From positions 37,138,001 through 37,202,000 of the forward strand of contig OX597829.1 in NCBI GenBank assembly GCA_951406725.2: 64,000 nucleotides of DNA. The letters are read 5' to 3'. Position numbers and translations under genes: made by a program. This DNA comes from Octopus vulgaris (taxonomy: Eukaryota). Below are positions 1 to 64,000 of this stretch, piece after piece (position 1 is the stretch's first letter; each line of letters opens with the position of its first letter). A model generated the notes under the pieces. That model was not told the DNA's origin. It ran no database searches and saw only the letters and a list, made by a program, of their open reading frames with translations.

Positions 1-211
1 AAAAAATAAATAATCTACATAACTACAGTGAAATTTTACCAACCCAGATGGTTCTTTTAAAATATGAAATGACTCATCAAATTGTCTGTTGTTGTTGTTG
101 TTGCCGTTGTCGTTGGCGGCGGTAGTAGTGGTGTGTGTGTGTGTATGTCTGCATTCATATTTATACTTACAGTAGTTGTTGATAATTTCTGACATCATTA
201 GTGAATGTAGA

Positions 212-615
212 GGCGCAGAAGTGGCTGTGTGGTATGTAGCTTGCTTACCAACCACATGGTTCCGGGTTCAGTCCCATTGCGTGGCACCTTGGGCAAGTGT
301 CTTCTACTATAGCCTCGGGCCGACCAAAGCCTTGTGAGTGGATTTGGTAAACGGAAACTGAAAGAAGCCCGTCGTATATATGTATATATATGTGTGTGTG
401 TGTTTGTGTGTCTGTGTTTGTCCCCCCAACATCGCTTGACAACCGATGTTGGTGTGTTTACGTCCCTGTAACTTAGCAGTTCGGCAAAAGAGACCGATAG
501 AATAAGTACTAGGCTTCCAAAGAATAAGTCCTGGGGGGTTGATTTCCTCGACTAAAGGCGGTGCTCCAGCATGGCCGCAGTCAAATGACTGAAACAAGTA
601 AAAGAGTAAAGAGTA
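212..615 (+). mobile_element. tRNA-derived SINE with CORE-like central domain (family A), near full length
   Basis: tRNA-like head (GTGGCTGTGTGGTA ... GGTTCAGTCCC B-box), CACCTTGGGCAAGT CORE-like motif, internal (TA)/(TG) tract and (GAGTAAA)n tail; near-identical copy at 26105-26491. Confidence 0.85.
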
Positions 616-774
616 TTGACTTATTTTATGTAAGAAATGACATGTTGCATTAAGAAATGCTTTTTGAATAATGAATTGAGCAACATAGCCAGATGGCCAT
701 CTTGGATGACATCTTGAATTTGGTACTGTTCCATTGCTTAGATATTAAAGGATATTTAATATATCACTTAGTAA

Positions 775-837
775 GTTCCTGTGAAACCATCTAACCCATG
801 CCAGCATGGAAAACAGTTGTTAAATGATGATGATGAT
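775..837 (+). mobile_element. 3' fragment of (GAT)n-tailed SINE-like repeat (family B)
   Basis: CCAACCCATGCCAGCATGGAAA...GTTAAATGATGATGAT-like end shared with many copies in the window. Confidence 0.7.
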
Positions 838-2211
838 TATTTCCAAATTTTCAGTACTATCAACAAAATTACAGGTCCTAACATGAAAGGCAGTTCATGT
901 ACCAAACGGTTACTATTAACAGCACATTTCAGAAGTATCACAAATCTTATAAATTTATAGATTCGGTTCCAGATCTTGAGGAACCTGTCAACTATTCTAC
1001 TGAATCCTTAAATTCAACTGCTGACTTCTATTCAATTTAGGAGTCATCATGCTATTCTGGAACATTGTTCAGCTTTGACTGATGGTTAAAATATTAATGT
1101 CTCATATTATTCAGGCTACTTATTTTGACTGGTTGTTTTATGAGTGAGGATGCTTTGATACCTAGAATACCATTGATACCATCTGACTCAGATGGTGTCA
1201 AGGCTGCAGTTTGCTGTATCTATAAATCAATCACAGAAATAACTTTCCCTGTCACTGGGTTGCAGCAGGAAAAGACATTACTTCTCTCATGACAACTTTT
1301 TGTTGTATGTACCAAAGGTAGAAATTGTTTTGTTTATGCCCCTTCTGAAACATTTACACTAAATAGTAAATCCATCTATCCATCTGCTCTACCCACTATT
1401 CTTAAGATAGTTGTGGTGGGGCCTCCTCCTTAGGGTCCTACCAGAAGCCACAATAATTACATTTTCCAGCTGGATTCTCAAATATGACTAACTGAGATTA
1501 TGAATATTAACCAATTATCTCATTCTTAATCTATCTGTAAGTCTCCTGCCTGTAGGTTTGACATGAAGAATCTATCTTAGTGACATTTTGTCTGTTTTTA
1601 TGTTGAGTTCAAATTCTGATGAGGTCAGCTTTTTTTTTCCTCCTTTCAGAGTCAATAAAATAAACACCAGTCAAATGTAATTGACAAATCTCCTCTCCCA
1701 AAATTTCAGGCCCTGTGCCTCTAATAGTAAGGATTATTATTGTTGTTTATTATTATTCAACATTTGGTAGTTTCAGGCAATTTTCTACTACATCACCCGC
1801 TACTACTCTGTGCTGCTGGGGTGTGTGCAGCATTGTGTGTTCTTTTTTTTTTTGTTGTTGGAGGTGTACAAACTCTTCCCAGTATTGTATTGCGTTTCTT
1901 TTTGTATGGGGTCTGGTGCAGCTTTTGGATATAGTTTTTTTCATTTCCAAAATATGCATTTTTGAAAAGGAAGTAAAATCTGAAAATCAGCTATAATAAT
2001 GTAGTCTTCGAGTCTCATTGCTATGAAGGTATGATGTGGAGAAAAAATTGGAGGGAAAAGGTTTAAAAATCAGAAAAACTATATTTTTAGCCAAAACTGA
2101 GACAGAAATTTTCTGCATTTAGCAGAGCGGTGTCAACTTTAAAGTTGTACCCTGTGAAATTTATAGGTTAGCATCTGACCTGTTCATTGTAGGTTTCTAA
2201 ATAAATAGAAA

Positions 2212-2723
2212 TCTATATATATAAAACTCTAGTTGTGTGAGTGTCTGTCCCCTTCGATTTAGATTCCTAACTCCTCCCACATTTTGCGGTGCAGTTTAAC
2301 CAACTTCGGGTATCTTATAGTCGTGATTCATATCGAGCCCGTCTGACTATTAGCGCGCGTCAACGATGAGTCTACGATTTTTAAAATAATTTAACATCAT
2401 CTTTTATTCCATTTTAATGCATAATTTTTCGTGTGTCGATGGCGGCGGAGTTGGCGTCCATGGTCACACCTGCACCTGTTTGCTTCTCCCCTTCTTCCCT
2501 CCCTCGTGAAGCTGTGGGGAAGGGAGTGTAAGGAAATCGACGTCGTAAAGCGTTGTCAAGGAGACCAGCGTTCTTTTAGAACAACAACTTCATGGCTTGA
2601 AGACACCAAAACAGAAATGGCTAAGAAAGCCCGAATTGGCATCTATAAGGGAAGTAACTCTCTAAAAATGCTTATATAGTTATTTCCCTTACAAACCCGA
2701 GCAACGCCGGGCGATACTGCTAG
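2212..2723 (+). mobile_element. Non-autonomous Helitron (~512 bp)
   Basis: 5' TC, 3' CTAG preceded by the hairpin CCCGAGCAACGCCGGG, inserted between A and T with no TSD; closely similar inverted copy at 36487-36986. Confidence 0.85.
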
Positions 2724-3959
2724 TACCTAATAAAATCAACATATATCATCTTACTGTTTCTTTTGTCTCTTCACTGATCGTATGCTTTTATTATTTTTAA
2801 AAGTTTGCCATATTAATTAATTTGTCTGCATGTGTTTACTTTATGTGTATTTCAGTATTATGTATATCTGTCATGTATTTGTGTACATCATTAATATGTG
2901 TGTGTGTATGGGGAGGGGGCATTGCCTCCAAAACTTCAAAGTTGAGTAACATTTCCATGCTTGGATAAACTACAATAAGAATAACGCTAGTCAACAAAGA
3001 ATTTGTCCCACGAAAAAGAATACCTGTATGTTATGTTTTTGTATGCAGAATTCAAAAATAATGTCAAATTATCTGCATCACCCACAGTTTCTCTGTTCCA
3101 CAATATCCCTCTTAGTTCCTGTTACATGGGCTAAATTTCAGTTAAGCTTTTGTAATGTGAAGCTAACAGTTTAAGAATTACTCCTAATTTAAATGTTTAT
3201 GAATAGAATTAATGTAGTCAAATCATAAATCCAGCTATCTCAGTCAATGAGCCCCTGAATCTTGGCAATACTGAGTTGATGAGTCACCGATGCCTTGTCA
3301 GTACTGTGCTTGAAGTGTAGATGTGTGATTGTGTACTAAGTTCACATATTCCATTCATCTTCATAATGCCAAGAAACTGTATAAACATTGCAAACAACTT
3401 TTGCTATATATGAAAAATATGTAAAATATTAAGACAATTGACGGAAAATATCTATAATAAAATTCTAATTGATAAATATAAATTTTTATCAAAACAAAAC
3501 GTGAGGATGAAATAAATCTCGTGGTGTTGAAGAATCAACACAACATAACTTGTGGTTGTTGTGGTAACAAGCTGTTAATGCCTTGTCTGTTAATTGGCTA
3601 AAATTACCCAAATTTCCCAACTTATTCCAAATAACATCAGGTTCTTTAATTTATGCGATAAAGTAATTGATTGATCGTAATCAAAATTTCATAGTTGCAT
3701 CAATACACCAAAATTGAAAACAATCTGAGCAAAATTAAAGGGGGGCTCATTATTTGAATGGAACAAACTAGATCCCAGTATTTTTTTGTATTAGTGTTTG
3801 TTTGTATTGTGTGTATGTGTAATGTGTCAGGTACCTTTCCTGCTGGTGGTTGTTTATTTTATTGGATATTTGCTATATAGCATGTCTTGTGTTTGTAGAT
3901 TGTTTTGTTTGGGTTATAGTATTGAATTGATGATATTTTGTGTAGGATGTGGGCTGTTC

Positions 3960-4397
3960 CTAGCAGGGCTATTTTTTGGATAGTGTTTATATGTTGAGGA
4001 TCCAGGTATAGTTTCTATGTTTTTTGTTCATGTTTCTTTATCATGCCCAGTGCTCCAATTATTACTGTTGTTGTTTTCATCTTCATGCCCCACATCTTGG
4101 TTACTTCAATTTCAAGTGTGTTTGTACTTTGATTATTTTCCCACTTCTTTTTGGACAATATTTTGGTCAGAAGGGACTGCAATGTCTATCAGTAAGCAGA
4201 GGTTTTTTTTTTTAATCCTTGATTAATATGTCTGAGAAATTAGCTCTTAATTCTTTGTCAGTCAGAACTGGCATATCCCAGATGGTTGTGGCGTGGTCGT
4301 TGTCATGTATTTTGTTTGGCACCTGTTTATTGTCAGTTTTTTATGTTGTAGTGTTGGTATACTGTCCAGTGGATATAACTACTTACTTGGTCATGTT
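3960..4397 (-). mobile_element. 3' fragment of R4/Dong-like (restriction-like endonuclease) non-LTR retrotransposon, decayed
   Basis: Minus-strand translation KHDQVSSYIHW...IWDMPVLTDKELRANFSDILIKD resembles the RHD...NRPD endonuclease region; abuts a (TA)n tract. Confidence 0.65.
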
Positions 4398-4443
<46 letters not shown>

Positions 4444-4458
4444 ATATATATCTGTGAA

Positions 4459-4776
4459 CCCCTTCGGTCATGACTGACCATGGGATTGCACCTAGAAAGT
4501 TACCTCCCCCAGGCACAAATCCACACAAGGTTGTTTATGGAAGACCAGCAGTCGCCCTTGCATACCGGCCTCCCCTCTCCATGCCACCAGTTTTATCCAA
4601 GGGAAAGGCAAAGGCTGATACAGCGTGGCACCTGTGACATCCCAACTCATTTCTACAGCTGAGTGAACTGGAGCAACGTGAAATAAAGTTTCTTGCTCAA
4701 GAACACAGCACGCGACCTGGTGAGCTCACAACCTCACAATCGTAAGCTCAACTCTCTAACCACTGAGCTATGCGCC
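4459..4776 (-). mobile_element. tRNA-derived SINE (family C)
   Basis: Minus strand starts GGCGCATAGCTCAGTGGTTAGAG (A-box), with a decayed B-box and a SINE-type central domain (TGTGTTCTTGAGCAAG...). Confidence 0.7.
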
Positions 4777-4785
4777 TTCACTACA

Positions 4786-4852
<67 letters not shown>

Positions 4853-4945
4853 TATATATATATGGTGGTGCTATTAAGTTAGACATGGCCTGGGCCAATA
4901 ATGGCCGAAACCTATCAAAGTATCAAAGTATATATATATATACAT

Positions 4946-4985
<40 letters not shown>

Positions 4986-5045
4986 GCATATATATATATA
5001 TACACATATATATATATATATACATACATACATATATATATATAC

Positions 5046-5076
<31 letters not shown>

Positions 5077-5081
5077 CATAT

Positions 5082-5126
<45 letters not shown>

Positions 5127-5247
5127 TATATATATATACATATATACATATACATATATATATATATACATATACATACATATACATATATATATATATA
5201 CATATACATACATATACATATATATATATATACATATATACATATAC

Positions 5248-5327
<80 letters not shown>

Positions 5328-5755
5328 GGTTCGCCAGACCTCTGTCGATTCATCCAACCCATGCTAGCATGGAAAGCAGACGTTAAACGATGATGTATAT
5401 ATATATATAAATATACATGTATATATATATATATATATAAATTATATATATATTATATATATAAATTATATATATATAAATTATATATATATATATAAAT
5501 TACATATATATATATATATATATAAATTATATATACATAAACATATATATATATATAAATTATATATACATAAACATATATATATATATTATATAAATTA
5601 TATATACATAAACATATATATATATATTATATAAATTATATATACATAAACATATATATATATATAAATTATATATACATAAACATATATATATATATAT
5701 TATATAAATTATATATACATAAACATATATATATATAAACATAATATATATATAT
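4786..5755. repeat. Large compound (TA)n/(TACA)n/(CA)n microsatellite field with embedded repeat ends
   Basis: Directly visible; source of the spurious YI/IH-rich ORFs. Confidence 0.95.
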
Positions 5756-5844
5756 GGTGGGGCTGCAGCATGACCACACCTGCAAGGCTGAAATGAGTAA
5801 AAGAATAAAAGAAAATATATACATAATATATATATATGTATTAT

Positions 5845-6395
5845 GAGAATTGAAGCTCCCCAAAGGTCAATCACAAAAAAGATAGATGGCATGTCAGACC
5901 TTGACTACTGGGGTAGACTAGAGAAGCTGAAATTGTATTCACTCCAACGACGCCGTGAACGCTACATTATCTGTATGATGTGGAAAATATTCCATCAGCA
6001 CTGTCCGAATGATGTTGGCATCACCTTCAAAATACATCCAAGGCTTGGACCACGTGCCATCCGTCCACAACAAAAATCTAAATCGCATCACATAACGACA
6101 ATACGGCACAATTATTTCACCTCTATTGGACCTGCTGTCTTCAACATTACACCAGGACATGTCAAAACAGAAACTGACCACACAAAATTCAAGAAGTCTT
6201 TGGACAAATTCCTTCAAACAGTCCCGGACAAACCACCCACACCTGGATATGTCACCGCAAACAATAACTCTCTGCTTGAATGGGCCTTGGTGCCCAAATC
6301 CTGAATTGAAAGACTTCGCCAGGTGGTGCTGTTAAGTCAGACATAGCCTGGGCCAATACTGGCCAAAACCTTTCTAAGTTAAGTTATTCTAAGTT
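5845..6395 (+). mobile_element. 5'-truncated CR1/L2-group LINE 3' end
   Basis: ORF 5843-6304 (DYWGRLEKLKLYSLQRRRERY...FKKSLDKFLQTVPDKP) matches the CR1-group ORF2 C-terminus; 3' UTR hairpin GGCCAATACTGGCC and TTCTAAG-type tail. Confidence 0.8.
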
Positions 6396-6433
6396 ATATA
6401 TATATATATAGATATAGATATATATATAATATA

Positions 6434-8453
6434 TCTACTACATGTGTGGAAAATCAGCGTATGTTTGTTTGTGGTGTTGTTAGCTAACTTCTACATCGTT
6501 TTATTGATTTTGATGAAATTTGACATGTGAGTAGAACTCATGTCTAGAAACCTCGTGACATAATTTGATTGTTGAAAAAAAATCGATAATACAGCCCCTG
6601 GAAGGGATTTTTATATCTATCTCATATAACTACTCTTTTTTTAAACACCCAAGAGAAATAACCCATAGCACCTGCACAATATATTTTTTAAACACTCAAG
6701 GGAAATAACCCATAGCACCTGCATTTGCAGTTGTTAGTTTTTAGCAAAGCGATCTATATTTGTTTCTCACAATCAGCCAACCTAATTCTGCATTTCACTA
6801 CTCACAGTTTTCAACTCCTAATCCTTATTATTGCATTTTTTTGATGATTGTACACTTTCAATGCCCATAACTCTGATAATTCTGCATTTTCCCAGTTAAA
6901 TGTTTCCGATGTCAGTACATAAATTTTTGATTCCAGATTCAGCAGACCTTATCCTGCATCTCACTACTCACAGTTTTGAACTGCTAAACCTTATTATTCC
7001 ACTTTCTTGATGCATGTACACTTTCAGTGCGCATAACTCCGATAATTCTGCATTTTACCAGTTAAAATTTTTCAATAATACTGCAGAAATTTTTGATTCC
7101 GGAATGTATTTAATAAGTGCGTCCCAATACAATGAACACATATTTTGAATGCTTAAAATTCTTAAAAAATGAAACCAAACTTCCACACAACGTTCAGTTG
7201 GGACACCCTGTTTCACTTATACTTATTTTACAAATCATAATATTTATTGCTTATTTATAGTTTATACATTTTCATAAAACTGATTGAGCCATCGAATTTA
7301 GAAATATTTTACAGGTTTCATTGTTTATGTTCAGTTACTTTGAATAATGATTTTTTGTGTGTCCAATTTCTAATTTTTGCAGACAATATCACTTTTATAC
7401 TTTATTTGACACGTGAGTAGAACTCAAGTCTGGAAACCTTGTGACATACTTAGATTGTTGAAAAAAATCGATAATAGGGCCCCTCCAATGGATCCTTCTA
7501 TCTACTACATATTACTAATATTTTATTTAAGCAACCCAAGGGAAATAATCCATACCACCTGCAATTTTTAGCGAAGTGATCACTTTTTGATTCTCATGAT
7601 CAGCTGGAACTGCTAAACATTATTATTGCACTTCCTTGATTTGAATCTTAAACCTTGAAGGCTTCATTCATACATTTTTATGCATACATACTTTTTTGAA
7701 TGCCTATTACTCTAATAAATCTGTCTTTTTACAGTTACACTTTTTCCGTAGTAGATCAATTTTTTATTCCACAACATATTTGTAGTGGCTTCCTGCAGGC
7801 ATAGCGTGGATTTGATCCTCTGTTGCCAAATTTCACTTAACACCTCAACAGCACTTATCTCACAGTAAAACAATAGTTTTTCTGTGAATGACAGCAGTTA
7901 TACATTTCTGAGATGCCTTCACTAAGGAGAATAATGTCTTTGCCACCTGACCCTTCTAACCTCTTCCAGGCCACTAGGGGCTGGAATGGAGATAACAGAC
8001 CTTCAACAAAATCATTTGTTCTCAACAATATATCTATCTTTCTGGCTGCTTTTCGATAGTTATAAAAACAAGAACTCTGTAAGCTGAAGGCAGTTACTGA
8101 GGTCTACCATCAGTGAGTGTGAATGTTATTGCATTTTCTTCATTTCATTCTTAAACATTAAACACTTCATTCATATACTTATATACATATCTACTACATT
8201 TATATATTACCTGTAATAAATTAGCCTTTATAAAGTTCACCTTTAAAATGCTAGGACGAGTCAGCGTACTTTCTTGCCAATCTCCAACAATCTCTCCCTC
8301 CTCCAGCTGACAGTTTTTTGTACTTTTTCGCAACAGAGAATACACATTTTGTGGCAGTTATAATGAAATTGCTTTCTTATATCAGAGTAATAAGGCATTT
8401 CAATAAGACATCTTTACCCCTTCCCCCCGGGAATTACCAGGTACACCAGCTAG
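6434..8453 (+). mobile_element. Non-autonomous Helitron (~2 kb) with internal duplications
   Basis: A|TCTACTAC 5' end, GC-rich imperfect hairpin then CTAG|T at the 3' end; internal direct duplication ~6520-6760 vs ~7405-7600. Confidence 0.65.
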
Positions 8454-8495
8454 TATATACATAAATATTATATATACATATATATATATATATAT

Positions 8496-9248
8496 ATCAA
8501 ATGTGAGGATAAAATTCTTTTCGAAAAAAAAAATATTTCTCGAAAAAAATTTTATCAATGGCCAGCATATTAAAAAATACCTTTAACGGTTAAATTTATA
8601 AACAATTCATAAATGAGGGCAAAGGAAAAGATTTCTAATGCCAAATATGCCAAAAAATTGGACATATTGTCCATTAACCATATAATTTTTTTCACAATAC
8701 GCACGCTACTCAAAAAAAGGCCGACAGAAATTTCTAAAAAATTCCATTATTACCATATCGGACCGATTTCAGAGTTAGCTACTAAGAGCCCTCTCTTCTT
8801 CAGTGATACATGTGGCAAAAGAAATAAATGAGATACTTACTCGCACCCATGGAAGAAGCAAATACTAAGTCATGGGCACAACTAAGTACCCCAAATACAT
8901 CCAAAATAGAAATACTCCAGCCCATTCGAGGCACGTGCGATTTGAACTGAGATTCTCACAGAGTGAATTAGTTAGTTCGGAAGTGAACGCTTAAATTTAT
9001 ATCAAATGTGAGGATAAAATTCTTTTCGAAAAAAAAAATATTTCTCGAAAAAAATTTTATCAATGGCCAGCATATTAAAAAATACCTTTAACGGTTAAAT
9101 TTATAAACAATTCATAAATGAGGGCAAAGGATCTAATGCCAAATATGCTGAAAAATTGGACATATTGTCCATTAACCATATAATTTTTTCACAATACGCA
9201 TGCTACTCGAAAAAAGGCCAACAGAAATTTCTAAAAAATTCCATTATT
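8496..9248 (-). mobile_element. Retrozyme-like / PLE pseudo-LTR partial tandem (1.5 x ~500-nt unit) containing an HHR
   Basis: 8496-8751 repeated at 9001-9248; HHR motif at 8751-8808; left end runs into (TA)n. Confidence 0.7.
8751..8808 (-). ncRNA. Minimal type-I hammerhead ribozyme (C3-G8 core intact)
   Basis: Minus strand UAUCA-CUGAAGA-AGAG...CUCU-GAA-AUCG(GUC)CGAU-A-UGGUA; stems I, II and III can all pair. Confidence 0.75.
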
Positions 9249-9291
9249 CTCTTCTTTCTAGCATGACCTAATTTATGCCCTCATTTATGAA

Positions 9292-9323
<32 letters not shown>

Positions 9324-9489
9324 CTAAAATATACATAATATATATATATATGTGTGTGTGCATGTGCGTGTGCATATATACATGTGAGATAATAGTTTCA
9401 GTATTAATAGTGAAAGTATTATCTCACATTACATTAGAGATGTTATTGTTTCACTTATGACACGTAATACTGAAATAGTGTAAGAGATA

Positions 9490-10190
9490 AGAGATTGCTC
9501 CAGGTTTGAATTAGGTAAGAAGATGAAACTTTTTTGGGCCCATGACACTGAATGGACCCTAAGTTAGGCATGTGTAAAACTTGAATGAAAACCAAGCTCA
9601 GCATCTATGAATTATGCATCTTAACTGCTCTTTAATACTCTTCTAAGACTTGGACTACATGTTGTTGTCACATCAAGGCTTTGAAAAGATTCCATCAAAC
9701 TTGCCTTAGGAGGATCTTAAGCATCAAATGACAACTTCTAATACCGGACACCATTGTTCTTCAGCAAGCCAGTATATTCAATATTGAAGTGCTCTTCATA
9801 GGATGCTAGGTGACAGGTTACCAAAGCAGTTGTTTATGGAGATTTGTGTAGTAATAAACATCTGAGACATAAATGTAAAAAGCATTTTAGAAATGCCATC
9901 GAAAGCAACCTTAAGGCTCTTAGTGTGAATATTAAAGACTGGGGAGCAGATGCTAGAAAATCAATTGGTTTGGAAAGAAGTTATCTACAATGGTTGCAAA
10001 ACATTTGAAACATGGTGACTCAAACAATTCATCTTGAAGTGAGCACTTTGTAAACTGGACTTGACTCCAATCTCAGACACTTTTCTGCCTGGAAATGTTT
10101 ATAGTATCTGCAACAAGGCCTGTTTGTCCAAAGCTAGACTTGCAAGTCAAATGAGACCTCATGACATTTCCTAATTGAAGAAATGGCCTT
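9490..10190 (+). mobile_element. Decayed RTE-like LINE 3' region
   Basis: Frameshifted RLPK.. motif and terminal C..CNKACLSKARLASQMR zinc-knuckle-like motif. Confidence 0.5.
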
Positions 10191-10226
10191 CTTCTTTTAA
10201 GAAGTGGCAATCACCATTTGTATGTA

Positions 10227-11025
10227 CGAGGGGCGTTCAATAAGTAATGCCCCTGACCCACTTCCCATAGCAGTAGAGCAACGGAACTTGGCACAGTTAT
10301 TAGTCTTTTTCTACATAGGAATCACCCAGAGTTACGCATTTCTCCCATTGTTTGATGCAGCTCTGGAGACCGTTTTTGTAGAAGACCCCAGCTTGGTCCT
10401 CCAACCTGAACGTGACTTCAGAAATCAAGGCTGCATCATCTGGGAAACGCTTTCCTTTCAAAAACAACTTCATGACTGGGAAGAGGTGAAAATCAGAGGG
10501 TGCAAGGTCAGGAAAGTAGGGGGATGGGGGAGGAGTTCATAGCCATACGCCTGTGCTTCTGATCTGGCGACAAGCGAGTTGTGGACCGGAGCGTTGTCCT
10601 GCAGGAGGAGGATGCCTTTGCTGATCTTGCTCCGCCTCTTGATTTTGATAACTTCTCTTAATTTCCTCAAAAGTGAAGCATAATAGACTCCTGCAATTGT
10701 GGTTCCCTTTGCCAGGAAATCTGTCATCACTACTCTGTCGTGGTCCCAGAAGACTGTGAGCATGACCTTGCCAGTGGAGGGCTGCAACTTTGCATTCTTT
10801 GGAGGGGGTGATCATCGTGATGGACCCAGGTTTCATCCTGTGTAATCAGTCTTTTGAAAAATTTTGACTCATCTTCTTGGCACATCTCCAAATCAGAAAC
10901 CACAATTAATTCAGAACTAATTTGCCACTTACTCTATAGAGATATAAATGATTGCACATGCAAAATTTCAGCTAGATCAAACAACTGCAAGTGGGTCAGA
11001 GGCATTACTTATTGAACGTCCCTCG
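10227..11025 (-). mobile_element. Internally deleted mariner (DD34D) transposon
   Basis: 37-bp TIRs (CGAGGGGCGTTCAATAAGTAATGCCCCTGACCCACTT, 2 mismatches), TA TSD, motifs ITQDETWVH, GKVMLTVFWD, LLQDNAPVH, PDLAPSDF; N-terminal HTH region absent. Confidence 0.9.
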
Positions 11026-11648
11026 TATATGGACATGTGTATAGGTGTATATATATACACACACACATTCTTGGAGGCTTCATTACGTCATCAGAGAATG
11101 TTTTTTCATATATCAAATATAGTGACAATTGCTCATTGTTTACAGATGGAATAAATCCTTATTTTAAATCAGGGTTTTGAAGTTGAAACAAAAATCTTTA
11201 ACTCCTCTTTATGTAATTAAGTGACTGTGGTCTGCATATCTCATAAAGCATATGCATACACTTGTACTTTGAGTAGGCCGATATGTTATAACTGGTTTAT
11301 ACTAAAGAATAAAGATATTGTGATTTATTATATCACACCTATTCAATTTTCAATATTTTCTAACAGAATTAGAGGCAGTTTTTGAAAGGATATGGATGAA
11401 ATGACAATAGAAATAAAAAGGCTATAAATGTAAGGCTTATTACATGAGTATCTTAGGAAATAAGAAATAAGTACATCAAAAAATAAAACTACTAACAAGT
11501 TGAAATATAATCTTTGACAGGTTATTAAAGACATAACAAAAATAATAAGTCTATAAGTCTGTAAGATTTTATTAATTATATAGTCAGGAATACCCTAAGA
11601 AATGAAAAAAAAAAAGTTCAATTGGTGTTAAAGTTTTTCATGAAGCAA

Positions 11649-13587
11649 CTAAAACATTGTTCTTAAAAACAGAATGGCTTCTACCACATCTTCCTTCATA
11701 GAAGCCCTTGAATCAGATTTAATTATCTTTAGAGCAGAAAGCATTGCTGTTAAAGTTCTGGCTACATCCCTAATAATATCTGGATAAAGAAGGATGACTT
11801 CTTCTACAGTAAGTTTCGATGACTGATCATACTTTTCCACTTCTTTTAAGGCATTAAGAGTATCTTGCTGAAACTTTCTTTTTTATTTAAAGTTCTAATG
11901 GTGTTTTTGTAGTTTCTTCATTCAATTGCTGTCACTTCACTTTTGAATGCTCCATTTCATCCAAAACAGCTTCAAAGTCTAATTATTCATTCGATTCTGA
12001 ATAGGTTGCTTTCAAGTTACTGGTACTGTGAACATCTTTAATTTCAGTTTTGGGTTGCCTCTCATGTCCTTTCATTTGATATGCTATTCCACTCTGTGCC
12101 TGTTTTCCTTCATCAATTTGCTTATTGTTTATTAAAATTCAATTCATCGGATCAATGTAAATAGCAGCTAACAAAATTTTATTGTCCAGCAAGAGAGATT
12201 CTCTTTTTCTCATTGAAAGAACAATACCATCAGAAATTAATCCTCCTTTTTTGTTCCAGACTAAATATCAACTTTTTCCACTCCAACAAGAATCCACCAG
12301 GGGTTAAATCCTCAGATTGCAACTTCTTGGTGCCAATATAAGGCTGAAAAAGCAAACTTTCTAGTTCTTTTACTTGTGTCCACTAGTTTTCAGTTAGTGA
12401 AATATTTTGGTTATCTAGATCCTTCAGAAAAGTTTTTAGTTTGATCATCAAAGAGGTGCTACCCCAGTGTGTTGCTAGATCTAAAATAGCCCCCTTTCCA
12501 GCACGTCTCTTCAGAATGGCATCTGTTTTGGGTGTTTGGGCTGCAACAGCTACTTGTCTCCGCTTTCCAATGAGAGTAGCTGCATGTCAATCTTTCTATC
12601 CATCTTTTATTGCTAGTTGTAGTGAATGTGCAGCACAGTGTATATGTTGAATTGTAAATAATCTGGATACTTCTTCTGAAGCACTAGAGTTCTCCTCTAG
12701 TGCTTCTGTTAGTTCTGCTACTGTTCCAGGAATGTTCTCTTTATCATCTCATGTTTTTGTACCTTCTTCAGTAGCTTTATTTATTTTCTCAGTTGTACTC
12801 AACATATTTGAAACATTATCAGTTACAATAAAATACTTCTTCCACCAACTTCTGAAGATATGCAATAGTGTTGTGCTTGAGTGTCCTTTACTGCCAATGT
12901 CTGTGTCACCACCTTATCATTCTCATCAACAAACCTGACGTTAATGGCAAAATAGTTGGTTCTGTGGGCATCCATTTTAATAAAGACAAAGCGTTCCTTT
13001 AGACCTTTTTTAAGTTCTTCTTTCTTATATTGGACCTCTTCAATTACAAACCTTTTTATACTTTCTCTTTTCAGTGAAACACTAACTTTTCTGGCCATTT
13101 CTCCATTTAAAGGCTGGAAGGCTGGTTGCAAAACAAAAAACAAAAAAAAACATGATATAGGTACACTGTCTTTTACTACCATTTCAGTGGTGTAGCTCTT
13201 AAACTTCTGTGATGTCATTGTTACAGTAACTTTATCAGAAGTAAAGACAGCTGATATTTTGGATTGTCTTCTTGAAGATTTCTCATCTTTTATAGCTGGA
13301 GTGCTTACATTAATATTTTCTCTATCTTTCCTATTTACTTCTTCTAACGCCTTAAGATGATAACATTGCAAGTATCTTTTCAAATTTGAAGCTATTGTAG
13401 AAGCATTCTTTGAGGAACCAGTGAAACTACTGATTTTTGAATGACATAATTTTTCACCACCATTGACGTTACACTGGCAATGATAATATTTTCTATCTGT
13501 TGTGATTGTAAAATATTCAAACACTGCCAACTTTGGTGAAACTCTTTTTGTCATACTTATTTTTGTAGAAAGGCTATAATTTTTCAA
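11649..13587 (-). pseudogene. hAT-family transposase fossil
   Basis: N-terminal BED-finger-like (VFEYF..C.C..LC...ASNLKRYL), HCAAHSLQLAI CxxH motif, WGST motif, C-terminal dimerisation region SALKIIKSDSRASMKEDVVEAILFLR; multiple stops and frameshifts; TIRs not identified. Confidence 0.8.
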
Positions 13588-15311
13588 ATTTGTGAAAAAT
13601 TGAGATTGGCCTCAAATATAAATAATTAAAATGAAATATTTCCTGAAAAGGAAAAAAAAATTAGATAATTGAGTAAGCATCTGCAATATTTGAAATTAGT
13701 ACATACAATCAGGGGCATATATGGTCGAAATTATTGGGGTGGGGACAAGAATTTTTTGACCAACTAAGTTTCAAGTCATAGAAAAATTCTCAAAAAAAAA
13801 AAATTATTTTGAAATTTTTCTTCAATTTAAAAATTATTTTATGAGTTTTAAAAAAATTATTTTCTTATAGCGATGGTTTGTTAATTACTGTAAATGAAAA
13901 ATATTGAAAGAAATTTATACTAAGAGAAAAACCTAGCACTTGCAGTTTTTTTATGCTTCCTTATTTAAATACCCAAAACATTTTTTAAACTCCCGTCAAT
14001 CTTGAGTGTCTTGCTATAAAAACATCATGACTATATTAAAATTATTACAGTACTCAAAATTTTCTTACATATCAATGTTGATTTTATTTTTCTGTATTTC
14101 CTTTTTCCACTTACAAAATAATGCAACAACAATTTACATTATGAGAAAAATTATTAATGAAACTATGATGAATTTGAATTACATTTAATGAGTAAATTTT
14201 GAAGTTTCCTTCTATTCTATCAATTAGTGAGTTTCAGCCAAAAAGCAAAAAAGACACAGCAAAGAAACCTCAGCTTTTGAAGTCTATTTATTTCTAAGAG
14301 GTATTAATTAAAAGGAAACTCACCCCTTATTACAAAAAATATAACTTGCAAGACTTAACCATCTAATTCATTTTGAGTACTTATTGAAAATCAAATTAAG
14401 AGTCTCTGTACTGTAAAAATAAAAAAATGAAAACTGAACATTTTTACAAAGAAAATGTAAGTTCATCAAATAATTACTAATTAAAAGGAACCTTACCCTA
14501 AAGATATTCAATAAATTGGAAAATACTTAACTATTTTAAAAGAAGGAAAAAAATTATTCATGAGATTTTATGAAACAATTGAACAACTTCAAGTAATATT
14601 TGAGATTTAAGTGAGACTTCTTGCCTGTTAGGAAATTTGAAAAATGGGAATGTTATCATGAAAGCAAGTTTCAGTTCAAGTTCAGATTAATTGAAAAGAG
14701 TTGCCTTTCTCAAAAAAAAAAAAAAGAAAAAAAAAACTGAGTTAGGATGATAAAGTAAATTAAGAATAATAAAACTTAATAGTCTGAATAATTAACTGAA
14801 TATTTAAGTACTTTTTAATTAAAGATCAAAGTTGAAAGAATCTTGGTCTCTCTACTCTCTAAATAAAAAAAATAAAATATTTTTTTAAAAATCAAAAATG
14901 CATTGGTGTAGCAATTTGCTGAAGCAGGAGTACATTGAAGTCTTAGGAGAAACTTTTTACACCAATGTGTATCAAATTATTCCTATTGCCAAAATTTAAG
15001 TTTGATTTTAAATGCATATTCCAGGTAACATTTGTGAATTTTTTTGTGCTCTTAATTCAAAATAAAAAGTAACACATTTTCAACAATATCTACACAGATT
15101 TGTTGATGAGAGAACAAAGTTGTAAGTAATATGTTACTCAGGTTGTACGAAAATTTTCTACAATCCTAATTCAATCCTTACCAAGAATAAAGCGTAGTGT
15201 CCCCTTAAATTTACTATATTCTCTTATTCTTTTACTTGTTTCAGTCATTTGGCTGTGGCCATGCTGGAGCACCCCCTTTAGTCAAGCAAAACGACCCCTG
15301 GACTTATTCTT

Positions 15312-15930
15312 TGACAAACAGTAACCACTTCTTGTGCAGATAAAAAGATAAAAGCTTGCATGGTAGTCATGTATCCCACCACAACTCCTTGTCCAAAACC
15401 ATTCTTCAAGGTTTTATTTACAGGTCTTGATGTGTGGTTTTAGTTTCTACTGCCATAATGAAGCTGAACAACATATGAAAAAGCAATTCAATTAATTTTC
15501 CAACAAGGCCTTGGTGACTTCAATCCTTCTGTATGGGTGTCAGGGCTAACATTGAGCAAAGAATTCAGGCATTTGAGCACAAATGTTTCAGAAGGCTGCT
15601 TATCATCTTGTACAAAAGCATAAAATGAATGGGTTTATCAGGCAGCAAGTCAACAGTAACCAATCCTTATGGAGAAAAAAGGGTGAAAGCCTGCATGGTA
15701 GTCACATATCCCACCACAACTCTCTGTACAAGACCATTCTTTAGGGCATAGTTGAATGAGGGCAGAGAGGCAGAGAAAATCTTGGTTTAACAACATCAAG
15801 GAATGGACAAATCACAACACTGTGAACCTGCTACGCTTGACAGAGAACAAAGATCAGTGGCAATGGCTGATTGCAAAAGCTTCTAGAGTAGGACCTCAAT
15901 GGTTGACTGCATCAGCTGTGGGAACTTAAT
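15312..15930 (+). mobile_element. Decayed RTE-like LINE 3' region with a local duplication
   Basis: SILLYGCQG...FEHKCFRRLL motif; ~15315-15410 duplicated at ~15650-15740. Confidence 0.55.
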
Positions 15931-17172
15931 GATAATGTGTGGTTTTATGAGCTATATCTCTTGCCAAGGAAAAGACATTAGTGCTGCTGCTGGTGGTACT
16001 TCAGCTGGTGATGGTGCTACTCTTGATGTTCCTGCAGTTATTGGTATGTGCATATGTGTGTGTATGTATATATTTTAAGTGTGTGTGCGTGCATACACCT
16101 GCTTGAACATGTGTGTGTGTATATATATGTATATGAGTGCATGTGTGTACCCCAAAATATGTCTTTACAGTTATGAATTTGTGTTGCAAAATTCTTGACG
16201 TGAAGTTGTCTGTTGAAACAGATATTGTTGTATTTCAGGATGGTCGGGGTTTTTTTTTTGCCAAATAAACACACACTATATATCCGTTCTTCACTCATTT
16301 ACTACTGTTCTTATTCCAAAGATGGAATAAGCAGAGTAAGAGCATACACAAAGATGGAAAGTCTCACCAAGGAGGTCACAGATGGGTGATAAAAGATTTC
16401 CGGACAATGGACATGAGTTACAATAAGAACAATAATAAATAAGTGAAGAATGAATATATAGTGTGTTTAAAGGGCGGAAAATAAAATTTTTTTAAAAAAT
16501 AAATAAAAAGACCATCCCGAAATACAATAAAATATGTCTTTACATTTAGTCCTATGGAAATGTAGAGATTGATCTTTTGACCCCTATACTGTTTATTTGG
16601 TCCTTTGTCTACTATTCTACTATGTAGCAGTTACTAAATAAAAAGTGATACATAGCCCACTCCATACCATTATATTCTTGTGTATTTGATCTGAGTTTAT
16701 ATTTATTTTCCAGTTTCTAACCATTGGTTTGGATAGATGCCTTAAAATTTTATCCTTTTTTATGGTTGTCCTCTTCAGCCTTCCTTCCTTCCTTCCTCAT
16801 TCACTCACTCTTATTCTCCATCCCTCCTTCCTTCCTCCCACCCCTATCTCCTTCCCTTTTGTTTTCTCTGATTTTCCCTTTTTGTTTTTTTCCTATCTCC
16901 CTTTCTCTCTTTTTTTTTTTTGTCCCTCTCCATATCTCTTTGCTGTTTATTTCCTACTTCCTTCTCAAAATACTTATAAAATGTCTTATCATGTCTCCAA
17001 CTTCAGACATTAGATCTCAATAAAATGTTCCCCTGATGATCTGTTGCAGTAAAGCATCCAACTGTACTTGGAACATCCAATGGTGTGGATCTAAACAACA
17101 ACATTTGTAAAATGTACATAGAAATTAATGATATAAAACTTGTGTTTGTCATAATTTCTTTTGTGTGTGTGT

Positions 17173-17221
<49 letters not shown>

Positions 17222-17312
17222 AATCACCATTGTCATTTTTTAACATCTAGTTCTATACTCACACATGCACACACGCACACACGTGTATATGCACAGACAT
17301 GTGTGTGTAAAT

Positions 17313-17720
17313 ATATGAGGATCAGCTGAAAAGTTCATGGGCTGACCAAGATATTCTCATGAAATGTGGCCAAATGAGGCTTATTTTTCAACATAGTCCC
17401 TCTTGCATAGTCCTTCCCATCAGTGTTTCAATACTTGGATCTCATTTGTAGAGGAACTTTCATTCTGTTGGGCAAAAAAACGTCAACAGCAGGTATGACA
17501 TCATTATCACTGTTGCACTGCATCCCAGTCAAGTGTTTTTTTTCATGTTGGGGAACAGTTGATAGTCAGGTGGGGGCCAAACCAGGAGAATAGGGAGGGT
17601 GATCAATCAGTCCAAAACCACAGCCATTGAAAGCAAAGACTTGTGTGTTGGAACAATGTCCTGATGACCCTTTTTTGTCAGTTTTCCTGGGTGTTTGGTC
17701 TTGATAGCCAGAATGGCAGA
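17313..17720 (-). mobile_element. Highly decayed mariner-like remnant
   Basis: TA-TGAGGATCAGCTGAAAAGTTC TIR-like end and a residual C-terminal KY..H.WE...YVEK pattern on the minus strand. Confidence 0.45.
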
Positions 17721-19899
17721 ATAATTTGGGGTGGATTTAGAGAGGGAATTATGGCAACAGCAGATGTGAACAAGGGTAAATTCCAGATAAGGAGATAAAG
17801 GCAAAAGTAAGTGATGGATAGATACAGACTGTTCAGTAGTGCCTTTTATCTATGGCTTAAGTTGACAACAGTTTTATAGATAGAGTGGTTAAGGGAAAGT
17901 TGCTGATCTATTAGACATAGCTAGGCACAACTGAGCTTTTGGAAGTATAACGTATATGCACACAATTTGGTCCCTAACCCAATATGTCCCTGTCAAGTCT
18001 ATATCTGCTGTTCCTCTACCCTTACCTATCGATTAAACTTTTATCTGCTGGATTATTCTATTGCTGCAATTAATAAAAACAGAACCTGTTATTATATATG
18101 TCATCATCCTTTCTGTACTGCAATTCACTTCTCCTAATGACATCGTCTTTTATTTTTACCATTGATCACCACTTTTGTTCTCTAATCACTACATTTCCCC
18201 TTGTATGCCTCTGATCGCCTTTATACACTCCATCACTCACCTCATTATTTTTAGTAACTTTAACACCCACCAGTCATCTCTTTGTTACACACCTTTTCAT
18301 CACATTTATATTTATTGCATTATTTTGATGTTGAGATAACTGAACCTGCTACTATATATCATAGTATCATCCTTTCTATACTGCTAATCATCATTCCTGC
18401 ATCTTTGAGCCACTTCCGATTTAATCCTCATTTCTATTATCCTCTCATTCATATTTATCATCAACTCCTGCCTACCATGGTTCACTGTTCACTACACTCA
18501 CCGCCTATGTATCTCTGATCATCTGTATCCCTATTTCTATATATTTCTCACTCCCCACCACATTCTTTTAACCTTTACCCACCTTTTCTGATTCTCCTGT
18601 CACTACACACTTTTATTCACTTTCTTGAACATGTTACTTTTAAGGTATGTTCTGGCACTACATGACCACCATATTTATTGATCTTGCACCATTCCATCAA
18701 TCCTCACTTGCCCATACATAATACAGTTTCGTTGGTAGCTGTTTGGCTTCTATACTGTAGGGAATAAGAAAGCTTGTGCTGTGGCTTGCTGACAACCAGT
18801 AGGTTCACACATATACTTTGTGTTTGTCTTTTTACCTGATCTGCGTTCATTTGCCTAATCCCCAGTCCTTTTTCATGTAAGCTATCTTAAATGCTTTTTC
18901 ATACAGTTATCGTCATTAGTGTCCTTGATGTTGATGTCAGTAGTTGTATCATTGGTGTTGTTGTTGGTGGTAGTGTTGTTGGTGTTGGTGATGAATGTTG
19001 AAATTCAGTTATCTGATATGGGAGTTAGGTAATCTTATTAGGCCTAGATAATGCTTAAATATTGGTGTCTAGTTTTGGGAGGTTCTGTGGTATGTAATAC
19101 AGAGTGAGACATTAACGTTTCGCAGGGAGCTTAAAGCTTTGTTACCTACCGAGAGAGAGAGAATGATGATAGATTTCCAGTATTTGGTGATGGAGGTGGG
19201 TAGAGTGGGTATGTGACAGGTAAGCTAGCACTCCTATTTTGTACAGTGGTCAAGATTCAACTGGCCAAGGAGCTAGTGAGCAAGAGAGAGAGAAAGAGTG
19301 ATGAACATATTGGGGGGGGAAAAATGGGAAAATATGTTTGTTACTTACATACCAGGTATACAGACTAACTCCCACCATGTTTAATAATTACAGTGATGAT
19401 TGTTTAGTTATTCATTGGAAATCAGTAGCAAATCAATCAAAATTAGAAGCATCTAACTATGCCTAAGAACCTCTTGGTCGGCACCAAGCGATCCCACAAA
19501 CTTTCTTCTTCCTTTCAGGTGCAGAAGGCAGATGCCAACAAGAGGATCCATTTTTGGATCCCACTTCCTCTCAGGGCTACAACTTTATGGCAGCCACCAT
19601 CAACCCCCGTACAATGAAAGGTAGGTTGGGTGAGATTGTGGAGGTGCTGGAATGAAGGCAATTAGATGTGTGATGTATACAAGAAGTAAGATGGAGAGGA
19701 GCCTACCTATGCTTCCCGTGGGTAAGGAACAAAGGTATAGTTTCTTCTTGGAAGAAATGGGGGATGTGGAATAAGACAAATAAGCATGGGCTACTCTTGA
19801 GCAACATAATAGCAATATTTATTTATGATTATACACCAAGGTCAGGTGCGATAGGTGAACAGGATACTTTTTTGAGGCCATTTTGCTGACTTCAAAATT

Positions 19900-21400
19900 A
19901 CAGTAATCACTGTGGCTAGCATATTTAATGGAGAAATCAAATAACATAATGAGGACTTCACTGGCATACATGACTGCTACAGTTATAGCACATGAATTGA
20001 GGGGAGATCAAAGTTGTAAATGGCCTTACCATCTGCATCACCAGCTATTAACATAGACACAATTCAAGGTAGATGTAGGGAGGTTATAGAGATACTAGCC
20101 TGAAGGAAAGTTGATATGTGCTGCATGCAAGAAGTGAGATGAACTCATCTTTTTGTCTGAGGAATATCATTCAGACATCTCAAGCAAACAACTCAAGAAT
20201 GAATTCTTCTGCTGGTTTAAGTGGATTAGGCATATTGGTGGTGAAGAAATGGATATGTAACACACTTGAAGTAGCCAGAATATGTGACCGAATAATTAAA
20301 CTTAGACTAGTTGTAATTAAAACAACAGCAATTAATATGTCTGCTTACTTATAACCACTAAAGCTGACCAATGAATAAAAAAAAATCCTTATTTACAAGG
20401 CTCTCTTGTGAACCACTTTGTTAACATTGGCAACTACTTCATTATCTTGGTTCAGATCCTCTATGGTGGCTTCTCTGGAGTACATAGTGACTATGGTTAT
20501 GGTCCTAAATATGAGGGATCAAATCCTCTGGAGTGTTCTGATACAAATGAACTAGCCATCTTCCAATGAGGTGAATGTTCAAGCTTGACAAATGTCATTC
20601 TCATCAGAAACCTAACAAGCGCAAATAAGTCCTTCCTCAGTAAACAATGTGCCACTTAACATAGGCTACTGATTAGTGACTTTAGAAAAAAGAGCTTCAC
20701 AAATGAGACCACAGATATTCTGGGAAAGGATGGTAAAGAAATTGAAACAACCTTCTGCTAAATATATGTTCTGAACAATTCTAGATGATGCTTATGATGA
20801 AAAAGAGGAGAAGATGGAAACTAGAAAAAAAAAACAACTTAAAATTTTTATGAGGCAACATGCTGAAAGCTATAGACCATTTCTGTGGCTGGAGCAAGAT
20901 ACTAACCAAACATAAGGTAACATAGTAGAGGAATAGCATTGTAAATAGAGCCATAAGAAGTAAAAGACAAGGATGGAAGAAAGTGGGCTGCAAAGAATTG
21001 TCATGAGGCCAAGAGGGAAGCTAGGTGACAAATACACTGTTTGTAAAGAAGCCGAGAGCAGGAGTTTTGCCAGTCTTTTGTGACGAGAGGATCAGAGGTG
21101 TGTAGTTTTTCAGATTGTGTGATTGCATGTTAGTGTAAATCAAGATGTTAGAGAAAAGTGTGTTTGAAATGATGGTGCCTCTATTATTGTCAGTAATGAT
21201 TGAAAGAAGAGACCAGCTATCAAAACAGAAATTATATCATCACAATAGTCATTAAAGTTATGAAGATGGAGTAATCAGGTAGGGTAGTTAAGATGCTGGA
21301 AATATATGATGAAACAGGTATCTAGCTCCTGTACAATCAACTAGGAATACAGACAGCATGTCATATCCAATAACAAGAATTTAGCTTTTATGAAAGAGAG
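19900..21400 (+). mobile_element. Highly decayed RTE-like LINE (endonuclease to RT region)
   Basis: Residual CCMQEVR and RICDRIIKLRL motifs, similar to the better preserved minus-strand copy at 31150-31900. Confidence 0.5.
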
Positions 21401-23134
21401 AAATCTTATTTCAACTTTTTTATAACTATCCTCCAGGACAGGCAACAAAACTAGCACTCAGCACTACAGTTGATATAGTATAGGCATTGCAATAATTCAT
21501 ATCCTCTCACCCAATTTGCCCCAGTTAATTACCTTGATATTTTCCTAAGTATTTATGCAGCCTAGACTGTTGAAATCATTTATCTGAAACCACACTTGCT
21601 ATTAGCTCTACCCCCACTGTACACCCAGCAAATATTAGCATTAGCTTTTCATCTCCCTAACTCCACCCCATTCTTACCTTTCTATCCCTCATTAACCCTT
21701 CCTCACACTACTTTCTCAGTGTGTATCATCGTTATCCTCCAGTGTTATTCTGCACTGCAAACTTAAATTACTTTACAGTCATTAGTTCCACTGACAAAAT
21801 GTTGATACAGTTATGCCTCACATAAACTGTACAATGTTTCAAACAACTGTACATCAATCATGTGGAACTGCAGTAAATAAAGATATTTAGGATCTTTTGT
21901 GTTGCTGTCGGTTTTTAATTGTTTTAATTTCATTTCGGTTCTTTTCAAATTTGATGTACTGATGTAGTTTTGCATGCTAATTGTAGAAACGTTAGCTTTT
22001 AAAGCTTGAAAACTTTGTGTAATTTTAAACGATTGAGAACCACAGACATATTGGTGCCTGTTTCCATAGTAACAAGCCATATATTTTACTTAACTTCTTA
22101 CTATTCAGATTATTCTGTCAAATGTAATGCTTTTTTATTCACATTCTTTTGAATTTGTCATGCATTTACATCACAGCTTTCAAATTTCAATGATGTGATT
22201 GCTTATTTTTAGAATGACTGTTTTTCCAATCATTGCCTTAATTTCTCCTTCATTTGTAGCATCTGTACAATTAAATTATCTCGTTTTGACTATGACACGA
22301 AAGTACAGAAGATGTGCTATTATCATTTCTGCATGAAATCTAAATGTGATCTTAAACAATCATTGTGTTTTGCTACTTTTTCACAGAAAATTACCCTTAT
22401 TGTTTGATTCTTCTGTTTCATCATGTCCTCCAAGTGGTAATTCTTGACTGGCCAAAATTCCAATTCAATGAATTAATCTTTTCAATATATCATGACTTTT
22501 CTTGACTGATCTATCGTGGGACTGAATCAAAGCTACTTTCCAGTGATCAATCACTGTATCAATTCCGTGTTGGCCAAAGTTTTCAGAGCAATTATGGAAT
22601 TCAGATGGCTCTGAGATTTTTGTGTTTTGTCAAAGCCATAATCAAATTGTACAAATCACAGTAGCCAGTAGTTGTCCATATGTTCTTATGCTGACAAAAT
22701 AACAGACATTGGAAACAGAAATTTGTTCAGAATGGGACATTCCATCATTCATTCGTACTGTTTGTAATACTGAGAATCAAAATAACCAGGATATTCCTTG
22801 CTACCCACTTTAAGTTTAAAAGTGAGAAAAATGTTTATAATCTTTTTAAATGAATTAAAGCTTTATTCTCACAAAAATTTAGGTGGTAGTTTACTTTTTA
22901 TATAATCTTTTTAAAATCATTCTAAATATTTAAAGTTAAATTTTAAAGCATTGGCATGGATAAATAAATGAAAATTTTAACTTTTTAATTACAAAAAAAT
23001 AAACTTTGCTGGTTGCTTCTTTTTGTTCTAAGTGTGAGTCAAGAAAAAAACTCGGGGGGGGGGATCATATGACTGAATTCAGGTCTTAAGAAGGGATCAA
23101 GAATACTCTCCATGGGTTAAATCTTTTAAGAAAC

Positions 23135-23490
23135 AGGAGGGGCAGTGTGGTAAAAAGTTTGCTTCTGGGTTCAGTCCAACAGCATAGCACTTTGGGTAAA
23201 TGTCTTCTATTGTAGGCACAGGCCTACCTAAGCCTTGTAGATGGAAACTGAATGAAGCCTTATATATGTGTGTGTGTGTGATTCTGTGTTTATCCCCTAG
23301 CACTGCTTGACAGCCAGTCTTGGTGTGGTTATGTCCCTCTAACTTAGCAGTTCAGTGTGAGTAACCAATAGAATAAGAACCAGGTTTAAAAAAAAAAAAG
23401 TATTGGGGTCAATTCATTCAGTAAAAATTCTTCAAGGCAGTGCCCCAGCATGGCCACAGTCTAATGACTGAAGCAAGTAGAAGATAAAAT
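23135..23490 (+). mobile_element. Diverged family A SINE
   Basis: Colinear with 212-615 throughout. Confidence 0.75.
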
Positions 23491-24175
23491 ATACATCTTC
23501 AGTACTGAATAATCATACAAAATAGACCAGATTCAGCAATGAAGCAAAAAATGCAAATTGACTAAACATTCATTTCTTGTCTAAATCTGTTTGATTATGA
23601 GGAAAGCTTTAAGTCCTTTGAATAGGTAAGTCTTTGATCTCTGCTACACAAGGCAGTAAAAACACCAGTGCTTCAGGCGAAAATGTGTTGACAGTGTATC
23701 TACTGGCTTAACACAGCTCCAAGACAAGCAGTAAAAAAATCTGATTTTCTCTCTTTCTTCCACTACTCACTCAATTGTTTTGCCTCTCGTTTTGACACTC
23801 TTCTTGTAGAGAATAATAGAATATGAAGAAACTAACACCATTGCTCTTACTTACTAAGACTGAAAACAAGCAAAAAAAAAAAAATTGCATTTCTCTGGAA
23901 AACTCCCTCAAAAAGAACAGGAAATCGATTAATTCACTGTTTTTCCTTCTTGCTAAACTAACAGGAGCTTTCTCTACATACACTTGTTAAATAACATTGA
24001 TTGTCTACAGTTTAAAACCAAGAAATGAAGGAATGGGAAATACAAAAAAATGTCATGAATATGATGAGGGTAGTGAAAATGATCAATAATTAATTTTAGA
24101 TTACACAAAAATTATTTATTATGGAAAATAAGTAAGGCATACAGTGCATTGCATACATAAACCCTTCACCCATTA

Positions 24176-24207
<32 letters not shown>

Positions 24208-24491
24208 AATATTGTTCCGTATGTCTAAGTTCAACAAAAAAGAGTGCTTCGCCTAACGAGAGTAACTATTGTTTTTCATGATCACCTCACATGTATGGCC
24301 CACACTACTAAAAGTTTCATGCACATGGAACACAAGTTGGTTTAGAATTTACTGTTTCATTAGCATTTTATTGATACATTTTTAACTTATTTCATAACAA
24401 AAATCCACCATTCTCAGGTAAAATTTTAAACACACATAAATGGACAAGGTAAAACTAGATGACCTATTTACCAACTAACATGATGAACAAT

Positions 24492-24580
24492 AAAATTTAC
24501 CTGAGGATGGTGGATTTTTGCTGGGGTGTAATCTAAGAATGCCTCAATAAAATGGTACCAAAACAGCTGTAGTAAATTTT
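24492..24580 (+). ncRNA. Type-I hammerhead motif with long stem II, G12 mutated
   Basis: AAAAUUUAC-CUGAGGA-U-GGU...ACC-[A]AAA-C(AGCU)GU-A-GUAAAUUUU with a perfect 9-bp stem I. Confidence 0.65.
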
Positions 24581-25504
24581 AAACCCCATTTCTGTTCTTT
24601 TATACATGCATCACACCTGGAACCAACCCTGGTTTAGATCTCAAGGTTTTGATTTGGTATTTGTATGTGTGAGTGTGTACACATACCTGTAATATACTAT
24701 CAACAAATGACACCTAATGGTTGTTTTACCTTACTGTGAACTCAGTAAGGTAAAACATTCATGAGGTTCTACACCATCAGATGATAGTACTCTACATTTT
24801 ATTTTTTTATGATGAGCATGCCACACTTTTAATCCTGAATTTGATCCTGATATCTTTACTGACTATCTGCACTGTTGAAACCAGACCATTTATTTTACAT
24901 TTATTTTTACTGAAGATCTTTAAGTTATCTATATATAACAGGTGATTTAAAGTTGATTTAACTTTTCTTCATTTTTCAAGGTGTATCCTGATGTCACTTT
25001 CTGTAACATCTGTGTTAAGTGTATATCATAGAAATCACAAACAGCAATGGCAACATATTACTTCCCTGAAATATGCCTCTCCTAAAGACAACCTTTGTGA
25101 AAAATTTTCCTCATGGTATTAACTATGAATTCCAGTTCTCTATTGATCTCTTAATAAAATTGAAAATGTTGTCAGATATCTGTACCAACTCAAGACCTTC
25201 TAAAATTATAATTGATCCATGCCATACCCAGATTAGTATGGCTTTTCTTACCTGTCTGTCTATCAGAAGTTGATCCTTTGTCCCTCAGCTTTTCCTCCTG
25301 TATCTATTCTATTTCACTGCCAGTTTGTAATTTATTTCCAGGAAGTCAAACACACAATTAGAATTTATTCTTATCATCAGCTTCCACATCAAGGGTAGTG
25401 TTTTGGAGATCACTAAGGATAGCATCTTTTTTTTATTGAAAGCTGCCACATTTTATATATAAAAAAAAGGACAGCTGTAATCCAACATTATTCCTTAGAG
25501 TGGG

Positions 25505-25541
<37 letters not shown>

Positions 25542-26065
25542 CTATGTGGTGTATAAGATCACATGTAGCAAATGTAATGAATTCTACATTGGGAACTTGA
25601 GAAAAAAAGAAGCCATCTTAATTAGCAGGACCAATCCACATGTTAATAACAGATCCAAACTGCACACAGCTGAATGGCTACTATAGCAATGCAAAGCGAC
25701 CCCTCACATGCACACACACACACACACACACTCTCTCTCTCTCTCTCTCTATTGAACAATACCATGTTTCTGAAGATTTCCAGAAGAGGACCTAATCCCA
25801 AAATATCAAAATACAAGGTAAAGAGTACAAACTATTATACTTCTGTGCCTGTTCATGTTCCATTATGCCTATACCAAACTCAACCAATACATTGCTTATA
25901 GAAATCTTATTTAGACTGATCTCATATCCATGCACTTAAAACTGGAGTTTAGGTACTATTTCAACTTGAGCACTCATTGTATGTACGTATTATCTCTTGA
26001 CATTTGGCATCTTATTACTCATAAATTGTATATATACATGTGTGCATGTGTTTATCAATGTATAC

Positions 26066-26104
<39 letters not shown>

Positions 26105-26107
<3 letters not shown>

Positions 26108-26491
26108 GAGTGGCTGTGTGGTAAGTAGATTGCTAACCAACCACATGGTTCCGGGTTCAGTCCCACTGCATGGCATCTTGGGCAAGTGTCTTCTGCTATA
26201 GCCTCAGGCTGGCCAATGCCTTGTGAGTGGATTTGGTAGACGGAAACTGAAAGAAACCTGTCGTATATATGTATATATGTGTGTATTTGTGTCTGTGTTT
26301 GTCCCCCTAGCATTGCTTGACAACCGATGCTGGTGTGTTTATGTCCCCGTTACTTAGCGGTTCGGCAAAAGAGACCGATAGAATAAGTACTGGGCTTACA
26401 AAAGAATAAGTCCCGGGGTCGAGTTGCTCGATTAAAGGCGGTGCTCCAGCATGGCCGCAGTCAAATGACTGAAACAAGTAAAAGAGTAAAG
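26105..26491 (+). mobile_element. Family A SINE in (TA)n
   Basis: Near-identical to 212-615. Confidence 0.85.
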
Positions 26492-28589
26492 TGTATATAT
26501 ATATATGTATATATATAAAATAAAATAAAATATATTATTATTATTATCATATATATATATATATATATATACTTTAATATTTAGCTGTACTTCTGTTTGT
26601 GTGTGTGTGTGTGTGTACGTACATATGTGCACACACACACATATACACACATGTATATCTGGAATATGTAGGGCATAAATCAGAAATGACCATTGTTCAA
26701 ATACAGGTCAATACACAATCATGTAGAGTGCATATTTTATTATTAGTGAGCCTTATGGATCCAGTGGACAGATTAATCAAACTCTTCAAGGAAGAATGCA
26801 CTGGGTGGTTGTGTATTTTTATGCATCACATCTATTTTGTGTGAGTGTATGTGTGTGTGTACAAGGTTAATATTTGTGTGGTGCAGACTTATTTGAAAAT
26901 GGTTAATTTTGCATACCATGTTTGCAACATGTGTGTATGTGCGTGCATAACTTTGAGGGCGTTATGAGTAAAGAGGCAAAGCAGCCTAAATATAATTATA
27001 AAGGAAAGAGAAATGAGAAGAAAACTATTAAAGGAAGTATCAAATTTTAACCATGGTGATGCAATGTTGAATGTCATTACAATCATTTGTGTGTGTGAAA
27101 GAGAGTTAACGTGATTGTCCATGTTATTTAAGTGTATATGTATAGGTAGGTGGGTTTACTGATTGTGTGTGTGTGTGTGTGTTTGTGTTAGATAGTGTGT
27201 GTGTTTCTGCATGTAAAAATATTTGTGTACTCAGCCTGATTTTTATTTGTGAAGCTGCATGTGTGTTTTTACGTTCTTGTTGGTATGTGTAGTGTGTGGA
27301 CATGAAACGTTGTTCATGTCTGTGATACAGGTATACATACACATATATTTATATACTGTTATACAAGCACATAGTAAGATAGCATAAACAATTATTTCTT
27401 TTCCAAATATAGACTTGCATAACAAAATAATAGTTCAAAGTTGATTGAAATCTTTTATACATTATGCAGGGATATTATTTGAATTGCAATGATTTATTAA
27501 GTTACAAATTATATAAGCAGCAACTAGGGGATATGACATTTGTTAAAGGTATTAGATAAAAAGTAATCTAAGAACCAAGTAGTATGAAGAAAAATATTGG
27601 GAGGTGTTAGAAGAGAATTAATAATGCCTAATATAATCTTTAATGTTGCATTACTGAATTAGTATAACAATATTTCCACTTCCCACTATTATTACTTTTG
27701 TATATGAGATGTATCATCTTCCAGTAATATTTGATTAGATCCATATGTGTATTAGTGTCACTCACCTATATAAAATAGTACAGTACCTATAATATTTCAT
27801 TCAAGTTTAAAACCAAACTCCAAATATACTCAGCCAGTATTGTTGAAGACATTGATTTATAATCAATGAATGAATGTTTATGTGTCAAGAATCTATGTTT
27901 TTAAAAACTAGAAGAAGAATCTATTTAGTACTGTCACATGTATAGATATGACATTTGTATACTATATTTTTGCATAGGCATTTCTCATTATGGGGACAGT
28001 CATTACCTATTCCGAAATGACTATTCTTCTTTATCTAGAGATACTGGAATCATCAAAATGACTTCCTCGAGAACTCCTTATTCATCTGGAACTTGTATTC
28101 CAGTCCCACTTGTGTGAGAAACTGCACATGTTCCATTAGCCTGCACTATCATTAATAGAAGAAAACGACCTATTTTACTATTCCCACTGGTGAACTTCAA
28201 GTCTTTGCTTGCTGATAGCTTGGATATACTACCCTAGGCCTAGCTTGCTCACATACTCACAAATATAATAATTGTATACAATTCCTGGTGCCTGTTTACA
28301 TGTTTGTCTTAAACTCATTTGAAATCCAACATTATCAAACAAGTTACCTGTCAGCATTCAAGATTACTAATTGACTGATTGATGCCAACATCCTGTCTAC
28401 TCTACTAATTCTAGTATCCAATGCCAAGTTGTCACTGAATATATTGTCTTGCAGAATGCCAACAAAGTGCACCAGCAGACTGATCTTTTTGGCATCATAG
28501 CAATATCAGTTATTTTATTCTAAGATCTATAGACCTTAAAATAAAATAATTTATATAGATATGTGAGGAAAAACAACCGTGTGATGTGA

Positions 28590-29280
28590 ATTGACAATTG
28601 AGGCATAAATATCGAGAAAACATTTTAATAGCCTACATTCTTACTAAACATCTGATAATTAGGTCACCTTGATAATTGAAATTATCTACCCCTAGAGAGC
28701 ATCTGAAGCATTTGAGAAAATCAATTTCCCATGTGTCTGTAGTCTTTATGGTTCCTGTGCATCTTCCACACACACAAAAACACTACTTTCTCTGTTAACC
28801 TCCCGTGATTCCACTGCACCTCTTATGTGTCTACAGCTTGCACAGGGTACATTATACGGAATTCCTGCCTACACCTTTCCTACATATCGAGCAGGGCCTG
28901 TCTGTTTTCTTGTTTACTAGAACCTTAGTCTTTGCTAAGTTAAATTTAAGGTCCTTTGATACCAGGCTTAACTTCCATACCTGGAATTTCTTTTCCAGTT
29001 TTGTTACAGATTCTGCTGAGAGCAAGATCATCAGCATATAGTAGTTCCCACACAGGCAGTTAGTCATAAATTCCTCTGTTTTGGCCTGGATGATGGTGAT
29101 GAATAGGAGTGGAGTGAGAACCAAGTGCTAATGAACACTTACCTGCACACTCAGTTCATCACTATGTTCTTACCTTACTGGACAGCACCTCTGTATGTGG
29201 CCTGTACAGCTGTAACAAGCCATTTGTCTAGCCCTAACTTCCAGAGACCACAACATCACAGAGTGAAGTACTCTGCCAGA
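28590..29280 (-). mobile_element. RTE-like LINE RT fragment
   Basis: VLTPLLFITIIQA, frameshifted LLYADDL, NLAKTKVL...PCSICRKGVGRNS. Confidence 0.75.
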
Positions 29281-29691
29281 ACAACAAATACTAAATGAAC
29301 TGCAAAGGTATCTTGATTAATAAATTTCATGAGGTCATTGTTACTGCCTGTATCTCATTAGGATCTCACCATAAGCTGCTTTTTCTTCAGATTAGGATTT
29401 CTCAAATATCTTTTATATTATATCTTTTCTTTATTTCTTTTACTTTACTCCCATATTTTTTATATATTTTCTTTAGATTAAGGATTTCTTAAAGATCTTT
29501 TAGATTATATTTTTACTTTATCTATAGTCTCGTTTTTTAAAATTTTATACTTCATCTCATTTGGAGATTTTGACCAAGACTACATCCTAGACTATTGGTT
29601 ATGATTTTCTTTTAATTTGGAATTTCTTAATTATCTTTTACTTTTCTTTTTAATTATGGTCTCATATTTTTACAATATTTGTTACTTTAAT

Positions 29692-30024
29692 TTCGTTTTT
29701 GGATTTGGTCTGCAAGATTCTTTATATGAGTTCATGTGTTGAAGCATATTCTGTTGTGTCTGGGGAGAGTCATTCTCTTTTAGTGCCTTATTATTTAACA
29801 CACTCACCGGTAAAATTTCCACTTATTTTTTATTTTTATTTTCTAAAATTTTTGTTGCGTCTTGCAACCTTTTCAATAGTCTTGACTCTCAAGACTATTG
29901 AAAAGGTCGCAAGACGCAATGAAAATAGAAGACTATTGAAAAGGTTGCAAGACGCAACGAAAATTTTTTTCGAAAATAAAAATAAGAAATAAGTGGAAAT
30001 TTTACCGGTGAGTGTGTTAAATAA
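29692..30024. mobile_element. Short fold-back retroelement with three U3-A8 hammerhead-like units and a 12-bp TSD
   Basis: TSD TGTTACTTTAAT at 29680-29691 and 30025-30036; inverted arms centred ~29887; same family as 48434-48655. Confidence 0.8.
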
Positions 30025-31149
30025 TGTTACTTTAATGTTTATCTTATTTTTTATTCTATATTTTTATATTTTGTATTTATAATTTTATGTTATCTTATTT
30101 TACTGTATCTTTTATTTAAAATTCTACTTTTCACTTTTTATATTTTTATATATATTTTATAACTGGTATTGAGCACATATCCATCACTAGCTATTAGTAA
30201 TACTCTTTCCTCATTATCTGACACTCAGAACTACACTCAGTCTAGATACCTCTGTCTACGTAATTTTGTGTTATTTTTTTTATAAATGCATACTACTACC
30301 TTCTATATTACTATATTTTGTATTATTTTCTAAACTGTTATATTTTTCTCTCTTTGTAATACTCTTATGCCATCTAACCCCAATAACTATGCTTCATTAC
30401 CCACTATTGCCTGATCATTTTGTGTTAAAGTATTCCTATTCTCTGAGTGAGTATGTATTTTTCTGTGTATGTATATAAAGATGTGCACATTTGTGTAAAT
30501 TCATATATGCATGTTCAGGTGTGTAATGATATATGTAAGTGTGTGTGTATGTGTGTGTGTGTGTATGCATGTGTTTATGTATGTGTGTGTGTGTATATTT
30601 ATATGTAATGTTCCAGCATGGCCACATTAAGGTGGAGGTGGTTCTTCAACATGGCCACAGTCAATGACTGAAACAAGAAAAAAGTATATATATATCATCA
30701 TAACCATCATCATCATTGTTTAATGTTTTCCATGCTGGCATGAGTTGAATAGTTTGACAGGAGCAGTCCAAACTACAGTTGTCTTCTGTGGCATGGTTTC
30801 TATGGCTGGATGCCTTTCTAATGCCAGCCATTTTATAGAGTATGTTGAGTGCTCTTTATGCACCATTGGCAGGGATACATTTATATGGCACCAACACAAG
30901 GTCATTTTATGTGGCACTGGCACCTGTAAGACAAAGACCTCTCTTGGCTGGGAGAGGGAGGGGCAAAGCCAAAATGGACATGCATGTATAATGGATGGCC
31001 ACATATATCATCATCATCATTGTTTAATGTCCTCTAAGCTATATTTCCCTTCTTCCTCCTCCTCCTCCTCCTCTCTGTCATCAGAGGCTTCCATTATCTT
31101 CTTTTTCAGTATGGTTTGGTTCTCCAAGTCTTTCTAGCCCTAATTCTGA

Positions 31150-31900
31150 AGTCAATAACTAGTAGCCTGTTGGGGTGTACACTCTACACCTGGGAAAGAC
31201 TTTGCATTTGTGAGCATCTGCCTATCTCATTGTCTGGTGAGGATGTGGCTGACCTGGCTTATATTCCCACCAGACTGATATGTGATTAGGTGGTTGACTG
31301 GTTTGCTGAAGTTAGTGTTGCAGATCATGAGATCATTTGTGTCACAGAACTCCAGTAGCCTTGTTCCTTCCTCATTCCTGGAGCCAAAGTCATAACCACC
31401 ATGCACACCATAGGATACATGGGAATGCTGCCCAACATGTCCATTAAAGTCACCAGCCTAGTAACTAAGTCACTGACATTTGTTGTTGAGATAGTCTGCA
31501 AAAGGACCTCATAGAATTGGTCCTTCTGGTTACCAGCCGGCCCAGCCCAGCCTGTGAAGCATAGTCATAGATAAATGTAGCTGTTAATTTATCTATGGTA
31601 AGTAGCAACTTAATAACCCTATCGCATACTCTGACTACCTCAATTACCTTATCTACCCATTTTTTTTGCTAAGAGTATGCCAACACTATTCACTCTATCA
31701 CTTCTGCCTATCCCAAAGAATTTGAACCTCTGTTTCTTACCCATGGGGAATCTAGCAGAAGCCCCCTTCAATCTCACTTCTTGCACACTACACACATGGC
31801 TATGACAACACTCCATTTCAATAATCTCACCAGATTTCCCTTTCATTATGCTAACATTGATGGTTGCAGCTCTAAAATTATGTACTTGGGAGGGGACAAT
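31150..31900 (-). mobile_element. RTE-like LINE AP-endonuclease fragment
   Basis: ATINVS.MKGKSGEI...VQEVRLKG, VGILLAKK, GDFNGHVG and SQIDY-like residues. Confidence 0.75.
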
Positions 31901-32632
31901 GTGAAGGTAGTTGTTGTGGGGCTTTTGTGTTTATAAACTTAGAGTTCTATATTGTTTTCAGTTGAGCTTCTTTTGTTCTCTTTTCTGTTCAGTGAATATT
32001 GTATATATGTAAGTATGCATGTGTGTGTTGTCTGCATGCAAGTGTGTGAACATGTATATGGTTATGTGTATATGGATGTTTGTGTGTGCATGTACATATA
32101 TATATGTGTGTGTGTGTATTTATATGATCATAAATAAATATGTGTATGTATGTAGGTGTATGTGTGTATACATATACAAGTATGCGTTTTAGTATGTGTG
32201 TATATGCATACATGTGTATATATATATATGTGTAGGTCTATGTATTGATCTTTGTATGTGTGTGTGTATATATATATGTTTGAAAACAAACCCTTGTGTG
32301 AATAAACGTATTTCTTTTAAGTTTGATGAATACGGCATGTATGTGTGTCTGTATGTATAATGCGCTAAGCTATCTTGGCATTGTAATTAAGCATGTGTGA
32401 ATAGATGGAAGCTCATCCGTGTTGGTGTGTGTATTTATGTATGTCTGTGAGTGTGTGTGGTTTGGATGTAAATGTGCTAGGAATGGGATGGGTGTGGTCA
32501 TAGTGTGGACATTCTTTTACTAGTCTCTAGTCTGTTTATTCCAGCTGCTAAATGTCACCATAAAAATTATTAAATGGCTTGTTGTTCTGTGATAAATGCT
32601 TTGATCTAGAACTGCTAACCAACTTTATTTTG

Positions 32633-33728
32633 TGCTGTGGAAGGATACTGATCACCCCCACATAACCAAAAGTGGACCGACTCATTTCTGTAAAATAAAG
32701 AAACTGTCAGCATTTGACATTGTTGATTGTTCATATTGGATGACTGTGTTAGTTTAATATTGTACCTATGTTCGGCATAGTCAGAGTACGTTCTGCATGA
32801 TCATATTAATTTTGCAAAAGGTTATTCTAGATAACCGTATCCAAATATTTATTTGGGTAATACTATTCCTACACCCTTGCGCACATTCCAACTATGTCAT
32901 AACCCAATTGGCAGTGAAGATATTCGAACCCAGGCTGGATAGATTGTTGTTTTCAACATGGAAGAATTATTGGCATCAGTAATTGAATCACACAGAAACA
33001 ACAGCAGCAATGACAGCAATTAGTGGAATTGCAAAAGCAACAGAAACTACTAATACAGTTGCTACTCAACAAAACAGAAAATATATTGACATTGTTCAGC
33101 CCTGATATGGTCACAAACGCCATCAGTGAATTCACATATAACTTAGATGAGGATATTAGCTTTCCTGTGTACTACAGAAGGCATGAGGAGATTTTTAAAG
33201 CAAGATGAAACAAAAACCCAACTTTTGTTGAGGAAGTTGTCCCCAGCTGAGCACAAAAAATACTATAACTACATATTACCAAACAGACCAGAGGAAGTCT
33301 GTTTTAAAGAAACTGTTAATACACTTTCAAAGATTTTCAACTTTATCTAATACACACTGGCAATGATGAATATTACAAAAAATTAGACCCCAAGCATAAG
33401 AAATATTAAACTCTGGATGGAGTTTAATTCGCAGAAAGGGGAGATGTTTTAGAAAGATCCTGACCACCCCCACATGTTCAAAAGTGGACTGACACATTTC
33501 AGTAAAATAAAATAAAGAAACTGTGAACTATCAGCTGTTGACAGTATTGATTGTTTGTATTGGATTACAGTATTAGTTTAATATTGTACCTATATTTTTG
33601 ACATAGTATGGAGTATATTCTGTGTAAACATATTAATTCTGCAAAAGGTTATTCTAGATAACCATATCCAAACATTTATTTGGGTAATACTATTCCTACA
33701 CCCAATCCACACAAATCACATCATAAAA
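32633..33728 (+). mobile_element. Internally deleted Gypsy-type LTR retrotransposon (two ~275-bp LTRs, gag stub)
   Basis: LTRs 32633-~32906 and 33445-33728, 5-bp TSD TTTTG, PBS-like TGGCAGTGAAG, PPT AGAAAGGGGAGA, gag-like LLLRKLSPAEHKKYYNYILP. Confidence 0.85.
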
Positions 33729-36486
33729 TTTTGATTCATTTCTATACCTTTTATTATGAGTGTCTTCAATATTAAAAGAAATATAACTGAATGCATTCAG
33801 TGTTTGGTTTATTTACATATTGTAAACATGCCCAAAAAGTTTGTCCCAAAATGAATTAGGCTGATTGTGCCTTCAAATCATGACATCTGAAGAAGGGAAA
33901 GAACTATACAAATATTACTATATATTTTTATATATTATGGCATGTATTACATAACATTATATATATTGCATAACACTGTATCAGATATGGAATAAATAAT
34001 ATTATTCATTTACAGAAACAATTATAATGTCAATAAGAGAATATTGTAGTTCGCTTGAAGCATTGTGTATTGAGAAATGGGACAGAGAGAGAGGAGATAA
34101 GATCGACCTCTGCATGTACAAGCAGTATTCTTAACTAAATTCCTTTGTTATAGTGTACACAACTATAATGAATAGGGAAGAACTGAGAATCAAATTCATT
34201 CCCTATACTCTAAATTCATTGCTATACTTATTGTTAACTTGCACCTTATTGAAAGTATCTCTGTACATGGCTTTAATTCTCTCACAAGCCTTTTTTCTAG
34301 CTTCCTTGAAAATCACCAGATCACAACGTGATGGACTCTGTTCAAGATTGAATGCAAAGTACAATGACTTATTTTCAGCTAAATATTTCTCCTGTAGTTG
34401 TTCACTAAAATGACATCAGTATTACATCTCCCACTCACAAAACTAAATTTTATCTCATCAACTCTAATTTTGTTCCTAATTAATTCGGGTTATAATTCTT
34501 CATAACTTTCGTGATCTAGTCTGGCAGTTTCATCTTTCTACAATTTCTTGTAAAGTATCTTCTTTACCCTAGTTAACAGCTGACTATGATGCTGCTTCAC
34601 CAATCATTAGATATGTGTATGTGAATATTTCTGGAGAGAAGCAGGGTTGATTTATCAGCGGGTGATTGGAAACAAGTAACTCTGATTAATGAAAATGGGA
34701 ACCTTTCAGTTACTTTTGTGCTGAATCCTGTCATTTACTGCTTCTAATGAATCATCAGAGATTTGTATGTATCTGTATGTATATGTGTGAGATGACAAAG
34801 GTAAAAAAAACAGTTATTTTATGAAATTCAATAGCTTACAGTTGTTTCTGCTATAAGATGCTGCACGGAATTTTGTCAGAGAACAGGTCGCGGTCTCAAA
34901 GCAATAAAAATATTTTGACAAATTAAATTTAAATGTTGAAGTAAATCTAACGGATTTTGTGTGTTTCTTAAGTGGCTCATAAACATCTTCCATGCTGCAA
35001 TTGTTTATTATATATTATATATGTACTGTGTACAATTAGATGTATGATCACTACTGTATGAGTTTCACTTCATGTAGATTATCATTATACAATATTATAC
35101 AATCAGTCTCCAGTATAGTAGTTATTCTCCACTGTACTTAGTGGTGATACTAGTTATGGTATACAGATCACGGGGCTCAACATTAGACGTTCCAAATGTA
35201 TTTGGATGCCTAACTGCAATGGCTCAGCAAGGGAACAATGTTACATTCTTTTAGAGATCAGATATTTGTTCTCTATAATAAAATGTTCCTCCAATGATCT
35301 GTTGTGATGAAGCATCCAAATGCACTTGGAACATCCAGCGCTGAGTTTCAACTGCAATGGTGAAATGTACATAGGAACTAATAATTATACTTATGTTTGT
35401 CTTAATTTTTCCATGTATAAGATGTGTGTGTGCGTGTGTGTCTGTAGACTAATTTGCCCATCTAAATCAGATATTGGTAAGATTAATAAATTTATTATGA
35501 TTATTGATAAGCATTTCCCTAAGCTTAGACAAAATGTTAATTTAATTTATGTTTTTAGTCTAATTTCTTGGAAGTAATTGATTGGTTCAATAATATTAAG
35601 GATAAAAAAAAAACATACTAAATCTGTTCTGTTGGATATATCAAATTATTTTTCATCCATTAACCTTTTACTTCTCAATAAAGCCTTAATTTTTGTGATG
35701 AAGAATTCAAATTTATTCAAACATGAAGTTGCCATTATACTAATAGCTAGGAAGACCATAACAGAATTCAATGGAAAGTACTGGACTAGGACCAATAGAT
35801 CTGATTATTTTGACATTACTATGGGGTCCAGCAACTCCACTCAAGTAACTGATTTAGTGGACATGTACATTCTTAACTGTATACATAGTGAATTTCTTGA
35901 ATTAGTGGGTGGATTATATACAGATGATGTTCTTTTCACTATCCATATATCTAGTAAGGACCCAGAAGAAACTTGTTAAATTCTTTATCTCCATATTCTC
36001 TATTCTTTATCTCCAATTCTCTATCTCCATAGAAAATGATTATACTAAAGTTAACTTCCTCTGGATTTAAAGTTACTCTGGATTTAAGTACAGAACTATA
36101 CCAACCATATCATAAACTGAATGAGTGCTTGAGGTATGTGAATAAAAATTGTAATCTTAGAAGCATCATAAATTCTATCCTTGAAAATATATTAACTCAT
36201 ATTTCAAAGCTTTCTACTAATATGGATGTATTTGCACAAAATGAAAATCACTATAAACCACTCATTATCTAAGCTGGGTATAATGAAAAAATTTACTATA
36301 TCCACAATCAAAATATTAATAAAGTTCCCAGTAATGATAGGATATTAAATATGCTGTAACTTGATACTGAGTGCAATAAAAGTAAATACATCAAGGAATC
36401 TTATTTAAGTAAACTAAGTAATAGCATGAATAAGGATAGAAATATGATCAGTAAAGAAGGAAGTATTGAAAATAAACATATTAATA

Positions 36487-36986
36487 CTAGCAGTATCGCC
36501 CGGCGTTGCTCGGGTTTGCAAGGGAAATAACTATATAAGCATTTTTAGAGAGTGCCAATTTGGGCTTTCTTAGCCATTTCTGTTTTGGTGTCTTCAAGCC
36601 ATGGAGTCGTTGTTCTAAAAGAACGCTGGTCTCCTTGACAACGCATTACGACGTTGATTTCCTTACACTCCCTTCCCCACAGCTTCACGAGGGAGGAAGA
36701 AGGGGGAGAAGCAAACACTGGTGCAGGTGTTTGAGCGTGGACGCCAACTCCGCCGCCATCGACACACGAAAAATTATGCATTAAAATGGAATAAAAAATG
36801 ATGTTAAATTATTTTTAAAATCGTAGACTCATCGTAGACGCGCGCTAATAGCCAGACGGGCTCGATATGAATCACGACTATAAGATACCCGAATTTGGTT
36901 AAACTGCACCGCAAAATGTGGGAGGAGTTAGGAATCTAAATCGAAGGGGACAGACACTCACACAGCTACAGTTTTATATATATAGA
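36487..36986 (-). mobile_element. Non-autonomous Helitron (~500 bp)
   Basis: Reverse complement of 2212-2723 with intact TC and CTAG termini and an A|T target. Confidence 0.85.
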
Positions 36987-37059
36987 TTAACAAGCATAAA
37001 TTTAACTCTGTAGATACTAAACATATGATTGGAATAAACATTAATAATATTAGCAACAA

Positions 37060-37362
37060 ATGGAAGTCTCCAGGAAAAGATGAAGATTCCTAACTTCAGG
37101 TCGAATGCCTTCCCAAGGAGTCATGAATTGCTAACGAAACATTACAACAATGTTTTGCTACAACCTTGTATGATTCTTGGCTAGTTAATGGTGTTACTTC
37201 CAAGAAGTAATGGTGTTACTTCCAAGAAGTAATGGTGTTACTTCCAAGAAGTAATGGTGTTACTTCCAAAAAATGAAGAAATAAATGAACCAAAAAAAGT
37301 ATAGACCCATAATCTGCTTAACAACACTGTATAAAATACTAACATCTGTCTTGACTGAATGA
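37060..37362 (+). mobile_element. R4/Dong-like RT fragment with an internal 21-bp tandem repeat
   Basis: KWKSPGKD...YRPIICLTTLYKILTS; (AATGGTGTTACTTCCAAGAAGT-like) unit x~4 at 37187-37269. Confidence 0.65.
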
Positions 37363-37365
37363 ATA

Positions 37366-37897
37366 TGCAGTTCTATATTTAAGAGATGAGGAATTATGTA
37401 CGTTATTTACATTATTTAGATTTGTTGGTTATTTGTCCTCATCTTGTTTGTTGTTAACACAACATTTTGGCTGATATACCCTCCAGCCTTCATCAGGTGT
37501 CTTGGGGAAATTTGCTTGTCAATTGTTTGACCATAACCAAATGAGTATGTCCCTTAGTGGCTGACAATATGTGCATCTCTGATTACCAGCAGAAGTAGTG
37601 GGGCTGCATCATTGCCATGTGTTGAGAGGAATTGTTTGGGGTTTGGATAATTCACTTCTGGAAACATGGATGTTTTGTTCAACATCCTTAAACAACCCTT
37701 ATTATTTTGACCCAAATTCTAACTGCAAAGTCATGCGCTATTTATCTTGATATGAGATCACCATATTGTGCACATATGGTTATGATGTATGTATCTGGTG
37801 TGCCCTTATTAGATGGGTAGTCATGATGGGTATACTGGGCTTTGTATATTTTACCCTAGTGTTACTTTGATGGCATGCACTGCTCTCTTACTCAGTA
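37366..37897 (-). mobile_element. PLE 3' fragment with hammerhead motif (37456-37501)
   Basis: Minus strand GACAC-CUGAUGA-A-GGCUG(GAGGGUAUAU)CAGCC-[A]AAA-UGUU-GUGUU. Confidence 0.65.
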
Positions 37898-38506
37898 ATT
37901 ATGAATGTAAGTATATGTGTAACTTAAAGCATAAAAGTTACAGCAAGAGAACATCTAATTCTAGAATTAAGAATTATAAACATGTTGATAATGTTAATAT
38001 TAAGAAAAATGTATATATAAATAATAGAAAAACTAAATCAAGGAATATTATCTGGTATAATGGAAATTCTTTGCTGTACTGGATAAATATTTCTCTCCTT
38101 CAAGTAAGTACAGGAAATTGTTTAATTGCCATTTAGTAAAAGTTTCCTATTTTACCACTAGAGATGATTGCAGCACATAACAAAAGTAACATCAGTATCT
38201 CAATTCAAAACTAGTAAACATGAGCAGATCCAATAGTGTAAATAGGGAAATTAGCTCTATTAATAATCTTCATGAACTAGATTTTGGTATTTTAGGTAAA
38301 AGTAATTCCGACTGTGAAAATGATAAAAGCTTTAAAATAACACCTAGTAACAATATTGGTCATAATACAGCTAATAATCCTGCTTTAACACCTACTTCTG
38401 TTTACCATGAGTATCACATACAAGTAAATAAATGCCTTTGTAATTTCAAAAACAAACTTGTGACCTTTAGAAAATCAGTGTTCAAGTAAAAATATAGTGT
38501 ATTGAA

Positions 38507-38573
38507 TTAGCGAATTACAGGAGATTGAATCAGGGAATTACAGGAGATTGAACCAGGGAATTACAGGAGATTG
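38507..38573. repeat. 22-bp tandem repeat x3
   Basis: GAATTACAGGAGATTGAAYCAGG-like units. Confidence 0.85.
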
Positions 38574-39569
38574 TATGTATTATGGCATCTGTTGTTTTTC
38601 TACAATTTGGAAATCTAGATAACATAACCATACTCCTTCATTTAAATTTAGAAGAAAATGTAATTCTATGAATCTTGTTAAATGCATTTAGGATTTAAAA
38701 GATATGTACATTAACTATGATTTGAAGTGGGTTGTTATTAGTTATGCACCATCATACAATGCTGGTAACTTAAAATTTGATCTTTGCCTTGAGGAAATGT
38801 ATTCTAAATTAGAATTGTTAAATTAAACTATAAATAAAACTTTACATTGAAATGTTCTCATAAACATAGAACATTATTTAAATATTTCAGAAAGATTATG
38901 CATATTAGTTTATAAATTTAATATGCATAATTTTTCTAAAGATTTTTTTTTACCATATTTAAAAGGTAGATAACTAATTGTTGTGAGGTAGAATTTCTAT
39001 TAACTAATTATTGTGTAATAGAATTTCTATGTTTATTTTTTATTCTTTCATTATCTACTGACTTCATCAAAAGTTAAATACAAAACTGGTTTTTCTTAGA
39101 ACATATTTCTTCTTAATGTTTTTTTTCTTCTTTGTATGCGTTAATCTATTGGAGATATTTTCTTAGTTTGCTTTGAATTTAGCCCATTTTTGATTGCCTT
39201 GATAAATATGTTAGTATATATTTTCAGATATATTAATTTGACTGGTATTTCATACCTTTTTCTCTATCTAAATATGCTGGCACTATAGAAATGATCATTG
39301 ATAATGTATGGTATAATCATCAATTAAAGATGTGATTTTTCTCCATTCTTGTTCTTGTTGTCTTCTACTCTGAATTTCTTGAAATCCATTTTAGTGATAT
39401 TTGGATTTACTTGTTGAGTTATACATGTTGAATGACGTTCTACTTGAATTCATTGGAATCTGATTGTTTGATATAACTAACCAGATTCATTTAACACTGC
39501 TGACTCGGTTACCTAGGTTACAGAAAGACACCAAACCCCCACCCCCACCCCCCAGATATTTGAGGGCAC

Positions 39570-40500
39570 TTATTTTCTGTACATTCTTAGTTTTTATTGT
39601 ACCTGCACATTTGCTGTTCACAAAAACTACTTTCTCTGATAACCTTCCTGTGATTCTGCTGCCCCTTTTCTGTGTCCATAGTTTTTACTAGGTACACTGT
39701 ATGGAGTTTCTACCAACACCTTCTCTACATATTGAGCCATCTCTCTGAAAGGGTTGGTGATTTGTCTGTTTTCCAACTTATTAGGACTTTGTTCTTTACT
39801 AAATTAACTCTAAGACCCTTTGATTCCACTCCTTGGTTATAGCCTGGAGGACTATGATGAACAAGAGGGTGCTGAGAACCAACCATTGGTTAACTCCTGC
39901 CTGTATACTAAATTCATTTCTACACTCATTGCCAACTTTCATCTTACTAATAATATCCTGTTCATAGCTTATACAGCTCTCAACAACTATTCTTCTATCC
40001 CTAGTTTCTGCACTGATCACCAGATAAGGGAGCAGGCATTCTGTCAGGAAAAGCCAAGTACAGAGGTTTATTTTTGGCTAAATGCTTCTCTTGCAGTTGC
40101 CTTACTAGGAAGATAGCATCAATAATGCTTCTTTCTGACACAAAACCAAACTGCATCTCACCTAGGTTAACTCTCTTCCTAATTAGTTGAGCTATGACCC
40201 TTTCTGTAACTTTTATAACCTGGTCCACAATTTGATAACTCTGTAATTATTTCTTAGAAAGGCATCAATTTTACCTTTGTAGCAGTTGACTATAGTGCTG
40301 CCATGCCATGCATTGGCTATGACTCCCTTGTGGACAACCTGATTAACTATACAGTTGACTAGACTATATTAACTAGATAATTTAAGCATCTCAGTGGTAA
40401 TTCCTTATGAGCTAGGAGCTTCCTATCTTTCATTGGTTTATCTACCAGGCTGCCACCTATTCAAATAGCTGGTCTATCTGTAGGGTCCAACCACTGAAAT
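39570..40500 (-). mobile_element. RTE-like LINE RT fragment
   Basis: MQFGFVSERSIIDAIFLVRQLQEKHLAKNKPLYLAF and GVNQWLVLSTLLFIIVLQA. Confidence 0.8.
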
Positions 40501-42901
40501 TTATTTCCTTCTGATGGTGGGGTAGATGGCACAATAATTTTTAATTTGTATTGTTTCATATGCATTCACTAATACCAATTTACTACATGTATATGTGTGC
40601 AAAATGCACATGACTGTACTTCCCGATCACTGAGTCTCAGAAATAGCTTCAAAGGAATCTCTGCATTCTCCTTTCTCTTATCTGTGATATTAGAGTATGA
40701 ACTCTTTGTATATCTTCCTATCTATGAAGAACTACTATGGGCTTAGACTTGAAATAAAATAGTTTACTGTCATTAGCTTGACTGCTACATTTGCTATAGC
40801 CAGCTCTTGGTTTGCCTGGATGGCATCTTCTGTCATTTGATGTTGGAGTTTAAATATTTGACCTGGTTTAAGCACCAATCTGTCTATATCTGTTATATGT
40901 CTTTTTACCTTTACTCAGTATTTACATTAATAAATGTATATTTTCCGTATATTTTAATTTCCACAGTGCATGTAAACACATTACACACACATCCATAAGT
41001 TCACAAATACATGCACCCGAAATTGCTGACTGCACAAATACACCGTTGTTACCAAGACAATACTAATATAAAAGAAGCAACCACTACCAAAGTCCTTGGC
41101 CAAGTATCTGCCTATACCTGTGTCTTGTATTTTTATTGAAGTACTTTTTGGCCCAAAAGTTAAAATTCATAAAAATGTTTGTTTCAAAGTTAAAACCGTA
41201 GATAAACTTTTTATGATTAATCATCCTAATTAATCCCTTTTTAAAGTTAATAAAGTTAAAACAATGCATAAAGTTAAGATAAGGTTAAAAAATGAAGATT
41301 CATAAAAAAAAATTTTTTTTTTTTTATTAGATACTGCGAAGAATAAATAAATTCATTGATATCTGCTTTTATGTATTGATTAAACCTAAATTTGAGATAT
41401 ATTTCTGCTAGTTTTTATTGGAGAATTTGTACTGGACTACCTCTTTGGAGTTATTTTTAACACTCTCTATGGTTTGTCCTACCCTCCAATGTTGAAAATT
41501 ATTTGACACTATGTGCATCCAGTCATTTGAACACAAACAAAAGTCTAGAATATCTATACAGTTTTTCTCTAAGAGAAATTTCTGGCTTTAAGGGACTTTT
41601 ACCAATATTGGTTATTGGTGATTGATACTAACTGCTAATATTGATTATTTGCATCATTTTTCCAATTCATGTAACAGGCCTCTTTAAGAATAGAATTATT
41701 TATTACAATCCAATTATAAGTGTATCTACTTAGTTTTAATTCTTTGTGCCTGTTATGTAGGAATTTTAAATGTACCATCAAAAGTAAGTACTTTTCCTTA
41801 CTATTATTTTCACTATACCTAAATGTACAGAATGCTGGATATTTCTTAATATTTCTGTATATATTTTTTATGTATTTTTAAAATTTGTTGTTAACTATTT
41901 TATGTAAATTTTTATCTGAGATTAATTGAACTGAATCAGCTGTTGTGCTGCTAGGATTTTTTGGAAGTTGATTCTGGAGTATTTTTGTCATTGCCTTATT
42001 GAGCTCACTAGTCCAAGTTTGAAAAGTCTCTTTGATTTTTATTAATAAGTCACTGTCATGTCAATCTATGTGCTGAAAATATGTTGATATGCTTCATGCA
42101 AACTCAGTTGAAAATTGCAAGAGCTGATCAAAATGTATTTTTAATTGTTGATGAAAGTGAGATTGATGACAAAAAAAATTGTTAATGTTCTTATTGGTTC
42201 AGTTAAAAATCCTCAAAAAACATTCTTAATAGAATACTTGTCACTCACATCAGCTCTAACTGCTGTAGTCACTGCTCCAATCATCGATGATTTGTAGTCT
42301 TGTGAAATCCCATGTAGCCAAGTCCAAAATGGAGATAGTTTTTCTACTATTTTCAATGTGGAGCATTGTGTCATCTGAAGCATGAAATTATTATACAAAA
42401 TCCAGAAATAAAGTATCTATCCACCAATGTGGTGTTTAGCACTCAATTTGACTCTTTGCCACTATCATGTACACACGCACATAATATATTTTCATGTATG
42501 TCTGTCTGTACATTCATGTATAATGTATAAAAAGGTATATCATACATGTGTATTTATCTTTTATCTTGTACTTGTTTCAGTCAGTGGACTGTAGTCATGC
42601 TGGGACATTCAGTTGAAACAAATCAATTCCGTTACTTATTTCTTAAATTCTGGTACTTATTCTAACAATCTCCTTTGCCATACTTCAGTAAAAACCTCAT
42701 ATCAATAAATTTGCATTTATATTATATGGTTTGAAGGTCTTTGTCAGTATTCAGGCTGATACAAGCACTGGTATTTTACTGAGGATTTGTAATAAAGGCA
42801 TTAGTATGTATATGTTTATGTATGTCTGTTTATGTTTGTATGTGCTTGTTTCTTAGAGGTATGAGTATGATATCTGTATCCTCATTCATTCAAAATCAAA
42901 C

Positions 42902-42947
<46 letters not shown>

Positions 42948-42976
42948 CCCTGTAAATTTGGATTTATTCCCAATAA

Positions 42977-43029
<53 letters not shown>

Positions 43030-43033
<4 letters not shown>

Positions 43034-43156
43034 GCAGTGTGGCAGATGTTTGTAAGCCATTTAAGAACACACAAAAACTGTTAGATTCACTTCAACATTT
43101 AAATTTAATTTGTGTCAGAATATTTTCGTCACATTGAAACTGTGACTTGTTCACTG

Positions 43157-43160
<4 letters not shown>
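43030..43160 (-). mobile_element. Short HHR-bearing repeat in (TA)n with G3-C8 hammerhead core (43113-43157)
   Basis: Minus strand UCA-GUGAACA-A-GUCAC(AGUUUCAAU)GUGAC-GAA-AAUAUU-C-UGA; homologous plus-strand copy at ~34870-35003. Confidence 0.7.
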
Positions 43161-43206
<46 letters not shown>

Positions 43207-43207
<1 letters not shown>

Positions 43208-43355
43208 GGCGTTAGGAAGGGCATCCAGCTGTAGAAACATTGCCAGATAAGACTGGAGCCTGGTGCAGCCTTCTGGCTTCCCAGATCCCCAGTCGAACCG
43301 TCCAACCCATGCTAGCATGGAGAACGGACATTAAACGATGATGATATAAATATAT

Positions 43356-43420
<65 letters not shown>

Positions 43421-43575
43421 CATCATCATCATCATTTAATGTCTGCTTTCCATGCTGGCATGGGTTGACTGAGGGCTGACAAGCCAGAAGGCTGCACCAG
43501 GATTCAATCCGATCTGCCAAAGTTTCTACAGCTGGATGCCATTCTTAATGCCAACAACTCTGAGAGTGTAGTGGT
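43207..43575. mobile_element. Two family B (GAT)n-tailed repeats tail-to-tail around (TA)n
   Basis: 43207-43345 (+) and 43420-43575 (-) are mutually reverse-complementary. Confidence 0.8.
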
Positions 43576-44704
43576 TGTATGGAAGCTGGTGTTGAGTGCA
43601 TGTCTTCTTTCTCCTTCTTTCTTCTGTTCCCTGGCCTCTTCAATGTAGCGTCTGGCTTGGGCTGGACAGTTTGACAGGTACGTCAGATTGAAGGACCTTG
43701 TTTTACCCGTTTCTCTGTATAGGCATGGTTTCTAAGGCTGGATGCCCTTTCTATCACCAACCACTTCACAGAACATACTGGGTGCTTTTTTTCATGGCAC
43801 CAGTATTAGTGAGGTTACCTTGAAATTTACAAGATTATAGAGCACACTTGACTGAGTGGGAAAATAGCAGAGAGGGAGGTGGGTTTATTACAAGTGTTAA
43901 GTGGTTGTATGATGAGAAGGATAGGAATATATTTGTCAGTATGAAGCAAATTCATGCTTACTTATATGTTGGGTAAGCATAAATTTATACACACACACAC
44001 ACATATATATATGAATGGCTAGGTGGATCCAGAAAGAGGCTTAAAGACCATGCTGATGAGATGCTAAAGCAGAAAAGTGATTAGAAGGGAGTGTTGAATG
44101 GAAGATCAGAAAGGGTGGAGGGTTAATGGTTGCAAGGATTTGGGGGAAACTGAGAGATGTTTCTATATACATATAAATTAAAGAATGACAAGGGAGCAGG
44201 GATTACTAAATCAACTTCATAGCTTACAGCTGTTTCTGCTATAACAAGCATTACACTCAAAGCCATTAAACTGAAGTGTATGTTTATTTCAGAAAGCATT
44301 TAAAAACATAGAAATGATTACTTTCAGAACCATATATTTAAATAAAAAAGTGTAATATTGTTTGATTCTGTGTCTATTATGGCATTTCATTGGGGCTTAG
44401 AAATGCTTGGTGGCACCCAGGAGTAGTTACCAGGTTGTGGCTGAGAATAGTTTCAAAGCCAAAGTGAGAATCAGGTGAGACCCAGTATACCCATCCATCC
44501 CTAAGGATGCTGCAGCTGAAAACCAAAGTATTCTCTCTACCCTGACACCCCTGTCACAACTTTATTGACTTTAAAAAGACCTTTGACTATGTTTGGTATA
44601 ATGGTTTGTGACAACCTATGAAGAATTCCAACTTCAATAACAACTACATGAAAGTAATCCAAGTACTATATGGAAACTCAAGCAGTGCAGTTGTCCTGAA
44701 CAAC

Positions 44705-45452
44705 ATCAAGAAGAGAAAAGATCAGGCCAGTGAGATGGTGGAGAGGCCACTAGCATTTTGGGACACTGTCATATTCTCTGAAGAGTCCAGATTTGCTGTA
44801 TTTCCTGACAGTGGTTGAGTGTGGGTCTGGAGACTCTGTGATCAAGAATTTGATGTGAGAAGATTGCAGCCAACAATGAAACACAGCAGCTATTCTGTGG
44901 TGGTCTGAGGAGTAATTTGGAGCAATGGTTGACCAGAGTTAGTGGAGTGTGAGGGAAACATAAACTGAGATAAATATGTGTCCATATTGCAGAATTAACT
45001 CCTTTCAGTTTTCTCCAGTGGTGAAATGATTAAAGAAGACTCTTTAGTTATGGAAGATGGGGATCCTTGTCACATGGCTAAAATGACAAGATTTGGATGA
45101 GAATAGTATTAAAAAGCTTCCACTGCCAAGCCAGTCACCAGATAAGAACCCTATTGAACACCTCTGGGACATAATGGACAGAACACTTCATAAAAAGAAC
45201 AAGAAGACATCTTCAAAGCCAGATCTTTTAAGACTGCTGCATGAAACTTGGCAAGAAATTCTGCAAGAGAATATTTGTCATCTGATCAGTAACATGCCTT
45301 GCATGAAAAGTGCAAGGGCATGTCTACTAAATATTAAATATTCACATTATAACAATTAATAAATAATTTGAATGTATAATTTCAGATTTAAATAAATTTG
45401 AATGATTATAAGGCTGTCTATTTACTTCTGTCATGTTTGTGTATGTATACTA
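44705..45452 (+). mobile_element. Tc1 (DD34E) transposase fossil, 5' truncated
   Basis: WDTVIFSEESRF, MEDGDPCH, PSQSPDKNPIEHLW motifs with stops and frameshifts. Confidence 0.8.
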
Positions 45453-46089
45453 TAATGCAGAAAGCTGCTTATTAAGTATGTAACAATTACTAAAAGTACT
45501 AAAAGAAAGCAATATTAAAAGCTTGACCGTCTGGAAATATTTTTATAAATTCATGTTCTAAGAAATTTCCTATAATTTCAGTTTCTGAAGATTATTGAAT
45601 TTTTTTAAACTCCAAATTCTTGCAAATTTAAATATTCATTGCATTCACTGCATCCAATTCTTCATAAATTTAAATATTCATTGCATTCACTGTGGAGTAT
45701 ATTTTAATGTTTAATAATTAACACTATTAATTCGTTGCAGGCAACATTTTACATTTGTATTTGTAACAGTTTCTCATTCTCACTTCTATTTTCATTAATG
45801 ATGATTTAATAATGGCTGTATAACTTTGATATGATACACAATTTCAAGAATGTTATCAGTTTCCAGAGTTTGTTAAAAGAATATTTTTCATTAAAATTTA
45901 AATGTTTTTAATATATCGGTATAATTTTAAAGTGATTTTGTGTTGAATGAATGCATGCTATTACACAAAATAGCTATATAACTTTGATATGGAACACAAT
46001 TTCAAGAATATTATCAGTTTCCTGAGTTTGTTAATGAATTCAAAATCAAACTACCCAATGACTTTTGCCTTGAAAGTGATTCTTTTTCA

Positions 46090-46715
46090 GATCTATATGA
46101 TTTTGTATGTATGCTGACCTCAAAAATAATTTCACAAATCTTATGTGGCTTGCCAATACAGCCATTGTTACTCCAATAAATGAAGCAGCACAATTTGTGA
46201 ATGATTTTCTGTTGACCAGGATCCCTGGTGAGCTAAAAATATACAGAAGTTCAGAGTTCATCAACAAACTTACACCATCAGGGTTTCCACCACACATTCT
46301 CAAACTGAAGAAAAAACGATGTATAATGTTTCTGAGAAATTTAGATGCTACTAATGGACATTGCAATGGCACAAGCTAAATTATTGTCAGTTTACATGAT
46401 CATGTTATTGAGGCTGAGGCTGCTTCTGGTCCTTATGCAGGATCAACTCTGCTAATCCCAAGAATACCACATGTATCTCAAGAAATGGAATTTCTATTTC
46501 TTGTCAAGCCAGCTTTTGCCTTGACGTGCAGCAAGGCACAGGGACAGACTTTTGAACAAATTGGAATATATCTTCCGACACAATTCTTCTCGCATGGTCA
46601 GCTGTATGTTGCATTATCTAGAGTTCGAAAGAAGGCTAATGTAAAATATTGGCTGAGAAAAATGGAAACAATATGATTACTGACAATTGTGTCTACAAGG
46701 AGACACTACTTTAAA
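46090..46715 (+). mobile_element. Helitron RepHel (PIF1-type helicase) C-terminal fossil
   Basis: AIVTPINE, INKLTPSGFPPHILKLK, IMFLRNLD..NGHCNGT, PAFALTCSKAQGQT, FFSHGQLYVALSRV. Confidence 0.85.
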
Positions 46716-46934
46716 GCAAAATATGCTTTTTAGCAAGTTTCAGTAAATAGAATTAACACATAAATTATATGTAATGTAACATATTTTTGTGTGGAATTGA
46801 ATTGTTTTGGCATATTTCAACACATGCCGAATGAAGGTTATTGTTATATTACATCATTTTAAATTTGGGTATATTTGAAAAAGTAAGAAAATGCCATTCC
46901 CATGTGTTCTCACACCACCAGAATTGTGTTTGTT

Positions 46935-46980
<46 letters not shown>

Positions 46981-47978
46981 CGTGTACATCCATCCATCCA
47001 TCTAGCTAGCTATGCACACCTATGTAAGTTCTACCAATTATTAATAATAAATATATATAAAAGATTGATTTTTTAAAAAACGAGAGATTATGGCTATGAT
47101 AGAATAATGAAAGCAATATTTACTAAGCAAGTGAGCACCGTTATACAAAGAAATAATTAGATATGAAAATTATTAGAATTGGGAATCAAATGTGGAAATA
47201 TTATTGAGTGGGTAGTATTATGTTATTTTGCTCAGGTTACCTGTAAATTTTACATTATCCATTCATCATATATTCATTAGTTATGACATAACACTGAATA
47301 GAGAGAATGGGCTTACTTTGAGGTTTGCTCTTCAAATTCACTTTATACCCATTTCCTTGTTCCATTATATTACATTAGTCTTTTGCACTAACATACTTGT
47401 CATTTTGTTTTAACCTACCTGAAGGTGACAATAAATGAAATAAATACTTTCAAGTTTACAACAGTAAATGAAGTTTCTTGCTTTCTGTTATTCAAACAAC
47501 TATGGAATAGTCTGTTGTATTTACCTTTTAAATTTCAAATTTGCAACTTACTTTTCCCTATTTATGTAACGTTTTCTTTTTTTCCAAAATAATTCATTAT
47601 TTACATACAAGCAGTGCATTTTAGTGAAAATCTATTTATATTCCATATAAAGAAACTTTTGCTTTCCCTTAGTTAAAATAGTTCTTCTTATATTAACAAA
47701 AGTGTAAAGAAAAAAGAAAATTACTCTACATATTTTCTTAAAGGTTTATTATATAATTTGCTTATTTTTTTCCAATAAATTACATTTTTGTTATTAGCAA
47801 CTGAAGTAGTATTGGTTCAGAATGGCATTCTGTAAATCCTACATAATATGGATATACTGTGGAAAGCCACAAAGATGCAGTATTCTTCATAAGAAAGATT
47901 CTTACATTGAATTATTGTGCTAAAGTGCAAAAAATGGTATCAGTAGTAGGTGAGAAGTGTTCTGTAGCAGTGGTGGAA

Positions 47979-48024
47979 TTGCTAAACCCAAATTTCTGTG
48001 TTTTTATACATCATCAGTGGCAAG
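47979..48024 (-). ncRNA. Minimal type-I hammerhead motif (core intact) within a fold-back repeat
   Basis: UUGCCA-CUGAUGA-UGU...ACA-GAA-AUUUGGGU-U-UAGCAA; inverted decayed twin at ~48241-48287. Confidence 0.6.
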
Positions 48025-48433
48025 TATCCACTAATAACTGCATGCTTGGCTTTGTAAATCATATCCATGTTAAGTAAGATATACAGAATGCTATTCTGAA
48101 CCAATACTGCTTCCATTGCTGGTAACAAATTAGCAATGGAGTTTGTTATTATCAATAACAAATTCCATTTTTACCTAGCCCACTAGTTATTTGCAACAGT
48201 AGAGGTTAAATTTTTCTATGCATGTAGTTGATAGTAGATCCTTGCCATTGATGATGTACACAGACACATAAATCCAGATTTAGTAATTTCACAACCACTT
48301 CTGAATGTTTTTCATCTACTACTTAAACATCTATATGAGAAGTTTTCTCAAGATGAGTGCTATGGTTTTGTAGCTTTCTACAGTATATCCACTTTGAGTA
48401 ATGTATACTAAATAATGCTAAACATTATTTTCA

Positions 48434-48655
48434 TTTCGTTTTTGGATTTGGTTTGCAAGATTCTTTATATGAGTTCGTGTGTTGAAGCATATTCTGTTGT
48501 GTCTGGGGAGAGTCATTTTCTTTTTGTGCCTTATAATGTAACACACTCACCGGTAAAATTTCCACTTTTTTCTTATTTTTATTTTCCTAAAATTTTCATT
48601 GCATCTTGCAACCTTTTCAACAATTTTGACTCTGTCCGTTATTTACACTGCGTTC
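48434..48655 (-). mobile_element. Second copy of the U3-A8 hammerhead-bearing short element
   Basis: Colinear with 29692-29890; minus strand UUG-UUGAAAA-G-GUUGC(AAGAU)GCAAU-GAA-AAUU-U-UAG at 48586-48625. Confidence 0.7.
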
Positions 48656-48677
48656 CTTTTTGTTTGTTTGTGCACAT

Positions 48678-48717
<40 letters not shown>

Positions 48718-49199
48718 CTATACATGCATGTACGTATGTATGTGTGTGTTTGCATGTGTATGTATGTATATATGTGTGTGTGTATGCATATGTATATATG
48801 TACGTATGTGCATCTGTATGTACGTATCCTGCATATTTATGTGCTTTCATGTCTGTGTTTGTGTATTTTCTATGTATGTGTGTGAGCATGTGTTTGTATA
48901 TGTATGCACCTCTGTCTCCTTGTGTGTGCATGTCTGTGTGTGTGTATGTGTGTGTGTTATGCAACTATGTACCATGTTTGTATGTATGGATGTGCATCTT
49001 TATATGTGTGGATCCGTGTCTGTTCTTATAGCCTATGTACCTATCTGTCTGTATGTTGATTTGTTTATTTTCATATCTATATGCTTACATACAGAAAAAA
49101 AAATGGTGCATACATACACACACTCACACCCACACATACACATACATTTATCTACCTAACAGTCCACTAACTATTCTACTCTACCTATGTAAACTGTGG

Positions 49200-49860
49200 G
49201 TATGGAGGTATTATATTTACTATGTATATTTCCTATTTAGTATTGAGGAGGTTTCATTTTTAAGGACGTACTCCAGTATTTATCTGAGTTGGGTCTTTGA
49301 TAAGATGCGGATGTCAAGTTGACCCAAGTTACCTCCATGGTTGTCTTTGGCGTGTTGGTAGAGTATGGAGGACTGTTTTCTGTCGTCATATTGTCTTAGA
49401 TGTTCATTTATTCGTTCTGCAATGCTCCTAAACATCTCCCCTATGTACGTCATGTTCATGTCCTTACAAGCACCTTCTATGCATCTTATGCTGTAAATTA
49501 CATTTCGAGTTCTACAGTTAATGCCAGGGCTAATCCTACATACCATGCAGTTATCATTGGTGCATATGGTATTCTTAAAGGGGTACGTCCAACATAGTTG
49601 TGATCTGATGGAGTTCCCTGGTCTTTCAACAATCTTAATGTTGAGTTTGGTCTCCTTCAGAGCTTTTCTAAATCTACGGGCTAGTTCTCCATGGGCTGTG
49701 GCCTCTACAAACATCACTCCTTGATATTTGTCAGTTTTATACCATGTGTTCACCCTGTTTGCTTTGTCACAAGTTCTTTGTATTCTATTCCATTCTTTGT
49801 TTCTATATCTAGGGCAGGTACCACTGGTATCATTACGTATAATGTTATCTAATTTCTTTC
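49200..49860 (-). mobile_element. Penelope-like element GIY-YIG endonuclease fragment
   Basis: ORF 49280-49888: CRTRNVIYSIRC...YIGE.FRSIAERINEH...QH...H (GIY-YIG with a CCHH arrangement), upstream Cys cluster. Confidence 0.8.
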
Positions 49861-49965
49861 TAGCCCCACCCTGTATACTTATTTTCATTTTGTGTTATTA
49901 AACTTTGAAGTATTTTTTATCTTGATTTACCTTATTGTAATGTTGTTTCTCTTTATTTATTTCAG

Positions 49966-51234
49966 AGATTAATAGATAAAAGCAAAGTTACTTGTATTAA
50001 ATGGATTCCAGGATCTCGAAACCAGTTTCTAGTTTCACATGCAAGTGGACAAATATATGTATACAATGAAGAGCTCCCATGTTGTGGAGCACCTCCTCAC
50101 TATCAGCCTTTCAAACAGGGAGATGGATATTCAATATACACATGTAAGACCAAAAGTACTCGGAATCCGCTATATCGTTGGCTTGTTGGACAAGGTGCTA
50201 TCAATGAGTTTGCATTTTCTCCTTGCTCTCGATTCTTAGCTGTTGTTGGACAGGATGGTTATCTTAGGGTATTCAACTATGATTCCATGGACTTAGTTGG
50301 ATCTATGAAAAGCTATTTTGGTGGACTTCTTTGTGTATGTTGGTCTCCTGATGGCAAATATCTTGTTACTGGTGGAGAGGATGATTTAGTTACTGTCTGG
50401 TCATTTCATGAAAAAAAAGTAATTTGTAGAGGAGAAGGACATCGGTCATGGGTTAATGTAGTAGCCTTTGATCCTTACACATCAAATTTTTCTGATACAG
50501 AAGGCTGTGATTTTAGTGGTAGTGATGAAGAATTTCATTATGGGACATTACATAACCATGAAGGGAAAAGTGAAAACTCTGTTCATGAAACTAGTGTGTT
50601 AAATCGATCAAGGACTGGATCAAATAAAAGTTTTTCTGACACTCGGACAACAAATTTTACGTCATATCGTTTTGGTTCTGTTGGCCAGGATACATTTTTA
50701 TGCTTATGGGACTTGACAGAGGATGTTCTTAAGCAACCTGTAGGTCGTACAAGGACAAGTACCATTATTGGACCAAATGCATTTAATTATATGTCCCGTT
50801 GTAATAGTCTACCAAATTCTCAAAAATCTAATTCCTTGAACACACAGGTACCAGTTGTTGATGGAAATTCTCTGCCAAATGCATCTGTGAATATCACTGC
50901 TAAATTTGCCACACTGTCTCTTGGAGATAGAAAAGATAAGGATCATGAAAAAAAGGAACACAAAAGAAATTTAAGTTTAGCTGGCAGAAGCAGTGAAAAA
51001 GTAAGCATATTGAAAACCAGTGTTCGGCCTATTGATGAGTCTTTAAAATTACTTGGAACTCCAGCTTGTCCACGCTTAGATGAAATTCCTATGTTGGAAC
51101 CTCTTATATTTAAAAAAATAGCACATGAACGGCTAACAGCTTTAGTTTTTAGAGAAGAATGCATTGTTACTGCATGTCAGGAAGGTTTTGTTTACACATG
51201 GGCTCGTCCAGGAAAAGTGGTAAGTTTCACTTAA
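49966..51234 (+). CDS. WDR20: WD repeat-containing protein 20 (WDR20/DMWD family, USP12/USP46 activator), large internal or terminal exon; N-terminal exons not seen in window
   Basis: Polypyrimidine tract + TTTCAG acceptor ending 49965; open phase-0 frame RLIDKSKVTCIKWIPGS...TRNPL...MKSYFGGLLCVCWSPDGKYLVTGGEDDLVTVWSF...YRFGSVGQDT.LCLWDLTED...KKIAHERLT...WARPGKV; donor GTAAGT at 51220 or stop TAA at 51232-51234. Confidence 0.95.
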   Translation, partial: RLIDKSKVTCIKWIPGSRNQFLVSHASGQIYVYNEELPCCGAPPHYQPFKQGDGYSIYTCKTKSTRNPLYRWLVGQGAINEFAFSPCSRFLAVVGQDGYLRVFNYDSMDLVGSMKSYFGGLLCVCWSPDGKYLVTGGEDDLVTVWSFHEKKVICRGEGHRSWVNVVAFDPYTSNFSDTEGCDFSGSDEEFHYGTLHNHEGKSENSVHETSVLNRSRTGSNKSFSDTRTTNFTSYRFGSVGQDTFLCLWDLTEDVLKQPVGRTRTSTIIGPNAFNYMSRCNSLPNSQKSNSLNTQVPVVDGNSLPNASVNITAKFATLSLGDRKDKDHEKKEHKRNLSLAGRSSEKVSILKTSVRPIDESLKLLGTPACPRLDEIPMLEPLIFKKIAHERLTALVFREECIVTACQEGFVYTWARPGKVVSFT

Positions 51235-51307
51235 ATATTTTTTTGACATGGCTAAGTGATTAAATATTTTTCTCTTATTTGGAGTTACCATTTACTACTA
51301 ACACTAT

Positions 51308-51313
51308 AATAAA
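51308..51313 (+). promoter_or_regulatory. Candidate AATAAA polyadenylation signal for the read-through WDR20 isoform
   Basis: AATAAA 73 nt after the stop with T-rich sequence downstream; weak evidence in AT-rich DNA. Confidence 0.3.
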
Positions 51314-51989
51314 TGCAATAGTTATGTTAAAATTTTAAGTTGTTTCACATCTTTTATTTTAGTTGTATTTACTATTATTCCTATGTATAGTGAGAAATGG
51401 AACACCATATCTCCCAATACGGGATTAGCGAATCGAGGCAGAAGGCTATAAGTAAAGTATGCAAACTTACCTTTTGGGGACAACTTATGTGAGGTAAATT
51501 TAATAAATACCTAATTCATTTATTTTTTAAGTCTTGTACTTATTTCATTGGTCTCTTTTGCCAAATGATTAAGTAAATAAGCCAACAATGGTCGTCAAGT
51601 AGTATGGGAGATAAACACAAAGATGCACTCACACAAACATACACATATGCATACAGACACATGCACGCTCACACACACATACACGCATAGACACATACAC
51701 ATGCACATCAGCATTATCATCATCATAATTTAATGTCCATTTTCCATGCTTGCATGGAGTAGATGGAATTTCTTGAAACAGATTATCTACAGCTAGATAC
51801 CCTTCCTATTACCAGCTTTCACCTTTTCTGAATAAGATAATATTTCCCCTATGGTCACAAATGTTACTACAAAAAATTGGTTATGAACAACACTACTTGT
51901 ATGATGGTAATGCTTATTTACACCTATTACATTCTGTCAAGACAATGGTACACACACATACATTTCATATATATATATATATATATATT

Positions 51990-52239
51990 ACGTGTCGGTG
52001 GCACGTAAAAGCACCAACCGATCGTAGCTGTTTGCCAGCTTCCTCTGGCCCCTGTGTCGGTGGCACGTAAAAAACACCCACTACACTCTCGGAGTGGTTG
52101 GCGTTAGGAAGGGCATCCACCTGTAGAAACACTGCCAAACCAGACTAGAGCCTGGTGCAGCCTCCATGGCTTACCAGATCCCGGTCGAATCGTCCAACCC
52201 ATGCTAGCGTGGAAAACAGATGTTAAATGATGATGATGA

Positions 52240-52243
<4 letters not shown>
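51990..52243 (+). mobile_element. Family B (GAT)n-tailed repeat in (TA)n
   Basis: GTGGCACGTAAAAGCAC...GGCGTTAGGAAGGGCATCCA...CCCATGCTAGC...(GAT)n. Confidence 0.8.
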
Positions 52244-52289
<46 letters not shown>

Positions 52290-52302
<13 letters not shown>

Positions 52303-53200
52303 TTACTATTCTTTTATTAGTAGGATCAACAAAAGAAGTTCTGCATCCACTGAGAGATAAATATCTCACAGTATTTAAACATTAGCTGCTAATAGTTTTA
52401 TGCTGTGAAAACACAATAAATTCGGCAGATTTATATATCATGCCTTGTGTCTCGAAGCAATCCTTCAGGCTTAAATACACAACATGGCTGGTCTTATTTT
52501 AAAAGCCAAAAAAGAATGCTGGTCTGTGAGAAAACACAAGAAAAGGTGAGCAGAAGGTGAATGCAAAAGGTGGAATGAGAAAAGGGAGAATAAGAAAACA
52601 ATAAACAAATAAAAGCGGTAAAAAAAAACAAAGGAAAACCAAGAGTTGCATCCCCTTTGTTGATCATCATAGTATAGCAGGTATAGAATAGTTCAACAAG
52701 AAGGAGGCCAAAGTCTGTTAACAGCATGTTTAATCCAGAGAGGGTAGTGTGCAGTTTGACAAAAGAAATTTCTCCATGTGTTTGCATTTTCTAAAAATTT
52801 CAGATCTGGAATTAAGAAGTGTGGTGGAATTTATGGATCTAAAATATGCAATGCCTTTTAATGGAGTTGGCAGATTTTGCACAATATGCAGTAACGAGGC
52901 ACTAGCTATTTTGAGGTGCAAGGGTAACTTGATTAACAAATTTGATGAGATCATAGTTAGGTGCTTGCTTCTTATATTGAGCATTCTTGTATAAAACCTA
53001 TTGATCAATAGGATTATTTATCAGACTAATTGTGGTATTTCGTATTTAGTTTTTGATTGATTTTATTAGGGTTCCTTAAGTGTATTTCTCTATTATCCTT
53101 AGCATTTTATTGTATTTTATGTTATACTTTATATTTAGTATTTTATATTTTACCTATTATTAGGTAGACAAGTTTTTCCAGTTATTGATTTGGTGTGAGA
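52290..53200 (-). mobile_element. Naiad-type PLE 3' fragment
   Basis: LLNSRSEIFRKCKHMEKFLL C-terminal motif on the minus strand. Confidence 0.6.
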
Positions 53201-53784
53201 AATTAATCTGTATCCATATGTTGGTTGTGTTATCTGTATTTGACTAAGTTCATGTGTACATACAAGTATGTGTATGTTTCAATACTTATGGAAACATATA
53301 TATACACGTGTGCAATTATGTACTATTATTTTTACATTTGTGTATATATTTTGTGGGTGCATATATTTACATTTAATTTGAATACCTTAGAGGATATTGC
53401 CTTTTGTATACATGTGTATGTACATATCTGTTAGTTTTTTTTTTGTTTGTTTGTTATACATGTAGATTCAAGTAGGGATATTTTTATATATCAGTATATA
53501 TGTTTTATATGCAAGTACTTACATATGTTTGTGTGTATGTATGTAGTTATATTTACTGGATAAACTATGAAAATCACATTTATTTATCTATCTATGCTTG
53601 TAGGTATGAAGATGAACATTGAAATCCATTTCTATATTTATATATGTATTATGTGTATAAATTTATGTGTGTATGTATGAGTGCATGTATATGTATGTAA
53701 GTGTAGATGTATGTGTGTGTATATATATAGAGAGATACTCATATATATATACACATACATATGTGCATGTCTATATATATATAT

Positions 53785-53823
<39 letters not shown>

Positions 53824-54229
53824 ATAGTTTCATTAAGGGATAAAAAATATCCAATGAATCACTGGTTTATTGCCTATTATTTTGTTGTGAATAGTAATAT
53901 TCTTAAAATAATAGGTTAAAGTATAAATCTTGGTTTATAAATATTCAAATTAAAATTCAGAAAATGGAGATGTATCATTAATATAATTTATTAACTGCAA
54001 AAATTAGACATGTTCTCTTAGAGCTGTTGCGTTTCAGCCCAAAGAGTTCAATTCCAGTAATTAAAACATTTTTATTGGGCAAATAAATTACTGGAATTTA
54101 ATTCTTTGGGCAAAAACACAACAGCTCTAAGAGAACATGTTGAATTTTTGTAGTTAATAAATTATATTAATGCTTCATTTCTATTTTCTGAATTTTAACT
54201 TATATATATATATATTTGTGCATAAATAT

Positions 54230-54429
54230 GAACGAGGTAACTGTTTATACGTAGCTATGGTTTTGTATATATTCACACATGTATATTTTAGCTTGTGTTT
54301 GTATATTTATATATATTTATTTATACACTATTTTATCTGCAATATTGAAGACAGCACAATATAGATAAATGTTTGTAAAGAAAGTGGGAAAGTGTTTGTG
54401 TGTATATTACATGATAACATAAGTGTGTC

Positions 54430-54463
<34 letters not shown>

Positions 54464-54875
54464 TAAATGACATTTTATGACATTTTACTCTTTCATGTTT
54501 AAGGAGATTAATTTGATGTGTCATAAGAAAGACTTTTAAAAAGATCTAAATGAATTTTGTTTTATTTTCTATTGGTCAGTTAACATATATCCTTTTGGCA
54601 TTTCAAATGCTTAGCAATTCACTCATGAAGGATTATCTCATTTGTTTGAATGGAGTTAACATATATTTATGAGGTGTTCTAAATCTATATTCCATTGCAT
54701 ATTTATCTTTTAAGTTGCTTTTGTCAAATAATGATGTCTGACAAGGTAAATGAACAATAATAATTATAATTATATTTTATTTTATTGCATATCAATATAT
54801 GTGGTACAGAATATATAATGCTTGCTTACTGAAACATTGTAACATTGATTTGCATTTCTCTTTTCCTCATCTTAA
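54230..54875 (+). repeat. Local direct duplication, copy 1 (copy 2 at ~57935-58510)
   Basis: Long colinear near-identical stretches, e.g. CTATTGGTCAGTTAACATATATCCTTTTGGCATTTCAAATGCTTAG. Confidence 0.9.
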
Positions 54876-55481
54876 TTATTATTATACTCATCTTAATTAT
54901 TATTACACTCAGCAAAGCATATCTTATGCCTATTTGACTATACTTCAGATTTGCAAAGTGCTTCCCTTAATAATCTATTGGAGTTTAACTGATGTTTATT
55001 CTGTTAACTGAAAACTATGTTAACCAGTTTCTTACATGAAATGCTAACAAGGTGAAAGCTTGGATTTACAATTATCCCTTCAAATTCTGTGTGTGTTCAC
55101 ATCTGTAGCACATATATAGGCTAATGATACAACTATTGAGTACAATTTAGTGTGAACTGTATGAAATAAACTCTTTTCTACTTTTATTCAAAATATATTG
55201 CTCTATAAGTTCATTTTACCTGATTATGTACATAGCTGTTGGTTGGCTCCACCTGGATTAACTTCTCTATAATAACATCCTGGTATTTAACAAGTTATCA
55301 TCAACTGTGCTCTTAAATACTGTGGTTGTGTGGTGAGAAATTTGCTTCCCAACTACATGGTTTTGGATTGAGTCCCACTGCATGACACCTTGGACAATTA
55401 TTTTCAACTTTAGCCCCAAGCTGACGACAGCCTTGTGAGTAGATTTGTTAGACAGACACTGAAAGAAGCCTGTTATATATA

Positions 55482-55692
55482 CAGTAATTCCTCGACTATT
55501 GCAAGTGTTACATTTCAAAACTCTCCGCAATAGGTGAAAATCCACAAAGTAGAAACAGTACTGTACTATATATATTTTATTATTTTGTATATATCTATTT
55601 TATTATAAATGCAAGGCAACACCACAAAGGAATCAACATATGCTTAAATAATAAACCACAATAAGTGAACCACAACTGGCGAGGGATTACTG
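55482..55692. mobile_element. Tigger/pogo-like MITE
   Basis: TIRs CAGTAATTCCTCG / CGAGGGATTACTG with TA flanks; splits a family A SINE. Confidence 0.7.
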
Positions 55693-55876
55693 TATATATA
55701 TATATATATATTCTTTTACTCTTTTACTTGTTTGAGTCATTTGATTGCGGCCATGCATTCTTTGTAAGCCCAGTACTTATTCTATCGCTCTCTTTTTGCC
55801 GAACCGCTAAGTGACGGGGACGTAAACACACCAGCATCGGTTGTCAAGCAATGCTAGGGGGACAAACACAGACACA

Positions 55877-55946
<70 letters not shown>

Positions 55947-56419
55947 TGTGTGTGCATTTTGTGTTTGTATTTGTCCCCCATCACAGCTTGACAATCAGTG
56001 TTGTTTGCATCACTGTAAGACAGCCATTTGGCTGATAAAATAAATACCAGGCTTAAATAACCATTACTGAGATTGATCCATTTGACAAGAATAAAACCTT
56101 CAAGGTGGTGCCACACTACAATAACTAATAAAAGATAGAAGATATATACACATACACACAAAACACAAACACTCATCTCATACATATATATATGACTGAA
56201 TTGCTTTGGAGCAGGATTTTATTGATAGAATCTCATCCAACACAATGTCTATAAAATCCTGCTCCAAACCATTGTATCTCCTCCAAGCTGGCACAGGAAA
56301 ACAAGTGTTAAATGAATAATTGAATACACATTTTCATACTTGCATGAACGCGTGCGCATACACACACACACATACACACGTATTTATGCAGATGTGATTG
56401 AATGCATATACATATGTAT

Positions 56420-56890
56420 ACATCATCATCATTCAATGTTTGTTGTTCGTGCTTGCATGGATTGGATGGTTTAACTGGGCTGGCACGCTGAAAGGCTGCA
56501 TCAGACTCCACTTTGATTTGGCATGGTTTTCTATGGCTGGATGCCTTTCCTAACGCCAACCACTCTATGAGTGTAATGTGTGCTTCCATGTGTGTGACAC
56601 CGGTGTGTTTATGTGTCACCGACATGGGTGCCAATTTGCATGACACTGGTATCTGTTACAACTGCAATTTTGCTTGGTTTGATGCGTCTTCTTCTCAAGC
56701 ATGACATAATGCCATTATCTCTATGAAGCCCAACACTCAAAAGGAAATCAGTCACCTTGCCCCTGTGAGACCCAACACTTGAAGGGAACTCAGCCACCTC
56801 ACCTCCATGAGGCCCAATGCTCAAAAAGAACTCAGCCACTTTGACTCCATCAGGCCCAATGCTCAAGAGGAACTTGGCCACTTTGTTGTC
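56420..56890 (-). mobile_element. Family B repeat with internal ~38-bp minisatellite
   Basis: (CAT)n start; GCCCAAYRCTCAAAAGGAACTCAGCCAC-like unit x4 at ~56725-56885. Confidence 0.7.
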
Positions 56891-57710
56891 AATTCTTCAG
56901 AGCAAAAATACCTTCTGGGTGAGATGGTGGTGTTATCTCCCTTAAAGCTGTTCCAATTTTGTCAGAAAAAGGGCAGTTTATATACATTTTCCATTTACTA
57001 ATCAGCAAGTGAGGAAGTCCATTTTTCCAACAAGAACTTTCCCTCATGAGGGCACGAGAGCATCAACTAAACACTTCACTTTTGGAATTCAAGAAGGTCC
57101 CTGGATCAGGTGAATTTTTTAAGATCCATGTCCTCTTGACCAAGCGAAGTTTGTATTATCTTCTCCCATTGAGATATGGTTCCAGCTGTTCTAAGAGCTT
57201 CCACTTAATTGTGTATGGCATTTCCCCTTCTTTTAAATACCATATGTAATTGGCTAAATATATGGCATTTAAAGTAGAGGAAATGCCATGCAAGTTTAAA
57301 TGGAAGCTCCATGAACAGCCTGGACCATTATACCTCAACAGGGTAAAGATCTTAATAAAATCCCTTGATCTGAAAGTTTTCTTAAATTCCAAAAGTGTAG
57401 TTTTTAGTTTGTGCCCTCATGAAAGAAAATTCTTGTTGGAGATATAGACTTACCCATTTCCTAACTAGTGAATGGAAATTGTACATAAACTGATCATTTT
57501 TAGATAACACTTGAATCTCACCCAGAAGGAGTTTTTGCTTTGAAGAATTTCATTTCAGGGTTTTTATTTTTCACACCTTTGCTGACGAATACTATATTCT
57601 TACCACCATTAGTAAAGATTATGTGCCTCCAGCCAGCAGGTCTGATGATTTGTCTATAGATGTGAAACCAATGGTAACTTTCTGGCCAGACGTAATCAAT
57701 GGCTACATAA
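56890..57710. mobile_element. Head-to-head inverted Naiad-type PLE 3' ends; right arm ends in an HHR (57632-57686)
   Basis: LANYIWYLKE...IKWKLLE and LNSKS.VFSLCPHERKFLL on opposite strands, centre ~57250; GCCAGCAGGU-CUGAUGA...GAA-ACC(AAU)GGU-A-ACUUUCUGGC. Confidence 0.75.
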
Positions 57711-58523
57711 TATATATATATATGAATATAAAATTTGCGGAGATAATTATAATCCCTGTTAGAAACTGCTTAACATAGTATTCAGTTAACTGAATAAACA
57801 TTAAATTAAACTCCAATAGATTGATTATAAAGGGAAACTCTTCGTGAGTGAGTGACTGAGTGTGTGTGTGTTTGTGCATGTATGTCTATATGCATGCATA
57901 TATGCTTAAATATAGATATTTGAGTATAAGTATTAACGAGGTAACTGTATGCTTTTAAATGATTTTACATATATTCACACTTGTATATTTTAGTTTTTTG
58001 TTTGTGTGTATATTACATGATAACATAAGTGTGTCTATATATATAGATGTATATAGTGGAAATTAAATGACATTTTACTCTTTCATGTTTAAGGAGGTGA
58101 ATTTGATGTGTCATAAGAAAGACTTTGTATATGTTTTGATCTTTAAAAAGATCCAAATGAATTTTGTTTTTTATTTTCTATTGGTCAGTTAACATATATC
58201 CTTTTGGCATTTCAAATGCTTAGGAATTCACTCATGGAGGATTATCTCATTTGTTTGAATGGGGTTAACATATATTTATGAGGTGTTCTAAATCTATATT
58301 CCATTGCATATTTATCTTTTAAGTTGCTTGTGTCAAATAATGATATCTGACAAGGTAAATGAACAATAATAATTATTATTTTATTTTATTTTATTTTAAG
58401 GCATGTTAAATATATTTATTATATATTAATATATGTGGTACAGAATATAAAATGTTTGGTTACTGAAACATTCATAACATCAATTTGAATTTCTCTTTTC
58501 CTCACTTTAACTGTTGTTGCTGT

Positions 58524-59778
58524 ATATAGGCCATTTGGGCTAAATTGACGATGTTTATGTTTCCTTTTTTTGTTCCAGGAACAGCTTGATGTATTGGTAA
58601 ACAGTCAGTAGCACTGGAGAGCATAAAGATTAAAGTTGTAGTTGGGGAAAAGTTAGCCGACATGGAGGACTGGAAGCCATCTGAATATTGGAAAAGAGTT
58701 ACCTGTATCATGATGGTTCACACTAGGTATCAAAAAGACATCATGATTGATGCTCTGTGCTCTGGGAATACTACAAAGGCTGTAAGATGTGGCATGGATA
58801 GTTGCAATGGAGACTACAAAGCCTTGACCAGCAGGAAGAGACACCGCAAGCATTCTGACTATATCTGCACACTGGAATTCAACCAACTGCAGGATAAGAT
58901 GATAGAAGATCCAAGCAAGAAAATCCTTTAAGCTTTGGCAAGAGGGATGGATGTTGGTGTCACCACTATGAAGCTGGTTCTGAATGAGAACCACTTGTAC
59001 AAGGGGTTCAAGGGACAAATTCTGACAGCCAAGGTCAAGAAGAAATACTTGATGAAGGCAAAGAAGCTGAGGCATGCTGTTCATCTGGAGATGACCTGAA
59101 ACTTCTCAGATGAAAAGAAATTCTACTAGGACCAGTTGCACAACATCTGTAGGTGGTTTACCTACAATCCATATCCCACCTATCATGCAAACTATGTTCC
59201 CCTTAATCTGTGGTAGTCTTTGGGTGTGTCATCTGTGAAGATGTCATGCTGCACCACATCTGTGAACAGAGCTTTAGGATCAATGCAGACAGTATGTGAA
59301 GGTGCTGAAGACTGTGGTCAAACCCTGGCTGGAGACAGTTATTGCAGCAGGATTCAACTCCTTACCATACCTCCAGAGAGAGCCAGAAGTGGTTGTTGGA
59401 GAATTTCTACAATTTCACTAGCCCCAATTTCTGGTCTCCTAATTCCTCCAATTATTATCATATAGATTACTGTGTGGGGGGCATGGATGAGAAAGACACC
59501 AACCACTCTGTCTGCAGCATCAAGGCTGAGATGGTGGCCAAGATGACGAAGATGCTCAAAGATCTTCTCAGGGACACAATGAGGAATGCATGTCCCAGGT
59601 TCTGGAGCTGTCTTGAGGCCATGGTGGAATCTGAGGGTCGCTTCTTAAGTAAACGCTTATCTCCCAGCTATAGTCTAGTTGATACATTTTGATTTTTTAA
59701 TATATTTATATTTTTGGATGGAATATTGTTTTCTTTTCCTTTTTTGCAAACTGTCAAATTTAACTTGATCACCTTGTG
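58524..59778 (+). mobile_element. Tc1/mariner DD37D (maT-type) transposon fossil
   Basis: FSDEKKF; QQD followed by 37 residues then D (counted in ORF 59342-59692); decayed TIR-like ends. Confidence 0.8.
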
Positions 59779-60076
59779 TAAAAATGGATGCATGTGTGTG
59801 TTTATGTATGTATGTGTGTGTATATAGATATATTACTCAAAAAGATTCCAACTTTGTCTGATTTTCATGTTTTATTTACAATCTCATAAAAATATACTAT
59901 AAGATAATATAATATAATGAAATGATAGAATATTGAATGTCCATTCTGATTGAACTAGTACTTTCATGCATTAAACTATGCAATTTTCAGGTTTATATAG
60001 TAGAGGTGACAGTTATGTCTTACAATTTACAACTGTAGCGAGATGACTAAAATGTGTGCCTTAAATACATTTAAAT

Positions 60077-60496
60077 AGGCTTCAGAATGCCATTTTCTCT
60101 AGCGGTGTCATATGAAATTGTCACCCATAATTATGAGCCTAGTATCGATCTATTGCATTTCATTCTATTTTAGATTTAGGGTTAGTTAGGGTTAGGGGTG
60201 GGGGAAAGGGTATATTTGTTTCTTCACAAATGTAAATAAACCCAATCTGTTTCTTAAAGCAAGGACATATTCATACGGCACAGAATGTTGTTTACCTAAA
60301 TGGACGTCAGTGATTGGTTAAAATTGCCAAAATGCAAGAAATTAAAGACGAAATACTTTACAAACTATAGAATTTTCTCAAGAAAGCCAAGAGAAAATGA
60401 TGTTTTATAAACACATTCTACCAGTATACGAAGTTTTAAATATTTTAGTTACCTAGAAATTATGTTAAAAACTACCGTTCAAACCGAAAAGATCCA
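60077..60496. mobile_element. Unclassified ~420-bp interspersed repeat with TTAGGG motifs
   Basis: Higher-complexity block flanked by ATTTAA on both sides; TTAGGGTTAGTTAGGGTTAGGGG at ~60176-60198; ends CCGTTCAAACCGAAAAGATCC. Confidence 0.45.
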
Positions 60497-60625
60497 TTTA
60501 ATATTCTATCATTTCATTATATTATATTATCTTATATTATTATAAGATTATAATTAAAACATGAAAATCGAAGTTGGAATTTCTTTGAGTAATATATTCT
60601 TCTATACACAATCATACATACCATG

Positions 60626-60667
<42 letters not shown>

Positions 60668-60829
60668 TAAAAAGTAAAAGAGTCAAATGGAAGAGTAAGT
60701 ACAGTTAAGCAGCTTTTTAATCACTACAAATGTTTCAATACTTACAGATCCTCATATATACAGAATTTAAAGTTAAGTTTAAATAAAAAATTATGTAATG
60801 ATTTACCTGTATAAGAAGAGCTATATATG

Positions 60830-61792
60830 TACCGGTGGCACATCAGAAACACCATTCAAGCATGATCATTATCTGTGTCACCTTACTGCCAGTTGTGCTG
60901 ATGGCACTTGAAAAAACATTCGAGCGAGGTCGTTGCCAGTGCCGCTGAACTGGATCTTGTGCAGGTGGCACATAAAAAGCACCATTTGAACGTGACCGTT
61001 TCCAGTACCGCCTAACTGGCCCTCATGCCGGTGGCACGTAAAAGCACCTACTACACTCTCGGAGTGGTTGGCATTAGGAAGGGCATCCAACTGTAGAAAC
61101 TCTGCCAGATCAGATTGGAGTCTGGTTCACCCATCCGGTTCGCCAGACATCAGTCAAATCGTCCAAACCATGCTAGCATGGAAAGCAGATGTTAAACGAT
61201 GATGATGATGATGAACATTACTAAAATATATAAAACATGCAATGATAAACTGGAAAACCAGTATAGCATAAATCCAGAGAAGAAGCCCACTCTTTTATAT
61301 CTATATCATTTCCCCCTCCAAATTTTAAAGAGGCCATAGGCCAACAGGTCTTTGGGCCTGAAGATACACCATAAAGGTAGCCTATAAACCAGCCTTCACC
61401 AGTAATATATCATCATCATCATCATCGTTAAATGACCGCTTTCCATGCTAGCATGGGTTGGACGATTTGACTGAAGACTGGCAAACCAGATGGCTGCACC
61501 AGGCTCCAATCTTGATCTGGCAGAGTTTTTACAGCTGGATGCCCTTCCTAATGCCAACAACTCTGAGAGGTTAGTGCGTGCTTTTACATGTCACCGGCAT
61601 GAGGGCCAGTTAGGCAGTACTGGCAGCAGCCACGCTCAAATGGAGTTTTTTATGTGCCACCTGCACAGGAGCCAGTCCAGCGGCACTGGCAACAACCTCG
61701 TTCGAATGTTTTTTTTCACGTGCCACTAGCACAAGTGCCAGTAAGGCGAAGCTAGTAACAATCATGCTTGAATGGTGCTTTTTACGTGCCGC

Positions 61793-61795
<3 letters not shown>
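60830..61795. mobile_element. Two long family B repeats in inverted (tail-to-tail) orientation
   Basis: 60830-61213 (+) and 61410-61795 (-) are reverse-complementary over ~380 bp. Confidence 0.85.
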
Positions 61796-61826
<31 letters not shown>

Positions 61827-62552
61827 CATCAAGAAATAAATATAGTTTCTTTCTAAAGAGACAAAGTGTTAATAGGACTGCAAAAAAGAAGTGCTCAAAT
61901 AAATGAAACAAGGATCATTAAACATTGGTCATAGAACAAACATTAAAATGAATTAGCAACTTTATATACGGTATCAAACCTCCAACATGCATCATATATA
62001 AATAAATATTACCATGGCTTTCATAATATATAAATCAAAATATAAAATATATAAGACATACAAATACAGAAAACCAACAAAGGTAAAAAAATATACATAT
62101 ATGTGAAAAAAACATGTATAGGAACATCCCATCAAAAAGCAACTAAAAATTTATAAAATTCTTAAAATACTAAAAATGTGTCATGTTGAAAAAGTTGAGA
62201 AAATGAGTAAACAAATAAAGAATAAATCGACTAAAAAGTTTTTTTTTTTACTTCACTCACACCAAAAGGTAATAATCCATGAGTAAAATACTTCGAATCA
62301 AAAAATACATCCACACAGACTATAATAATTCATGAGTAAAGTTACTCAGATTAGACTAAACACATCATCTATGGCCATTTCTGGAGCGCATCACCATAGT
62401 TTGATTGCAATTGACACACACACACACCACACACATACATATATCATCATCATTTAACATCCGTTTTCCATGCTAGCATGTGTTGGACAGTTCAACCGGG
62501 GTCTGGGAAGCCAGGAGGCTGCACCAAGCTCCAGTTTGATCTGGCAGTGTTT

Positions 62553-63569
62553 GAAATCCTTAAGCTCTATGGGATACCAGACAAAATCATTTCTGCCATC
62601 AAGGTCCTCTACACAGATACGTCTTCAACCATCATAACCCCTGACGGAGAAACATCATCTTTCTCAATCAAAGCCGGAATACTGCAGGGAGACACACTCG
62701 CCCCATTTCTTTTCATCATTGTTGTTGATTATGTGCTACGTATGTCAGTTGATACCATCTCTGGCAAGGGCTTTGAAATAAAACCAAGAAGAAGTTCCAG
62801 ACACCCAGCTGAGTACTTGACAGACACTGACTTTGCTGACGACATCAATCTTATCAGTGATTCTCTCTCCAATGCCCAGTCTCTTTTACAATCTCTTGAA
62901 CAAGCCTCAAATTGTGTAGGTCTTTACCTCAATGAGGCCAAAACTGAATACATAAACAAGTGCCTATCCAACAGTGATTGCATCATCCATACTCTCAACA
63001 ATGCGCCCTTAAATATGGTTTCTGATTATAAATATCTTGGGTCATACATATCATCATCTGGAAAAGACTTTCTAACTAGAAAGGGTATGGCCTGGTCAGC
63101 CTGTAATGACATGCATAAGATCTGGTCATCAAATCTAAGTAGAGACTTCAAACTTGAAATCTTCAAAGCCACAGTCGAACCAATTTTACTATATGGCTCA
63201 GAAACCTGGACGTTATCAAAGAAGCTTGAGAGGCGGTTGGATGGAACCTACACTTGCCTCCTTATGAGAGCTCAAAATCTCTCGTGGAAGCACCATCCAA
63301 CCAAAATGCAAATATATGGGAAACTACCACCTGTATCATCTCTTGTGAAAGGTAGAAGAGTCCAGTTTGCTGGACATTGTTGTAGAGCTGAAAAAGAAGC
63401 CATCTACTCGCAATACCAGAGGGCGCACACTCTCCTACCCTGATGTAATCTCCAGGGATACAGGCATCCAGCAACAGGACATCCATAATGCCATGATGGA
63501 CCGTGAAGTCTGGCGTAGCATGGTAAATTCCATTGTCTTCACCACGGACGAACAATGATGATGATGATG
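62553..63569 (+). mobile_element. 5'-truncated RTE-clade LINE inserted into a family B repeat
   Basis: GILQGDTLAPFLFIIVVDY, DFADDI, YKYLGS, LLYGSETW; (ATG)n tail; TSD AGTGTTT at 62546-62552 and 63570-63576; host repeat continues on both sides. Confidence 0.9.
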
Positions 63570-64000
63570 AGTGTTTCTACCGCTGGATGCCCTTCCTAAC
63601 GCCAACCACTCCATGAGTATAGTGGGCGCTTTTTGCATGCCACTGGCACAGGTGCCAGGGGAGGCTGGCAGTGGCCACAATTGGTTGGTGCTTTTTATGT
63701 GCCACCGGCACAGGTATCACAACTACAATTTCCATTTGATATTGAGGTACTTGACTCAATAGGTCTCCTCAAGCATAAGAGACAGAGAAATAGAATACGT
63801 GTAATCAAAAATTATACCAGTACATAATGTTGCATTAAATAGTAAGTTAAAAACATAATAAATGTCCAAATGAATGGGAAACAGACGCAGAAGGTTGCCA
63901 AAGCCTCATCAGTTATCAATCAGAGGGTCAAATGCAGTTTCACATCTTAACGATAATATTACTTTCCCTTCTGATAGCAAAATGCTGCCAGGAATTGGCA

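What the first reader, a model, noticed from the sequence alone, without database searches (positions are those of the whole stretch)
29692..30024. U3-A8 variant hammerhead family inserted as a TSD-flanked fold-back with a tandem dimer
Seen: all four units (29841-29880 minus; 29892-29928 and 29930-29972 plus; 48586-48625 minus) read UUGAAAA-G-GUUGC(AAGAC)GCAAC-GAA-AAUU-U or close variants. C3-G8 is replaced by the compensatory U3-A8 in every unit, so it is the family state rather than decay. Stem III is a loopless palindrome (AAUU), implying obligate dimeric cleavage. A perfect 12-bp TSD shows that the inverted-plus-tandem structure arose in one insertion event. Known: the 3-8 tertiary pair tolerates Watson-Crick swaps and rare natural variants exist. 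Standard CUGANGA searches would miss this family.
Basis: partly seen in the sequence, partly recalled or inferred. Interest (0 to 1): 0.8.

Follow-up and report, generated by a model that had tools for sequence, protein, structure and literature searches.

The report
Penelope-type hammerhead stub, known U-A variant
This 333-base insertion is a folded-back piece of a very abundant repeat, likely the end-repeat of a Penelope-like jumping gene, and it carries a small hammerhead-shaped RNA motif whose swapped U-A core pair was already published in 2011 and 2014; the three copies in the insertion are damaged and predicted not to cut, so it is an ordinary example.

Summary
The anatomy is real: a 12-bp target-site duplication, head-to-head arms, a 38-nt internal duplication and a fourth copy at 48.4-48.7 kb. 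The motif fits the published minimal type-I hammerhead of Penelope-like elements (PLEs): U3-A8 core, extra base before helix II, G10.1-C11.1, AAUU palindrome, U17, 3-bp helix I. The descriptor gave 2 hits here against 2 in 400 simulated windows. Public contigs show a huge family in which U3-A8 is the norm. But U3-A8 is known: about 1,300 Schistosoma PLE hits (PMC4209133) and natural cases in 2011 (PMC3088659). Head-to-head arms with a TSD are the standard PLE insertion form (PMC3846280). The 'tandem dimer' is not supported: unit A has G12A, B has lost the cleavage site, C has lost helix I, and the whole insert folds into one long hairpin. No partner RT/endonuclease gene and no helix II covariation were found, so PLE membership is inferred and cleavage is untested. 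The scan reported U3-A8 PLE hammerheads on five other genomes. Verdict: new family member of a known kind; low interest.

The parts
29680..29691 (+). Left copy of the 12-bp target-site duplication; its last 2 nt also match the family's end (microhomology)
   Evidence: D14; family end at 29690 table 7
29690..29889 (-). Left arm: 200-nt repeat unit, likely a pseudo-LTR plus tail, 5'-truncated at the fold-back
   Evidence: 92.5% identical to 48433-48633 over 201 nt; high-copy in 4 of 4 runs
29690..29745 (-). 56-nt stretch between the two family end points (29746 and 29690); tail-like; may hold the start of the element's ORF (two candidate ATGs, 29773 and 29747; frame unresolved)
   Evidence: loose ends in 4 of 4 runs at both places; frames tested without result
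29843..29879 (-). Hammerhead unit A: helix I 3 WC bp, U3 at 29876, A8, helix II 5 bp, G12A (core broken), U17 at 29846
   Evidence: G12 is the majority state, 62-76% of depth
29880..29895 (.). Head-to-head fold-back junction: palindromic arms with a 3-nt loop (29886-29888)
   Evidence: (I2)
29889..29931 (+). Hammerhead unit B: U3 at 29898; helix II mismatch at 29908; three U missing, so no U16.1/U17 cleavage site
   Evidence: 29908 differs from 82-99% of depth
29929..29972 (+). Hammerhead unit C: U3 at 29936, intact core and helix II, U17 at 29966; helix I 3' strand replaced by a short local inverted copy (29967-29972)
   Evidence: 29968-29971 differ from the family
29967..30025 (+). Rest of the right arm, inverted copy of 29790-29848; ends at a place that is neither family end point
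   Evidence: (I1)
30025..30036 (+). Right copy of the 12-bp target-site duplication (first base also matches the element)
   Evidence: (D14)
48433..48662 (-). Solo copy D of the same family, same 3' end, reaching about 30 nt further 5'; hammerhead at 48587-48623 (U3 48620, U17 48590) with G-U pairs, two of them at CpG sites; no TSD noticed by eye
   Evidence: X15 loose end behind 29889 matches 48634 onward

Best explanation
The insertion is a head-to-head fold-back of a very high-copy ~200-nt repeat flanked by a 12-bp duplication, likely a truncated pseudo-LTR stub of a Penelope-like retroelement whose family carries a minimal U3-A8 hammerhead, and its own three damaged hammerhead copies are predicted not to cut. 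Likely mechanism (inferred): the element's GIY-YIG endonuclease nicked AT-rich DNA 12 nt apart. The RT primed at the left nick on the family's internal start site (29690, 2-nt microhomology) and copied only about 200 nt, stopping 13 nt 5' of U3. The new strand then snapped back and was copied as its own template, slipping twice: once to restart (the B/C duplication) and once at the AAAAUUUU palindrome (unit C's damaged end). It joined the other overhang through a 1-nt microhomology. In the source element the hammerhead would cleave after U17, slowly, as a dimer or with the element's protein as chaperone, as reported for other PLE minimal hammerheads. Shown: sequence anatomy, TSD, family abundance, family majority state. 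Inferred: PLE identity, order of events, cleavage.
For: Motif matches every feature of the published consensus for PLE minimal hammerheads (extra base at 9/10.1, G10.1-C11.1, palindromic 15.2/16.2, 3-bp helix I; PMC4209133). Descriptor scan: 2 Watson-Crick 3-8 hits and 0 non-WC in the window, against 2 WC and 3 non-WC in 400 simulated windows; summed contig depth over the left-arm bins 0.15-4.7 million against 18-79 in the left flank (three DNA runs). G12, the helix II U at 29908 and the helix I 3' strand are the majority state. The only catalytic-core variant shown besides G12 is at the free position N7 (15% in X7). All four T>C places counted for X2 and X6 lie outside positions 3 and 8, so no C3-G8 subfamily at 3% or more in those two runs. 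Two sharp 3' ends, 29690 and 29746, in 4 of 4 runs resemble the two RT start sites that bound the PLE tail (PMC11167929). Head-to-head arms, a junction palindrome and 8-10-bp TSDs are described for rotifer Penelope elements (PMC3846280). A 65%-identical sister element at 16.15-16.55 kb has the same head-to-head form with a 16-bp flanking repeat. Whole-insert folds are single hairpins of -152.9 and -137.8 kcal/mol.
Against: No RT or GIY-YIG ORF is linked to this repeat: no genome is held and two searches with the candidate N-terminal frames found nothing. The GIY-YIG-like ORF 620 nt upstream of copy D ends in different sequence and is probably another family. No compensatory change in helix II or helix I was seen (40 of 78 rows shown). 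No Rfam hammerhead model matches at the gathering score or at E up to 10. The descriptor was written after seeing the motif. The tail-like stretch is 56 nt, longer than the 30-40 bp in print. A at position 12 may make up as much as a quarter to a third of laid depth (CpG decay and reference bias not separated). The homologous site in the sister element is unreadable as a hammerhead. No empty-site joint is among the 15 of 376 joints shown.
Confidence: 0.82

Rival explanations
1. The family is a stand-alone non-autonomous element (SINE-like or solo retrozyme) derived from a PLE repeat and mobilised in trans, so most copies never had an ORF attached.
For: Depth ratio of roughly 10^4-10^5 over single-copy flank and sharp common 3' ends; both window copies are ORF-less; animal retrozymes are argued to derive from PLE pLTRs (bioRxiv 10.64898/2026.07.22.740005).
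Against: The family continues 5' of the junction (X15 loose end, copy D), and 5' ends vary, as expected for truncated copies of a longer element. The retrozyme criterion of consecutive complete units is not met.
Confidence: 0.1
2. The hammerhead resemblance is chance in AT-rich DNA; the unit is just the end of some retroelement or a fold-back repeat.
For: AT-rich motif, no covariation seen, no Rfam hit; the D-D double-hammerhead fold is +2.2 kcal/mol against a cofold minimum of -13.7.
Against: 2 WC hits in 400 null windows against 2 in this one; the family majority restores the full motif; a near-identical core is published from a Cercyon PLE.
Confidence: 0.05
3. One reading: B and C form a working tandem double hammerhead at this locus.
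For: Two core-bearing units lie 38 nt apart on one strand; PLE minimal hammerheads are thought to work as dimers.
Against: B lacks U16.1/U17 and has a helix II mismatch; C keeps 1 bp of helix I; neither hybrid core is complete. B+C alone does not fold so, and in the whole insert C is buried in the long hairpin.
Confidence: 0.03

Closest known systems
U3-A8 minimal hammerheads of Schistosoma mansoni Cercyon PLEs (Cervera and De la Pena 2014, PMC4209133; read: parts 1-3 of 4 of the main text, parts 1-2 of 3 of the supplement)
   Same: U3-A8 core; family Sm(4) in Fig. S3 has UUGAAAA, an extra base, G-C closing pair, 2-nt palindrome, U17 and a 3-bp helix I; mostly single dispersed motifs; pairs on opposite strands 100-700 bp apart are reported.
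   Different: Different family sequence and host; palindrome AU rather than CG; 5-bp helix II; copy number appears far higher; no linked ORF shown here.
Inverted-pLTR insertions of Penelope elements in Adineta vaga (Arkhipova et al. 2013, PMC3846280; read: passages and the Discussion) and the general PLE layout (Craig et al. 2021, PMC8557442; passages)
   Same: Head-to-head 5'-truncated inverted copy, palindrome at the junction, TSD, optional tail on one arm.
   Different: No ORF between the arms; TSD 12 bp (8-10 there); tail-like stretch 56 nt (31 there); right arm stops short of both family ends and holds an extra 38-nt duplication.
PAc Poseidon element of Anolis (Frangieh et al. 2024, PMC11167929; read: parts 1-2 of 4)
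   Same: Two internal end points bounding a tail, AT-rich target, weak hammerhead near the presumed ORF start.
   Different: PAc has C3-G8 and shown protein-assisted cleavage; here nothing is shown biochemically.
Natural U3-A8 hammerheads (Perreault et al. 2011, PMC3088659; passages)
   Same: Same 3-8 covariation, stated there to be active in vitro.
   Different: That passage does not concern this minimal, loopless form.
Drosophila Penelope hammerheads (Fig. S3 of PMC4209133)
   Same: Helix II strands share GUUGC/GCAAC and U or C at 17.
   Different: They have C3-G8 and a 4-nt palindrome; the shared letters may be chance.

Membership tests
PLE minimal type-I hammerhead | Catalytic core with a Watson-Crick 3-8 pair, U4 G5 A6 N7, A9, G12 A13 A14 A15.1, U16.1 H17 | tested here: met
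   Complete in units C and D and in the family majority; broken in A and B
PLE minimal type-I hammerhead | Extra base between 9 and 10.1; G10.1-C11.1; helix II of 4-8 bp | tested here: met
   Extra G in 4 of 4 units; G-C closing pair in A and C, G-U in B and D; 5 bp
PLE minimal type-I hammerhead | Palindromic 15.2/16.2 with little or no loop 3 | tested here: met
   AAUU in A, C, D
PLE minimal type-I hammerhead | Short helix I (about 3-5 bp) | tested here: met
   3 WC bp in A, 3 bp with two wobbles in D; lost in B and C
PLE minimal type-I hammerhead | Compensatory variation in helices across the family | tested here: inconclusive
   None among 40 of 78 variant rows shown; only N7 and CpG sites vary within the core and helix II
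PLE minimal type-I hammerhead | Self-cleavage after H17 | not testable with these tools
   Bench assay needed
Penelope-like element | Single ORF with telomerase-like RT and GIY-YIG endonuclease bounded by this repeat | tested here: inconclusive
   No genome held; searches with 42-aa and 51-aa candidate frames empty; no metagenome or viral contig holds the patterns
Penelope-like element | Head-to-head inverted truncated repeat with junction palindrome, flanked by a TSD | tested here: met
   compared with PMC3846280
Penelope-like element | Optional 30-40-bp tail between two RT start sites | tested here: inconclusive
   Two sharp family ends in 4 of 4 runs, but 56 nt apart
Non-LTR retrozyme | At least two consecutive tandem units, each with a complete hammerhead | tested here: not met
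   B has no cleavage site and C no helix I; criterion
MITE or fold-back DNA transposon | Terminal inverted repeats at both ends of the insertion (definition recalled) | tested here: not met
   29692-29789 has no counterpart on the right; copy D is a single arm

The most novel reading that the evidence does not exclude
This is one of the most abundant hammerhead-bearing repeats in an animal genome (order 10^4-10^5 copies), fixed for U3-A8/U17, and the 5' ends of its fold-back arms cluster at the predicted cleavage site. That would be a genomic footprint of PLE hammerhead cleavage in vivo, which RNA-seq of the Anolis element failed to show. The same genome also holds a second PLE-type family with the other swap, G3-C8, so the 3-8 pair would turn over freely between families.
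Probability: 0.12. Interest if true: 0.55.

Novelty: new member of a known kind. Interest (0 to 1): 0.17.

Why it matters
As it stands it matters little: it adds one more, very abundant family to a published variant class, and it is a reminder that CUGANGA-only searches undercount hammerheads. The family could be useful material. With tens of thousands of insertions, the 5' junctions can test whether PLE hammerheads cleave in vivo and whether inverted arms arise by snap-back or by priming at both nicks; both questions are open in the papers read.

Tried and rejected
Rfam: no family at the gathering score in the window; at E up to 10 only miRNA-like hairpin and other sub-threshold hits, no hammerhead. 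Own-genome search: none held. Pattern scans of metagenome contigs and viral contigs: 0 matches. Partner ORF by protein search: nothing for either candidate frame; short queries make this weak. Synonymous-change test of the reading frame on 10 variants: not decisive. The motif as the coding end of an ORF: the open frame through it is closed by a stop four codons upstream in copy D and has no ATG in copy A, rejected. A 48-nt intron between a GTGAGT donor-like site (29807) and a CAG (29760): no such joint among the 15 shown and the donor is absent in the sister element, unsupported. GIY-YIG-like ORF 49280-49894 as the partner of copy D: separated by about 600 nt, mostly microsatellite, and ending in unrelated sequence, rejected as not shown. 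Empty site: not among the joints shown; X2 and X6 both carry the left junction, so the TSD rests on sequence alone. Upstream exons of the WD40 gene: none found with short motifs, so intronic location is not established. Lunse et al. 2017 (PMC5785218) is not held: I saw only its title in a reference list. RNA run X15 is only guessed to be RNA and contigs give no strand or ends, so it is no evidence of expression.

Full report
Setting. The window is AT-rich (27-39% GC), full of microsatellites and transposon remains, with one long WD40 exon at 49909-51234: an animal genome by inference. No whole genome is held. My impression of a cephalopod is recalled and untested.

Observation. The insertion 29692-30024 lies between two perfect 12-bp repeats; 3 of 17,978 random boundary pairs did as well. 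It consists of a 200-nt left arm on the minus strand and a 137-nt right arm on the plus strand, joined head to head at a palindrome with a 3-nt loop. The right arm repeats its first 38 nt. A single arm of the same family lies at 48433-48662, 92.5% identical over 201 nt. All 4 of 4 units have U3 and A8.

Is it a hammerhead? Read in the element's sense, the unit gives a 3-bp helix I, UUGAAAA, an extra G, a 5-bp helix II closed by G10.1-C11.1, GAA, the palindrome AAUU and U17. That is the consensus for PLE minimal hammerheads in Fig. S3 of PMC4209133 with the 3-8 pair swapped. A descriptor built from those features, allowing any 3-8 pair, found 2 sites in the window, both Watson-Crick at 3-8; 400 order-4 Markov windows gave 2 WC and 3 non-WC sites in all. 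The descriptor was written after I had seen the motif. Rfam has no matching model. Cleavage is untested.

Family state. Contigs of 4 of the 24 runs listed were laid on 29560-30160: 23,538, 17,801, 12,611 and 3,210 records. Summed depth over the left-arm bins is 0.15-4.7 million in the three DNA runs against 18-79 in the left flank. The tool warns that this is no copy number; I take it only as an order of 10^4-10^5. Among the 40 of 78 variant rows shown, G12 is the majority (62-76%), unit B's helix II change differs from 82-99% of depth, and unit C's end differs from the majority. The one other core variant shown is N7, the free position (15% in X7). As I read table 1, X2 and X6 have four T>C places each, all shown and none at position 3 or 8, so a C3-G8 subfamily of 3% or more is excluded in those two runs. 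No compensatory helix change was shown. Loose ends (24 of 1,370 rows shown) mark two sharp 3' ends, 29690 and 29746, in 4 of 4 runs, and show that the family continues 5' of the junction as in copy D.

The tandem dimer. A has G12A. B has a helix II mismatch and lacks three U, so it has no scissile site. C keeps one pair of helix I because its end was overwritten by a short inverted copy of the adjacent letters. In a B+C double hammerhead one core needs C's helix I strand and the other needs B's U16.1/U17, so neither is complete. B+C alone folds otherwise (-13.9 kcal/mol), and the whole insert folds as one long hairpin on either strand (-152.9 and -137.8). Even two copies of D give +2.2 kcal/mol for the double-hammerhead fold against -13.7 for the best co-fold, in line with the low or protein-dependent activity reported for this class.

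Mechanism (inferred). The left end coincides with the family's main 3' end and shares 2 nt with the TSD, as expected for target-primed reverse transcription from an internal start site in AT-rich DNA (PMC11167929). The right arm ends at neither family end, differs from the left arm at 2 positions outside the damaged patch, starts at a palindrome and holds two slip scars. That favours snap-back copying of the first strand over a second priming on RNA. Arkhipova et al. read such junction palindromes as self-priming, though on an antisense template; the data here cannot tell the templates apart. Fold-back seems a family habit: 14 of the 15 joints shown (of 376) read as head-to-head junctions, typically one arm starting 33-44 nt before the predicted cut and the other 1-48 nt after it. 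Their shorter sides are only 20-52 nt at 80% likeness, the reference stops 44 nt before the cut, and unit C's damage biases starts to 29972, so this is a hint only. A 65%-identical sister element at 16154-16544 shows the same head-to-head form with a 16-bp flanking repeat.

Comparison with what is known. U3-A8 in PLE minimal hammerheads: about 1,300 hits in Schistosoma, mostly single motifs (PMC4209133); family Sm(4), tied to a Cercyon PLE, has UUGAAAA, U17 and a 3-bp helix I. Natural U3-A8 was first reported in 2011 (PMC3088659, passage). Head-to-head arms, junction palindromes, tails and TSDs are the described PLE form. So it works like a PLE pLTR insertion; formal membership lacks the RT-endonuclease ORF, which I could not find. 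It is not a tandem retrozyme by the criterion. I found no paper on this particular family in the searches run, and no earlier scan note on this sequence. Lunse et al. 2017 could not be read and part 3 of the 2014 supplement was not read; either may hold closer cases. The scan has five earlier reports of U3-A8 PLE hammerheads on other genomes; they are AI notes, not support.

Verdict. Observation largely right, interpretation overstated. A new, very abundant family of a known variant, represented here by a dead fold-back stub. Interest 0.17.

Noticed in passing
window 43005-43160 (minus) and 34868-35002 (plus): A second repeat family (82% between the two copies) with a minimal hammerhead carrying the other swap, G3-C8: at 43154 a full match with 6-bp helix II, 4-nt palindrome, C17 and helix I of at least 3 bp; the 34879 copy is decayed but keeps G3 and C8 and a longer helix I with different letters. 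I did not find natural G3-C8 in the passages read (0 hits for the term in PMC3088659); the scan has noted it elsewhere.
   Followed up: partly
window 16154-16544: A 65%-identical sister of the family (E 1e-10) forms a second head-to-head insertion with a 16-bp flanking direct repeat (16154-16169, 16529-16544) and a palindrome near 16310-16331; one arm ends near the tail end, the other near the second stop. Its hammerhead site is unreadable.
   Followed up: partly
window 49222-49894 (minus): C-terminal GIY-YIG-like endonuclease remnant, probably of a PLE (Atlas hits 0.95-0.96 to clusters with 17-18% PF01541; no Pfam hit at cut-off), about 600 nt upstream of copy D on the same strand; likely another family.
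   Followed up: partly
window 35578-36380 and 37813-38136: Decayed ORF pieces that look like PLE reverse transcriptase and its C-terminal region (recalled motifs; no Pfam hit).
   Followed up: no
window 29760-29807 (minus) and 48503-48550 (minus): Donor-like GTGAGT and acceptor-like pyrimidine-CAG exactly 48 nt apart downstream of the hammerhead in both copies; no splicing evidence and not kept in the sister element.
   Followed up: partly
window 49909-51234 (plus): Long host exon with WD40 repeats, WDR20/DMWD-like by recall; its upstream exons were not located.
   Followed up: partly
window 62415-63443, 10200-10845, 12823-13611, 5801-6304: Other transposon remains: an RVT_1 ORF, and pieces that look like mariner, hAT and LINE ends (recalled, not tested).
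   Followed up: no

Follow-up and report, generated by a model that had tools for sequence, protein, structure and literature searches.

Two copies of an abundant repeat in Octopus vulgaris carry a minimal hammerhead motif with an inverted 3-8 pair

Motifs and repeat copies in the window

The stretch of DNA analysed here, a window of 64,000 nucleotides from Octopus vulgaris, holds several minimal hammerhead motifs, which differ in the pair formed by positions 3 and 8 of the core (Table 1). G3-C8 and U3-A8 motifs occur together with one C3-G8 motif, so that three of the four possible Watson-Crick pairs are indeed found in one window, as the initial annotation had claimed; the letters it quoted at the two G3-C8 loci are all present where it placed them, and G3 and C8 are kept in both copies. 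Its talk of families holds for U3-A8, with several copies, but not for C3-G8, which is a single copy in the window and forms no family there. One further hammerhead candidate, at 24501, was rejected as doubtful (G12A, with a stem II region of 50 nt).

Table 1. Repeat copies and hammerhead motifs, in window positions
Feature	Position	Strand	Remarks
Repeat copy A, ends approximate	34853..35006	plus	3' side is TA-rich DNA
Decayed hammerhead motif in copy A	34872..34922	plus	G3 34879, C8 34884; U17
Repeat copy B, 5'-truncated	43030..43157	minus	hammerhead motif plus tail of ~85 nt; (TA)n on both sides
Minimal type I hammerhead motif in copy B	43115..43157	minus	G3 43154, C8 43149; private C17 43118
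U3-A8 minimal-hammerhead family	29790..30025	both	head-to-head inverted copies, U3 29876 (minus) and 29936 (plus)
Partial tandem U3-A8 copy	within 29790..30025	plus	U3 29898
Further U3-A8 copy	48533..48633	minus	U3 48620; passes strict descriptor
Single C3-G8 minimal hammerhead motif	37456..37501	minus	C3 37496; G12A

Copies A and B are independent insertions of one repeat, 81.8% identical over 154 bp, and no third copy of it was found in the 64-kb window; the upstream part of copy A resembles the upstream loose-end consensus of the repeat family. The two differ by 16 transitions and 4 transversions in 125 columns, and the chance that four independent transversions gave G3 and C8 in both is, on a rough estimate, about 4e-9, which together with the differing flanks and opposite strands means that the swap is older than both insertions. 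Both copies are solitary, and the tandem array of hammerhead units that marks a non-LTR retrozyme is not seen at either.

In copy B every core base is canonical except the G3/C8 swap, and the type I core is otherwise complete (U4 G5 A6 N7 A9, G12 A13 A14, A15.1-U16.1, H17 and three stems). Stem I has 3 bp (43157-43155/43117-43115), an extra A stands at 43147, stem II has 6 bp (43146-43141/43133-43128), G12 lies at 43127 and the palindrome AAUAUU at 43124-43119, with cleavage predicted between 43118 and 43117. The motif of copy A departs from the type I core by U4A and G12A; it has a 7-bp stem I (34872-34878/34916-34922), U17 at 34915, and its stem II holds a C-A mismatch and is closed by a G-U pair. 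The initial annotation passed over these departures, as it did the shortened stem I and the C17 of copy B. The literal C3 and G8 of CUGANGA are absent from both copies, and positions 3 and 8 can form a Watson-Crick G-C pair in two of two.

The repeat family beyond the window

The repeat is matched by 5065, 3727, 1789 and 426 contigs, from four of four sequencing runs, and summed depth puts the copy number at about 1,500 to 80,000, probably in the thousands; one run, X23, is guessed to be RNA, and the contigs give neither strand nor RNA ends. Probes from the family found no locus among metagenome and viral contigs. The conserved stretch continues past 43030 in 90, 100, 53 and 21 contigs, and elsewhere in the family there are four opposite-strand joints and two go-back joints (one contig each), which resemble the tails, inversions and partial tandems of Penelope-like elements (PLEs; PMC8557442).

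At the position of 43118 the family has U17 in 98.6-100% of aligned depth, so that the C17 of copy B is private to it. G12 is changed in 7-10% of depth and C11.1 in 1-10%, the two sites sharing one CpG, and the family loose ends, read by eye, show an intact 7-bp stem I and a GC-rich stem II of 5 bp (GUCGC/GCGAC). Over the last 30 nt or so before the aligned end, where positions 3 and 8 fall, the contig alignment lists no differences, and even known family differences at 43131, 43133, 43141 and 43143 are missing from it; absent rows at 43149 and 43154 are thus no proof of a family-wide G3 and C8, and the pair is read in two of two window copies, the family consensus at 3 and 8 lying outside the reach of this listing.

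Relation to known hammerheads

The closest known relatives are the minimal type I hammerheads of PLEs (Cervera and de la Pena 2014, PMC4209133), with which the window motifs share the type I order, an extra base between 9 and 10.1, G10.1-C11.1, a stem II of 5-6 bp, a short palindromic stem III, a common U17, and solitary, dispersed copies in AU-rich flanks. The difference is that the two motifs here have G3-C8, and that the frames scanned gave no PLE ORF linked to them. Among 56 representatives in Fig. S3 of that paper we counted 53 C3-G8, 2 U3-A8, 1 U3-G8 and 0 G3-C8, a zero to be read in the knowledge that the paper's search descriptors could not find G3 forms. PLE hammerheads are slow, and they are dispensable for insertion in vitro (PMC4209133, PMC11167929).

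Compensatory change at 3-8 does have natural precedent in U3-A8 hammerheads (Perreault 2011, PMC3088659; Cercyon PLEs of Schistosoma, PMC4209133), but that pair, two transitions away from C-G, retains the pyrimidine-purine geometry, whereas G3-C8 inverts it and makes G3 able to pair with a pyrimidine at position 17. The identical core swap is known from engineering, as a partly active double mutant, C3G/G8C (Martick and Scott 2006, cited by PMC11167929 and PMC8495972); it partly restores cleavage in the PLE hammerhead of Anolis Poseidon PAc (PMC11167929), and in a pairwise scan it was the one change within the core motif that gave rescue (PMC9901934). That is a laboratory construct, whereas the swap in the window is natural and seemingly amplified; no natural G3-C8 hammerhead was found in the literature surveyed, outside which lies Lunse et al. 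2017.

The initial annotation took the three kinds of pair as natural covariation support for the fold, and this was overstated, the 3-8 pair having already been established by crystal structure and compensatory mutants (PMC3884650, PMC9901934). No similarity in the tail links the C3-G8 motif at 37496 (minus) to the G3-C8 family (p 0.78), so that it does not amount to phylogenetic covariation. The U3-A8 family is possibly a distant relative of the G3-C8 family, to judge from the sequences (relatedness p 0.004-0.009), and in both the hammerhead sits at the same place in the repeat; only this comparison may hold a real compensatory event, a single one, between possibly related families. A pair count on a six-row alignment (3 of 6 pairs with two-sided change, 2 of 500 shuffles) was set aside as having no power, since there are only two families, the structure was derived from the same sequences and one row is an accidental 13-nt duplicate. 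What does stand is a G3-C8 minimal-hammerhead lineage, which is supported by the swap in both independent copies and by the abundance of the repeat. The interest lies in an apparent natural amplification of a G3-C8 form, rather than in any extra support for the fold.

Origin and fate of the inverted pair

On the reading we favour, at a probability of roughly 0.65, both sites are remnants, decayed and cut short at the 5' end, of a high-copy repeat that is likely a PLE terminal repeat, and their G3-C8 pair was likely inherited from the parent element. In its anatomy, with base 9.1, a palindromic stem III, a tail and a (TA)n target, the repeat fits PLE hammerheads, although the frames scanned gave no Penelope RT nearby. 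In a tandem transcript of the parent, the AAUAUU palindromes of two motifs would base-pair and so make up helix III; the G3-C8 pair would stand in for C3-G8 in placing the 2'-OH of C8, G12 would serve as the base, and the RNA would be cut slowly after U17, perhaps with help from the element's protein. Neither window copy is likely to cut well: going by its sequence, 34879 (plus) is probably dead, owing to U4A and G12A, and 43154 (minus) is probably crippled by its 3-bp stem I and by a C17 predicted to pair with G3. The predicted probability of pairing with G3 is 0.96-0.99 for C17, 0.31-0.81 for U17 and 0 for A17, so that in the model the family's U17 could itself slow cutting. U17 as a co-adaptation to G3 is unsupported; it occurs in 24 of the 56 published minimal hammerheads (our count, PMC4209133 Fig. 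S3) and also in the window's U3-A8 family.

The rival that deserves most attention, though we think it rather unlikely, is that the parent carried G3-C8 in a motif that no longer cuts, a relic or a protein-binding site. Hammerhead mutants left PLE insertion in vitro unimpaired (PMC11167929), Naiad PLEs do well although they lack canonical hammerheads (PMC8557442), the engineered swap rescues cleavage only in part and G3 is predicted to pair with U17; against this, reaching G3-C8 takes two transversions, and these restore precisely the known pair, a sign of selection acting on it, and copy B has otherwise canonical core bases, with G12 kept in about 90% of family depth. It is improbable, although the family's letters at 3 and 8 lie in the blind zone of the contig listing, that G3-C8 marks an old or minor subfamily within a repeat that is mostly C3-G8 or U3-A8. 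In one tail letter the two copies agree with each other and with the majority in run X13, but not with that in the loose ends of X2, X3 and X23 (by eye), and they may thus be one subfamily; yet, where the family majority can be read, each carries it at sites at which the other does not, the pattern that independent descent from the master would give, and depth barely drops across positions 3-8 (8989 to 8697 in X2, 6099 to 5896 in X13), which is suggestive only.

Still less probable is a non-autonomous carrier, SINE-like or retrozyme-like, with a hammerhead borrowed from a PLE, rather than an autonomous PLE terminal repeat. Neither copy has a PLE ORF nearby, a scan of 139 of the 191 stop-to-stop frames and 13 ORFs of the window having turned up no Penelope RT and no GIY-YIG; animal retrozymes reportedly stem from the terminal repeats of PLEs (10.64898/2026.07.22.740005), and eight short probes gave no match in the Naiad, Chlamys and Hydra consensus files beyond one chance hit; with seven of the eight absent, the tail was rejected as that of a published element of these groups. 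The copies, however, are solitary, 5'-truncated and not tandem, and most PLE hammerheads are likewise solitary (PMC4209133). The eighth probe gave a 10-letter chance match in an ORF, and line breaks in the files could hide a probe. An RT at 62415-63440 lies 19 kb away and, in our judgement, looks like that of a LINE.

Chance resemblance in AT-rich repeat DNA we regard as close to negligible, even though an Rfam search of the window gave no hammerhead match at E<=1 and the MFE z-scores of the two G3-C8 motifs are ordinary (-0.91 and -0.61), from which it follows that the signal lies in core and stems, not in stability. A strict descriptor finds one G3-C8 match in the window (43154, minus) and none in 60 second-order Markov simulations, which yielded one match of any pair type, a U3-A8; all published consensus features of PLE minimal hammerheads but the swap are present (among them base 9.1, G10.1-C11.1, a longer stem II and a palindromic stem III), at the same position in the repeat as in the U3-A8 family. 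Rfam also missed the C3-G8 and U3-A8 minimal motifs of the window. Loose G3-C8 patterns do arise by chance in coding DNA: among the matches listed for generic patterns, 0 of 119 viral loci passed the first filter, and under a looser one 10 of 358 loci passed as type I and 3 as type III. Most of these had stems of 3-4 bp, and both of the type I loci that were examined lie in coding frames. These loci were set aside and no support is drawn from them.

Beyond the decayed-PLE reading lies the bolder and more tentative idea, which we hold at somewhat less than even odds, that an animal PLE lineage inverted its 3-8 pair, perhaps starting from a U3-A8 ancestor that the same genome still contains, and that the motif stayed catalytically active and spread to thousands of copies in several related species. 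A high-copy family in nature, of a swap otherwise familiar as a rescue mutant made in the laboratory, would demonstrate that the inverted pair is tolerated by selection, and its thousands of copies would allow a true covariation test at 3, 8 and 17. Searches based on CUGANGA would then miss such motifs, some "hammerhead-free" elements may carry them, and hammerhead searches should allow all four 3-8 pairs. The mechanism would be unchanged, this would be no new ribozyme class, and both window copies are probably fossils without a host role. As a smaller matter, the apparent compensatory change in stem II of copy B consists of two CpG-type transitions and may be neutral decay.

Two copies of a hammerhead motif with an inverted core pair

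The repeat copy at 43030..43157 carries a complete minimal hammerhead motif on the minus strand, in which the core pair 3-8 reads G3-C8 in place of the usual C3-G8, while a homologous copy at 34853..35006 carries a decayed one on the plus strand; we refer to them by their G3 positions, 43154(-) and 34879(+). The letters quoted for both in the initial annotation match the window sequence exactly, and its further statements, that the two are homologous (81.8% identity over 154 bp) and that 34879 retains G3 and C8 together with a 7-bp stem I, are borne out. Read 5' to 3', 43154 comprises a 3-bp stem I, G3 U4 G5 A6 A7 C8 A9, an extra A, stem II (6 bp, with G10.1-C11.1 as its closing pair), G12 A13 A14, the palindrome AAUAUU, C17 (the base before the cleavage site) and the other strand of stem I. 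With a strict descriptor, the window gives a single hit, this motif, against none in 60 Markov simulations. The other copy has suffered U4A, G12A and an impaired stem II, and therefore cannot be a good ribozyme. Folding z-scores of the motifs are ordinary, an Rfam search missed all the minimal hammerhead motifs of the window, the G3-C8 motif falls outside a literal C3/G8 definition of the hammerhead, and the window holds no third copy of the repeat. We conclude that the minimal hammerhead motif with its inverted 3-8 pair is real, and that the two copies which bear it are fossils of an abundant repeat. Adjoining copy 43154 is a long inverted repeat (43207-43553), in which an abundant short repeat occurs twice, in opposed orientation, on either side of (TA)n.

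The repeat family and its probable carrier

The unique DNA beside 43154 is at least partly present in 20 of the 24 listed sequencing runs, half or more of it in 6 of these. For the family, contigs from 4 of the 24 runs were aligned to 43026-43164 at 80% likeness, yielding 5065, 3727, 1789 and 426 contigs by run. The resulting copy numbers are rough bounds, namely 47,000-83,000 (the ratio of peak summed depth to per-contig depth), or 1,500-2,700 if each position was counted 31 times. N17 is U in 98.6%, 98.6%, 98.9% and 100% of the aligned depth, so C17 is private to window copy 43154. G12 is altered in 7-10% of depth and C11.1 in 1-10%, and these two bases form a CpG. Read by eye, the loose-end consensus gives a family stem II of GUCGC/GCGAC and a stem I that has no 2-nt insertion, and the loose ends of 33 contigs in one run (X13) continue upstream in a manner that resembles copy 34879 and restores the 7-bp stem I. 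The contig difference table is empty across 43129-43157, even for differences proven by the loose ends; positions 3 and 8 fall within this stretch, which makes the case for a G3-C8 parent a phylogenetic one. Copies 43154 and 34879 lie on opposite strands, have unlike flanks and are separated by 16 transitions and 4 transversions over 125 aligned columns; the chance of four independent transversions to identical letters in both is about 4e-9. One tail letter common to both leaves open that they form a single subfamily.

We think that the repeat probably stems from a Penelope-like element (PLE). Apart from the 3-8 swap, the 43154 motif has all the features of the published consensus for minimal hammerheads of PLEs (PMC4209133). 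Copy 43154 sits inside (TA)n, a further conserved stretch lies beyond the repeat's 3' end in 90, 100, 53 and 21 contigs of the four runs, and the rearranged joints comprise four opposite-strand and two go-back cases, one contig each; similar tails, inversions and partial tandems have been described for PLEs (PMC8557442). The opposite-strand joints may partly reflect stem I's own complementarity. In four contigs from three runs, 43092-43113 is joined to 43157-43158, an inverted tail meeting the motif start near stem I. Two results speak against a PLE origin. Neither 13 longer ORFs nor the 139 stop-to-stop frames from 19,467 onward (of 191 with a minimum length of 62 aa) yielded a PLE reverse transcriptase or endonuclease, and eight short probes taken from the repeat had no match in the Naiad, Chlamys and Hydra consensus files of PMC8557442. 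A reverse transcriptase fragment at 62415-63440(+) (RVT_1, E 1e-11) is by eye LINE-like, not Penelope-like.

Predicted cleavage and the predicted cost of G3

Judged by anatomy, the motif would work like a PLE hammerhead. Minimal PLE hammerheads cleave slowly, as dimers (PMC4209133; PMC6765202), and hammerhead catalysis relies on G12 as the base and on the 2'-OH of nucleotide 8 as the acid (PMC6155905). A PLE hammerhead is killed by C3G or G8C alone, and the double mutant is partly restored, with protein required (PMC11167929; PMC8495972). In the parent's tandem transcript, helix III would form between two AAUAUU palindromes, and the RNA would use G3-C8 and cleave after U17. The predicted cost of G3 is that it pairs with N17 and so lengthens stem I across the cleavage site, with a probability, in a secondary-structure model only, of 0.96-0.99 for C17, 0.31-0.81 for U17 and 0 for A17. 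Such G3-C17 pairing would mirror the known C3-G17 trap. Since a G3-C8 variant is also reported to be more active with G17 than with C17 (PMC3884650, as data not shown), the best-looking copy of the window, 43154, is probably trapped. The idea that U17 is an adaptation to G3 is unsupported; U17 occurs in 24 of 56 published representatives (our count, Fig. S3 of PMC4209133).

Possible relatives, setting and precedent

The presence of U3-A8 and C3-G8 motifs beside G3-C8 (see table) had been taken as natural covariation support for the fold. The motifs are there, but they add nothing that the fold needs, because the 3-8 pair is already known from a crystal structure (PMC3884650) and confirmed by exchange (PMC9901934). 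The G3-C8 and U3-A8 families have in common A7, U17, a similar stem II (its third pair being C-G in the former and U-A in the latter) and colinear tails. Against AT-matched window DNA, anchored tail alignment to the G3-C8 family gives p 0.004-0.009 for all three U3-A8 copies and p 0.78 for the C3-G8 copy, which has no second copy in the window; without anchoring, p ranges from 0.001-0.20 for six pairs compared with shuffles. The tail likeness is only suggestive of kinship, since the copies are non-independent, the DNA is AT-rich and the likeness was noticed before testing; if the kinship is true, the step from U-A to G-C counts as a single genuine compensatory change.

The window consists of eukaryotic DNA that is rich in A and T and in repeats, and its repeat landscape suggests a cephalopod host. 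It contains a large WDR20 coding exon at 49942-51222, or 49909-51231(+) in its wider extent, whose best named relatives are in molluscs (Haliotis 68%, Lottia 67%). The N-terminal WDR20 exons (136 residues) were not found in the window, so both G3-C8 motifs may sit inside a long intron.

Other motifs and repeats of the window
Feature	Region	Motif position	Strand	Remark
U3-A8 minimal hammerheads	29790-30025	29876; 29936; 29898	-; +; +	head-to-head plus partial tandem; 29898 partial
U3-A8 minimal hammerhead	48533-48633	48620	-	
U3-A8 family, short pieces	8511-8553; 9016-9058			
C3-G8 minimal hammerhead	37456-37501	37496	-	single, with G12A
Pif1-type helicase fragments	46101-46673		+	probably Helitron remnant
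DDE transposase fragments and DUF7083 fragment	10473-10787; 45087-45356; 33014-33347		-; +; +	
Other long inverted repeats	60822-61805; 53936-54212; 56891-57549; 24339-24585			

Natural U3-A8 hammerheads have already been published (PMC3088659; PMC4209133). We found no natural G3-C8 in the hammerhead papers examined, a set that excludes Lunse et al. 2017 (PMC5785218, the most relevant) and Przybilski and Hammann 2007 (PMC1986816). There is none among the 56 representatives of Fig. S3 of PMC4209133 or the deviations shown in PMC10085705, the descriptors of both being blind to G3, and generic G3-C8 pattern scans gave no convincing example among the matches listed. Under a loose filter, L084 (a viral contig, minus strand, match at 101), and also L052 and L090, combine the core GUGAACA with a stem II of 8 bp in a possible type III arrangement, which could be chance.
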